Below, piece by piece: positions 1-64,000 of a stretch of DNA of 64,000 bases (its first letter is position 1; every line of letters begins with the position of its first letter). The notes under the pieces were generated by a model, which saw only the letters and a list, made by a program, of their open reading frames with translations, was not told where the DNA came from and searched no databases. The translations under genes were made by a program, and so were the position numbers. The DNA comes from Macrostomum lignano (Eukaryota), in contig NIVC01003789.1 in NCBI GenBank assembly GCA_002269645.1, forward strand, positions 72,070 through 136,069. Direction: 5' to 3'.

Positions 1-152
1 GTCTAGCTTTTCCGACCTGTTTACTATAATAAACTTGTAAAAGCACTTTGAAAAACCTGACTAAAAATAGAATGGAAACACAATTAATAATTAATGACAA
101 TTGAAGGCAATTTACATAAGATGCTCACATTACAGTCACCATCTGCGACACA

Positions 153-530
153 ATGGCTCCGCTGACTCTCCAGTCAGACCACCGACTTCTGCTCGGCGAC
201 TTGCGGCTCCGCGACCAGCTCTACCGACCGCCAAAGCAGCGACCACGGCGCTACTATCACGCTCTGTTGGACACCCGCGTCAAGCGTCAATTCGCGGGCG
301 CCTTCGTAGGCGCGCTTGGAGACCAGCGCGAGGCGGAATATTCCGACATCAGCACCGTCGTTGGAGCCGCTGTGGAGCAAACGGTTCCGCTGATGCGGCC
401 AGCGAAAAAATTGCTGCCTGTCTGGCAGAGCGACCCGACCATCAAGCAAGCGCAGGCTCAACATCGAGCGACTCCGCAGAAACCGGTGGCCCACAGGCGA
501 CGCTGAAGACGCGTCTGAGCGCCTTCTAGA
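153..530 (+). mobile_element. Degenerate non-LTR retrotransposon (LINE) fragment, end of AP endonuclease and linker
   Basis: SDHRLLLGDLRLR matches the terminal SDH motif of LINE AP endonucleases, followed by a basic linker; truncated. Confidence 0.5.
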
Positions 531-542
531 CGAGTGGCAGCA

Positions 543-626
543 GGCCGCTGTCAACGACGCCGTTAGGTCCATCACTGCAGCCGGCCGCTGTCAACGACGC
601 CGTTAGGTCCATCACTGCAGCCGGCC
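543..626. repeat. 40-bp tandem duplication
   Basis: ggccgctgtcaacgacgccgttaggtccatcactgcagcc occurs twice head-to-tail. Confidence 0.9.
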
Positions 627-2156
627 CAGACGTGATGAGCCGCGTAGTGGGGACGGCCGTCCGGACTCTGACGGGGCGCAAAAGGCGCGTGGCGCTGAAT
701 CTGACCGGTGACACCGGTGCACGCCTACGAATCTGCGGATGTCGCGGTCGGCCATCGTCGCACTAACACCGCGAATAGCGTCAGTTAACGGCCGGCCAGT
801 TAGCATTGAGAAGCGCCGTTAGACGGTATCGAATGGCATGCCGTCTTCGTCGCCTGCGTCTACAATTGTGGCTAGCGCCCAGACGACGGACTCGACACAC
901 GCCATCTGCAAGCGTATTAGAGGATGCGCGTTTTGTGAAATCAGTAACATTACAATGTCTATACAAGCAGTATGTTAATAAATGAAAGCTAATTACGCGT
1001 ACGCCGTGAATAATTTCATCGAATGTCTGTTGGAGCAACTGGACGGCGACAGGGTCTTCTGGGTTAACAGATGCGGCGGCCGCAGGAGCGCGATCCTGGC
1101 TGGAAGTTGTGTGCGCTGCTGCTGCGGCTGTGATTGTCTCGTCGTCAACGATGTCACCGTCGACGTACAGCAGCCCTGTGCTGTAGACGGCCATAAATTC
1201 TCATGTTTGAACAGCCAACGCTCTGGGCCGCTTCAAACAGTGATCGGCTCGGTATTGGTCAGCAGGTTTTGTTAAGCTCTGTCAGGCTCTTTCGGCTGTT
1301 TTGCTGTGCAAATGCCTGATGTGGTCGAGTTACACGGACCATCATTAGAAGATTCTAGTGCAGCTGCATGGCTAAGCTGTTTAAATTTTCATTGGTCAAC
1401 TGCGTTTTGCAGTAGATTGCAGACGCTGAAATTGCAGGATACATTTATCGTCGGATTGAACTCACTGTATTGTAAGTAATGTGATGCACATACAACTGAT
1501 AATAGTACGACTAAAGTAATAAAAAGACTATTTAAGTAAAACTGTAGCTAAAATATGCAGAATGTATGACTACATAGGTTATAAGGGCAGATGGCACCGT
1601 TGGCGACGGTTAAGTAGTTTAAAAATGCAAGCAATTTAAAGATTGATGTGTACTGTTGTAACATACAGTAATATTATTGTGCATTGTGTCTATGAAATTG
1701 CACTCAATGCGTATTATTCCTATGGCGAATACCTGCTGCTCCTTTTATGTTGCGTGTTTTGCTATTATGCTTTGTAAGCAGGAGTGGGTGCATAGGAGCT
1801 GAAGAGATACAAGACAGAACATGGCCCCTGTAGCATAAAGTGTATCTGTTGTGGATCCAATTTAAAAAAAATTGATATACGCGCCATGACCCTTTAATAT
1901 ACGCGCTAGTGTACCTACTACTGAGACTACCAATATTAAAACGATAAGAAATAAATGAAAGCTAAACGCAGCAGAAAAGGTAAATTTGTAACTTTACTTG
2001 CGCCAACTGCACAGGATTTTCACGATAATATGAAGGAGGGGAACAGCATTTACTTAAAAAAGATACCCTCCTCCTTTTTCAACCGGGCTTGGGACGGCTT
2101 TGGCTTTTACCCATCCACCTCGTATTCTGTATCAACTGTTCTAGACTTGATCGAAG

Positions 2157-2396
2157 CTTTATTACCCCTCGCATTAAAGATTGGCCCGCGTAGTCAAATA
2201 AAAGTGACTACTCTCATCATGGCGGGACTTTATTATTACCCCTCGGATTAAAGATTGGCCGCGTAGTCAAATAAAAGTGACTACTCTCATCATGGCGGGA
2301 CTTTATTATTACCCCTCGGACTAAAGTTTGACCCGCGTAGTCAAATAAAAGTGAATATTCTATCAAAGCGAGGCTTTATTACCCTGCGGATTAAGT
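2157..2396. repeat. ~72-bp tandem repeat, about 3.3 copies
   Basis: Unit ctttatt(att)acccctcggattaaagattggcc..cgtagtcaaataaaagtgactactctcatcatggcggga restarts at about 2157, 2228, 2301 and 2374. Confidence 0.9.
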
Positions 2397-4000
2397 ATTG
2401 CACATTCTTTTGAATTTTTGCCCCTCTTTTAACTTGGAAGTTCCATTCACTTTAGACAACCCATGAGCATGCCCAGACTTGCATGCCCAGACTGAAGACT
2501 AGATAGCGTCTGCCTTAATAGGATAATCTGTGTTTAACTCACTGGGCCTGCTGGAACATAATTGGAACTATGCTACAGATTTCGGCTAAGACACCCAGCT
2601 GTACAAACACAATATACATAGTTTCTGTCTTGGCCTAATGACCGACGGACGGGATGGGGAGCGGGTCCTCCCGCCGGAGACACCCAAGGTCCCAGCCCCA
2701 ACCCTGGCTATGCCTACGCGACCCTGACCGACCCGGCGAGATTTCGCCCTGGCCGATCACCCTGGGACTAGCGAGAGTTCGCCGACCTCAGGTTCCTACT
2801 CAATCCCACCGGCCCCTCGCGGCAACCCAGAAGAAAGAAGCGCGAGCTCACTCCTAGTCATCGATTTAACAGCTTGACGAAGCGTATATTTGGCCGACCA
2901 AACGCAGAGCAGCACAAACAGCAACGGACGCAGAACGCAGACAAACAGACAAACAGTGGGGCGCAGAACGCGGAAAACAGTGGAGCGCAGAACAGACAAG
3001 CAGTAGAGCGCAAATCGCAGACAAGCAGTGAAGTGCCGAATGGGCAGGGCGAGAACTTAAATAGAATACTGTACACCAGAGGGGGGTAGAAAGGAGAGGG
3101 GCAGGCCAAACCCTGGGGCTTAAGGCAGCTTATCAGCCCGCCAGTCAATGCGAGAGGCCCAGGGTGGGGCGGAGCAAAGAGGGAGGGGTAGGGCAAGCGC
3201 ACAGATTGGAAAGGGGACTGGGCGCAGAAAAGACTAGGCCATGGTAGAAGCTTACGCCTCATAAACCCCGGCAAGGGCGCGAGACGGTGGACGGGGCGGC
3301 GCAGCATGAAAACACGAAAACAAAAACAAGGGGCAACAGAAGGGCAGGGTAGACTGAAAGGGCGCTGCACAAGAATAGGATGCTTCAGAAGTAATTAGAA
3401 TAGTCTGAGTGCAACACATCCAAAAGGCATCCTCATTTGTTGTATGGTACAGTACACAGACTACATGCTAACGGGAGTCAAACCTTTGTACACAATAATG
3501 CAACTACCTTGCACTAAATGCAAATTAGTAGAGTATACAAAGGATGGTTGCGACCTCACATTACGAGCAATACAGTTTCAACAAGTCCTTTATTTAATGC
3601 AGAGGTTTAGCGCCACTGACTAGGTGGATTCCAGGGATAGCTTGCCGGGGTAGCTTGTTATGTCATTAAGTATGACAGCCTTCCATCGGAAGCACTTTAT
3701 TTTATCCCTAACTTTCGAATCTTGTCTTGTCATGATTCGGACCTTGTTATTTGGTAAAATTCGGATTGCTCACCAGATTAGAGTCAAACCAGATAACATT
3801 AAAATTACCTGGTAACGAATCTGGTGGTTTTACCAGTTTCGCACCCTAAACAAGCATTGGAAGTATAGTGAATCTGACAAGATTCGCAAATTATCTTGTG
3901 GTGTTATCTGGTTTATTTTCCAGAGGGAGTGAGCTAGCTACCGGTTAGGTACAACAGTAACAACAACCAAAAGCAACAACAACAACAAAAACAACAACAC

Positions 4001-4815
4001 TTGGCACCTCGTCTACGTCGCGGAGGGTAGCCGCTTCATCTGGGGGCGGTCAAAGAGCGCCAAAACTCGGACACAACGTCGAACGAGCGAGTTTTTTGTA
4101 TTTACACTCTAAAGAATCTCGCTCAAAGCGATCATCCACCAAGCCGCGGGAGCGCCCTGCTCATCAACGCAAGCGGAACTCTACGTGGTCAAGCTGGCCT
4201 AAATTGGCTCGAAGGGCGCACCAGCAAAGGAGAAAGCACCGTGATCATTAGCGACAGTCAGAGCACTCTACAGGCTATTAAGGGCTTGAGCAGAAACACC
4301 TTGGCCATTAGAGTCAGGAAAATGCTGAGGAAGCTGGAGGAGGAAGAGAAGGTGGTTAAGCTAATCTGGGTGCCGCGCATTGCGGCTTGACAGGAAACGA
4401 GTTGGCGGATGAAGCAGCGAAAGAGGCATCAACCTGGGCCCAGGAAGGCATCAAAGTGCCACCCAGCAGCAACAGGAAGTACAGCCAGAGCAAGCTGGGC
4501 AGAGATAACGGCAGAAGCCACAGGAGAAGCAGGGAAACCTATGGAGAGCAGGGGGCGGAGCCCCAGCCGAAGGGCCTGAGCAAGCAGGAAGCGTTTGACT
4601 TCAGACGATTCAGGAGTGGCCACTCTATGGACCTAGCAGAGTACAGGAAGCGCATAGGTAGACAAGAGGAGGGCTGGTGTACGAGCTGCGGCTTGGAGAC
4701 CGAGACGCTTGAGCATGTCATGGCGTGCCCCGTCACGCGCAGCCTTAGGGAGGAACTGGACCTGCATGAGATTCGAGTCTTGAGTAGGAGACCAGGGAAC
4801 GCGGTCGAATTCTAG
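4001..4815 (+). mobile_element. 3' fragment of an RNase H-bearing LINE (RNase H plus CCHC knuckle), frameshifted
   Basis: TVIISDSQSTLQAI ... LIWVP / HCGLTGNELADEAAK (RNase H), FRRFRSGHS, CTSCGLETETLEHVMAC; similar to the LINE at 42046-43810; preceded by a (CAA)n tract. Confidence 0.8.
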
Positions 4816-5751
4816 AGGAGGATCTGCAGCGTCAGAAACAGCACCTCAAAGATTGGGCACCACGCTTAAAAAGGCCCTTTTCCGAGCACAATCTCCCTGG
4901 CGTCGATACAGACGAAAACATCGCACCTGTATCCATCGACCTGAACTGTCCGTGACAATGTATCGGCTTCAAACTTGTCTTGACACTTTCTGAACAAGGA
5001 AGGGGACATCCGAATCGAGAAGACAATTGCAATTTTGCATGTTCGAATCATATTAAATTCAAGTGGAAGCAAAAATCATTTCGTAATACTCACATACCAG
5101 GTACTGATGTTGTAATACGATAACAACAGCTTAATTACTTCCAGCGCAGAACTATTAGCTTATTTTCCCGTAGTCTAACCAGGCTTGTATCGATAGAATC
5201 CAGGACAAGAATCTTTCGTCGCTTAGCACACACAACGATAAGATAAAAGTGCTCCTTGTGTAAAAAAGGATTTAATGTCTTATTCAAGCCCTGGGAAATA
5301 TACAGTGAACTAGAAAATTACGAGCTAAAAACAACTTTGCATTTGAGAAATGCTAGAGTTACTACGAATTTACTTTTACATACATGTTACAAGAAAAAGC
5401 AATTATTCGTACCTTATACACTAAAGTCCTTTTCGACAAAATTTTCCTCTTAAAAGTAATATTGTTATTATTGATATCCAAAATGCTGTGAAAGTCTCCC
5501 TTGCCAATGACAAATTCGTTGGTGCGCCTGAAGTAAGTGCTGTGCAGTAAGCCGGTAATATCTACACCTTTTTCCATTCTATTTTGGCAAACGTGCAATC
5601 AAAGTCAAAATCTTTTCATTCAATTCAGACAGTTTATGGTAGTTCTTGGCCGGACGTGCATTCAATTCCGACAAATGTGCTTTCAAAAGCGACAATTTTC
5701 AAACAAAGCAAACAAGCTACCACGAGAAACCGACACTTTGCAATCAATTCA

Positions 5752-6057
5752 AACAATTTGCAATCCATTCCGACAGTTGGCTATGAATTGGCTTTTTTCT
5801 GTCCTCCTATCTATGGCTCATACTAATACGCTCGTAATGCCGAATGCAAAAGTGAGTGACAACGATCGGCAGAGGCTCATCGACGCACACGCAAACGGAG
5901 ACGATTTTGGGCATCTTGCTCGAGTATGTACTCCAGTGGCTTGTCTAAATAGATTGAAATTTGTCGGAATTGATTGGAAATTTCGCAGTATGAGCCATAG
6001 ATAGGAGGACAGAAAAAGCCAATTCATAGCCACTGTCGGAATGGATTGCAAATTGTT
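5752..6057 (+). mobile_element. Inverted-repeat structure enclosing a Tc1/mariner-like transposase N-terminus (non-autonomous remnant)
   Basis: ~72-bp inverted arms at 5752-5824 and 5987-6057; between them MPNAKVSDNDRQRLIDAHANGDDFGHLARV (5837-5926) resembles a Tc1/IS630 first HTH helix. Confidence 0.5.
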
Positions 6058-6198
6058 CCCTTTTGTCTATGGTTTCCGGCATTCATACTTGCGGTAACAA
6101 TTTAATTGTTTGTCGGCTTTTTTCGATTGTTGCCGGATTTCAGACGAATGTATTTGGCTATCAAAACAAGGAACAACAATAGCAACACGGCGAAAGTG

Positions 6199-6441
6199 CT
6201 TTCGAAGGGATGAATAGAAAAGCCTCAGATAATCGTTCAAAAATCGATCCGGAACACGCTCAAACTCCTGGCAGAGCCCCTTCTCGTTGAGGAACTGTCG
6301 GAACCTTGCCACGTGAAGCTTCCGTTGCGTCTCGGTCGATTTCGGCACTGAGTCACTCTCAAGTCGGTCCAACATTTCCAGATCTTCGCTACCTAGCTCA
6401 GGCAGCCCGTTGGAACTGGACGACGCATCCAGGTTGTCCAT
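6199..6441 (-). pseudogene. Crypton/DUF3504-type tyrosine recombinase N-terminal fragment
   Basis: SVPKSTETQRKLHVARFRQFLNEKG...LNDYLRLFYSSLRK resembles the pre-catalytic region of Crypton-derived (KCTD1/ZMYM/QRICH1-like) proteins; similarity ends after SLRK. Confidence 0.55.
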
Positions 6442-7399
6442 CTCCAGAACGTAGCGCGTGCTCGACTCTCGGGTGACAAAAGCCAACTCGTCCGTGGAGA
6501 GTCCACATATTTCTCCGCCAGGAATGTTTGCGTAGCGAATCATAGCTACTTTTCCTATTTGCACTCCGAATAGGAGAATTAATTCAAGCTCAAAATCAAC
6601 TTGAGAATTAACTCATGGCAGCCAGGCTAGCTGTCTTCACTGTCCTTTAAATTTGCCATAAACGATTAATTATCTCTACAACCCTTTCATTTAGAGAGCA
6701 ACTAAATTTGCCATTGACGATTGATTATCTCTACAACCCTTTCAAAGCGCATTCCGGCAACAATCGCATTTCATACTCAGCATCCGCACTATGTCTGGGC
6801 CATAGACAAGGGAAGTCAAAAGGGTACAATAATGACATGTACCGATTTTTTTCGGCAGCAATTGCTCTACTAAGCTTCAGCCGCTACGCGGCTTCAGCTT
6901 ACGCAATTGCTGCCGAAAAAAAATCGGTATATATCGTTACATTGTTTGAATTGATCGCAAAGTGTCGGTTTTTCGTGGCAGCTTGTTTGCTTGGTTTGAA
7001 AATTTTCTAGTTTGAAAACTAGACGGAGTGGCCGAGGGCGGCTATAGGCTGCAGTTAGGCAGACGATGGAGCGGCGATGCGCTGAAGCGGCGAGGCGCTG
7101 GTGTCGTTCAGGCATTGCTGATGATGATTGGCGGTAACAGACCGCGGACCGGCAGACGAGCTCACTTGGGGAGCTGAGATAACTTGGCGGTAACAGACCG
7201 CAGACCGGCAGAGGTTCGTCTTATAGACGAATAGGTCAGAGCAACGTCTGACAGCAAGTCCACAATAGGACGCTTGAGAAGAAGCGCGAAAAGGTTTGAG
7301 GATTCTCATGCCGAAAACCGCTTCCTTATATAGTCTTCCCAGCCGCCGCTCCAAGGTCGTTTCCATGACTCCCTCTCTCTGATTGGCTGCCGGCAGAAT

Positions 7400-8090
7400 G
7401 ACGTCATAATGAGTCATGATGAGAAGCATGAGAACGGCATAGCAACATAAGAAATGGGAAAATTGCGCAATCCGGAGGTGGGGTGGGGGGTAATTGGCGC
7501 AGCGGGAGGTCGCGAAAGTGTTGCGCAAGCAAACATTGAGAACAATGGGGCTGGGGTCGAGGACAAAGGAAATAGAAAACGGGAATAATTGGGGAGAATC
7601 GAGAACAATAGAAAAGCAAACATTGGAGAAAATGTGATAATTGGGTACGAAAACGAGAACAAAAGAAAAAGAAAATCGGAGAAAATGTGATAATTGGGTG
7701 CGAATAGGAGAACAAAAGAATCGAAAACGAGAACAATAGAAGCGGAGGTGGGGTGGGTGTCGCATGAGAAATTTGGGGAGGAGAACAATAGCATGAGAAA
7801 AGGTTGCGCAAGAGAGGGGGATGAGTCATCGATGAGTCATCGAGGGGAAAGAGGGGTCACACGACTTGTGTCACCGTTTGAGAGTTTGAGAAGGGATGGG
7901 GGAACGGTGAGCGCACGAAGTACTGTAAGTAGACACTGAAAAAGGAGGAACAGCGCAGAAAAATAGTGCAAAAAGAGACCAAAAGATGGGGGACAGGAGA
8001 AGTACATAACGAATAGGGTAGAGCGCATAGGAGATAGGGTAGAGGGGGAGGTACAGAGAGGGACAGGGAGCTCCGGAAAGGCATGTGTGG
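7400..8090. repeat. Purine-rich block with internal subrepeats, possibly LTR-derived
   Basis: Recurrent gagaacaatag(aa), gagaaaatgtgataattgggt(a/g)cgaa and ggaggtggggtggg units; lies beside the gag remnant. Confidence 0.4.
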
Positions 8091-8229
8091 CGGCCAGGAA
8101 GACGGAACCGAGGCAGCAGGAGGTGCAGCAGAGCGGGAATCTGCAGGCCTGGTCAGAGACTGAGCAGTCGCTCAGTGACGTAGCTGTCGTTTAGGCCTTG
8201 CATGAACTGCTCGAGAACTATTTGCTCCA

Positions 8230-8770
8230 CAAAGACCTGGGCTCCCAGTTCCGGGTGCGCCCGAATCGTCAACCGTTGAAGCTCCATCGGGTACTTTTAA
8301 AAGCTCTCGTCAGATTTCCGATGTCGAGCACGGAACTCGCGATGAGGAAGGGCTGCAATCTTGGCACCACCGTGACGTGAGCGGTGGTGTTCTACCAGAT
8401 CCTCGTAGTCCACCCTAGGTAGCTGATCCAATGTTAACCCGGGTGGTAGACCGAAGTACGCGCACTGCATTGCCAGCCAGGTAGTGTACGTTGCGTATGC
8501 CGGACCTTCTCGATGTCCGGGAGGCCGGGGAATCGACCAATGTGAGCGCCGATCCTGACGAGGAAGTCGTCGAAGTCTTCACGGCCGTTGTATGGCGGAG
8601 GATTTGGCTCCGAGGGAAGAGCAAGCCGTTGATTAGCCACTGGCAGTGCTGCATAAGCCAGCAGGAGGTTAGGCGGGGCGTACTCCAGCTCCGGGACATG
8701 TCGAGCTGGACGGTGAACATCTGCATGGAACAGGTTTATTGAATACGACTGCGGCTGTGTCATCCGTGGA
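8230..8770 (-). mobile_element. Degenerate Ty3/Gypsy-like gag fragment
   Basis: PPPYNGREDFDDFLVRI...EKVR gag N-terminal pattern, continuing with frameshifts to VDYEDLV and RKSDESF. Confidence 0.5.
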
Positions 8771-9699
8771 TCTTCGTCTGTGATGAATGGGTTTGTCGAT
8801 CTGCTGGCTGCTGCAGACACAAACGGGTTGTACGAACTCGAACTGGACGCGATGCTTGGCTCCGCTGATGCAGCTGCATCTGCCGTGTTTGCTCGTCTGA
8901 CGAGTCGTTCTCGAAGCTCCAGGATGTCGTCGTCGTTCGGGACTCGTTCTACATAATGAAGCACTAGCGTGGTCGCCAAATATAAATGCCCACGTCTCAG
9001 TTTGAAATAATGAAGTCGTGCAGACACCAGGCAGTTACTTGTTGGCTGAACTCATTGGTCGAAAGGAGAGAAAACCCTTAAAGATTCTGGCTCAAACCAT
9101 TACTGTATTTATAGTGATTGGCGATGATTCCAGATTACGTGCGATAGCTTAAAAGCGTAATTCACGTGCAGGACTAAAACCGATTCGAGCATCTAAGCGA
9201 GTCGGGGAAACGAGGCCCGGAGGGAAATTTGAGGCCTGTGTGACTTTTAGTGTGAGCTTGTGTGAGCTTTTCTGTGTGAGCTTTTAAGCAGGGAAAAGAT
9301 CACACACAAAAGCTCCCACAAATGGTGAAAACGCTCGCACAATGCAACGATCTCTACAGATCTCGGAGATTTAGGTGTAAAATTTTCACCCCACCTACTG
9401 ACAGTAGGCTACTAAGTGGATGTAACGTCCCGTTTATATAGTTAGTAGCATATGCACCTGATTTTGACTTTATAGTTTTGCAATTGAATGTCCATGCAAT
9501 TGCACGCTATGGCGTAGTACTGCAATTGTGGTTACGATTAGAAGCCACAGCTTCCTCTAACGAAGAGAGAGACTAATATATATGTAGATACACAGCATTT
9601 CTATTCGACTGGAATACAGCAGTCAGATGCAGAAGGAAGCAGTGCGTTTTACAATGTAATTAAACAGAATGCAATGCGATCGAAGTTGCAAAAAGCGCG

Positions 9700-10008
9700 A
9701 AAGAAGGCAGCTGCAAAATGTACGGATAAAGGCTTTGCCAGCCAGTCGCCTCGCGTACTCGCAGCCTTGCCACACCGTGCACGCTGCAGCGTTGATCTTG
9801 TTGGCAGTCGTAATCCAATGCTGCGTGACATCTTGGGCTGTAATGCAGCAGCCCAGTGGCAAGACGCAGAGATGCCTGAGGCCAGACAGTATACGTACCT
9901 CTCACGACTCTTAATTGGAAACTTGTGGAAGCGAAGTCCTGGTACATTTCTATCCGCATATGATCTGCATCCGTACGATGCGCACTGCAGACGTGGCGCT
10001 GTCGGCAT
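9700..10008 (-). CDS. THAP zinc-finger-like domain (host gene or P/hAT-derived), context unresolved
   Basis: MPTAPRLQCASYGCRS...GLRFHKFP...CHWAAAL...SVHF fits the THAP C-x4-C, FHxFP, W and HF pattern. Confidence 0.5.
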
Positions 10009-13000
10009 GACGACCCGAGAAGACGAGAAGCTACCAGAAACAGTTGATTTATTGCAGCTGCAGTAGTGGAAATTAGATAAAACCAAGAAGCGTATGGAAC
10101 GCAACAGTATTGCGGAGGCAGCCGATGAGAAATAACAAATGGTTGAAGACAAGATCCATCCAAATAGTAATGAGTTGAAGGAATATATGAGAGTATAGGA
10201 ATGCAATGTTTAAGCCATTGACAAAATAGTGGTGATAATCGCGATAATCGGTGATCATCGCAGGAGTTGCATGTCATGAATACATTTTTGCCACGTTTTT
10301 TTATGCAGAGGGGTCGATTGAGCATTCTGGTGTATTCTGTAGTCTCAACCGCCTCAGCTGGAGGTTCCGTCGCAGCGGCCGCAGCAGTCGCTGCAGCCTC
10401 AGCCGGACGCTCCGTCGCAGCAGTCGGAGGAGTCGTCGCAGCCGGAACCGTAATATGTGCTGCATGTCCCGGCACATGTCGAGAACACGTGCCACGTTCT
10501 CAGCTCCTGTCTCCATGGACGCAAACTGCCTGCTGATCTGGGCATGAAACTCCGCTGCCTCCCGGTCCCGATCGGCGAGTTCCGCATGCAGCTATTGACA
10601 TCGCATGCATGGCATTGGGATATGGGCAGCGTCTTGGCAGTGCTCGTCTGAGCCGGTCGAGCAACCAGACTGCGAAACTTCTTAAAGCTGGTTGAGAGCG
10701 ACAGTGCTAGTGCCTTGTTGTCCACGGCGTCCGTTAAGACGGAGGCACGCTGCACACGGTTTCTTCTCACTGAAACGCCTGCCTCCCTGCCGTAACAGAG
10801 GTTACTCGGAAGAGACGCTTCGCTGTCTTCATTGAACACCGCCAGCTGTTGTCGACCAGCTACAGCAATCTCCTGCGGCGTTGTACTATTATCATACATT
10901 ACGACATACCAGGAGCCACAGTCTGCAACCAGATGACGGCAGATATGTAATAAAATGCACCTGTCGGAAAGCGTATGATATGTCGTCTGAGTAACATCTG
11001 GCATTTGATTACCGGCGTTCGCCATTGGCAGGGAATGCAGCGCGTGCGATCTGCAAAAGCATTAATGCAGTAAGTCTGTATAGCAGCCAGCCCACAGTGG
11101 CCACAGGTACATGTATTCACATTTTTAGTACGGACAAAGAAATTAGGCATTACTAAAGAATTGATTTCTGGCATAAGTTTTTTTTTCTAATTTACATAAT
11201 TTATGTTTTATTGAAGCTTTAATGAAGCTGAAATTCTTCATTTCCATTGGCTTCAATTTGAAATTGTACAGTTTTAGTTAGCTTTCTTGGGCATTTGGTA
11301 TACTTAATAGAAAAAGTATATTTATTAGAAAGTGAAATTCTAATAGCATTTTTCAAGCTAGTAGAAAGTGCGAGCATGGAACTAAATACACCATTTTACC
11401 CTCGATTTTGAACAAGAACTTCAAAACCGACAAACCCCTCTTCAATATTGACACTCTATGGTCGGGCACTCAAAATCTACAATCGATATTGACAGATGAA
11501 GCTTTAATTTTGACAAACTCTGGTTCAATTTTGACGATGCACTTTTAGTCATCTTCTGGGAGAATTGTGAATTCAGTAACAAAGTAATCCAATGAAAGCC
11601 TGAACAGGGCTGAATTTATCTGGGCAAAATCAGCTCATTCTGACTTTGCTTTTGGGATCTACAAGTATTGCTAAAATTGCATGACACGCGAAAAAAGAAC
11701 TATCCCCATTTTTTCGACACTATTTCGGCTAAAAATCATTAAAACATAAAACTAAAAGACCTATAGGCCATATGAAAAAAATGAGAAACTGCTCCAACTC
11801 AAGCATTTACTCGGGCCTGTATGAATAAACTGAGAAATTTTTCTCAAGAGAATTCGCTCAGATTTCAGAGCAAATACTCTGAGATTGAGCAATTACTCAG
11901 GTCAATAAGAATAAAACTACTACCATAGACTAAATTTCTGAGCAATTTAATGAGATTCCTCATTAAATTCATTCCTCATTCCTCATTCCTCATAAATTTG
12001 ATGAGGACGCACTTTTTTCCAAACCCCGCGCTAGCACATGGGCTCTAAACTTACTAGCCTACTAACAGTGGGCAATGGGCATTTTTATCCTTTTTCTGCG
12101 ATTTGTCGTATAATCTATAGTAGATATAATGTTTGGTCATACTAGTAGTCGTAATAACATAGGCGCAGCTTTTTGGGTCATAAATCATCGCTCTCGAAGC
12201 TGGTTTGACAGCCACCTGCGCCTCACTCAGTGTTGAGGCGGGCGCCACATGTTCTGAGGGGATGCGAATGATAGCTTTTTTCTCATCATTTTTGACAGGC
12301 CATCAGATTTATGAGGTCAGAGCCTATTGTTCGGGTTCACTCAAGCGTGTGACAGTTTTGACAGCTATGCGTTTTACCCCTAAAAGTACTTTGGGATTAG
12401 CGATTAGCGATTTCTCTTCATTATCTTCACTCTCTATTTAATAAGAGCTTTCTAATGAATATTTTTTCATTCATTTTTTTCAATTCTACGCGAAAAGTCA
12501 TAAATCATTTTGTTGCGATTTTGAGTGATTTATGGCCGCACCTGTCATGTTTTTTACGACCCTGTGGGAACTGATAGGATCTCCCGGTCACGTGATTTTG
12601 GGTGGCAACTAGCTCATCCAATCAGAAAATTCGACGCTCATTTTAACAAATCGGCTCAGCCAATCAGAATCGACGTGTTCCATTATAACAAACTGCGGTC
12701 CAGTTGGCGGCTATTTAAACCGGTGTTTTTGGCCCGCTCGGACTGCAACCTTCTTGCGACCGGGTGCTACCCTTGGCTCCACCGGCCAGGGACTGACCGT
12801 CGTTTCTTGATCCCCGGATTGCGACTTCCCCCGTCATCATCAAGGACGAATCCCCCCGGTCATCAGCAGTGAACATCAAAGTGAAGAGCATCACCTGCTA
12901 GCTATCAGCGAAGATTGTGACATCAGCATCATCCCGGGCCTACAGCTGCGAAGCACTAAGCCGATTCGGTCACTGTGGATTACCTGGTCTCCGGCTGTTG

Positions 13001-14758
13001 AGTTTCTGATTGGTTAGGTGAGAGGCTGCCCAAGGACTTCTAGACTAGCTAGTCTAGCTTGAGGCTGCCTAGACTTGCTAGATTGGGTGATTCCTTATCT
13101 GTCCCCTGTTTCAGTAGCTGGATTAGGCGCACACTTTTGCTCATTTTGTTCAGTAGTGCTGTAATCGAGGCAGAAGTCATTCAATAATACTGCTAGTAGT
13201 CTAAAACTCCAATTCAATCTGAAGTGTGAAGTGATCTAAGGAGAAGGTTAAATCTAACAGTTATTTTTATCGGTTTTATTCCTTTGTTCGCCGATGGCTC
13301 AGATGAATAGCTAAGCTAGTAGGCGCCGGTCACAGTGGACCAATGGCAAGGCAGTTCTCAATCGATCAATCTATCAAATAAGTTAGCGAAACTGCCAGTA
13401 GTGCAGAATCGGCGCCAGAGATGTTCTTTGTGCACTCTAAGTTCGCCAAGCGGCTCGGGTAATGAATCATGCGGTCTCTGAAGTTCGAGTTAGTCTATCA
13501 TCAGCGCTATGAGAAGCTAGTTGGCGCGTTGAAGGCCAGAAGTACAATTCCTCGTATTTAGCAATGTAATAGTACATGTAGCTACCCCATAGTCTCGCCA
13601 CTGCAAGAATACCCTGCACAAGTCCCCTATGTACCTGCATGGCCAATGCGATCTAGTCCCAGCAGTGTCCCTTATCATCGGCTATGACTTCGAGATTGAC
13701 AGCAAAAAGACACTAGTTGGCAGGTAAGTGCAAAGCCCCTTCTAGTCGGAAGCCCGATTTCGAGAGTCCCGGTGTGGTGAGCCAGGATATACGGGCTGGT
13801 GGCAGCGAGTTAGCTAATCTGCGGATTAACTAATTTCTACCTTCAAAATTCTCCCTGCTTGTCTCTCGCTGTCCCTCTCTTAGCTATAGGACCTAGACTG
13901 CTCGCCACACGATCAAGCTACCATGGGCTGACCATCTGACAGGAGTGGGGGGCCGGGACTCTAATTGATTTATTTCTGAGACCTGAGGCCTGAAGGCTTC
14001 CCCAAATGGGGGCCGGAAGGTCGAAACCCATCAAATTCCCCTCGCACCACCGTTCGACGTAAACAATGCCAGTGAGGCCGCGAAAAGAGCGGCCGGAGTC
14101 CAGCGCCGGAACGCTATCGCCGACATCATGTTCAGGCATGGGCCATGACAAACTGCGTCGCTATCCGTACTGACTTACCTCATGCTGCTTACGTTTGCTG
14201 TTTTTTCATATTTGTCTAAAACTTGATAAAGCCACGTTAAAGCGAGCGTTAAAGTGTCAACCCCAGCCTGTATATGGACATTCAATGTTATCCTGCCGAG
14301 TGCGTTAATGTGGGCCATAGAGAGTGCGTGAATGCGGTTGCGGCCATAGACAAAAAGAGTAACTATGTTTTATCATAGAACTTGAAACATAGAGGAGATT
14401 GAATACATGTATATTATGACTGAAGGTGGTGTATACGACAATTGCAAACCAAGCAATTATATAGAAAAAGAGTAATAGCACAATTGCGGCAGTGTGCGTA
14501 GCATAATTCCCTTTAAAGAGTATATAGATATAGATATGTATATGTACCTGTAGCTGGTACTTATAAAAATGGCTGGCTGGCTGGCTGGCTGGCTGGAAGG
14601 CTAGTGGCTATATTTTCAGGAAATTGTGCTTAGCATAATTCCTAAATAGTGCGCGACATACCAGCTAGATAGATAGCAAGCAGCAAGTAAAAATTATCAA
14701 TATGCAATTGCACAGCTATTTCAATATAGTTATAAATGCCATGCAACATTGAGCGCTA

Positions 14759-14796
14759 GAAATAGTGCTTGGCACCTCGGTGCCAAGCACTATTTC
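14759..14796. other. Perfect 18-bp inverted repeat (hairpin) with a 2-nt loop
   Basis: gaaatagtgcttggcacc-tc-ggtgccaagcactatttc. Confidence 0.95.
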
Positions 14797-15194
14797 AAAG
14801 CGCTTTGAACCCTTCAACCTGCAGCCATGTCCAACCAACCAGCCGACGAAGTAGTAGCTACTGCTAATATTAAAACCAACACTATACGACTATAGTCTAA
14901 TAAACGCTAGGAAAAATGTTATAACAATGGGCACGTAAACAATAAGAGAAAGGGATAGAACGCATAACAACGCGCGCAATATGAGGCGCAGATGCATTGT
15001 AATTATGAGATGAAAATATTGAAAAATATTGGGGCCAACATACATATAAAGGAGAGATGAGACAGTTACAACAAAAAAGAGAATCATCTACATTTCACTA
15101 TTACTAATTAATTCAGTTATGTTAATAGCAGCACTTATTAATTAATTAATTTACCTCAAGAGACACTCTAAGTTTGCATAAAAATTTGCAGCAA

Positions 15195-15365
15195 TGGTAA
15201 AGCGCACATTTACTAGATTTCATATAATGGTAAAGCGGTATTTAAAGTTTTAACGTTGTGGTAAAGCGGCCAACAGTTGAAATTTGCAGACAATGGTAAA
15301 GCGGTACTATTTAAGTTTAAACGTTGTGGTAAAGCGGCAAACAGTTAAAATGGTAAAGAGGCGGT
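15195..15365 (+). repeat. Array of six TGGTAAAG(C/A)G motifs overlapping the YR 3' end
   Basis: Copies at about 15195, 15228, 15259, 15294, 15327 and 15351, with a ~67-bp higher-order duplication. Confidence 0.9.
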
Positions 15366-17845
15366 AGACGCGCAGCATGCCTTGAAATTGATGCTTGGCA
15401 CCTACCCACAATGTCCTGCTTGGAGCTCCGAAAAATATTCGGGCAGACGCCGGAACGACCGAGTATAGCTTTGGCATGATCGACAACCGCCTGGCTGAAG
15501 GTGGAAATGGACATCCGCTCACCTCGGTTGGTGCACAGCACAAACGGCGAGTTGGCGACGCCGACCATGTCGTTGCAATGACGGCCGTTTCGCCAGGTGA
15601 GCAGCAGCTCAATGAATGCGGTCGGCACTGTGAGAACGCTGCAGCCGACAGACTTTATTTTCTTATGGCTGACCTGGCGACCAGGCAGCCGGATGGTCGA
15701 ATAGCCGTTGTCATGATTGTCGCGCCGACTGGCGCTACCCGGCCGGATGTGCGCTATGCGGAGACCGCGCCATGGCCGGACGCGCAGCGGATGCATCGCA
15801 GTGGCATGCAGAGCAAATCGATTGCGCATCTTAACAAAGCTGTCCTCGTCGGCTGGACCAGAGGCGACCAGTGCGGCGTAGTCGTCCAGGATGGTGCGCC
15901 ACTCCACCGGGGTTAACAGCTTCTCTTTCTTTCTGTCGTGGTGCAGCGGCGCATCCAGCCTATACTCAAGGTCGTGCGCTGGCGAATAGTTTTGAGCCGC
16001 TACTGAAACAGCTTGCACCTGTTTTCCAGCTCGGCTGCAATGTCGGCCGGCAGTTGCATGCGCTCCACCAGCGATTGAAGATGCGCGCGGTCGTGCTCAA
16101 CGTAGGCTTGCATGTACTGCATGCATTTTATTAGCGCTTGCGCCCTGTTTCTAACTGTGCCGGAGCTATTGCTGGTGGCTCGAACCTCCGTTGCGGCGGT
16201 CGTTGGGTTGGCTAAGCAACAGACTAAATCTCGCGGCCTCGACGACTGGACAGCTCTTGTCGGCGGCGCCGGCTGCTGCTGCTGCTGCTGCTGTCATCTT
16301 TGAGCAGACCGACAAGATCAGCAAAAAGGTGTCAATGAGAGCGTCAAGATGGCCGTCATGGGCTGGGTTGCGCACGCCTGTTGCATCGTTCCAATACAAT
16401 GACTGGATTACACGCAGCTGCTTTATCAGCGGAGCATCGGCCGAATACTGCGCCAATAGCGAAGAATGCCGCAGTGTAATCACAGCCAAGGCATCACGCG
16501 CCGCGATCGCCTCCTTGGCTGACATGGTCGTCGTCTTTGTCGTCGTCTCCGCTGCACCGCCGACGCTGACTGCCGCAGTCGAAGACGCGCTTGTCGCCGC
16601 CGTCACCGCCGCTACACCGCTGGCACCCGCCGCGATCGCCTTCTCGGCTGACATGGTCGCCGACGCCGCCGCCGCTGCACCGCCGCTGCTTACTGCCGCT
16701 GCCACAGTCGAAGACGCGCTTGCCGCCGCAGACGCCGCCTCCGTTGCTGCACCGCTGGCACTGTCATTGTCGTTGACGATGTTGACGGGTTGATCACCAG
16801 ATGGCATAATGACGTGGTGGCAGAATATTCTGTCAACTTAGCGCCGGCGGCGACCAGTTTTGCGTGCTTAGCGGCATGTTTCGTTGCGTCTCGGTAATAG
16901 CAACGACAGTCAGCGCAGTAGGTCTCGCGACGGACTCTCTTGACGCTGACGCTGCTACTACTGGCACTGCTGCGGTCTCCTGTTGGGCGCAAAATCAGGC
17001 TTCGCCACAACCAGGTAGTGCGCCTGTCCAGCGTCCAGTCGTCTGTCGTCGCGTCGTCGCCGCCATCGCCTACCGGCTGCTCCTTGATCCATGAGACATG
17101 TTTCGCCGCAAAGTGAGTCTTCAGGGCGTCGACACGCATCACGGCGGTGCAGTCCGGCACAGGGCATTTTCGAGCGTAGCGGATATTTCTGTTCTGGTTC
17201 GGCTTCTCGACAACCGACGGCGGCGGGGCATCTGCAGCAGTGGCGGCGGTGGTGTCGAAGCCAGCAGCTGCCGAAGACTCGCTTGCAGCGCTTTCTGTGT
17301 GTGTGCGGATGGATTGTGTATTGATATCGAAATCAGTTTTTGCTGCTTCAAATGCTGCTTCTTATTTAATAATAACTCCTATAATCAAAAACTAAAAACT
17401 ACAAAACCTGTTGCTGCTGCTGGAGGAGACAAAACAGCTGTTGATGCTGATGACCGCCGCATGCCAGGAGAATTAGACATCACGGCCGAGTATTGGACGG
17501 GCCGAAAGCTGATAGGTCGCCGCTGTCTGCAGTGGTATTAAATGCAAAGTGAGATCGTCTTTTGTAAATTTAGGAAGGTCAACTTAACGGAGCCTAACCG
17601 ACAGAGTAGCTTAGCTTATTAGAGAAAAATTGGAATAACTCTTCTTCTTTAAATCACATAGATCGTTAACAATCACCTGATACTGCTGCTGCTGCTGCTG
17701 CTGCTGCTGCGCTCGCTTCGTCACAACACAGGTCTGCTGCTGCTAATTCTTCAGCTTGATGGTGATCACTAGAGTGATGCGGAGGAGCTTCGAAATCGTT
17801 GCCGTAGCCGTCGCCGAAGAGGAGCCGCAGCAAACTGTCAAACAT
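15317..17845 (-). CDS. Tyrosine recombinase with N-terminal C2H2 zinc fingers and Ala-rich linker; fragmented by frameshifts, a stop and probable introns
   Basis: KCPVPDCTAVMRVDALKTHFAAKH and YCADCRCYYRDATKHAAKH fingers; core-binding-like SSGTVRNRAQALIKCMQY; catalytic-domain pattern MRNRFAL..MHPLRVRPWRGL (Arg), VSHKK (Lys), FVLCTNRGERM and PNIFR (H-x-x-R box with Asn). Putative first exon 17845-17677 ends at a GT donor. Confidence 0.7.
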
Positions 17846-19547
17846 GATTTTATACGATTCCTTTATTATTACAGTCTTGAGCCTCTATAGAAAGAGCTGA
17901 GAGCTAATTGGCTAAGCTTTGTGAATTAATTACTCTGTTTGGCTCAGTCAAGCTATTTTAAAAATTTAACTCCTTTTTCTTAACCTTTTATAAAGATAGT
18001 CTGAGAGAAGCTGGGACGAGAGGAATGGCCATAGACAAAATATTCCAGTGTCTAAGGCCCACCTCAGTGACACCGCTTTAACGCAATTCAAAGCCCAGTC
18101 TGTACAAGCTGACGGTTTATAGACCGATCGATCGATAATTTGGTTGGCCATAGACAGTTGCAGAAGATCTAAACTCAGAAAACCTCCCGTGTACAGGCTA
18201 AATCTTTAACACTGCCGCCGATTGCCGATTCTATTATAATGTATAGACTAGACTAATAATGGCTAATACAATTAAAGGCAGACAGGATTAAAATAACCAA
18301 AGCTGCAAATCCCATACAGTTATTCATTCGTCAAAAGATGACACAACAACTTTATGAAATTGAAAATTGATAATTTAAAAACATTGCTGAATATATGGAT
18401 GGTCAGAATGTTGAAATGTGAAATTGTAGATACGCAGCAAAAACTGCAACAAAACTGGTTTCAACAACAACAGAGAAAAGCAGAAGAAACAACCATCAAT
18501 CTGAATATAGAAAATCAATCGATCAATCTTGTAAAAACAAATCCACTTCCGGATTGCAACACCGTCAGTCCAAGTCATTAAATGTGTGAGTGCGTGCAGC
18601 CAAAGCTGTTGCCACACTACCCTTCTGTTAAGATGATAGAAAAAAATGTCTATTATATTTTTAGGCAATTCTGCTTGGCACAAATCCGAAATTGTGCTAA
18701 AGACCTATACGACCAGTCATTTTACGGCACTTGACTAGCATAATTGCGTCCCAATGCTTGGCATAATTCCTATAAAATAGTATACTTATATATCGGGGGC
18801 TATATCTGCATGCACAATATTAATTGTTTGCCGATAACTGTCGTCGCAGTCAATATGCATTTCACTGCTTTTATTTGCATTTGATGTAATCTATTTTAGG
18901 GCTACACTGCCTCTACATCACTGCTGTCTTTGATTTTGCGATTTAGTAGTAGCGATACTATTAGTCAGATAGAAGCACAAACCGCAGCTGCTGCTATTGA
19001 GACATCTATCTATCTTGATTGACAGGGAGGGAGCTGCTAACATGCTGCTGGCTGATGCAAACACACACAATATTAAAAAGATAGAACAGAACAAAAACTT
19101 GAATGCTGAAACAATTAAAGAGCCGCAGCTCATATCGTATTCAACTAATAAAACTAGCTAATCCACTCTAGCCCTCCCTAACCGAGTATAATTATTTGTT
19201 AGATTTTAGATGCAACAACATTCGTTACCTGTGTGTGTGCTTGCGTGCGTGCGCTTTACCTTTTTTGCGACTGATGGACCTAGCGTGCGCCACCAATAAC
19301 TTGTTTAACAACAACAACAACAACAACGTCTTTGATTTAGTAAATCTATTTTTGTAACTATGACAATTAACCTACTGCATAATCTTAGATGGGATTCTAA
19401 TTTTGAGAAATTTTTGTGCTTCCGCTTATACCTAATCTGTTATAGTCAACTTAAATTTTTTGATTCAGCATTCTTTTAATTAGTCTTTTTGGTCTATTGG
19501 CGGCGGCGGCGGCATCATCAGCGAACCCCAGCTAGCTGCCTGGCGAC

Positions 19548-21904
19548 CTAGACGTTGGCGGCGGCGTCCGCGGAGCCTTCCTGCTGGCAGCCAATGCATT
19601 CAAAGACGTTGTGCTCCATATGGAAGCACCTTCCACTGGCGGAAACGCGCCGCACAAAGTCAACTGGCAATTCTGCTGGCGGCACATGGCCCGCAAATAT
19701 GATACTGCCGACCCATTCGCTCTGCACATGGGCCTTGTGCTTTGCGTTTATGACAAATTTATCCCTATTCATGAGCAGCAGAAGCTGGCCCTTTGCCGCC
19801 TGTACCGGCTGCAGTTCGTCAAAGAATAGGCACTTGTGTATGCCTAATTTTAATCCGTCGAACGGAAAGGCTTCGGAGAGGTCCGGCGCGTAGACAGTCT
19901 CTCGGCCGAAATGTAAGCCGACCATCGCCGACTTGCCCACTCCACTGGGGCCCCACAAATAAATTATTGCTGGAACAGCCAGTCCTTGTCGCATGGCTGT
20001 GTAAATTTCACGCTGTATTGCACAGGCGCCACCAAGCGACAGTCTGTGTGTTGTTGTTGCTACGCAACGACGCCGCATTTAATGTCGCCTTCGACGCCAC
20101 GACAGCTGGCAATTGGCAGACGCCGCACATGCTTGGCCGTACCAGATTGGCCGGCATGGGGCTGATGCCTAGCTCCTCCGCCCGGATGCGGCGCATCATC
20201 TGGACAGAGCTGAAATAGTCCAGCGCCTTCTAAGCAACAACGGATTGCCGCACACTAGCTGCGGATCGTCGGGCCTCGGCTGCATACAGCCCAAAGGGTA
20301 GGACATGGCCCACCGATACAACAACACATTCCTGGACAGGCAGCCGTCGTCAATGTCCGTGACGGCTGCTGTCGGGTCGTTAAGTGTCACGCGGCGTATC
20401 TCCGCGTTTGCACTCCGTGCACTCCGGATCTCAGCGTTTGTCCACCCTTTAACGGCGAACGCGTCCTCGCTGGACCCCGACGCAAACAGGCTGCGCAGTC
20501 TGCCTATCAGATCTACTGTGCTATGTAGAGCATTGGTGCGGACAAAGACTAGCACAGACTTGGTGCCAGCTATTGGACAGCTGGCAGTCGGGGCGTATGG
20601 GTCAACCATATGGGTTGGAGATAGGATAAATTCATTCTCCGCTAAGCCTATAGTTTTAGCATTATTTAAGTCAATGTTGTTGTTGTTGTTGTTTTTAATT
20701 ATTGGTTGGTTTGGCAATTTTAGTTTTTTGTCGGGGATGGGGTGGGTGTGTGATTAATTTAAAATGGTGCGCAAAAAATCGCAATAATACTCAGCTACAT
20801 GATTGTTTTTTCTACCAAACCAAGATACATGCATGCAAAATATGTATGTATATGAAAGCGTTTTTACTCACCAATTGCCAGTTGTGCCGCGTAACTGTTG
20901 CTCCATGCGCTGTTCAGCAGCATCTTGAATTGCGGCGCGTTGCGGACATGGGAGAGCTGGACAACGGACATTGCCCGGAATGCCCTTCGGCTTGTCTCGG
21001 CCGCGGCGGTGACGCTCCGGGAAACAGCCTCGGCCGGATGCAGTGGCACGCGTGGCGCCAGGAGCCGCGATGTGGTGCACTTTGGTTGCTGTTGCTGCTG
21101 CCGATGGTCGTCCTGCTGTACACCCAGTGCCGATGCAGCGTCATCGGCATCAGACGACAAACTGTTATTGGCGCCGTCGTATCCAGCTGTTGCCTCATGG
21201 GCGGCCGCAGCCATCGAATATACTGCTGCTGGTTCTGTCGCAGGCGACAGCGGATGCGGAGCTTTGAATATAGGTTCAGCAGCATAACTTGAAGCAGCAG
21301 CAGCTTGTCGACGTTGGTCGCTGGTAAACAACGAGTATGATTTAACGGACGGTGACGGAGTCCTTGAAGCCGCAAAAGCGAATCGAGCCGCTGTCGTCGA
21401 TCCCGCAGGTTGGGCGAAGGCGAAAGGCCTGACTCCGACTGCCGCCCCGATGATGCGCGGCTGCCGTTTCAGTGCTGGCTTTGGTACTGTTGACGACGCT
21501 CCACTATTGCTGGAGGCAGCGGCGGCGTCCCTATCGGTGGCGATGCACTGCACCTTGGCCGCCGGAGACTGATGTTGCTGTTGTTGGCTCGGCAGTTCGC
21601 GTTTCAACGATTGTTGAGAGTGCATCTGTGCCGGTTATGTCTTGTAGGCAGAGCGAATCGGCGTGTCAGCATCGTCGTCGTCGCTGTCCGGGACGACGAT
21701 GCCCGTAATGGTGCAATCGGCATCGACGTCAGCGTCGTTGGTATTCAGCGCCGGTGGCGGCGATGAAGCTGGGGTGTCTGCGGCGAACAGAGATGCCGCC
21801 TCCAGTTCGGCGAACGCCTCCAGTTCGGCCTCTTCGCAGGCAGCCAGTAGATCATCGTCTAACACAAAGTCGTCATCATCGTCAGGAAAATTGTTGGTTG
21901 CCAT
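19548..21904 (-). CDS. CRESS-type Rep-like protein: acidic/low-complexity N-terminus, degenerate HUH-like domain, SF3 helicase
   Basis: Exon 21904-20872 (one in-frame TAA at 21635-21637), in-frame GT-AG intron 20871-20648, exon 20647-19548 with two frameshifts; Walker A GPSGVGKS (~19952-19929), Walker B LFFDE, B' LLLLMNRDKFVINAKHK, motif C IIFAGH, Arg finger FVRR. Confidence 0.8.
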
Positions 21905-23009
21905 TATTCGCGATGAAGCTGACTACAGAGCTGGAACGGCGGGCTGTCTTTTAATGGATGGATCATTATTATGCCTTGCACACTGTTTTCTGTTCCTGCT
22001 TTTCTTTCTTTCTTTCTTTTTCGGGTCACGGACATTGTAGCTAGACGTAGCTAATAGGACCGGGGGCGTAGCCCCATGCAGCCGGGGCGCTGACCCTGCG
22101 CGGGCGGGCAGTAGACGGCGGAATCCAATTTGCGGCCTGCGGCGGGTGGCCAGAGAGCGTGGGGACCCGAGTCCCGGTGCGCAGGGCTCCTCCGCAGACC
22201 GACTTACGCTGTAAAAACCGCCATCCACCGCCAACCCAACGTTGGGGGACAGCTCTCCCAGGCTGCATACCCGGAGGTGAGACCAATTCGTCACCCCGTC
22301 GATGGCAGGGACGCACGGAGCTCCTGCCACATTGGCGGGGTGTCCAGGGGCGCGACGTGGACGCTGGTCTCGTGCCACCCTCTGTTCCTGCTGCTGCTGC
22401 TGCTGATGCGATATACATTAAGGAAAAAGTGCTGCTAGGCTATAGCTACTGATTATTTGTCTATGGTAGAAAGACTCAGTTTGAGACTAGCTAAAGCAAT
22501 ATATATATATTTTTTAAGGGAAAAATGCTAGGCACAGCTGCCGCGTTGTGCTATTAATAACATTTTTATACTAGGTAGTCTATGGCATGGCGTGTGAGTA
22601 GTGACTGACTGCCGCATTAACGCACTCTACCGCTTTAACACACTCGATATCGCTTTCACGCAGGAGCCGAATTAACGTAGCCGCGTTAACGCAATTTTTA
22701 CCGCTTACACTCAGAAGCATATTTGTCAACGTTTGTTTAAAGCTTCCTAACTAGGTAAACTAATTGTAAGGTATAGCAATCTGACCCTAACCTGCCTAAT
22801 AATATTACCGTTAGTAAATAACAACTGTGTTTTACGTTTGTTATGACAACAATAAACGTTTACCGTTTTTTCTTACTTGTCGTCGTATATTTAAAGCATC
22901 GTAACCACGTAAACTAATTGTAAAGTAACAATTTGACTGTAACGTAAGTAACAATATTAACAATAACAAGTAACAAGCGTGCTTAGCAGTCCGAAAACCT
23001 ATAATAATC

Positions 23010-23520
23010 TTTATATTGGCCCCTAAAGTTGCATATACGAAGCAGACGCATCCCGGAAGTCGCTTGTGTGCTGTTGCATCTGCGACTGTCGTTGGTAGGC
23101 CTCCCGTTCCAGCTCGCGCCGTTTCTTCGTACGAAAATACCTGAGCTGCTCGAGTAGCAGCATTTGCTGAAGCTCTCGGCATTGCTCAGTCCTATCGTCT
23201 CAGTCGTCTCGTTGGTGACTCGTCACGGCGCGGATGCTCTCGCAGACTGCTGCCGTGATTGAACGCTCGCAGGCGTCGAGGGTTGGCGATCAGACTCCTC
23301 GCTGCTCGGGCTGGGTCTCGGAGGGTGTCTGTGGTTCATCGTCGTCAGCAAGTTGTGATGCAACCCCACACACACGAGCGCCAGGGACCTTGGAAAAAAC
23401 TGGGTTTTCCTCGATGTTGAAAAACTGTAGCATGGATTCTTCCCACTTCTTCAGAACAATCTTTTTATTTCCGGTCTTCTTCAAGTCCGTCTGCTTTCAG
23501 CCGTATACAATATACGAGCT
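23010..23520 (-). pseudogene. C-terminal half of a Myb/SANT-like (Harbinger accessory/MSANTD-type) protein
   Basis: LKKTGNKKIVLKKWEESMLQFFNIEENPVFSKVPGA then, across frameshifts, ELQQMLLLEQLRYFR; the SANT domain itself is not seen. Confidence 0.45.
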
Positions 23521-23597
23521 ATGCTAGAAATTAGCTAAATTAATATTACTACAGGACGAAAATACAACAGTTTCGTAGCTTCAGAGTTGATAGAAAA

Positions 23598-24740
23598 TTA
23601 ACCTTTCGGCTGACGTTTGTATATAACTAGTCGAGCATCTGACGAAATATTTTTCAGCAAAGACGTAGAAGTGCTTAGCTCTGTAGTCATTAGATCGTCC
23701 AGCAAGTAGCATTTGTCACCTTTTGATGGAAATACATAAGCGACGTAATGACCTTCGTCGACTCGTTCTCCCAGGTGCACAATAACACTTTGGAGGCAAT
23801 AGCGCCGATTGTTATAGTCAATTTCTGGCGTAAAATCGAAGCCCACTCGGTTCTTGACAATAGTTGCCTGGCTTCTCAAGAGCCTGTTCACGACTAAGCA
23901 CAGGAGAGGTGGCGCATTTTGAGGAGTTCTGCTATGAACGCAGCTACTTGTCTGACAAGCTGTGCATGTGATGTCATCAGACTCGTCGGGTCGTAGTGCC
24001 GCATTCACAAGCTGGATCAGCTGCTGTCCTTCAACTGGTTGAACCACCACGAATGTTTCATGCGAACTTTCAGTAGTCGCGGCATTATTGCACCGGAGAC
24101 AAAGGTTGGACCCGCCGAGCTAAAATAATAAAGACAAACAGCTGAGACGGAATTGAAAACATCGATTTAAAGGGCCTGTACTCTCTTACTGCCATCTATG
24201 CTGTATGTGACCGATCCAGGATTCATATTTGTTTACATGTATTTGACTCTTTTTACTACATTAGTTCCCTATGATAATTGTCATTTCAAATGGTTTCCGT
24301 TCAAAAGTAAAGCAAGTTTCTGTAAGTGTTTTTGAAATTTAGATACGAGCGTATTACCTGAATTCTAAACTGGCGACGAATAGTCTGCAGCTATTGAGAA
24401 ATGAGCACGAAAAATTCAAAGCAGTCGTTATATTCGTTGGTATTTATTTGACCAGCCGTACAGCATTCTTCCAATGCAGTGTTGTACAAATCTTCGCTGA
24501 ATCCAGATCCGCTCGAAATGTTGGCCAAGAGTCGTATAAGAAAGGACGAATTCACTGCTGTTTCAGAAAAATTTCTCCCTGACAATGCCGCACCAACTGC
24601 GTGAAGACTGGCGTTGAACCAACAGAGTTTTCCATTACGATTGGGTAAGCCGAATGGACGATAGCCTGATGTCGATAGCGCCGAAGCTTCGACAGTAACA
24701 AAACTGGCGACATGATCAGAACAATCAACAAAAGCATGAG
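23598..24740 (-). CDS. USP (peptidase C19) deubiquitinase domain, spliced, one in-frame TAG
   Basis: Cys box GLPNRNGKLCWFNASLHAV; EYNDCFEF box; in-frame GT-AG intron 24357-24120; CLRC and CTAC zinc ribbon; His box VIVHLGERVDEGHYVAYV...YLLDD. Confidence 0.85.
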
Positions 24741-24765
24741 CGGCTGGCTAGTTTATCACTGTTGG

Positions 24766-24994
24766 CAGTGGCGGATCTAGGATTTTATTTAAGGTGGGCG
24801 GTCCAAGTTAGGTGCGCCAACATGAGTATGAGGGGCGCCAATTTTTAGGCTAGGGGCACAAAAAATGCGTGTAGGGGGCGAAAAATAAAGTTTAAAGGGC
24901 GCAAACTTAGGTTTTTTGGGGGGCGCAATATGTTTCATCCAGCTGTTTCGGGGGGCGGTCGCTCCCCCCGCCCCCCCCCCTAAATCCGCCCCTG
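24766..24994. mobile_element. hAT-type MITE (229 bp)
   Basis: TIRs CAGTGGCGGATCTAGG and CCTAAATCCGCCCCTG; 8-bp TSD ACTGTTGG at 24758-24765 and 24995-25002. Confidence 0.9.
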
Positions 24995-25019
24995 ACTGTT
25001 GGTATTCGTGAAAACTCAC

Positions 25020-25846
25020 CATTGCTACGGTTAGCAGACTCACAAGTTATAGATTCATGTGCACGCTCATGACGCCAAAGCTTATTTTGTTCGATGCGTT
25101 CCTCTCGAGAAAATCCTTTGCGTCGACGTCCCTTATTCGATCGAGAAGCTTTTAAGATTTTGCCGATTCCTACAGGCTTCTCGGCAACTCGGGGCAATCC
25201 AATTTTTCGTCCAACCGCTGCGATATGCGAACACGATTGAGCAGAGACACAAGAACACGAAGCAACGCCGTTGCTAAATGTCACAACATTATTTCGTCCG
25301 GCAACGTTAGTCACTATGAAGTTACCAAGAGTAGGGTTGAATGAAACTTTATGTTGCTCACTAAGCAAGCTGATCCGTGTCGACTGCTCGCTGTCGTCTA
25401 GATCTACATTAACTCGCACAGATTTGTGGCTAGATTCTCCAACGGGCTGGTGAACAGGAGTACCAGTAGCATCATTGGACAATGAAGGCCCTGTGCCACC
25501 TGACTCATTGCTGTTGCTATCACAGAAACTCATGTTGGGACGTATGACAGTCACTTTAATCGCACCAATTTCTCGAATTTCTCGAGTCGCCGAAGTCTAA
25601 GAGTGCCGGAGTTGAATGTTCGCGGCTATTTGTTCTAACGACAACAGTGGAAAGAGTGTTACAGTTTCGGGCGACTGTTGTAGATGTTGGAACTCAGGCT
25701 TTAGTGTGTAGTTTCCTTGGCCACACAAACCACGAAGAATTTCGTTCCTGTAGTATCGAGAAGTTTGGTAAAGTCCGACAATGCAGTCATCGACTGTTGC
25801 ATCCTTGAATTTTAGCACACGCTTGAGCATTGCGTTTATTGATTCT
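25020..25846 (-). mobile_element. MULE transposase, 3' part (third catalytic residue region plus SWIM finger)
   Basis: Removing the Gypsy rejoins VTQNQSE|SINAMLKRVLKF; then EILRGLCGQGNYTL, one in-frame TAG, and SWIM CSCVSAQSCSHIAAV. Confidence 0.8.
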
Positions 25847-28800
25847 TGTTGTGCTTTTGGCTTTTAGCCTTTAGCAATTGTCACTAGCGGTCTGCTGACC
25901 TCTGACGCGTCTATTATTTATTTCATAACTCAATAGCATGGTTCAATTCATCAACGCAGTCGCGTAACAAAAATGTCTATGGCAAAGCCATCAACCCACA
26001 ACACCCTCCCTCTTCTATAGGTAGGTGTACAATTATCACTCAGGTGCGATAAAAAATTCTAGTTTTCTTGGCCAAGCGTTCGCTTCGCCTGGGTGACGGC
26101 TTGGATTGAACTCCAACCTCAGTCTGTTGCTGTTGTGCTCTCTCAGCTTGTTCTGTTCCCGGTAGTATCTCAGTGTCTGTCGATGACGGACGCGTCTGTT
26201 GGCCGTCGTCACTTGGACCGTTGCCACCGGGCTTGGAATCCCCCATTTCCCTAGTTCCGTGAGCCTCAGGTACCTCACCGATTCGTAGTTGATCGAGGTG
26301 GGTCTTTAGATTTCGTCCAGTCTCTGTGGTGACGACTGCTGTGTTGCTGCCAAGCATTTTGGCGAATCTCACAGTTCGTGGCTCATGAGAACTCGATGCA
26401 CGGTAGATGAGTGATTCTTCTGGGATCCACTTGGACTGAGTGCTGCTCTCCGAGATGGGGAGTCTTATTTGTCTGCCGTTCAACAACTCGGACGGTGATG
26501 CTTGCTGCTTCCCTTTGGCAGCTCTGTAGAACAGTAGAAATCTGTCAATACTTCTTTGGGATAAACCATTGGTCTTGATTGTCTCTTTGACGGTTCGCAC
26601 CATTCGCTCTGCAATGCCGTTGCTCTGTGGATGGTAGGCGGGCGTTGTGATGTGCGAACAGCCAATCTGGGTGAGCCAGCCGGTCACCGCTTCGCTCACA
26701 AAACTAGGGCCGTTGTCTGACACGAGACACTTGGGCACCCCCTGTTGTGAGAACAATCTTCTAAGTCTGGAAATGACTGTGTCGGCCTTCATGTCGCTCG
26801 TGATGAAGACTTCCGGGTAGCTCGAGTGCGCATCCACAATTATGAGTAGGTACTTGCCCTCTATCGGACCGGCAAAATCAATGTGCACTCGCTCCCAGGG
26901 GTTGTCAGGTTCTGGCCACGAGTGCCGAAAGTTCTTATTTCTGGACTTGTACGCGTTGCACACGTTGCATCGTCCAATGTAGTCAGCGATGTCACGGTCC
27001 ATCTGTGGCCACCAGAACTGTTCCCTCAAAATTGACTTTGACTTTTCCACCCCAAGGTGCGTTGAGTGTACAGCTGCCAGGGCAGTTTCTCTCAGGACAC
27101 GAGGCAATACAATTCTGTTCATTCTGTAAATAATTCCATCATTGACAGTTAGCTCATCTTAAACCTTCGAGTAGCCGAGTAGGTGTGGGTCGTCAAATAG
27201 ATTATTGTTAATTATGGCTGCGCCCAGGCATCTGAACTCCGGGTCCTCTCTGGTTGCGTGTGCAATGCGATCCAGCTGAATTACTCCCGGGTTGTCAGCT
27301 TCGAGGAGTCCGATCGATGCTGTCTGTGCATTCGGCTTAGCGGGCACCAGTCGAGATAGCGCATCCGACAGCATTAGCTTTGATGGTCGATACTGTATGA
27401 CATAGTCATAAGCAGCTAGCATGATTGCCCATCGTTGTAGTCGAGCTGAAACTCTGGTGGGCAGCTGTTTGTCTGGCGCGAATATGTATGTGAGGGGCCG
27501 GTGATCAGTTATCAGTGTGAACCTCCGGCCATACAAGAACCGATGGCATCTTTGAATGCACCAAACCAGTGCCAGGCCTTCACGCTCTATTTGCGAATAT
27601 TTTGTTTCGGCGTCAGACAGAGTCTTGCTCATGTACAGCACGACTTGACCGCTTTGTGTCAACACTCCGCCCAGAGCTCGCTGAGAACTGTCGCATTCCA
27701 GTTCAATGGGCTTCTCCGGATCAAATATTTGAAGACTCGATTGATCAGAGAGAGTGACCTTGATTTCGTCAAATGCTATTTGACACTCCTTTGTCCACAC
27801 GAAGTCCTCATTTTTCTTTCTTAGTCGATTGATAGGCTTGGTCAGTGCAGCTAGGTTTCTGATGAACCTGCCGCTAAAATTTACGAGACCCAGGAAAGAT
27901 TCAAGCTCGCCAACGTTCTGCGGTGGTGTCATGTCCTGGATTGCCTTCACTTTGGCTGGGTCCGGCTTGAGCTGATCTCCTTCCAATAAGTAGCCTAGAA
28001 ACTTGATCGAAGTCTTGCGGAATTCACTTTTCGCCGTGTTGATCTTCAATCCTTGCTGGTTTAGTCGATGCAATACTTCTGTCTCACGAACTGCCAATTG
28101 TTCTACGCCTTTGCCGCATATCAATATGTCGTCTACGTAGGCAATGACGCCAGGAATTCCTTGTAGGACTTGGCTAATGTACCGCTGGAAGATCGCAGGT
28201 GCTGTTTTCACTCCGAACGGAAGCTTGTTGAAAGCGAACATCCCAAATGGTGTTGACATTACTGTCAGCTCTTTGGAAGCTTCATCTAGTGGGATCTGGT
28301 GATAAGCTTTCTCTAGGTCCAGACGAGTGTATATCCGGCTGCCAGCAGCAGTTGCAATCACTTCGTCAGGTGCAGGCATCGGATATGAATCGTTGATAAG
28401 ATGAGAATTGATTGTCACCTTGTAGTCGACGCAAAGTCTGAGCTTTCCAGAAGGTTTCTTGACCACGACAATTGGTGAGGCCCATTCACTGAACTTGACG
28501 GGCTTGATGGTGTCTTCTTCAAGCAACCGATCGATTTCATCCTTGACTTCCTGTCTGAGTGCGAAGGGTAGCGGCCTGGGTTTGCAATGAATTGGAGTGG
28601 TTCCTTCCTTGATCTTAAGAGTTACTGGTGGAAATTCGCATGACTGGGTTGCCGATGTGCAGCTGTTGTCTACAGCGTTTAGCGTGAAATTGAGCTTGTC
28701 TCGGCCAACCAGAACAAACTGCGATTCCACAATGAAGAATGTGATTGGAATGAACTCGTCATTGTACTCCAACTCAGTGTCGTGTGTTCCAAAGACCTTC

Positions 28801-30180
28801 ATCTGCGTATCAGCGTATGTTGTCAGAACAGTGTCTGTAGGTGTCAGTTTTGGACAACCCAATCGTTTCCAGATCGTTTTTGACATTACCGAAACTCCTG
28901 CCCCAGTATCGATTTGTGCGTTCACGCTAAGCATCGACCCGCTCGTGTGTCTGAGCCTAACAGGCACGGTGTAGCTATCAACGGGATGTCGAATGTGAAA
29001 ACAATCCTCCTGTTCAGCTTCGCTTGCATCTACAAAGCTTGTGGTCCTTGGGCACACTGCAGCTCGCCTAAATTGACCAGATGCTGACGGGCTTTTGAAC
29101 GATTTTCGGCCTTTGCCAAAACCAGTTGATTTCGTTTTGCAAACTGTTGCGAAGTGGTTTTGCATGCCACATTTGTTGCACGTTTTTCCTTTCGCAGGAC
29201 ACCCTCCATTGGAGCCATGCATTGTGCCACATCTGCCACACTTGGAGCTTGTAGAATGGGAGCCTCTGGTCACCGATGCTGAAATTTTCATTACTTCAGA
29301 AGACTGCGGCTGACTGGTGCAACCCTTTAGTATTTGCGTTTGTGATAGGTTCTGGTGCGCCTCAGCGATGTTGATAGCTGTCTCAAACGTGAGAGTGCTG
29401 AAGTCCTGTTCCAATAACTTGCTGATGGCCACCTTGTCATTCAAACCGAATACGAGCTGATCTCTCAGTCTCTCATCTCTGGATAGGCCAAACTGACACT
29501 TGTCTGCCTGCATGCAGAGTTGCTGTGCATACTCACGAATGCTCATTGATGCCGTGCGAGTGATATGCTGGAAATTGAATCTCTCAGCCATGACGAACGT
29601 CTTTGGTTCCAGGATGCTGGCCAGTAGTTTGGTCAGTTCATCGAAGCTCTTTTCTCCCGGCTTCTTGGGAGCGGCTCGGTCTGCCAATGCGTCGTACAGC
29701 TTGGTGCTGAGCTTCATCAGCAGCAGCTTGTTTTTCGTGTCGTCCTGCCAGCCGTTGAGTTCGCTGCACAGTGTGAATCGGTCCAACCACCTCTGGAAGT
29801 TCGAACTTTCATCGAGTTTTTCGATGTCAACTTGCTGTCCTCTCGATACTTGTGCGCTTGGGTTCTGCGCTGTCGCTGTTGCCGACTTTGTCGCTTGGAC
29901 TGATTTCGACGAGATCGCAAGCGGTGGTGCTTTGTCGCTCGAAACCGTTTTACCAACTCCTTTAGTTGGCGATGCTGGCGTACTTCCAGGCATTTTCGTA
30001 GCCTATGCTTGCCGACGCCACTGTTGTGCTTTTGGCTTTTAGCCTTTAGCAATTGTCAGTCTAGCGGTCTGCTGACCTCTGACGCGTCTATTATTTATTT
30101 CATAACTCAATAGCATGGTTCAATTCATCAACGCAGTCGCGTGACAAAAATGTCTATGGCAAAGCCATCAACCCACAACA
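25847..30180 (-). mobile_element. Full-length Ty3/Gypsy LTR retrotransposon (Mag-like), young
   Basis: LTRs 25847-26003 and 30022-30180 (TG..CA, near-identical); TSD ATTCT; PBS-like TGGCGTCGGCA; PPT aagagggaggg; gag-pol 29993-26040 with CCHC knuckles, DTGA protease, YVDD RT, RNase H and integrase; one TAA before the integrase. Confidence 0.97.
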
Positions 30181-30185
30181 ATTCT

Positions 30186-31130
30186 GATTGGTTCTGAGTT
30201 ACACCGGTAACTGGGCAGTAGTGCGATTGTAGAATCCACTTTGCAAAAAATTTAGGGATTAATGGGTGGATTTGATTGTCAAAATAAGCAGCAAAACTTG
30301 GATTCCAGTTTTTTTGCAGCTTGCATACTGGGCATTGTACTGCTCGATGCTGTCTGTTTCTAGCAAAGAGAGTAGATCAGCTGAAATCATCATCCACCGT
30401 TCTTGCGAATCCAGAACCGGACGTCCCGCTTCAGATGGTTCCAGCATCCCAAAAATCGGATATTGGGGAAGACAGAAGCCATCGAATTTCTCAGCGCAAT
30501 TTCTCCATCCATAACGCATGCCACATTAGTAGTTGCCAATGCAGGAAGCGAGGATTTCACTTCTTGCCACAAAAGTTTGTGGCGAGCCTCGAGCTTTCGA
30601 TGGTAAATGAGAAAAAAGGCTGGGCAAACCGGATTGTTAATGAAAATTGGTAATCGAATTACAAGAGGTGAGACTAGTGCTCTTGTTATCTCAAATCCAG
30701 TATCATACGACAATAGCTGATTCCTATCGTCCAACAATAAAATGCGATTTAGCAAGTCCAGAAGCTCAGGACAGCCAGCTGGAATAGCTAAGTCAGGAAA
30801 CGTCTGGATTGTACGAATAAATCCTGGTAGTTCATTGGCAAGTATGTGAATGTTCATAATTTCGTCTTTTGAATACAGATTTGGCATAGAGCTCTTAAGA
30901 TTCTTGACTTGCTTTAGATTCCGAGGATTACGCACTGGGTTGCTGCTTTGACCAAGATAAAGTCGATATGCTTGAGAAGGAGCAAGGGTCGAAAGTTCGG
31001 CTCGAAGATTGCCGAGCACCGATGGGCTAGTCCGCATAAAAGTTCCACAGTGCTTGCGGTTTTCGTGATACACCATGTTAGCAGGTGGTTGCACTGATGG
31101 ATTTCCGATATAGTGGATCAGTGTCTTGCT
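30186..31130 (-). mobile_element. MULE transposase, 5' part (DDE core)
   Basis: LSYDTGF (first Asp), CVMDGEIALRNSMASVFP..LGCWNHLKRD (second Asp and CxxH motif); frameshifts downstream. Confidence 0.85.
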
Positions 31131-34100
31131 GAAATAAGAACATTAGAAGCAGTTAGTATATTAAACTGTCAAAAACAGGATGCTACACCCGATTTTATTC
31201 AACATTTTATAATATATATTTACCTCGAATCTTTAGAGCCATTATAATTAATTAATTGATACGCTTGTCTGATGAATAAGCGGGACATTTGTCCAGAGGT
31301 GTTTCTGGAGAAATAGCGGTACTTATACAGAGTTGGACACGTTCTAAAAAGTTATTATTAATTTTGTCAAAATTATAATTTGCTAGATTAAATTCGAAAG
31401 CTTTTTTTATATTGTATATATGTAGCATTTTATAAAAAACATAATATTGTTCTTAAAGAACATACCAGAAACAACTTGTTAGGTGTTATAAGCATATCTT
31501 ATGGCTATGTCAATGTGTTAATGGATTTATGCATATTTCAATAAGTTGATTCTAAAAATAATTTTATATAATTTTTGGAGACAAAATGCAAATAATTTTA
31601 ATACAAAATTTATACTTTTGGATAGAAAAAACGTTTTGTATTAATTTATATGAGGAATTTGTTTACAAATTATATTCTTATTTTATTTAAATTAGCTCAT
31701 ATACTACACTAAAGCCTATAACCTATATTATCTAAAATAATTTTGACTTTGCTAATAATCTTGCCCCACTCTAATACTCGTACAAGCTTATTTGCATAAA
31801 AAACATTCTGAACAATCAAAATCAATGCCTTTAATTGTGGCAGCAAGAGTGTACACAACTGGCAGCACCAATGCAGCCACACTGGAAACCACCCAAACTT
31901 GTCTAGCTGAGGTGGGGTGGTGCATACTAAGCTAGTCGGCTTGCTAAGTCGGGGGAGGAGGGGGTTGGCAAAGCCTATCATGCCACACCACCTTTTTGCA
32001 CCTCCCTAGGCCCCTCAATCTTGTGCTTTTAGTAATTTTACAAATATACATGCAGAGAAGCACAAACTCTTCACTACCATTCGATCTATTGAAATAAAAA
32101 GGCCTTCTGCCTCTAGCTATTATAACCAACATCATGCATAGGCCTTGAAAATTAATTTTATTATCATTTACAAGAGACTAATATTGTGTAGGAGCTAAAA
32201 TTAGTTTTATAACTTATCAAAGCCTATATTAATGCAATCAATTTTAAGACTTTTAATGAAGTATTTATGGGTTAACCAATATTAATATTGAAAAGAAATT
32301 GTAGAAACATTGTGTCAATATTTAAAAAATTTATTCAAAAAAGAAAATATAAAGCAATGCTAGTAATAAGACATTTACTAATAAAAAACCTCCAGTACTA
32401 TTGACATTAAGCGGCAAGAAATAATGTTTCTATGACCTATTTAGATGATTGGCAGCAGAACCTTGTCACAGGTATACAGAATTTTCCTATTTACTAAAAT
32501 GTTACTGTTGTGGTGTGAGTACTAAGTACAAGTATTGAGTACTTCAGTCGTACCGTATTTATGTTTCAACAGTATTGTATTCAACTCAAATCATTGCGTA
32601 ACATATAGCCAATCTGCCAGGTGTATACACCCAACGTGCACGCTTCATTTACTAACAAATATAAAGCGGCGGAGTCAGTCGAGACTCCACAATTCTTATT
32701 TCTCAACTCTCGCTCGCACAAAAACCCACGCGTTCGATACACAACAGTTACATTTAATTTTACATTACATTTTATATTTAATATATAAGATACAGCAAAC
32801 AGATGCTGTATAACCTAATAGAAACTGTTTCAGTACCATTTGAAATAGTCTAGTGCTTTTAGACCTATTGTGTCTGGATGATCAGAATTTTTACCTCGGC
32901 AGTCGGTCTCGTCCTCCGTCTATCCATAAATAGCCATCCGCCTTCCAGTCATCTGACTCGGACGTCGATTTAGGTTTATACAGATAAAGGGACTTTGTGG
33001 GTATATATATACCGGTGCCTCGAAAACACAGGCTTGGTAGGAGTGCTCTTTTAATAGCTTTAAAGCAATAGCTGTCGATAGCATTAAAAACTTTATTAAG
33101 AATAACTCATTTCTTGCAATAAAATTAAAAATAAGCTGCTTGACACGCAAGTTACTGGCATGCACGTGCAGCCCCCATGCAATAAATTTAAATGATGGTA
33201 AGTATCAATGTTCGCTTTAATTAAAAAATGTATATATATATATATATATTAATTATATATATATAATTATTAAACTAGTTATTTTTTACACTAACATCAA
33301 TCAGTTTTCTCAGCAATCAAACACTGCATTGACAAAAATGTTATAATGTGTAGCGCTGCTGGGGACCGGTGCGGGGCGTGTTTTAGGGAGACCCGTATCC
33401 TGCTGTAAATTTCCGATGTGTGCGCCTAACTAGCTCATAATTTGAAACAGCGCTCAAATTTCCCATCAGGATGGCCTACAGACAGGATGGTACTGGAAAA
33501 TATCAATCCCGGGATAATCCTGGGATTTGACATTTCCTAATCCTGGGATCCCGGGATAGACAGAATACGGGATTTTGTGACCCCTCTCCCGAGACACAGA
33601 TCACAGAGTTTTCAGTGTTTATTAATAATTTTTTACCCAATGAACCAAATCTCTAGAAATTGCACACAAATAGGCCTTGTTATGTAGGAAATCAGGCTTC
33701 ATAAAAATATTACCGTCCTATTGCATTTTTTGCCTGATTTCAAGCTAAATATTAAAAAATCACTACTCTGATCAATTTCTAATCACTTTTGACTTTGACA
33801 CATAAGCACTTGTTGCACACTCAAAAACTTGGTTGATTTTAGCCAGACATAAAGAAAACTCATTGCGGTATTTGCCTTTGATCTACCATTCTTTTAAAAT
33901 TTTATTCATCCATTTTTTGGGCATCCAATCAGCCAAAAATCACTAATTATCAATTTCTGATAAATTTTTCAACCCAAAAGCAGCAAAATCAAACAGCAGC
34001 CATTTAAACCAATATAGTATAGCAACTATTCTATAGAAATTCGAAGTTAGATTATTTGCACCATGTTCTCAAAATTATAATGAGCAATAATGTGAAACTC

Positions 34101-35249
34101 ATGTGATTTTTTGAAAAATTGATTTTTGTTGGTTTTCTCAGCACTGCATAATCGTATTGAGGTGGGGGTGGAGAAGAATTTTCTTGGAACTCTCGGTTTC
34201 AAAATATGCTAACACCAAGGGTGAGGTGGGGCAGATTCCTCGTTTGAATTGCCGCCAGCATTGTAGAAGCACAAATAAAGCCGGAAAATGCACGAATTGA
34301 TGCACTGACTCTTCTTCTTGGATGCTCCATCTGCCGGGTCCTCAATTCTGGGGGAGGGTAGTCGTAATCGTAGTCGAGCGGTCTTGTAGTGGCCCGAGTC
34401 GTTCAGAAGGGGTCCTCAGACACCCTAAACTTGTAATTCGTCGAGATTGCTAGTTGTGTTACTCTCAGTAGTAAAGTAGCGCTGCCACTACCGTAAATGT
34501 CATTTTACGGAATGTTGAGGGTCTCAGAGCTTTCTTTGAGTTGAGACTGATTGGTTATTTTACGCCTCGTGGGCAAAGAACTCAATATAAACTAGAGGCT
34601 TCGATTAAGACCAACTGGATAAATATTAATGATATTTGTGAACTTATTATTATTTTGTTATTATTATTATCGTTTAATTTTGCAGTAGTCAGTGATTAAG
34701 AAATTGTTATTACTCACGAAGTTAATTGAATAAAAGACAAGCTAATTGACTAATAAATGAAGTTGTTACACATTACAATTAGATAGATGATTACGAGACA
34801 GTGCCGTGCAACTATCAGAAAACTAACAAAGCTAAGTTAAGTCATGGCCTATAAGATCAAACTAAAACAACCAAGAAGAAAGAAGAAAAGGGGGGAGGGG
34901 GGTTGACAAACTAAAGCAACGCCAAAGATTAAATACCAAAAGAATGCAAAAAAACAATCAGGGGGACACCAGAGGGAACACTGGTGGAAAAAGTGGACAA
35001 ACCCGGGTGGAAAATGGCAAAACAAAGCGGGACCAAGGGAAGGGGCAACCGATGGACCGGAGGTGGGAACAATGGGGGGAAGAAGACAGTTCAACCGGGA
35101 GAGCCGAAATGACATCAAAGAATCGTCCGCCGGGTGGAGGCGTTCCGAGTGTCGCCAACTGTTGCCGAAGCCCCAGTGGTAGACCAGCCTACCACAGGTG
35201 CGGGGGCACTGGGGGACCTGGCAATAGACGATGACCGCCTCTAGTTGTC

Positions 35250-35999
35250 TTAGGTTCGGCGGCCCTGTGTCGCCGGCCAGCCGCGGCGAGCAGGGGCCTC
35301 AGGGTCGGGCTGAATTGAGCTGGCAACGCGGGTGTGGTGGCTGAGCTGCAAAAGGGCCGGGGTCAAACCTCGCCCCAGTGTCGCCGCATTGTCCACGAAG
35401 TGCCCGACCAGCAAGCAGAAAGTCCCATAGGGCAGACTTCCGGTTGTTGGCTGCCGCTGCTACTTGCACAAAAAGTCGGCCATTGCTAATACAGCGCGGG
35501 CCACTGCCGGTTGTCCTCGGGTCTGCACATAGCTGCGCCAATGGCGGCCGTCTGACATCTGCCGATTGTTGCCGTCCCCGGCGAGCTCCCATAGCAATAG
35601 CTCGGCAAGGTGCTGCACTGGTTTGGCCAGGGGGGCAGCAATTTCAGCCACCACTGGCAATGGCTGGCTTGACCCGCTTGTCCAATTGGTCGGCGGGATT
35701 GGCGGGGTGACGAATGGTTCCAGCCCCAGCATGCAGATGGGCTCCGGTTCTGGGGCCAGCAGGATATTATCCACCCGTTCGAGTAGCTGGTGCAGGCCGG
35801 TGCCGAGGCTACTCGCTGGCGAGGGCGCCAGAGCCGATGGAGCCGGGCCCGGTGCAGCTTCGCCGAAGGGATCGAAAGCCGCGAGCAAGTCCTAATCAAA
35901 ATCTTCGTTGTTGGCATTGCAGCCATTGGCGCATTCTAGCGCTTCGCGGATTTCACGGCTGAGCGGAGATTCATCTCCCATTGGGTCGTCGGCATTCAT
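35250..35999 (-). pseudogene. Extra sense-strand ORF (ORF3) of the large Gypsy element, unknown function
   Basis: One frame from ATG 35999 (MNADDPMGDESPL..) to ~35250 with two internal in-frame stops; Pro/Ala-rich then helical. Confidence 0.45.
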
Positions 36000-36929
36000 A
36001 GTCAATTAGGTGTTACAGATTGCAGAAATCTCACTGAGCAATATTCTTGGCCGATCACGCACAATTTTATGAAATACAAAGAAAGGCTCCTTTAAAAAGG
36101 GCACAAAATAATTCAACTGGTGGAATTTTAAACCAACCAGAGGAAATAAAATTCAACCACTGGAATTGAGCCATCACCCCTGTGCACTCTAAGGTGGCAC
36201 ACAGAGTTGGGGTGGGCGCATGAATCAAGGAGTCATAAAATAGATAACCGCGCGGCAGGGGTCCAAAATCAGAATGAATGAATGGGGCACCTCGCATGGC
36301 TCACAACAGGCTGGCGGTTAGAGAGAGGGGGGCTGAATAATTGCATAAACAGTAGTTTAGAAAATAGTAAGAAACATAGGGTAGTTCCTAAAAATTAGAA
36401 TAGCAGATAAATATAGGCATGGTAACCAAGTTAGAATTTGGATCTCCATAAGGAGTTACACAAAATGGCAAAAGGCACTGGGAAGGGGCTGGACAGGTGC
36501 CCTTACAAATTTTCCCAGGCTCGGCTTGGTCAGAACAAAGAAAAAATGGGGGCCATTCACCTCAGATGCCCTCCGCTGAGGACAAGGCCTAGAGCCAAGG
36601 TGGCTCGACCTGAGCGGGGCAAAACGCTGGGGGCACCCAAGCAACATGGCTTGCAAAATTAAAAGATACCTTCAGCCATAAGCAAAGACTGCAAGGTTTA
36701 CAACTGAAAAAAAACTTTGCAAAGTTAATGACACGCAATTGAGCAAAATTAATGAATTGCATGCGGATAAATAATTGTCACGTAGGTGCTAGCTTTTTCC
36801 ATCAAGCCTAAGGCTAAATATCAGTACGCAGAAGTGCAGGTCACGTTGAATAAATATGGGCACCAATTGAGCATGAGCACAATATACAAAGGCTTTTGAC
36901 CGGAAAGTGTAAGGTGCAGAAATTGGGAA

Positions 36930-37130
36930 AATTAGTTGCTTTTGCCCTCAAGCATAAGGAAAGTACATTGAGAAACACTGCTTTTGCCATCAAGCATAAG
37001 GAAACAGACAGAAAAATTAGTTGCTTTTATCCCTCAAGCATAAGGAAAGTACATTGAGAAACACTGCTTTTGCCATCAAGCATAAGGAAATGGACAGAAA
37101 AATTAGTTGCTTTTATCTCGAAAGCATAAG
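36930..37130. repeat. ~84-bp tandem duplication inside the Gypsy 3' region
   Basis: aaattagttgctttt..ccctcaagcataaggaaagtacattgagaaacactgcttttgccatcaagcataaggaaa repeated about 2.3 times. Confidence 0.85.
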
Positions 37131-40100
37131 GAAATGGAAAATTGAACGGGGAAAATTGAAAATCTGCTTTCAGCACAGAACAGGTGCAGAGAAAGCTTAC
37201 AGCAAAATTTAATTTCACGTTCACAAACTTGACTACTCATAGTAATGCGCATCGGTAATTTAGCTATTAGGCGCAATAAAAAAATGCAGGTAATTACCTT
37301 CTAGAGCTCCATCTCAATGCCAATGTCAAGCAAGTCCAGGTCGCCTTCGGCGAGCACCTCAGGGTGGCGCAAGCTGGGCTCGAACAGCTGACTGCCTCGC
37401 AGGTCAGGCTGAGCTGTGGTCGGCTACTCTGGTGCAGGCTGATCGGCTGGGTCGACTTCGCTGTTTTTGCTTGACTCATAGGGCAGCATTGGCCACTCTG
37501 TCTGGCGCGGCGGCTCCTGTGGTCAATTTGCCATCATCTGCGGCACCTTGATGATGTTGTTACAGTGAACTAGCATTTCAGCTAGGCATCCTCGGTGGGC
37601 TGTTGCTGGCTTGATCCAATATGCTACTTCTCCGACTTTCCTGACAACCTTGTATATACTTTTGTACGGCCGGTGGAACTTGGGCAGCTCTCCCAGTTCA
37701 AGCTTCGGGTTGGCCAGGCAGACCAGGTCTCCAGGCTGCAGCTCCACGGGCTTTGGCTGGTTCTCGTAGTACTCCTCTCAGCGCTGGATCTCAGCTCGCA
37801 GGCGTTGTCGTACCATCCTCTCTGTCTCGGCCAGTCTGCGCTAATGCTTGGCGATGTACTCCGGGAGATCAGCTGAAACATCCAGTCGGTCTAGAGTGTT
37901 ATTGATCGGATACCGGTAGGGCACTCCATAGACAACATAATGCGGCGAGAACCCGGTTGTACGATTGACTGCTGATCTTAAAGCTGTTAAAGCAGCTGGC
38001 AGCATCTTGTCCCATTGCGGATGGTCTTCTAGGAGACAGGTGAGCACCTTGATGTTCTTATTGCACGACTCGGCTTGTCCGTTGGCCCAGGGCAAATACG
38101 GCGGCGTCGTGGTCTGCCGGATGCCGTATACTTTGCAGAAGTGCTGGAACTCGTGTCCTGTGAACTGTTTCCCTTGATCGGAGTGAATCCATGCTGGGAT
38201 TCTGGTGATCAGAAACACTTGTTCCTGCAGGAGCGTTATAATGGTCTTGGCCCGCTGATTCTTCATGGCGAAGGCAAAGGGGTATTTCGATGTAGTGTCG
38301 ACATAGGTCAAGATGTACTTGTTTCCTCGGTCTGTCGGGTCTCCAGTGGGGCCCAGGATGTCGATCGCACATCGCCCATAGATTTCACAGACCGGAAACA
38401 ACTGTACATGCGCCAGAATTCGTCGCTGTCCCTTGCTTTGAGTGCAGGTCTGGCAGGAAGCAACATAGTCGGACACTGCCTTGGCTAGGGCAGGTCGCCA
38501 GAACTTTTCGCGCACCTTTGCGATGGTGAGGTCTCGGCCCATGTGTCCGCAGTAGGGCAAACCGTGGATGTCGGCGAACACCGTAGCGTCAAGACTCTTT
38601 GGCAGGATGATCCGCGCCGTTTCCTCCTCGCCGATATTGTCGAAATGAATTACCAGTAGTCCATCGTCTTGGACTTCGAGCTGCTCGTAGAACACTAGTA
38701 GGTTTCGTTCGTCTCGCGTCATATTCAAACGCTGATTCAGCGGCGGCTTTGGCTGTCGGCTTTCCAATAGATTGATCATCATGGCGATGGCAGAGTCAGC
38801 ACGTTGATGATTCTGGAGCTCCTCACGAGTGACTGGCCTCGGGATGTGATCAGTTAGATTCAATGTTGGGCGTCGGTTAGTCAAATTAGTCGGTGCGGCT
38901 TTGGCTATGGCGGCATGGTTCGGGGTCTAGAGCTCCCTCCGCACGATCGCTACTCTGGCCGGTTGCTGGGTCGTTGATGTGCCCGAAGGTTGATCCTCGT
39001 CGGTAGCTTCGGCGTCACTGTTGTCGGATTCAGATTGGTCAGCAGTTGATGATGAGTCAGCAGAGCTGTCCGCGTCGCTGCTGAATCTCACTCTTTTCTT
39101 GAACTTCAGGCAGCGAGCGGGTTGGCAGCTGTCCTCTCTGGCTGTGCTGTGGTCGCTGTCTGTGCCGTCTCCAGCTAGTAGTTGGCAGCTCCTTGACGGG
39201 CAACATGTTGTGCTACTGAAACTGGTAGGCGACCTCTGCGAGTCATCGTAACGGCTGGCTGATGGCCTCGGCTTCGTCGCCGGCGGGTGCAGCTCTGTCA
39301 GCGGCTTGCTGTCGGCTGTCGGTATTGCTGGCGGCGTAGCCTTGCCGTTGGACTCCTTCGGCTTTGTTGGCGGTTTCCGTCGCTTACGGCGGGTCGACGG
39401 CTTCTTGCTCAGTGGAAGGCTAGGGTAACTGCTGTCGTGGACCTTCGGCGCCGCTGCGCCAGTTATCGCGGCTGGCTGCTTACTTTGGACCTCATCAGCT
39501 GCCTCGTGCTGAGCCTCCTCCAAGCATTCGGCGTTGTCCTCCGGCCGTCTCGAGAGACCGTTGGTGTTTTGATGCTGACTCGATTTGCGATGCTGGATCT
39601 CGAACTCGAATTTGCTTAGCCGCTGTAGCCATCGTCCGAAGATGCCTACTTGTTGAGTTCCCTGGAGAATCCAGGTCAATGCTGCATGGTCAGTTCGACA
39701 AATGAACTTCTTGGCCAGCAGGTAGAAGCGGAAATGTCGCATGCCATCTACGACTACCAAGAGTTCTTGCTTAGTAATTGGATATTGGGCTTCAGCCGGT
39801 TTAAGTCGCCGGGAGAAATAGTCAATTGGGTGCTCAATCCCGTCAGCTTGGCGTTGGCTCAGGCAGGCTCCAATTCTGGTCGCAGAAGTATCCGTGTCCA
39901 GGATAAACATTACTTCTGGATCCTCGCTGAACTGCGGATACGCGAGCACTGATGTCGAAGTCATGGCTGCTTTGAGCTGATCGAACGCGTCTTGCTAGGC
40001 TATTCCCCATAGACAATTGAAATTTCTAATCTTCTTTTCCTTGATTAAGTCGTGGAGCGGAGCTGCAAGTTCTGCGTAGCCAGGTACGAATTTAGCATAG

Positions 40101-42045
40101 TAAGCGCACGTGCAGACAAAACTTTTAAGTTGTCGAGCTGTTCTTGGTCTTGGCCAGGTCTGAATAGCCTCAATCTTCGCCAGATCGGTCTTGATTCCGT
40201 CCTTAGTAACTAGATGTCCCAGATAGTTTAGACTTGCCCGAAAAAAATGGCACTTCCTGCCTTTGAACTTTAAGTTGGCCTCTTGAATTCGCTTAAATAC
40301 TTCCTCCATACGCTGTAGATGGTCATTAAATTTCTTAGAATAAACAATTACGTCATCTAGGTAGGCTATTGCATTTTTATAGGTGATTCCATTGAGCACA
40401 GCATTCATGAGGCGCATGAAGCTGGCTGGTGCTGAGCTTAATCCCATAGGCATAACATTGTAGGCGAATTGTCCGCGGTGCAATGTCAGATCCTGATCCT
40501 CTGGATGCAGTGGAATCTGATAGTAGCCGCTATTGAGGTCGAACGTGCTGAATAGCTGGCTTCCTTCGAGGCTGGCGAATGCTTCTTGAATGTTAGGAAT
40601 CGGGTATGGAAAGTACTCACATTTTTTGTTTAGACTCCTGAAGTCTTGTACAATTCTCAGGCTGCCGTCCTTCTTCGGGATGATCACCAGTGGGGTGTTG
40701 TAGCTGGAGAAGCTCGGTCTAATCACGCCTTTGGCAAGCAGATCATCAAGTAGCTGGTCCACCTTGGGCAGCAGATGCGGCGGAATCCGCCGGGTCGGCA
40801 GATGTACAGGATTCTTGTCCTTCAATACGATGTTGTGGGTGACCAGGTGAGTTCGGTCAAGATCGTGTGGCCCCTGCAAGAAGATGGTCTTGTACTTCTT
40901 CAATAGCTCGATGACTTGAGCGTGCTGGTCGTTGGACAAGTCCTCGCCAATGTCGATCTCTTTGATCCAAGTGTCAGGATCTTCGTCTTGAACTTGATTA
41001 ACTGAAGCTTCTAGCTTCGGCAGTGGAAAGAATTGTAACTCGGGCAGTCTGATTGGTTTAGCAATCCCAACTAGGGCATTCGCTTGCACTTTGATGGAAG
41101 TAGTGCCTCAATTGATCATTTCAATAGCGCCTTCTCCATTGGCCATAGATATTAGGGCAGGTGCGGCGTCCAGTTGCTGCATATCTTCTTCACGCCGAGC
41201 CGGTTTTAGCGGCTCGATCACAGCGGGTGTGCCCTGGTTTTCTTCTTGTCCTTTTGCTAGTTTAATCTTGATTCGGGCTGATGATAACGGCGGCATGGTT
41301 GTGCTCTCAGCCGTGTAGATTCTGCACATGGTAGCTTTGGTTCGCATATAGGGCAGTGGTGCGGCAGTGCCATCTTTGAAAAATAGCATCCTGGCGGCGA
41401 GATCCAGTGATGTACTGTACTTCTCTAGGAACTCGAAGCCCAGGATGTTGTCATGAGATCCCTTCGATAGCAGAAACTTGACTGTAGGCTCGAAACTTCC
41501 AATTTTAACTTTGATTGATAGTTGGCCTGCCATTTGAATAGGCTCTCCATTGCAGGTCACAATGCGTTGCAGGCAGGGCTCGATTTGGCCACGCAAGGTC
41601 GGGTCATCGGTACATAGTCGGTGCCAGGTGCTGAATCCTAGGACTTCGCACTTGGAGCCAGTGTCAAGCAGGAAAGCAAAATAACGACCCTGAATCTCAC
41701 CAGTTAGAAATAGATCCCTTCGGGGTCGCTTGGGTGCAGAGTTCTATACAGGTACAGCGGAGGCAGTCTCAGCAGTGGCCTGCTGAGCAACTAAAGTCCT
41801 CGGCAGGGACCTTAGTGCTGGCTTGGCTGCTGGATGGCGCTGCCCCCGTTGGCGCGTCCAGCCATCCCGTTTCCCGAGCTGCCATTGTGCTGGGGCGCGG
41901 TGCTGGCTGACCACTGGTGCGGGCACTCATCGGCGTGGTGCTCGCGATTGCACCTGTAACACATAGTGCTCTGTTGCCGCAGCTGATAGGGCGGTGGGCG
42001 TGAACCCGACTGTTGCTGCCACTGCGGCTGCTGCTGCTGCTGCTG

Positions 42046-43810
42046 TTGTTGTTGTTGTTGTTTAAGCTGGCAAATCCGGGGGCGGTTCTCCCGGCCACTC
42101 CACCACCACCACCGGCCGCAACCCCTGGAGCCACCTCCAGAACTCCAACGGCCGCGCCGTGGTGTCCGTAAGGCTACTGACGCCCTCAATCCCGTACCGC
42201 CTTCTACCTCTCGCAAGCGCCAAACAGTTGCATATGTGCTCCACCGTCTCCACCTCCTCCTCGCACGCCCTGCACGCCGCACTGCCGTCATTGCCCAGCT
42301 TGGCTCGGTAACCAGCCAGGTCCAGCGAGTGACCCGTCCGGAAACGCCTGAAGCGAACGGCCTCCTCCCTGCTGCGAAACGGTAGCTCCGGCGGCTTCCT
42401 GCCCTTAGCACCGTAGGTCGCTTTGCTCCGGTCATGCTTCCACTCCTCCTGCCTTCGCAGCCACTGACTGAGCTCACGCGCCACCGTACTGGAGAGGACT
42501 CCAACACCGCCTTGGTCTAATTGCGTCGCCTCGCCTGCCACCTTGTCCGCCGCTTCATTCCCCCACAAGCCGCTATGTCCCGCCACCCAACCCAGCTGCA
42601 CCTCAATGCCCGTCTCTCCCAGCCTCTCCAGCCTGCAACGGGCCTCCGCGGCCAGCGGGTTCTTGCCACTCCTCGCAATGGCTGCCAGCCCGCTTTGGCT
42701 GTCGCTGATCATCACAGCCGCCTGCCCGTCCCGCAACTCCTCCTCCATCCACCTCAATCCCAGCAGAATGGCCCTGAGCTCCGCCTGCGTGGATGAGCAA
42801 GGTGAGCCCGCCGGCGCTCTCAGCTCGGCTAGCACCGTCCGCTTGCCCTCCCGGTCATTGTCGCTCGGAGCGCACACCACCGCTCCCGCCCCTCCTTTGC
42901 CGTTTTCCACAGACCCATCGGTGTAGATGATGCAGTCTGGCCTCCTCTGCTCCATCAGCAGTCCAATTCTTTCCAGCGCCTTCCTCTTGTCTTCCTCCGC
43001 CACTCCCTCTCTCTTCCCGAGTGCCTTCACCACTGCCTCCTGGCCTCTTCTCCACGGCTTCTCCAGCGGTCGTTCCTCCAACGGCGCTACCACCATACTC
43101 GCCCTAACAAGCAGCTCCTCCGCCTGACTCCGCCAGCCCCGCCTCGACAGTCGCTGCCTGGGTCGAGAGTCGGCCAGACGCCGTCTGCTGTCCTCCGTCT
43201 TGTGCCTGCGCCATCGATCCAGCTTCGCCGCCCAGCGCGCCTGACAAATCTGACGCACGGGCACCAGTCCGCTCTCCGCTTGCAGGGCCTCGACCGGGGT
43301 AGTAGCCACCGCTCCCGTCATAATCCTCGCCGCGCACCTCTGCAAAACCTCCAGCCGCTGCCAGTCCACGTTCGCGAGCCAGGGCGTCCAGGCAGGAGCA
43401 CCGTACAGTAGCCGGCTCTGCATCAAGGCCACATAGGTCTGCCTGCCCAGCTTCAGGTCCCAGCCCCAGCTGCTGCTCGACACCCGCCGAAGTAGCGCCA
43501 GCTTCTTCCTACCTTCCGCGATGACTCCGTTCAAGTGCATCTTGAACGTGAGTCGCCTGTCGTAGGTGAGGCCAAGGAACCGTGGCTCACGGCACCACGT
43601 CAGCGGTCTGCCTCCCAGGCGCACATCATGCTCTAGCGGCTCGACTTCTTGCTTTTGGGTGCTGAAGCAGGTCAGGGAACACTTGCCCGCCGCGAGAGGC
43701 AGCAGCCACCTGTCGCTCCAGCTTTCCACCTGCGCCGCCGCTTCCGCCTGGACCTCCATCAGCCGCTCCATCTTGTTGCCGCTAGTCCACGTCGCCAAAT
43801 CGTCCGCGAA
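42046..43810 (-). mobile_element. 5'-truncated RNase H-bearing LINE inserted in the Gypsy gag
   Basis: Begins at the RT FADD motif; FLGLTYD thumb, YTDGS..AEL..SDSQ..WVAGHSGLWGNEAAD RNase H, CRAC..H..C knuckle; TAA followed by a (CAA)5 tail; (CAG)6-7 on both sides. Confidence 0.92.
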
Positions 43811-46519
43811 CTGCTGCTGCTGCTGCTGCTGTCGACGTTGACCTCCTGCTGGCGGCGTCCTTGGCGGTGGGTTGCTGCCATCTCGTGGTTGCTGAAGTCG
43901 ATAGAACTGCTCGTGCTGCACAATCCGTGTGCCGGGTGTCTTGAATTGGGCGCTCTTATCGGCGCTGCGGCGAGGAGTCGAGGGCACCAAACATCTGTTG
44001 CGTTGGCCCCAAGAGTCCTGCGGCTGGTGGCGAGCAGATTCCCAATGCTCCTGGGTGTCGTTATTGCGCGGTACCAGCGAGTGAAACTCTCACAGCCCAT
44101 TGCTCAAAGCTTCTAGTAGACGTTGCTGCTCTTGCAGTGTCTCAGTTTGCTGTTCTATCACTTCATGCAACCAATTCTCCTCGGGCCAAGATGACTTGTC
44201 GTGTTGCACTCCAGTTGGTGACTAACCATCGTCATCCTCAAGAACCCGGACATGTCTCGCTGCTAGCGGCGGTGCTACCCTCTGAGCCAGACTAGCTGCT
44301 GTCTCCAGGCGTAGCACAGCCCTTCTCGCTGTGGTCAGATTCTGCGGTCGCACCAGGATTAGCTGTTCTCTGGCTGACTGGGCAATTTGCACTCCCACAG
44401 TGAACTGGTCCACTAGCTCGACTTGCTTCTGAACCAGGGTGAAGTGCAGGAACGCTCTATCGGCCAGAGCAATTAATCGATCGCCATAGTCATCCACACT
44501 CTCATTCTTGCCTTGCTGGCAGCACCGGAATTGCTCACGGTACTCCAGCGTGTCAGCCACGTGCGTGAAGCGCTTGGACAATCTCTGCTTGAATTCGCCA
44601 AACGTCAGATTGTCCGGCAGTTCCATCCTGACGACTGCAGGATAGGTGGTGGCGATGTCCAAATTCACTAAGACTTCCGCCTTCTTACATCTGTCGTCCA
44701 CAATCCCGTTGAGTTCGCAACGCTCCTCGAGAGCCTGGATCCAGACATCAAAGTCCTGGTTCGGAGTGTACCGCTGAATCTTGACCGGTTTCGGCGCTGG
44801 AGCTCAGTCAGGCTGTTGGGGCGGCTGATACACGTGGTGATGGTGCTGCAGCTGTCCCAAGTCGCCGTCGCACCTCTTTGGTCACTGCTCGAATCATCTC
44901 GTCGTAGGTTGGCCTAGTAGTTGAGTTGTTGGGGCCCGCGGTGTCGGCTGTCGCATCCGCGGTCGTTGAGTTAGTTGTCGAAGCCATGACGTAAATTTTG
45001 AACGACTCGTTGAAGGGATTTTGGCGTTTCGTTATCCCACTTAGCTGACCACCAATGAGGTGGGGGTGGAGAAGAATTTTCTTGGAACTCTCGGTTTCGA
45101 AATATGCTGACACTAGTGAAGTGGGGCGGATTCCTCGTTTGAATTGCCGCCGGCATTGTAGAAGCACGAATAAAGCCAGAAAATGCAAAAATTGATGCAC
45201 TGACTCTTCTCCTTGGATACTCCATCTGCCAGGTCCTCAATTCCGGGGGGAGGGTAGTTGTAATCGTAGTTGAGCAGTCTTGTAGCAGCCCAAGTCGTTC
45301 AGAAGGGGTCCTCAGACACCGTAAACTCGTAATTCGTTGAGATTGCTAGTTGTGTTATTCTCAGTAGTAAAGAAGTGCTGCCACCACCGTAAATGTCGTT
45401 TTATGGAATGTTGAGGGTCTCAGAGCTTTCTTTGAGTTGAGACTGATTGGTTATTTTATGCCCCGCGAGCAAGAAACTCAATATAAACTAGAGGCTTCGA
45501 TTAAGACCGACTGGATAAATATTAATGATATTTGCGAACTTATTATTATTTCGTTATTATTATTATCGTTTAATTTTGTGGTAGTCAGTGATTAAGAAAT
45601 TGTTATTACTCACAAAGTTAATTGATTAAAAGACAAGCTAATTGACTAATAAATGAAATTAGGCGATAGAGTAATTGTTACATACTACAATTAGATGGAT
45701 GATTATGAGACAGTGCCATGCAACTATCAGAAAACTAACAAGGCTAAGTTGAGTCACGGCCTATAAGATCAAACTAAAACAACCAAGAAGAAAGAAGAAA
45801 GGGGGGAGGGGGGTTGACAAACTAAAGCAACGCCAAAGATTAAATACCAAAAGAATGCAAAAAAAACAATCAGGGGGACACCAGAGGGAACACAGGGAAA
45901 AAGTGGAAAAAGTGGACAAACCCGGGTGGAAAACGGCAAAACAAAGTGGGACCAAGGGAAGGGGCAACTGATAGACCAGAGGTGGGAACAACGGGGGGAA
46001 GAAGACAGTTCAACCAGGAGAGCCGAAATGACGCCAAAGAATCGTCCGCCGGGTGGAAGCATTCCGCGTCGCCAACTGTTGCCGAAGCCCCAGTGGTAGA
46101 CCGGCCTACCATAGTATGAAAACAAAACTTTCGACACTTGTAGATTTTTGCATTGCGCATCCAACTGCACTGCTTTGAAGCCCAAAATCAAAAAGCTTTG
46201 TAGGAAAAAGGGGCAAAATAATAAAATGAGGGTCATTTTTTACCCAAAAAACCTACCAAAACTGTATAAAGATGCAGAAATAAATCAAAGCGCCATATAC
46301 AATTTTGTTTGAAAAGTTTGAACTGATATGCTGTCTGTCTAGAGTTTGTAAATAGCCACTTACACGATCAATTCATGTGTCATTACTAATTTGTCATTAC
46401 AGTTGGCAATTGAGGAAAGAAATACACATTTTTGTGCACAAAACTTTTGTGAAAGAAACAATGAAGTTACATTAAAGGTGCGGGCCAAATTACAATAATT
46501 AAGATTAAGAAAGTTTGTA

Positions 46520-46581
46520 GCCCATAAAGAAAGTATTTGCGGGCTGGATCTGGCCTGTGGGCCAGAGGTTGCCAACCCCTG
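46520..46581 (-). mobile_element. Possible hAT/Charlie-type MITE end
   Basis: Reverse complement reads caggggttggcaacctctggcccacaggccagatccagcccgc; partner end not found. Confidence 0.35.
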
Positions 46582-48696
46582 AAATAAAAAGTAAAACAGG
46601 ATATTTTGGTCATTAGTGAGTAGTACAAAATGAGCCTTCTTGAGACTATAATTAATTATTTATTTATAGTAAAACAGTGAAAAATTGTGAAGCAGTCAAC
46701 TTGGACTTCAAAAAATATTTCTAGTGGTTATTATTCATTTATTCAACTATATTAATAAGGCATAAAAATAATAGTTTCTATCAAAGCTTTTTTTAAACTT
46801 ATCCATCTTTTAAAATGCCTTTTCTGATACATTATCTTCAAACAAATGTTTGCAGATTTGTTTCTTATCATTTATTGCACTTTTTTGCTATGCTATCCAT
46901 ATTGCTAAAATGCCTATGAAAATAAACAATAAAAATGGTGAACTTTAAATTATGCTTGTTTAGTTATTTAAAATATATTTGTTTCATTATATTTATAACT
47001 AAAAAGTACCAGATTTCCCTTTAAATAGAAATAAAAGATATGCTGTGCTTTATTTTACTGCTATCAATGAACAATGATATTAAAATATACTAAAGCTCAT
47101 TGCTAGCTTTTGTATAGGCCTATGTTATATTACCAATATTGCTTAATATTAGGTTAAAATATAAAATTCTGCATAGGATTTTTTAAATTTAATTTAATTT
47201 TGTTTTATTGAATATTTATCAATTATATATATAGGCTTTAGCCTATTTAGTCTTGTCCAATGATTCCTATATATACATACCATATATATACTATATATAT
47301 TGTTTTACTAGCCTAAATGATCTATTAGTATTAGTTTTAAATATATACTATGAATTAGACTTATTTCCTATGTTAAGTTAAAAATATATATATTGGCTTG
47401 CATGATATAGAATTAGATCAACATAATAGATTAGCATATCAAGATTGAATTTGGCTTTTCTATTATCAAGATCTCTATCTCCATTTTACAAAATCTATAC
47501 ACTAATTTTGCACTGTTTGTTTGTTAGTCAGTCAGTCAGTCAATCTGTTGTTAATTTTTTTAGAACCCTCTGGCCAATTTTTTTCAAATTTGCATTAAAA
47601 ATTGTAATTTTTTCAACAATCATGCAAAACTTTTTTGTTGAAAAATTTTAATGGAAAGTAGGTCAAATATTCAAAAAAACTATTTTTTAATGCTTCCAAT
47701 GGACGCTCTATTGCTAAATTTAATTGTTCAATTCAACCATTTAGTCCTCTCCTTGACCAATGTACAATGTAGGATGTACATTCACAATGATCCTTTGCAC
47801 AATTTGTGGGGTTGGTTGAATTTTATTATTGTTTACCAACCAATCTAATAGATAAATGATAAAAGAGTGGGTGCATAGGGGGTTAAAAAGCTGGCCTGAA
47901 ATTTATCAACCCCCTAAACTGCACTGGGGGCTGGAGGCAGTAGCTAATGTGCCCAATTAATTCAGATTCATTTGGCCAATTGGTATATAAAATTTATACC
48001 AATTCTTAGTGAGTCAACTATTTGAAAAACAAAAACAAATGCAGGCTTGGGTTGAGGAATGAAGTGGGGTGCAAGGGTTTTGTTGGATAGATTAAAGCCC
48101 CCAATCAGTTTTCTTGCATCTTTTATTGCAGAATATTCCAAGAGAAATTGATCACTGGTGCATAGAGTGGCGACTTTTCAATGTTGCTGTATATATATAA
48201 AATTTCAAACAGTGAAAAAATAAATTTGGAAGTTGGTCAAATGATGTTTTTCTTGCTTTTAATGTTTGGATTTTGAATTTGAATGGCCCATTGGGGCTTA
48301 ATGCACTAGTTTAGACTACTTATTTTATAAAATTTGTCTTAATGCTTATTTGCTTTGCTTTTGGGTAAGATTTTAGGATTACTAAGACGCAAATTAGTAA
48401 TCCTAATCCTGATAACCACATAATATCAGGACATACCAAGGCATATCAGTACACACCAAGGCACACCAGGACACACTAAAACAAAGGCTAAAAAGTTTTA
48501 TTTTCAGCAAAATGTACATCAAATAGTATTACAGAATTAGCAATAATATATAATAATATCCAAATAGATTGCTCAAATTTATATTTCAAACTCTTACATG
48601 TTAATACTGTTTGTTACATTGTAAACAGTATTATCTGGGTTTCATCCATGATTATAAATTATCATTATGCAACATTTCAATGCGGTCAAAGCAGAC

Positions 48697-50519
48697 ATGT
48701 CAATTCTGGTAATGTCCCTTTGCCTAGCCGGCAGTCTGGCGCTCCTGTTCCTGGCTGTCTACCTGTTGATGACCCTCTCCGATCTGGACTGCGACTATTT
48801 GAATGTTCGGGAAGCCTGCGACCGGCTCAACAAATGGGTATGGCCGGAGGCTGCTGTGGCCGCTGCTGTGCCCATCCTGCTGCTGCTGACCCTGCACTGG
48901 GTCCTGTTCCTGCTGTCAGCGCCTCTGCCCTGCTACCTCATTTATCGCTGCTTAACCCTGCCGAAAGGTCAGATCGGCTTGTTCGATCCGTTCGAAATCA
49001 ATAATCGCAACTATATTAAACGGGCGATGTACTTTTGCACCTTTAAGCTCGTGCATTACCTGCTTCTGTTCTTTGTCCTGCTGTACAGGTGCGTTTGGGT
49101 TCACTTTATCTGTCTGAATCTGCCATACCGCTCCCTGCTCCCCACAGTGCCTGATTCTGCCACCCCGCTCCCTGCTCCCCACAGTGCCTGGATCTGCTAC
49201 ATCGCTCCCTGCTCTCCCAGTGCCTGAATCTGCCACACCGCTCCCTGCCCCCCCAGTGCCTGAATCTGCCACACCGCTCCCTGCTCCCCCAGTGCCTGAA
49301 TCTGCCACACCGCTCCCTGCTCTCCCAGTGCCTGAATCTGCCACACCGCTCCCTGCTCTCCCAGTGCCTGAATCTGCCACACCGCTCCCTGCTCCCCAGT
49401 GCCTGAATCTGCCACACCGCTCCCTGCTCTCCCAGTGCCTGAATCTGCCTCACCGCTCCCTGCTCCCCAGTGCCTGAATCTGCCACACCGCTCCCTGCTC
49501 CCCCAGTGCCTGAATCTGCCACACCGCTCCCTGCTCCCCCCAGTGCCTGAATCTGCCACACCGCTCCCTGCTCCCCCAGTGCCTGGATCTGCCACACCGC
49601 TCCCTGCTCCCCCAGTGCCTGAATCTGCCACACCGCTCCCTGCTCCCCCAGTGCCTGAATCTGCCACACCGCTCCCTGCTCCCCCAGTGCCTGAATCTGC
49701 CACACCGCTCCCTGCTCCCCCAGTGCCTGAATCTGCCACACCGCTCCCTGCTCCCCAGTGCCTGAATCTGCCACACCGCTCCCTGCTCCCCCAGTGCCTG
49801 GATCTGCCACACCGCTCCCTGCTCCCCCAGTGCCTGGATCTGCCATCGCTCCCTGCTCCCCCAGTGCCTGAATCTGCCACACACCGCTCCCTGCTCCCCC
49901 AGTGCCTGGATCTGCCACACCGCTCCCTGCTCCCCCAGTGCCTGGATCTGCCATCGCTCCCTGCTCCCCCAGTGCCTGAATCTGCCACACCGCCCCCGCT
50001 CACTCAGTGCCTGGATCTGCCACACCGCTCCCTGCTCCCCCAGTGCCTGGATCTGCCATCGCTCCCTGCTCCCCCAGTGCCTGAATCTGCCACACCGCCC
50101 CCCGCTCACTCAGTGCCTGGATCTGCCACACCGCTCCCTGCTCCCCCAGTGCCTGGATCTGCCATCGCTCCCTGCTCCCCCAGTGCCTGAATCTGCCACA
50201 CCACCCCCCGCTCACTCAGTGCCTGGATCTGCCACACACCGCTCCCTGCTCACTCAATGCCTGAATCTGCCACCCCGCTCCCTAAAACTAAAAAGTACCA
50301 GATTTCCCTTTAAATAGAAATAAAAGATATGCTGTGCTTTGTTTTACTGCTATCAATGAACAATGATATTAAAATATACTAAAGCTCATTGCTAGCTTTT
50401 GTATAGGCCTATGTTATATTACCAATATTGCTTAATAATTAGGTTAAAATATAAAATTCTGCATAGGATCACCCCGCTTCAATTGCAGCATAATCTACTA
50501 TCTGGTGGCCGGTGAATAG
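48697..50519 (+). CDS. CNIH4: Cornichon family protein (CNIH4-like), two exons: 48697-49088 and 50489-50519
   Basis: TLSDLDCDYLN..LNKWVWPE..LHW..GLFDPFEINNR..KL..Y; a phase-2 GT-AG intron joins LYS|IIYYLVAGE-stop. Confidence 0.88.
49115..50285. repeat. ~33-bp intronic minisatellite
   Basis: cccagtgcctgaatctgccacaccgctccctgct units, with variants, fill the cornichon intron. Confidence 0.97.
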
Positions 50520-52145
50520 AGATCCAACAGTCAGTCCCGAATCGAACTGAGTGCCAGCACTGTGCCAATCTTTGTTTTCTATTTTGTTCTTTTTTAATCA
50601 AATATGCAATGTTTTGTACTTGCTAGCTAGATAAATTTTAGTTTGTGTAAATATCTTAGTATTGCTTGTGAACTTGTACAGTGCAGTAGCGTATTAGGTT
50701 TAATTTATCTGAAACCCACTGTTTAGACATGTCACATATTAATTATTTCCCTTTTTTATTAATTATCTAGGTGTAACACAAAAATTATTTTACATTTACA
50801 ACACGCATTCAATATTTGTACTTTGCGAACTGCACATGCCATTTTATTTTCTTACTGATTCTCGTATTAAATTGCCTACGGTCACGTGATCTGTATCAAA
50901 TTAATAAAACTTGAATGGAATTTTTTGCCAACAACAGGATGTTCTGGCGCGGCTTTTGGAAAGAAATTATTTTGTTGAATGCTTGACAGTGTTGCTTCTT
51001 TGACAATGTTGGCTCTCGGTCTGACAATTCTGTCGACCAGATCTGGATCACTATAACTTAGGGATCCATGAGCTTATCGAGTAGTAGTAGTCGACTCTGC
51101 TGTATTTATATATCAATTTGAAGAGAGCAGCAAGGACGTCTAAAGTACGTTTTTGTAGATGAAGAAATGTTGAACTGGGTCAGACTTTGGACTGTTTGTG
51201 ACTTGTGGGTCATCGAAAACCCCATCATATTTTCGCGGGAGTTGGAAGCAATCAATCCACGCCTTATCACAGTGCTTCGCCACTACTTTACAGTTTGCAT
51301 ATACATGTAGACGTAGGTCGTAGATCTTATTTGGAGCCAAGAAAAAAAACAGTACAAGTATCGTGTTTCTGTTGTTTTATCTGGATTTATGTATTACGAG
51401 CTTTGTTTCGCTTAAAAGTCGTCACGCACATTTATACCCATGTAACAGTACGGTATTTCGATCTACCGGAAAATTTTACTCAAGGGACGACCAAGGGTTT
51501 ACGTTGCTAAAAAGGTATGTACATGCATGTAGGTTCTCGAATCAGAATTTGCGTGATTTTGTGTACGTGAATAATTATTAAAAAGTAATAGCAACTAAGA
51601 CCTTGAGACAAGCAACTTGCGTATTTAGGGGATAGGTTTGTCCGCGTCTATGGAGGTTATAATATTTCTCATTTCTGAGAAATTTGCTATTTTAACATTA
51701 AATTTAAACGAAATTGTATTTTCTGCCACTTTTCTTCTATTTTTATATCTTAATGTTCTTTTTCTTTTAACCAAAGTTAACCCTACATTCGGAGTACTTA
51801 TGCATGCTGGCCAACGCAACAGGGAAAAGCTTGGAAAAACGGCGGGCTTAGCGCTTTTATAATTAAAACAAACTTAGATTTGCAAAACATAAATAGTTTA
51901 AGTTGTGATTTCGTACACTAAGAAATAAAAAAATGAAGTCAAAATTCGTTTTCTTCTTTTATATTTTATGATATAAAATTATTTTTAAATATTTGCGGTG
52001 GCAATTCAGTGGTTTGATTTAGCTTTTCTGAAGTTTTTATCATCACGGATATTGTTTCCATTTTTGTAATCAAAGTAATTCGAGCTTTTCTATAATTATT
52101 TCCTTTAGATTATCAGTCCTCGGACTAGAAAAATAATTGGATATC

Positions 52146-55100
52146 ATGGCAGATAATGTTAAAGTCGCCGTTCGTGTTCGCCCATTCATATCCTTTTGAC
52201 ATTGCTCAGTAGTGCTGCTGTACGTTATGCATTGTCAATATATCAATTATACTAGGTGGCATTTTTCGTTTTTAAATCATTTTTGTCAAAGATTTTAGTT
52301 TTCAACAAAAGGATTAAGACGTTACTAATGAGACACATAAAATATTACGTAAGCGTGTACATCTGTAGATACACAGACGTTGACGTCACTTTTTGTATGC
52401 TATAAATATACATATGCAAGGATCTAATATTTATTTATAGCATAGAATACAATATAGATAGAAGATTTAACTTATTATGTATTTATTAAAAGAACTGTCT
52501 TTTATAGTAAAAATTATCACAAATGTTTACGTTTTGACTTGTTTGATAATAATTAGCGAAGTGAATTGGGTGTCATTTGTTAGTTTTTAAAAAAAAACAT
52601 GAAGGATGTCATGAAAATTTGTTTAATATAAAGAGCTAAAGCATAAGTTCTGAACTACAAGCTGTGGGTATTATGGTTTTAAATCCAATAAATCAATTTA
52701 CATTTTACAAACGATTCACCATACACCTAACCATTCAAAGATATTTTGCTAATTACTATTTTTTAAACTTTGATTTTAGCCATATTTATAACAGATTATA
52801 ACTTTATATCGTCTTTAGAAGTTATGTTTGATTAATTTCATAAATTTTACCACGGTGCTACTTAACCTAATTAATAATCGAAAAATTATCATTATTTTTA
52901 TTTTTCTTAACCGCGCACTTTTGAATCGCAACCCTGACACAATGAGCGCGAGAGGACTCGCGGCAGCAAGCTCATCATCAAGATGGACGGCACCCAGACT
53001 GTCATCACCGACCCGGCCAGCGGCCAGGATAAAAAATTTGCCTTCGACTATTCCTATTGGTCACACGACGGCTTCACGGAGCAGGAAAACGGCTACTTTG
53101 CCCCGGCCAGCGCCAAGTACGCTGATCAGGTGAGAGATTTGGCCGGGTGCTCCTGGCGTGCCATGCAACTTCAGATTCCTACAGTGAGCTGCCATCCCCA
53201 TCTCACCAATCCTTCAGTGAGCTGTCATCCCCATCTCACCAATCCCTCAGTGATCTGCCATCCCCATCTCACCAATCCTTCAGTGATCTGCCATCCCCAT
53301 CTCACCAATCCTTCAGTGATCTGCCATCCCCATCTCACCAATCCTTCAGTGATCTGCCATCCCTATCTCACCAATCCTTCAGTGATCTGCCATCCCTATC
53401 TCACCAATCCTTCAGTGATCTGCCATCCCCATCTCACCAATCCTTCAGTGATTAAGCATATTTAGGAGTAAACTTCAATCATTCCAACGCTAAAATCCAC
53501 TATCAATTCTCAATCGCAGCAAAAAGTATTCAACGACCTTGGCCGAGGCGTCCTTGACAACGCCTGGGAGGGCTACAACTGCAGCCTGTTCGCCTACGGA
53601 CAGACCGGTAGCGGCAAGAGCTACTCAATGATTGGCTACCAGGCCAACAAGGGCATTGTGCCCATCGCGTGCGAGGACCTGTTCAAAGCCATCGAGGCCA
53701 AGAAGCCGGAGATGAAAGCTGGCGAGGAATACCAGGTATCGCTGAGCATGATCGAGATCTATAATGAGCAGGTGCGCGACCTTCTCGTGTCCAAAACTGT
53801 CAAAGGCGGCTTGAAAATTCGCCAGCACCCCAACAAGGTAAGTTGGAGATCTAGAGCAGGTTCAGGAGGTGGATGGTCGCTCGTCCGATAGCCCTTAGGT
53901 AGATATCTGGAGAGATCTGAGTTGGGGCCGAGGTAGGTGAGCCTGTCCTGAGTAAAGACAGATTCGGTGTTCCACATTCTCAACACCGGAGAGGCAGAAT
54001 GCGCATTCCTCGCTAGGGATTTTTCCCTGGAGGCGGCGATGCCTGGAAATACAGCGCCATGGCCCCCCGAGAGAGACAAGAAGGCATGATATTGGGGATT
54101 TTATGCTAAAAAACTGACTAATTCCTATGCATACGAGCTAGATAGCTTACGAGTATCAAAACCGTCCTGAGAAACTCAAGGTCTCGTTGGTTGCAGAAAC
54201 TTCAGCAGTCCTCGACTGCTATTGCCGTGCTGAACTCAACTGCTTTTCAATTATTTATTGATGACTGAAGGCTTCAGTTTGTGCTTGGCTACTCTTCAGG
54301 TTTGAGAAGCTTTTCTATAGCCAAATCTTTTTTGAATTTCTGGTTCTTTAACTTACTCGTTAGAATTTGTTTGGAGGAAATTTCCTGCAGAAAAGTGGTT
54401 CTCTTTTGATGAGCTGTCAATGTTGTCAAAAACTGATCAATTCAGGATAAGTTGGTGGTGGTGGCGCGGGGCCCTCATTAACAGTCATATTAATCCAACT
54501 GATCACGGCAGGGCTTCTACGTCGAACAGCTGACCACCTCGCCCGTGAGCAGCTACGCTCAGATCGAGGCCAAGATCGCCGAGGGCTCGCACAACCGCAC
54601 CGTGGCGGCCACCAACATGAACGCCACCAGCAGCCGGGCGCACACCATCGTGGCCATCAGCTTCACGCAGAAGACCTTAGACGGCAGCGGGCAGAGCATG
54701 ACACGGTCGTCTGTGATGAACCTGGTAGATCTGGCTGGCAGGTGAAGACAATTTTACAGTACAGATTGCGCAATTAGATGACCAGACTGCGCCTTTTCGG
54801 TCCAGGGTAGCAACCACACAGAGACAGATGGTCGAGAGCTGTTGACCCATCATTTATCCTCAAAAGTATGAGAAAAATCAATCATGTTCGTAGGTTAGAA
54901 GATTAGATAAGCAGCTCTCGAAAAACCTTAGTGCTGGCGCCCCTTGGTGCTGGCGCCCCTTGGTGCTGGCGCCCCTTGGTGCTGGCGCCCCTTGGTGCTG
55001 GCGCCCCTTGGTGCTGGCGCCCCTTGGTGCTGGCGCCCCTTGGTGCTGGCGCCCCTTGGTGCTGGCGCCCCTTGGTGCTGGCGCCCCTTGGTGCTGGCGC

Positions 55101-58100
55101 CCCTTGGTGCTGGCGCCCCTTGGTGCTGGCGCCCCTTGGTGCTGGCGCCCCTTGGTGCTGGCGCCCCTTGGTGCTGGCGCCCCTTGGTGCTGGCGCCCCT
55201 TGGTGCTGGCGCCCCTTGGTGCTGGCGCCCCTTGGTGCTGGCGCCCCTTGGTGCTGGCGCCCCTTGGTGCTGGCGCCCCTTGGTGCTGGCGCCCCTTGGT
55301 GCTGGCGCCCCTTGGTGCTGGCGCCCCTTGGTGCTGGCGCCCCTTGGTGCTGGCGCCCCTTGGTGCTGGCGCCCCTTGGTGCTGGCGCCCCTTGGTGCTG
55401 GCGCCCCTTGGTGCTGGCGCCCCTTGGTGCTGGCGCCCCTTGGTGCTGGCGCCCCTTGGTGCTGGCGCCCCTTGGTGCTGGCGCCCCTTGGTGCTGGCGC
55501 CCCTTGGTGCTGGCGCCCCTTGGTGCTGGCGCCCCTTGGTGCTGGCGCCCCTTGGTGCTGGCGCCCCTTGGTGCTGGCGCCCCTTGGTGCTGGCGCCCCT
55601 TGGTGCTGGCGCCCCTTGGTGCTGGCGCCCCAGTAATGGCGCCCCGTGTTGTGACGCGCTACCTTTGAGCACACACAAGTCATCGCACTTGGCATTTTGA
55701 TACCTCGAAAATCTTTGAGTACCTTCTGCCCGACCATTCCACCAACCCTTTCAAGCAGTCCGAATGCACATTTATAAGTGGGAAGGGAGTTCATCCCAGT
55801 TACAGAAATTCAGAGCTTATCTTCCTCTCTAACCGCTCAAACCCTCAAGCGAGCGGGCCGACTCCACCGGGGCCACGGGTGACCGGCTGAAGGAGGGCTC
55901 CGCCATCAACCAGTCGCTCAGCACGCTGGGGAACTGCATCAAGGCGCTGGCGGACCAATCCACGGGCAATTCCAAGGTTGTCGGTAAGTTGATGGCCAAA
56001 ACACCTTTTTATTCGTGTTGTAGGCAGTTTCAGCTGTGTTTCATCATAGCCAACCGGTACGTTCGCAATTCATTTCAGTGCCGTTTCGCGACTCCGTGCT
56101 GACCAAACTGTTGCAGAATGCGCTCGGCGGCAACAGCAAGACTGTCATGGTGAGGGCCGCGCCACCCTCCCCCCATTTAATTGTCTGCCTCTTGAAGTTG
56201 CCACCCGATTCAGAATGACATGGCGTCACTCAGAATTGCATGGCGCCCACTCAGAATTGCATGGCGCCCACTCAGAATTGCATGGCGCCCACTCAGAATT
56301 GCATGGCGCCCACTCAGAATTGCATGGCGCCCACTCAGAATTGCATGGCGCCCACTCAGAATTGCATGGCGCCCACTCAGAATTGCATGGCGCCCACTCA
56401 GAATTGCATGGCGCTCACTCAGAATTGCATGGCGCCCACTCAGAATTGCATGGCGCCCACTCAGAATTGCATGGCGCCCACTCAGAATTGCATGGCGCCC
56501 ACTCAGAATTGCATGGTGCCCACTCAGAATTGCATGGCGCCCACTCAGAATTGCATGGCGCCCACTCAGAATTGCATGGCGCCCACTCAGAATTGCATGG
56601 TGCCCACTCAGAATTGCATGGCGCCCACTCAGAATGAAATGGCGCCCACTCAGAATGAAATGGCGCCCACTCAGAATGAAATGGCGCCCACTCAGAATTG
56701 CATGGCGCCCACTGCCGCCTTGACTTGCCGCTCTAGAGTGCAATTTCAACGCACTTCCCTCTGCCCGCAGATCGCCGCGCTGTCCCCGGCGGACATCAAC
56801 TTCGAGGAGACGCTGTCCACCCTCCGCTTCGCCGACCGGGCCAAAGCCATCAAAACCAAAGCGGTGGTGAACGAGAGCCCCACTGACAAGCTGATCAGGG
56901 AGCTGCGCGAGGAGAACCAGCGGCTCATGGAGATGCTCAAATCTGGCGGCGGCGAAGCTGTCTCTAGCAGCGGCAGCGGCGGCGGAGACGGCGAGGGATC
57001 CGAGGAGGCTGAGGAGCGGATGCGCGAGCTGATGAAGCGCAACCAGGAAGAGATGGAGGCGATGGAGCGCCAGTGGGCGGAGAAGCTGGCCCAGGCGCAG
57101 GCCGAGTCGCAGGCGCAGATTCGCGACAAAGAGGCCGTGGGCGAGCGGCGCAAGCAGCAGCCGCACCTGTGGAACCTGAACGAGGACCCGTCGCTCAGCG
57201 GCCTGATTGTGCACTTCTGCGAGCCCGGCAGCCACACCATCGGCAGGGAGGCGGAGTTCCAGCTGCGCGGCATCAGGTGCGGCTTCGGAGATTTCAAGAG
57301 ATTTCATTCGATTGGCCTCTGTCTGTCGAATGGGGCAAATGCAACGCTAGAAGTAGCGTTGTGAATTTCTGTTGCAGAAAACGATTGAGCTGTTTTGAGA
57401 ATTCAGCGAGATTCCCCAGATCCCCCAGACAAGGGATTTCCCAGATCCCAAAAAAGGAATTCTCCAGATCCCAGACAAGGGATTCCCCAGATCCCCCAGA
57501 CAAGGGATTTCCCAGATCCACCAGACAAGGGATTCCCCAGATCCCCCAGACAAGACAAGGGATTCCCCAGATCCACCAGACAAGGGATTCCCCAGATCCC
57601 CCAGACAAGGGATTCGCCAAATCCCAGACAAGGAATTCTCCAGATCCCCGACAAGGGATTCCCCAGATCCACCAGACAAGGGATTCCCCAGATCCCCCAG
57701 ACAAGGGATTCCCCAGATCCACCAGACAAGGGATTCTCCAGATCCCAGTGTTGTATATTAACAGAGAAGACACAGAGTATGCCCCCAAGCCCAATGTTTT
57801 GTTGTCTAAGGCACAACCTATTATTTTATAATAAAGTACGAGCTAGTTACAACATGAATCCCAAGAGGAGTTCGTAACTACCGGAGCAATACGATAGCTC
57901 GAACCCCTAAGCGAACCGTTGTCTTCTTACTTAAATGTAGCAGCTCCACGTCGGAGCAGAAGACATAACAATGGCGACGAGTACAAAAATCGGCGAGTTT
58001 GACGTGGCTAAACCGGATAAATGGGAAGCCTACGAAGAGCGGCTAGAACAATTTCTCGTCGTGAATAAAGTGACCGAGGAGGCACAAAAGCGAGCGAGCT

Positions 58101-61100
58101 TGATCACAGTGATAGGCAATGACTGTTATCAATTGCTACGCAACCTGCTATCGCCTAAGAAGCCAAAGGATGTGGCGTACGACGAACAAGTGAAGACGCT
58201 GAGGGAACACTTCAACCCAAAGCCGAAGATTGTCGTCGAGCGGTACAACTTCCACAGCAGAGTCCAACACGAAGGAGAAACAGTGAGTAACTTTGTTGCA
58301 AGTCTGCGGAGGTTGGCATCCACGTGTGGTTTTGACAAGTTCCTGGAGGAGGCACTGAGAGACAGGTTCGTCGTTGGCCTCAGGAACAGGCTCATCCAGC
58401 AGCGATTGCTACAAGAAGAGACACTGACCCTGTCGGGTGCATTAACGCTAGCGACTGCGATAGAAGCAGCAGAGCGAGGAGTCGTGACTATCACCTCCGC
58501 CACAGGAGTCGGTCATAGTGTCAATTTCTCGAAGGAAACTAACAAGCAATCAACTGCAGCGCAACATGGGAAAAGGAGCCGCGCCCAAGATGGATGTTTC
58601 CGCTGTAACGCGAAGGATCATTGGGCAAGGAGCTGTCCATATAGGAATAAAACGTGCAGCAAATGCGGCCGAGTAGGACATCTTAGAGATGCATGCCGTA
58701 CAAAGGACAAGGCAAAAGAGTCTGGAAGTGGCAGGTCGAAGCGATTCAACTCTTCAAAACGTGGGAAGTCCGGTAAGGTGCATTACGCGCGGAATTTCGA
58801 CAGTGAGTCAGAAAGTGAGGGTTCGGACTGCAGTGGTCGAGACAAGCATTCCGAGATCAGGACTGTGTTTGCTACAGGAATGGCTGGCTTTAGTGGATCA
58901 GCACCGTATATGTGCGAGTTAAATATAAATGGGCATTTTGTAAATTCCAACTGGATACTGGCGCAGACAAGACCCTTATTAACGAAAATAGTGGCAAGAA
59001 AATTGGCTTAAGGTGGTCTAAATCTAATGTTAGACTGTCAAGTTACACAGATAATCTCATACCAGTTCTGGGCGAAGCTACTGTTATCGTAACTAACTAT
59101 CAGGAAAGACAGTATCAACTAACTGCGCTTGTTGTGAAGGGAGACAGAGTGAATCTTCTAGGTCGGGACTGGCTCTCTTCGTTGAAAATTGACTGGAGCA
59201 AATTTGCCCATGTGAAAACAACAACGTTGGTTCCACCTATCGAGCGGTTAATGAAGAAGTATGATCAAGTGTTTGCTGAAAGCCTTGGCACTATCAAAGG
59301 GTTAAAGGCCAGAATACTGTTGAAAGAAAACTTCATTCCAAAGTTTTGTAAGAGTCGACCGGTGCCATTTGCGATCAAAAGCCTCATTGAAGAGGAGCTG
59401 GCGAATTTGCAAGCTCAAGGCATAATAAAAAAAGTGAGCGCATCAGACTTTGCATCTCCGATTGTCCCAGTTTTGAAGCGCGACGGAAAATCCGTAAGGA
59501 TTTGCGCTGATTTTAAGAGAACCGTTAATCCCCAATTGGAAGTTGACAAGTACCCTCTGCCGAAACCGGAAGAAATTTTCGCAACTCTTAATGGTGGAAG
59601 AGTCTTCTCGAAATTGGATATTTCGCAAGCGTTTTTACAACTGGAACTGGAGGATTCGTGCAAAAAGTTTGCTACAATTAACACACATCTGGGTTTGTTC
59701 CAATACGAGCGACTAACAATGGGTCTGGCATCAGCCCCTGCACAATTTCAAGAAGCGATGGAGAAAATTTTACAAGGCTTGGAAGTGGTTGTCTATATAG
59801 ACGACATTCTTGTATCCGGCAGTTGTTTGGAAGACCACGACAAAAGACTGGAAGCTGTATTAGAACGTCTTTTAGCTCACGGTGTGCATTTGAATCGGAA
59901 AAAGTGTGAATTCCGCCTAAATAGAATTGAATTCTTGGGCTACGTTATCGATGAATCGGGAATCCATCCCTCGAAAGAGAAAGTTCGGGCAATTCATGAA
60001 GCTCCAACACCAACTAACGTGTCAGAGGTTCGTTCCTTGATAGGAATGATCAGCTATTATGGAAAGTTTATTCCAAACCTATCATCAATACTGGTACCTC
60101 TCAACAGACTATTGCACAAAGACGCAGAGTTTCATTGGAGTGAGGCGTGTTCGGCAGCATTCGAGAAAGTGAAGGCAACTCTAACTTCTGAGCGTGTTCT
60201 GGCTCATTTTGATCCTAAGAAGCAGCTTGTATTGCAAACGGACGCCTCCAAATATGGAATCGGGTGTGTCATCTCACATTTGATGCCCAATGGCGAGGAA
60301 AGGCCTGTAGCATTTGCTTCGAGAACTCTAACAAAACCTGAGATCAACTACTCTCAACTAGAGAAAGAAGCGCTGGCCATCGTATTCGGAGTTAAAAGAT
60401 TTCACCAATATCTTTTTGGACATCATTTTATACTAGTGACTGACCATAAACCCCTACTGACCATTTTTGGAGATAAGAAGGACATTCCGAGCATAGCAGC
60501 AAGCCGACTTCAGCGCTGGGCCGTGTTGCTTTCTGCCCATCAGTATACCATCAAATTCAGAAGAACAGAGGATCATTCGAATGCTGACGCACTTTCACGT
60601 CTCCCAGTGCCTGGTAATATCAGTAAGGTTGATCGTGTCTTGGAGGTCAGGCTAGAAATGCTACCAGTCAACGCAGAAACAATACGAACCGAGACACAGA
60701 AAGATTCACAGCTTCAGAGAGTTGTTCGATACTGTCAAAATGGTTGGCCAGACACCTGTGAGCAAGAGCTGGAACAGTACTTCAGGAAGCGGAACGAGTT
60801 TTGCATTGAGCAAGGTGTGCTATTTTGGGGAGTAAGAGTAATTATTCCAAGAAGCTTACAACAGGTTGTGTTAGAACTGCTTCATGATGGACATCCAGGA
60901 ATTGTTGCAATGAAATCCAGACTGCATGTATGGTTCCCAGGAATCGACAAGGCTATAGAAGCCCTAGTCCATAGTTGTGAAGGCTGTCAGCTGCAAAGGA
61001 ATTTGCCTGCACAAGCACCAGTTCAGCCTCTTGTCTGGCCGGAAAGGCCTTGGACTCGAATTCAACTGGACTACATGGGACCATTCCATGGATACTACTG

Positions 61101-62690
61101 GCTTGTTATAGTCGATGCAACAAGTAAATAGGTTGAGATCTTTCCCATGAAGCACGCAACTACCAACAGGACGATAGAATGTCTACGAGAAACTTTCGCA
61201 CGATTTGGCATCCCACAGCAAGTGTTGAGTGACAATGGAAGCCAGTTCTGCTCAGCTGAGTTCCGTACTTTCCTAGAGCGGAATAACATCCGACAGATTT
61301 TGACAGCTGTTGGACATCCGCGTACCAACGGACTTAGTGAAAGAATGGTGCAAACAGCAAAGTCTGCTATCAAAGCAGGAATTAAGACTCACGGTGATCC
61401 AATCTTGAGCATGCAGAACTTTCTGTTTCGCTATCGCAGTACACCTCATTCAACAACCGGTAGAACACCAGCAGAGATGATGTTATGCTACAGTCGCAGG
61501 ACACGGTTGGATTTTCTTAAGCCGGATGCTTACTCAAGAGTGTTAAACAAGCAGACGGATGTCACTGAACGACAAATAGAGAGAGGATCAACTATTCGAG
61601 AATTTCAAGAAGGAGACTCAGTTCTGACGTTGGACTTCAGAAGGGAGCGAGAAAACAGGTGGATTTCTGCCAAGGTGATCGCCCGCACAGGACCGCTGTC
61701 CTATAGACTGTTGGTCAACGGACAAGTCTGGAAGCGACACGTCGACCAAATTGTCAGTGCAGAATTACCTGGACAGAACAAGCCGGAGGCTCATCACCTA
61801 CCGCCTATTCTGAAGGATCCTAGGAGAGTTCAGAGCGACAAAACTACCACCGAGAAAGAGCGGCGAGAGAGTGAATCAACTCAACCGGTCCAAGACGTGC
61901 CAAGCCGAGGAGAATCTCAGACAGCGGACACAGACCAGGATGACGCTGACTCTGGAGCAGAAGGCGTGGGCACAAGGATACTGAGGGATCGAAGCAAATT
62001 GAGAAAACCGGATCGGTTGCATTACAGTGAATAATTCCGGATAACTGACAATGCAACTTTTTTATTGACAAAAGGGGGAATGTTGTATATTAACAGAGAA
62101 GACACAGAGTATGCCCCAAGCCCAATGTTTTGTTGTCTAAGGCACAACCTTTTATTTTATAATAAAGTACGAGCTAGTTACAACATGAATCCCAAGAGGA
62201 GTTCGTAACTACCGGAGCAATACGATAGCTCGAACCCCTAAGCGAACCGTTGTCTTCTTACTTAAATGTAGCAGCTCCACGTCGGAGCAGAAGACATAAC
62301 ACCCAGGCAAGGGGTTCCCCAGATCCCAGGAGCCATCAGAGCTTCCTTCTTGAAGGTGCCAGGAGCAAAATGACCCCCGAGTCCTCCTTCCCCGACGCAG
62401 CATCCTGCCGCAGCACGCCACGCTGAACAACAGCTCCGACAAGGTGACGCTGACGCCGCAGAATGGCGCCAAAGTGTGCGTGAACGGGCGCGAGGTTGTC
62501 CAGGAGACCCTGCTGAACCATCACGACCGGGTGCTGTTCGGAAACAACCACCTGTACGTGTTCGACAATCCCAAGGCCGCCGCGCCGTCTCCGTCGCCGA
62601 TTCCGACATTTGAGGCGGCGCAGGCGGAACTGGCGGAGAACTCCGGAGTCATGGGACTGCTGGGCGACAAGGCCAAGAGCAGCAGTGCCG
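52146..62690 (+). CDS. Kinesin-3 family motor (KIF28-like); continues beyond the window
   Basis: Exons 52146-52187, 52941-53129, 53520-53837, 54512-54741, 55850-55983, 56079-56149, 56771-57276 and 62401-~62690 splice in frame; [55 protein letters not shown], coiled coil, FHA ([15 protein letters not shown]). Confidence 0.93.
52188..52940 (+). other. U12-type (minor spliceosome) AT-AC intron
   Basis: Donor ATATCCTTT, branch-like TTTCTTAAC at 52903-52911, acceptor CAC; removal restores VRPF|NERE. Confidence 0.85.
53179..53452. repeat. 33-bp intronic minisatellite, about 8 copies
   Basis: cagtgatctgccatccccatctcaccaatcctt. Confidence 0.97.
54931..55631. repeat. 16-bp intronic minisatellite, about 44 near-perfect copies
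   Basis: tggtgctggcgcccct. Confidence 0.98.
56212..56713. repeat. 21-bp intronic minisatellite, about 23 copies
   Basis: cactcagaattgcatggcgcc. Confidence 0.98.
57412..57748. repeat. Degenerate ~28-bp intronic minisatellite; resumes after the Gypsy at 62302-62330
   Basis: ccagacaagggattccccagatcc variants. Confidence 0.9.
57749..62301 (+). mobile_element. Full-length Ty3/Gypsy (Mag-like) retrotransposon in a kinesin intron, very young
   Basis: LTRs 57749-57970 and 62081-62301 differ by one substitution and one indel; TSD CCCAG; PBS TGGCGACGAG (tRNA-Ser type); PPT aaaagggggaa; gag with two CCHC knuckles, LDTGA, YIDD, RNase H and integrase; one frameshift near 58935 and a TAG at 61129-61131. 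Confidence 0.97.
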
Positions 62691-62707
62691 GCAAGTGCTG
62701 ACTGCAG

Positions 62708-63979
<1,272 letters not shown>

Positions 63980-64000
63980 ACTATAAAGCTTTCGTGGAAT

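Follow-up and report, generated by a model that had tools for sequence, protein, structure and literature searches.

The window analysed here, a 64-kb stretch of Macrostomum lignano DNA, contains a single copy of a Rep-derived gene, on the minus strand at 19548-21904, which we delineated from open reading frame (ORF) translations and a family HMM. From its 5' end, it encodes an acidic and then Ala/Ser/Pro/Gln-rich low-complexity N-terminal region of about 300 codons (20990-21904, recognised by composition), a degenerate HUH-type N-domain with an intron inside it (20244-20989; BLASTP, hhalign, and HMM with shuffle tests), a Cys-rich linker with the family pattern CxxC...Cx6C (20001-20243; alignments and a weak HMM match), and an SF3-type P-loop ATPase domain (19548-20000; HMMER, tblastn, AlphaFold, and Foldseek), all on the minus strand. 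All the motif strings quoted in the initial annotation are present in the minus-strand translation of this interval. Scans of every ORF piece of the window against Pfam, PHROGs, and NCBIfam gave nothing above threshold, the P-loop matches being sub-threshold only. The window is set in a transposon-rich region.

The copy is a broken one, with one in-frame stop, two frame changes, and one GT-AG intron. The stop interrupts the single spliced reading frame in the N-terminal region, and the linker lies in a frame different from those of the N-domain and the P-loop, which requires two frame changes or, if the frame of its neighbours is followed, three stops. In its shifted frame the linker gives a weak but collinear match to the family HMM (E 0.08), its BLASTP comparison with the family member P0001 not being significant. 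In the N-terminal region, Asp and Glu make up 28% of the first 90 codons, and Ala 20% overall; the acidic and low-complexity character described earlier is thus borne out, at about 300 codons rather than the ~340 amino acids first given. The paralogue at a second M. lignano locus, L006 (8454-9536), has a similar low-complexity N-terminal region in one open frame, and BLASTP finds no significant similarity between the two acidic N-termini. We read the window copy as most likely a pseudogene, though some of its breaks may be assembly errors, since the assembly is, we presume, long-read based.

The putative spliceosomal intron (20648-20871, minus strand; G/GTGAGT...TATAG/, with slashes at the splice borders) is 224 nt long, has a GC content of 32%, and is in phase 1. 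It is AT-rich with canonical GT..AG borders, and its removal connects the frame of exon 1 with that of exon 2, as the initial annotation had it, but the gene as a whole is not one open frame because of the stop and the two frame changes. Relatives on other eukaryote-like contigs also have GT-AG introns, at the same or other positions. The positions in the window and in L002 nearly coincide, and L012, L018, and L019 have intron positions in common. A strictly conserved position was considered and downgraded, given that the L006 intron lies ~20 codons upstream of that of the window in the family alignment (with an identical donor context) and that L010 has no intron at the window position.

The nuclease-type and ATPase domains

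In the ATPase domain, Walker A (GPSGVGKS, 19952-19929, minus strand, as are all the motifs that follow) and Walker B (LFFDE, 19829-19815) align with those of intact Reps. The Arg pair that follows motif C (VRRV, 19655-19644) is aligned with the Arg of intact Reps and is a candidate Arg finger on the basis of that alignment, and the domain ends in an Hx4CxGC cluster at 19613-19587. Motif C itself (IIFAGH, 19703-19686) has His in place of Asn, and this is not peculiar to the window: every degenerate member seen has H, V, S/T, or C in this column, and every intact relative has N.

An exhaustive HMMER search of 1.8 billion proteins with the P-loop ORF returned 15 matches which, without four spurious ones, consist of family members, intact Reps, and one Pfam-confirmed CRESS Rep, with E-values of 4e-21 for P0001, 1.5e-4 for the intact Reps, and 9e-4 for the CRESS Rep P0014. 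Two of the spurious matches, P0003 and P0009, scan as SprB-repeat proteins, and P0013 and P0015 were dropped on a similar match pattern of many short stretches. By tblastn, the intact Rep P0012 matches the window ATPase at 9e-10. A word-indexed protein search with the helicase ORF gave no match; with the full-length family alignment, it gave four proteins only, without P0001, one of the rows of the query alignment, which this index appears to lack. Against Pfam RNA_helicase and PPV_E1_C, the ATPase reaches 12.2 bits, below the gathering cut-off of 21.5. The AlphaFold model of the domain (pLDDT 70.3) has as its best Foldseek matches in the PDB the AAV2 Rep40/68, E1, and PCV2 Rep (E 8e-5 to 7e-3), at modest TM-scores of about 0.4. 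Among the best 50 matches in BFVD, those with a name are CRESS Reps, parvoviral or bidnaviral NS1, and E1, the exception being one phage dsDNA helicase, and about a dozen are without a name. Taken together, sequence and predicted structure support the P-loop ORF being a Rep-type SF3 ATPase. The proposal of a retained SF3 helicase holds for Walker A/B and the Arg pair and is only partly true overall, as the motif C Asn has been lost in the whole family, a loss that makes NTPase activity uncertain.

The N-domain is more divergent. A motif I-like VVQLSH (20965-20948) stands at the expected distance, in a part where the alignment is unstable. In the 5-member family alignment, the motif II column falls on SVLVFVRT (20558-20535), and thinner alignments shift HUH 9 residues downstream, to NALH; in neither placement is HUH intact. 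The motif III column is IRRVTLND (20399-20376), with Arg in the position of the catalytic Tyr, and is followed by YRWAMSYP (20318-20295). The HUH column thus reads SVL in the window (ALH in the thinner alignments) and TLS, EIH, TVA, and QLK in its relatives, as against H[ILF]H in the intact relatives, and the YxxK column reads RVTL as against Y[IV]TK. The metal-binding His residues and the catalytic Tyr are therefore missing from the window copy, as initially reported.

Is this domain nevertheless derived from a Rep nuclease? The window N-domain matches the family member P0008 by BLASTP (E 2e-8), and P0008 in turn gives a collinear alignment with the intact Rep P0016 (E 2e-7) that spans motif III and the helicase. 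hhalign of the N-domain gives E-values of 6.7e-6 to 2.5e-4 at probabilities of 43-85%. The HMM of the degenerate family scores 17-25 bits on intact N-domains, with 0/400 shuffles as high, and xxT..D and YRWA-type motifs are common to both groups with equal spacing ahead of the ATPase. The window N-domain alone scores 2.2 bits against the intact-family HMM, with 3/400 shuffles as high. At the level of the family, these alignments support homology of the N-domain to the nuclease domain of CRESS-type Reps, and to this extent the HUH Rep derivation first suggested is upheld; its fold is unconfirmed, as the AlphaFold model (spliced across the intron only, from a 5-row alignment) has a pLDDT of 37.5 and a pTM of 0.24 and was, on account of that pLDDT, left out of the fold search.

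The altered residues are not those of one decayed gene. Seven divergent members, the window included, have R, S, W, R, D, S, and A in the Tyr column, the identity among these Tyr-less members being 25-55%, and L010 has the same IRRVT motif without the Tyr in an uninterrupted 434-codon frame. The loss is therefore family-wide and not a decay of the window copy, and the refuting condition named in the initial annotation, that HUH and YxxK are retained in intact copies, is answered in favour of that annotation. On the sequences compared, the HUH pair and the catalytic Tyr have been lost in every member seen.

Relatives and viral ancestry

The intact relatives with HUH and YxxK present, P0012, P0016, and P0017, lie on contigs of 2.3-2.7 kb, two of which have 30-nt terminal overlaps and are therefore circular. 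Arg-rich capsid-like ORFs are shared among these contigs. These relatives are linked to IMG/VR genomes of 2.57 kb that combine Pfam Gemini_AL1 and RNA_helicase with a TAATATTAC stem-loop. The comparisons show, at the level of sequence, that the gene family goes back to the Rep of CRESS-type DNA viruses with small circular genomes, and the donor lineage is a unisense CRESS-like group. The nearest intact relatives being CRESS-like viruses and not Papovaviricetes, the loss of the nuclease residues is independent of that in E1 and large T, in agreement with the initial annotation.

No member of the degenerate family was found in IMG/VR, nor in a scan of a metagenome collection. An integrated whole CRESS virus was rejected for the locus, there being no capsid gene or nonanucleotide stem-loop origin near the rep gene: at E<=0.01 the window yields no homologue of a capsid, and within 13000-23500 no stem contains NANTATTAC. 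P0001 is the only member of its 90% cluster. In M. lignano, two loci were seen, the window and L006; L006 adjoins the ordinary host genes COG7 and EME1, and both copies examined have frame breaks.

The tyrosine-recombinase-like neighbour

Downstream of the Rep-like gene lies a neighbour gene (15307-17160, minus strand) in which, from a reading of motifs, we distinguish two CxxC/HxxxH zinc-finger-like motifs, Ala-rich repeats, and a tyrosine recombinase (YR)-like region. It is split over several ORF pieces in two frames. In the YR-like region, R, K, xxxR, and H...Y follow one another with the order and spacing typical of a YR, except that the His of HxxR is replaced by N or D, and the gene is homologous to L006 14941-16554 (pairwise E 1e-3). 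It has no match in Pfam, PHROGs, NCBIfam, or the PDB, and the YR-like alignment gave none in the word-indexed protein search. Compared by hhalign with bacterial and phage YRs, it aligns in register at a probability of 5% (E 0.007), the control of Cre against other YRs reaching 86%. Its identification as a tyrosine recombinase is tentative and made at the level of motifs: their order and spacing agree with the recombinase initially named, but no profile match is significant.

A zinc-finger (ZnF)/Ala-rich/YR-like gene lies a few kb from the Rep-like gene at both M. lignano loci, and the two are homologous. The Rep-like and YR-like genes are in tandem in the window and convergent in L006, and the two loci are 40% and 22% identical. 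A unit of ~55 nt occurs in direct orientation at 14476-14532 and 18736-18792 and inverted at 18646-18699, and the span so delimited (14476-18792) holds a perfect 38-bp palindrome at 14759-14796. These units enclose the YR-like gene only, not the Rep-like gene. No convincing termini enclosing both genes were found, no element ends are common to the window and L006, the count of GTGCTTGGCAC motifs is not significant, and in the DNA adjoining the Rep-like gene we identified no repeats resembling an origin.

Interpretation and comparison with known systems

Here, we propose that the locus is probably a decayed copy of a CRESS-Rep-derived gene family resident in the genomes of eukaryotes, M. lignano and others. 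Since its capture, the family would have gained introns, a long acidic/low-complexity N-terminus, and two Cys/His clusters. In every member seen it has lost the catalytic Tyr, the HUH pair, and the motif C Asn, and it has kept both Walker motifs and the Arg pair that follows motif C. Its protein is predicted to be unable to nick and join ssDNA, and so to start rolling-circle replication, and would most likely be an oligomeric DNA-binding NTPase. In M. lignano, the Rep-like gene may have been duplicated or moved with its ZnF/YR-like neighbour as a two-gene module, in which DNA breakage and joining would be the task of the neighbour, if that is a recombinase. The window copy itself is presumably non-functional.

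That the missing His and Tyr merely reflect decay in a single gene copy, otherwise an ordinary endogenous CRESS Rep, is suggested by the stop and the frame changes, and is extremely improbable when the Tyr is absent from each of seven members with identities of 25-55%, the uninterrupted L010 with its IRRVT among them. We also think it very unlikely that the ATPase alone is Rep-derived and that the upstream domain resembles HUH nucleases by chance. The failure of AlphaFold on the N-domain, the weak score of the window alone against the intact HMM, and the ambiguous placement of the HUH column would fit such a reading; the collinear P0008-P0016 alignment (E 2e-7), which passes from motif III to the helicase, the family HMM scores of 17-25 bits that 0/400 shuffles equal, and the xxT..D and YRWA-type motifs at the same spacing before the ATPase argue against it.

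What, then, might the family do? One option is an exapted cellular gene family, in which a captured Rep has been put to a non-replicative use, the locus being a dead paralogue and the neighbour not a recombinase or unrelated to mobility. Speaking for this are the intron positions that L012, L018, and L019 have in common, the conservation of the new Cys/His motifs, a low number of copies (P0001 standing alone in its 90% cluster), the position of L006 beside COG7 and EME1, and the precedent of apvRep and U94 (PMC10193959); we nonetheless hold it to be unlikely, as both examined M. lignano copies have frame breaks, the window region is transposon-rich, and, unless the genes were co-duplicated, there is no easy explanation for the linkage to a second orphan gene at loci only 40% and 22% identical. 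In another option, foreshadowed in the initial annotation, the protein would be active as a replicative helicase that binds the origin of a dsDNA episome or of an integrating element, with the YR carrying out strand exchange, and this would independently replay the passage from an ssDNA Rep to E1 and large T. Large T has a zinc domain between its origin-binding domain and its ATPase, and the Cys cluster that here separates N-domain and ATPase stands, by analogy, in the same place; in addition, Walker A/B and the Arg pair have been kept across a deep divergence with the nuclease residues dead, two loci have a conserved neighbour with a YR-like motif order, and E1 and large T offer a precedent (PMC6668415). 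This option is distinctly unlikely, with no origin, episome, or element termini found, no member of the family on the viral contigs of IMG/VR, the motif C Asn lost, the identity of the YR not significant, the gene orientation unlike between the two loci, the window copy broken, and multi-intron members that resemble resident cellular genes. We see a similarly slim chance that the Rep-like and YR-like genes belong together in a eukaryotic element, mobile or episomal, of a class so far undescribed, with the nuclease-dead Rep as a DNA-binding NTPase and the divergent YR cutting and joining. If so, the two-gene element would be an independent and still-observable instance of the switch from a rolling-circle initiator to a structural origin-type protein, a switch of the kind from which E1 and large T are thought to have arisen. 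Our preferred reading, a decayed copy of a resident Rep-derived family, accommodates the initial interpretation in part, and that interpretation as a whole is partly supported.

For the neighbour, the closest parallel is with Cryptons, a group of eukaryotic transposons with a tyrosine recombinase gene. Like them, it combines zinc-finger-like motifs with R...K...xxxR...H...Y in YR order and spacing and has short repeats around it; unlike them, it has no significant match to any YR profile. We know of no Cryptons with a Rep-derived ATPase partner, and no match emerged from literature searches on a YR + SF3 element and on Cryptons of M. lignano. Replitrons were set aside as a match, being without a helicase. 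Should the YR-like linkage prove general, it would hint at a two-gene element of a new kind; should it not, the family would simply add to the captured Reps, with the window copy as a pseudogene.

With CRESS Reps (Gemini_AL1 or Viral_Rep with RNA_helicase), the gene shares the order of nuclease-type domain, linker, and SF3 ATPase, and it is significantly related in sequence to intact Reps on circular genomes of 2.5-2.7 kb. It differs from them in that motifs II and III are not matched and no Pfam model scores above threshold, from them and their endogenous copies in having no capsid gene or nonanucleotide stem-loop nearby, and from the endogenous copies in that the family persists in a dead configuration and is not a recent fossil. 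In E1 and large T, an N-terminal domain of HUH descent that has lost each of the three motifs is joined to an SF3 ATPase (PMC6668415). Our gene probably resembles them in this combination, and E1 is among the best structural matches of its ATPase; it differs in having lost the motif C Asn, in not being on a viral genome, and in that origin binding and dsDNA replication would be conjectural in its case. As its nearest sequence relatives are CRESS Reps and not Papovaviricetes, any parallel with E1 and large T is convergent.

The avipoxvirus apvRep, captured from cressdnaviruses, and HHV-6 U94, captured from a parvovirus, have an inactivated HUH, a Tyr that is mostly missing, Walker A/B kept, and the other helicase motifs partly kept (PMC10193959). 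Captured Reps with dead nuclease motifs are thus already known from apvRep, U94, and E1/large T, and it is the setting that is new here. As in apvRep and U94, a Rep gene outside its ssDNA virus has dead nuclease motifs, Walker A/B, and a function that is unassigned or non-canonical. Unlike in those two, the recipient is a eukaryotic genome and not a large DNA virus, the donor is a different, unisense CRESS-like group, a YR-like gene is adjacent, and the gene has acquired introns, a low-complexity N-terminus of ~300 codons, and two new Cys/His clusters. Of the conversion of the HUH nuclease of ssDNA-virus Reps into the non-catalytic DNA-binding domain of E1 and large T, only the end points are known, and independent cases help to show which features go first and which stay. 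To the two cases in large DNA viruses, the present family adds one in animal and other eukaryotic genomes, old enough to have introns and new Cys/His motifs, and for which the states before and after are directly comparable because its closest intact relatives still circulate as circular viruses of 2.5-2.7 kb.

The ATPase and its gene

The ATPase of the Rep-like gene at 19548-21904 (minus strand) is a Rep-type SF3 ATPase. We base this on relatives found with HMMER, a tblastn match to one of them, an AlphaFold model, and the Foldseek matches of that model. For the ORF pieces of this gene, curated profile libraries gave P-loop matches below threshold only, and a word-indexed protein search with the helicase ORF gave none. 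HMMER, run exhaustively with the ATPase against 1.8 billion representative proteins, returned 15 matches, four of which were discarded as spurious (two were scanned and are SprB-repeat proteins, and two have a like match pattern). The remainder are the M. lignano protein PAA62424.1, on another contig (4e-21), several metagenomic relatives, two Reps, P0011 and P0012 (about 1.5e-4), with textbook FFxTV, HxHAYL and KY[IV]TKED motifs plus Walker A, Walker B and the motif C Asn, and the CRESS Rep P0014 (9e-4), in which Pfam confirms Viral_Rep and RNA_helicase. A tblastn comparison also links P0012 to the window (9e-10). The AlphaFold model (14-row alignment) has a pLDDT of 70.3, and its Foldseek matches, with modest TM-scores of 0.4-0.5, are led in the PDB by AAV2 Rep40/68, papillomavirus E1 and the PCV2 Rep ATPase, while CRESS Reps, NS1 of parvoviruses and bidnaviruses, and E1 recur across the 50 best BFVD matches.

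The strings quoted in the initial annotation are all present in the minus-strand translation, which contains VVQLSH (20965-20948), SVLVFVRT (20558-20535), IRRVTLND (20399-20376), GPSGVGKS (19952-19929), LFFDE (19829-19815), IIFAGH (19703-19686) and VRRV (19655-19644). Removal of the putative intron at 20871-20648 (minus strand; G/GTGAGT...TATAG/, 224 nt, 32% GC) would connect the frames of the upstream and downstream exons, as had been suggested. The N-terminus comprises ~300 codons, acidic first and then Ala/Ser/Pro-rich. The locus described is thus real, but its breaks were overlooked: the N-terminal region holds one in-frame stop, and the Cys-rich linker that connects N-domain and P-loop is open only in a different frame, implying two frame changes, which have weak but collinear support from a family HMM that excluded the window. 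Some of these breaks could be assembly errors. The window copy is a pseudogene.

The upstream N-domain

The domain upstream of the helicase had been read as descended from an HUH Rep, a reading that our comparisons of relatives lacking the HUH pair and catalytic Tyr (degenerate) with those retaining HUH and YxxK (intact) support. The window exon-2 ORF has a match (E 2e-8) in the N-terminal part of the degenerate protein P0008. P0008 and the intact Rep P0016 share one collinear alignment that spans motif III and the helicase (E 2e-7), where the catalytic Tyr of P0016 faces a Trp. Profile-profile comparison of degenerate with intact N-domains gave E values of 6.7e-6 to 2.5e-4 (probability 43-85%), and the degenerate N-domain HMM scored 17-25 bits on P0011, P0012, P0016 and P0017, reached by 0 of 400 shuffles. 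The intact N-domain HMM scored 20 bits on the degenerate locus L002 and only 2.2 bits on the window (reached by 3 of 400 shuffles). An AlphaFold model of the intron-spliced window N-domain had a pLDDT of 37.5, too low to check the fold. From these alignments and scores, HUH ancestry of the N-domain is probable, short of proven.

Are the nuclease residues missing from this copy alone? The N-domain was recovered from six further loci, the M. lignano paralogue L006 and five from metagenomes or sequencing-run assemblies (L002, L010, L011, L018, L019), and none keeps HUH or YxxK. At the catalytic Tyr position the window has R and the others S, W, R, D, S and A, and the HUH column of degenerate members reads SVL, TLS, EIH, TVA, QLK and similar. 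We therefore reject copy-specific loss, since all six are degenerate, including L010, which has an uninterrupted 434-codon frame from N-domain to stop and a motif III (IRRVTQCD) close to that of the window. Judged from sequence, a family-wide loss is supported. The check set out in the initial annotation, for copies that retain HUH and YxxK, comes out in its favour. The motif C Asn is conserved in all intact members and replaced by H, V, S/T or C in all degenerate ones.

Viral relatives and eukaryotic residence

The relatives that retain HUH and YxxK are viruses. Logan contigs of 2.3-2.7 kb (L003, L004, L005) encode P0012, P0016 and P0017, and two of these contigs have 30-nt terminal overlaps and are hence circular. 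In each, a single strand encodes every ORF: a small one, a capsid-like one rich in Arg, and a Rep whose HUH and YxxK are intact. Each of these ORFs has homologues on the other two contigs. No Pfam match to them attained its curated cut-off, and to the small and capsid-like ORFs there was no match of any score. They look like an uncharacterised unisense CRESS-like group, connected to three 2.57 kb IMG/VR genomes by a collinear match of P0016 to L009 among them (E 2e-7). Two of the three IMG/VR Reps were scanned with Pfam (Gemini_AL1 in both, RNA_helicase in one), and two of the three genomes have a TAATATTAC stem-loop.

GT-AG introns are present on the contigs of the degenerate family. In the window and in L002 one lies within or just past the second strand, L006 has one ~20 codons upstream of that position in the family alignment, and L010 has none in the second-strand region. 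L012, L018 and L019, AT-rich (33-38% GC), eukaryote-like contigs with the nuclease-dead family, have two intron positions in common, in the linker and after Walker B. A scan of IMG/VR found no degenerate member, and neither a capsid homologue nor a nonanucleotide stem-loop was found in the window. Two Cys/His clusters of the family, CxxC...Cx6C in the linker and Hx4CxGxC at the C-terminus, are absent from the viral relatives. Viral Rep ancestry of the family is supported.

The YR-like neighbour, the surroundings and known systems

Downstream of the Rep-like gene, a neighbour at 17160-15307 (minus strand) encodes zinc-finger-like motifs, Ala-rich repeats and a tyrosine-recombinase (YR)-like region with LRIAHI, HKK, NIFR and H...Y in YR order. 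No profile searched supported a YR identity, and hhalign with lambda Int, Cre, XerC/D and FimB/E (reference sequences taken by accession) aligned it in register at only 5% probability, against 86% for a control of Cre with the remaining YRs. Its L006 counterpart has the same layout (E 1e-3 across 187 residues) and is convergent to the Rep-like gene. The two loci share only 40% identity in the ATPase and 22% in the neighbour, and each pairs two otherwise orphan genes, which argues for a linked module in M. lignano. Between the L006 genes sits a small inverted-repeat element (11201-11922, ~720 bp), whose 48-nt terminal inverted repeats are perfect and which carries a Tc1/mariner-like helix-turn-helix ORF; a GA-rich satellite adjoins at 12875-14480.

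No termini around both genes were found in the window. A ~55-nt unit flanks the YR-like gene alone (14476-14532 and 18646-18792), direct at both ends with an additional inverted copy at the upstream end. A perfect 38-bp palindrome at 14759-14796 contains TTGGCACCGGTGCCAA, and all four matches of GTGCTTGGCAC in the 64-kb window lie inside 14765-18681, a count not significant by itself. Just upstream of the Rep-like gene, an ORF at 23598-24050 (minus strand) encodes a ubiquitin C-terminal hydrolase domain (Pfam UCH, E 3.9e-11) and may be cargo or a piece of a host gene.

The window is abundant in LTR elements and satellites. An LTR retrotransposon at 25884-30180 (minus strand) looks like a young insertion, given its 120-nt terminal direct repeats (99% identical) and ORFs for a 944-aa RT/RNaseH (27159-29993) and a 360-aa integrase-like protein (26040-27122). 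Direct repeats of ~1 kb at 34221-35197 and 45116-46114 (92-96% identical, 10.9 kb apart) enclose ORFs at 37841-43990 (minus strand), probably a large LTR-type element, and 188-nt repeats at 57783-57970 and 62114-62301 (99% identical) enclose three plus-strand ORFs (57971-62034), probably a third. Tandem arrays lie at 49105-50270 (period 36 nt), 53144-53506 (33 nt), 54782-55700 (16 nt, many units 100% identical), 56122-56818 (21 nt) and 62565-63750 (8 nt).

What might the family do? The initial proposal, an origin-binding helicase that has a YR as its partner, is a hypothesis. Open-access text yielded no account of a YR-like gene beside a Rep-derived ATPase, nor any mention of this Rep-like family in flatworms. 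Replitrons have a live HUH domain without a helicase. E1 and large T fuse an inactivated HUH domain to SF3 (PMC6668415), and the captured Reps of avipoxviruses and U94 of HHV-6 have dead HUH/Tyr motifs with helicase motifs partly kept (PMC10193959). Captured Reps with a dead nuclease are thus already known, and the window family is a further variant.
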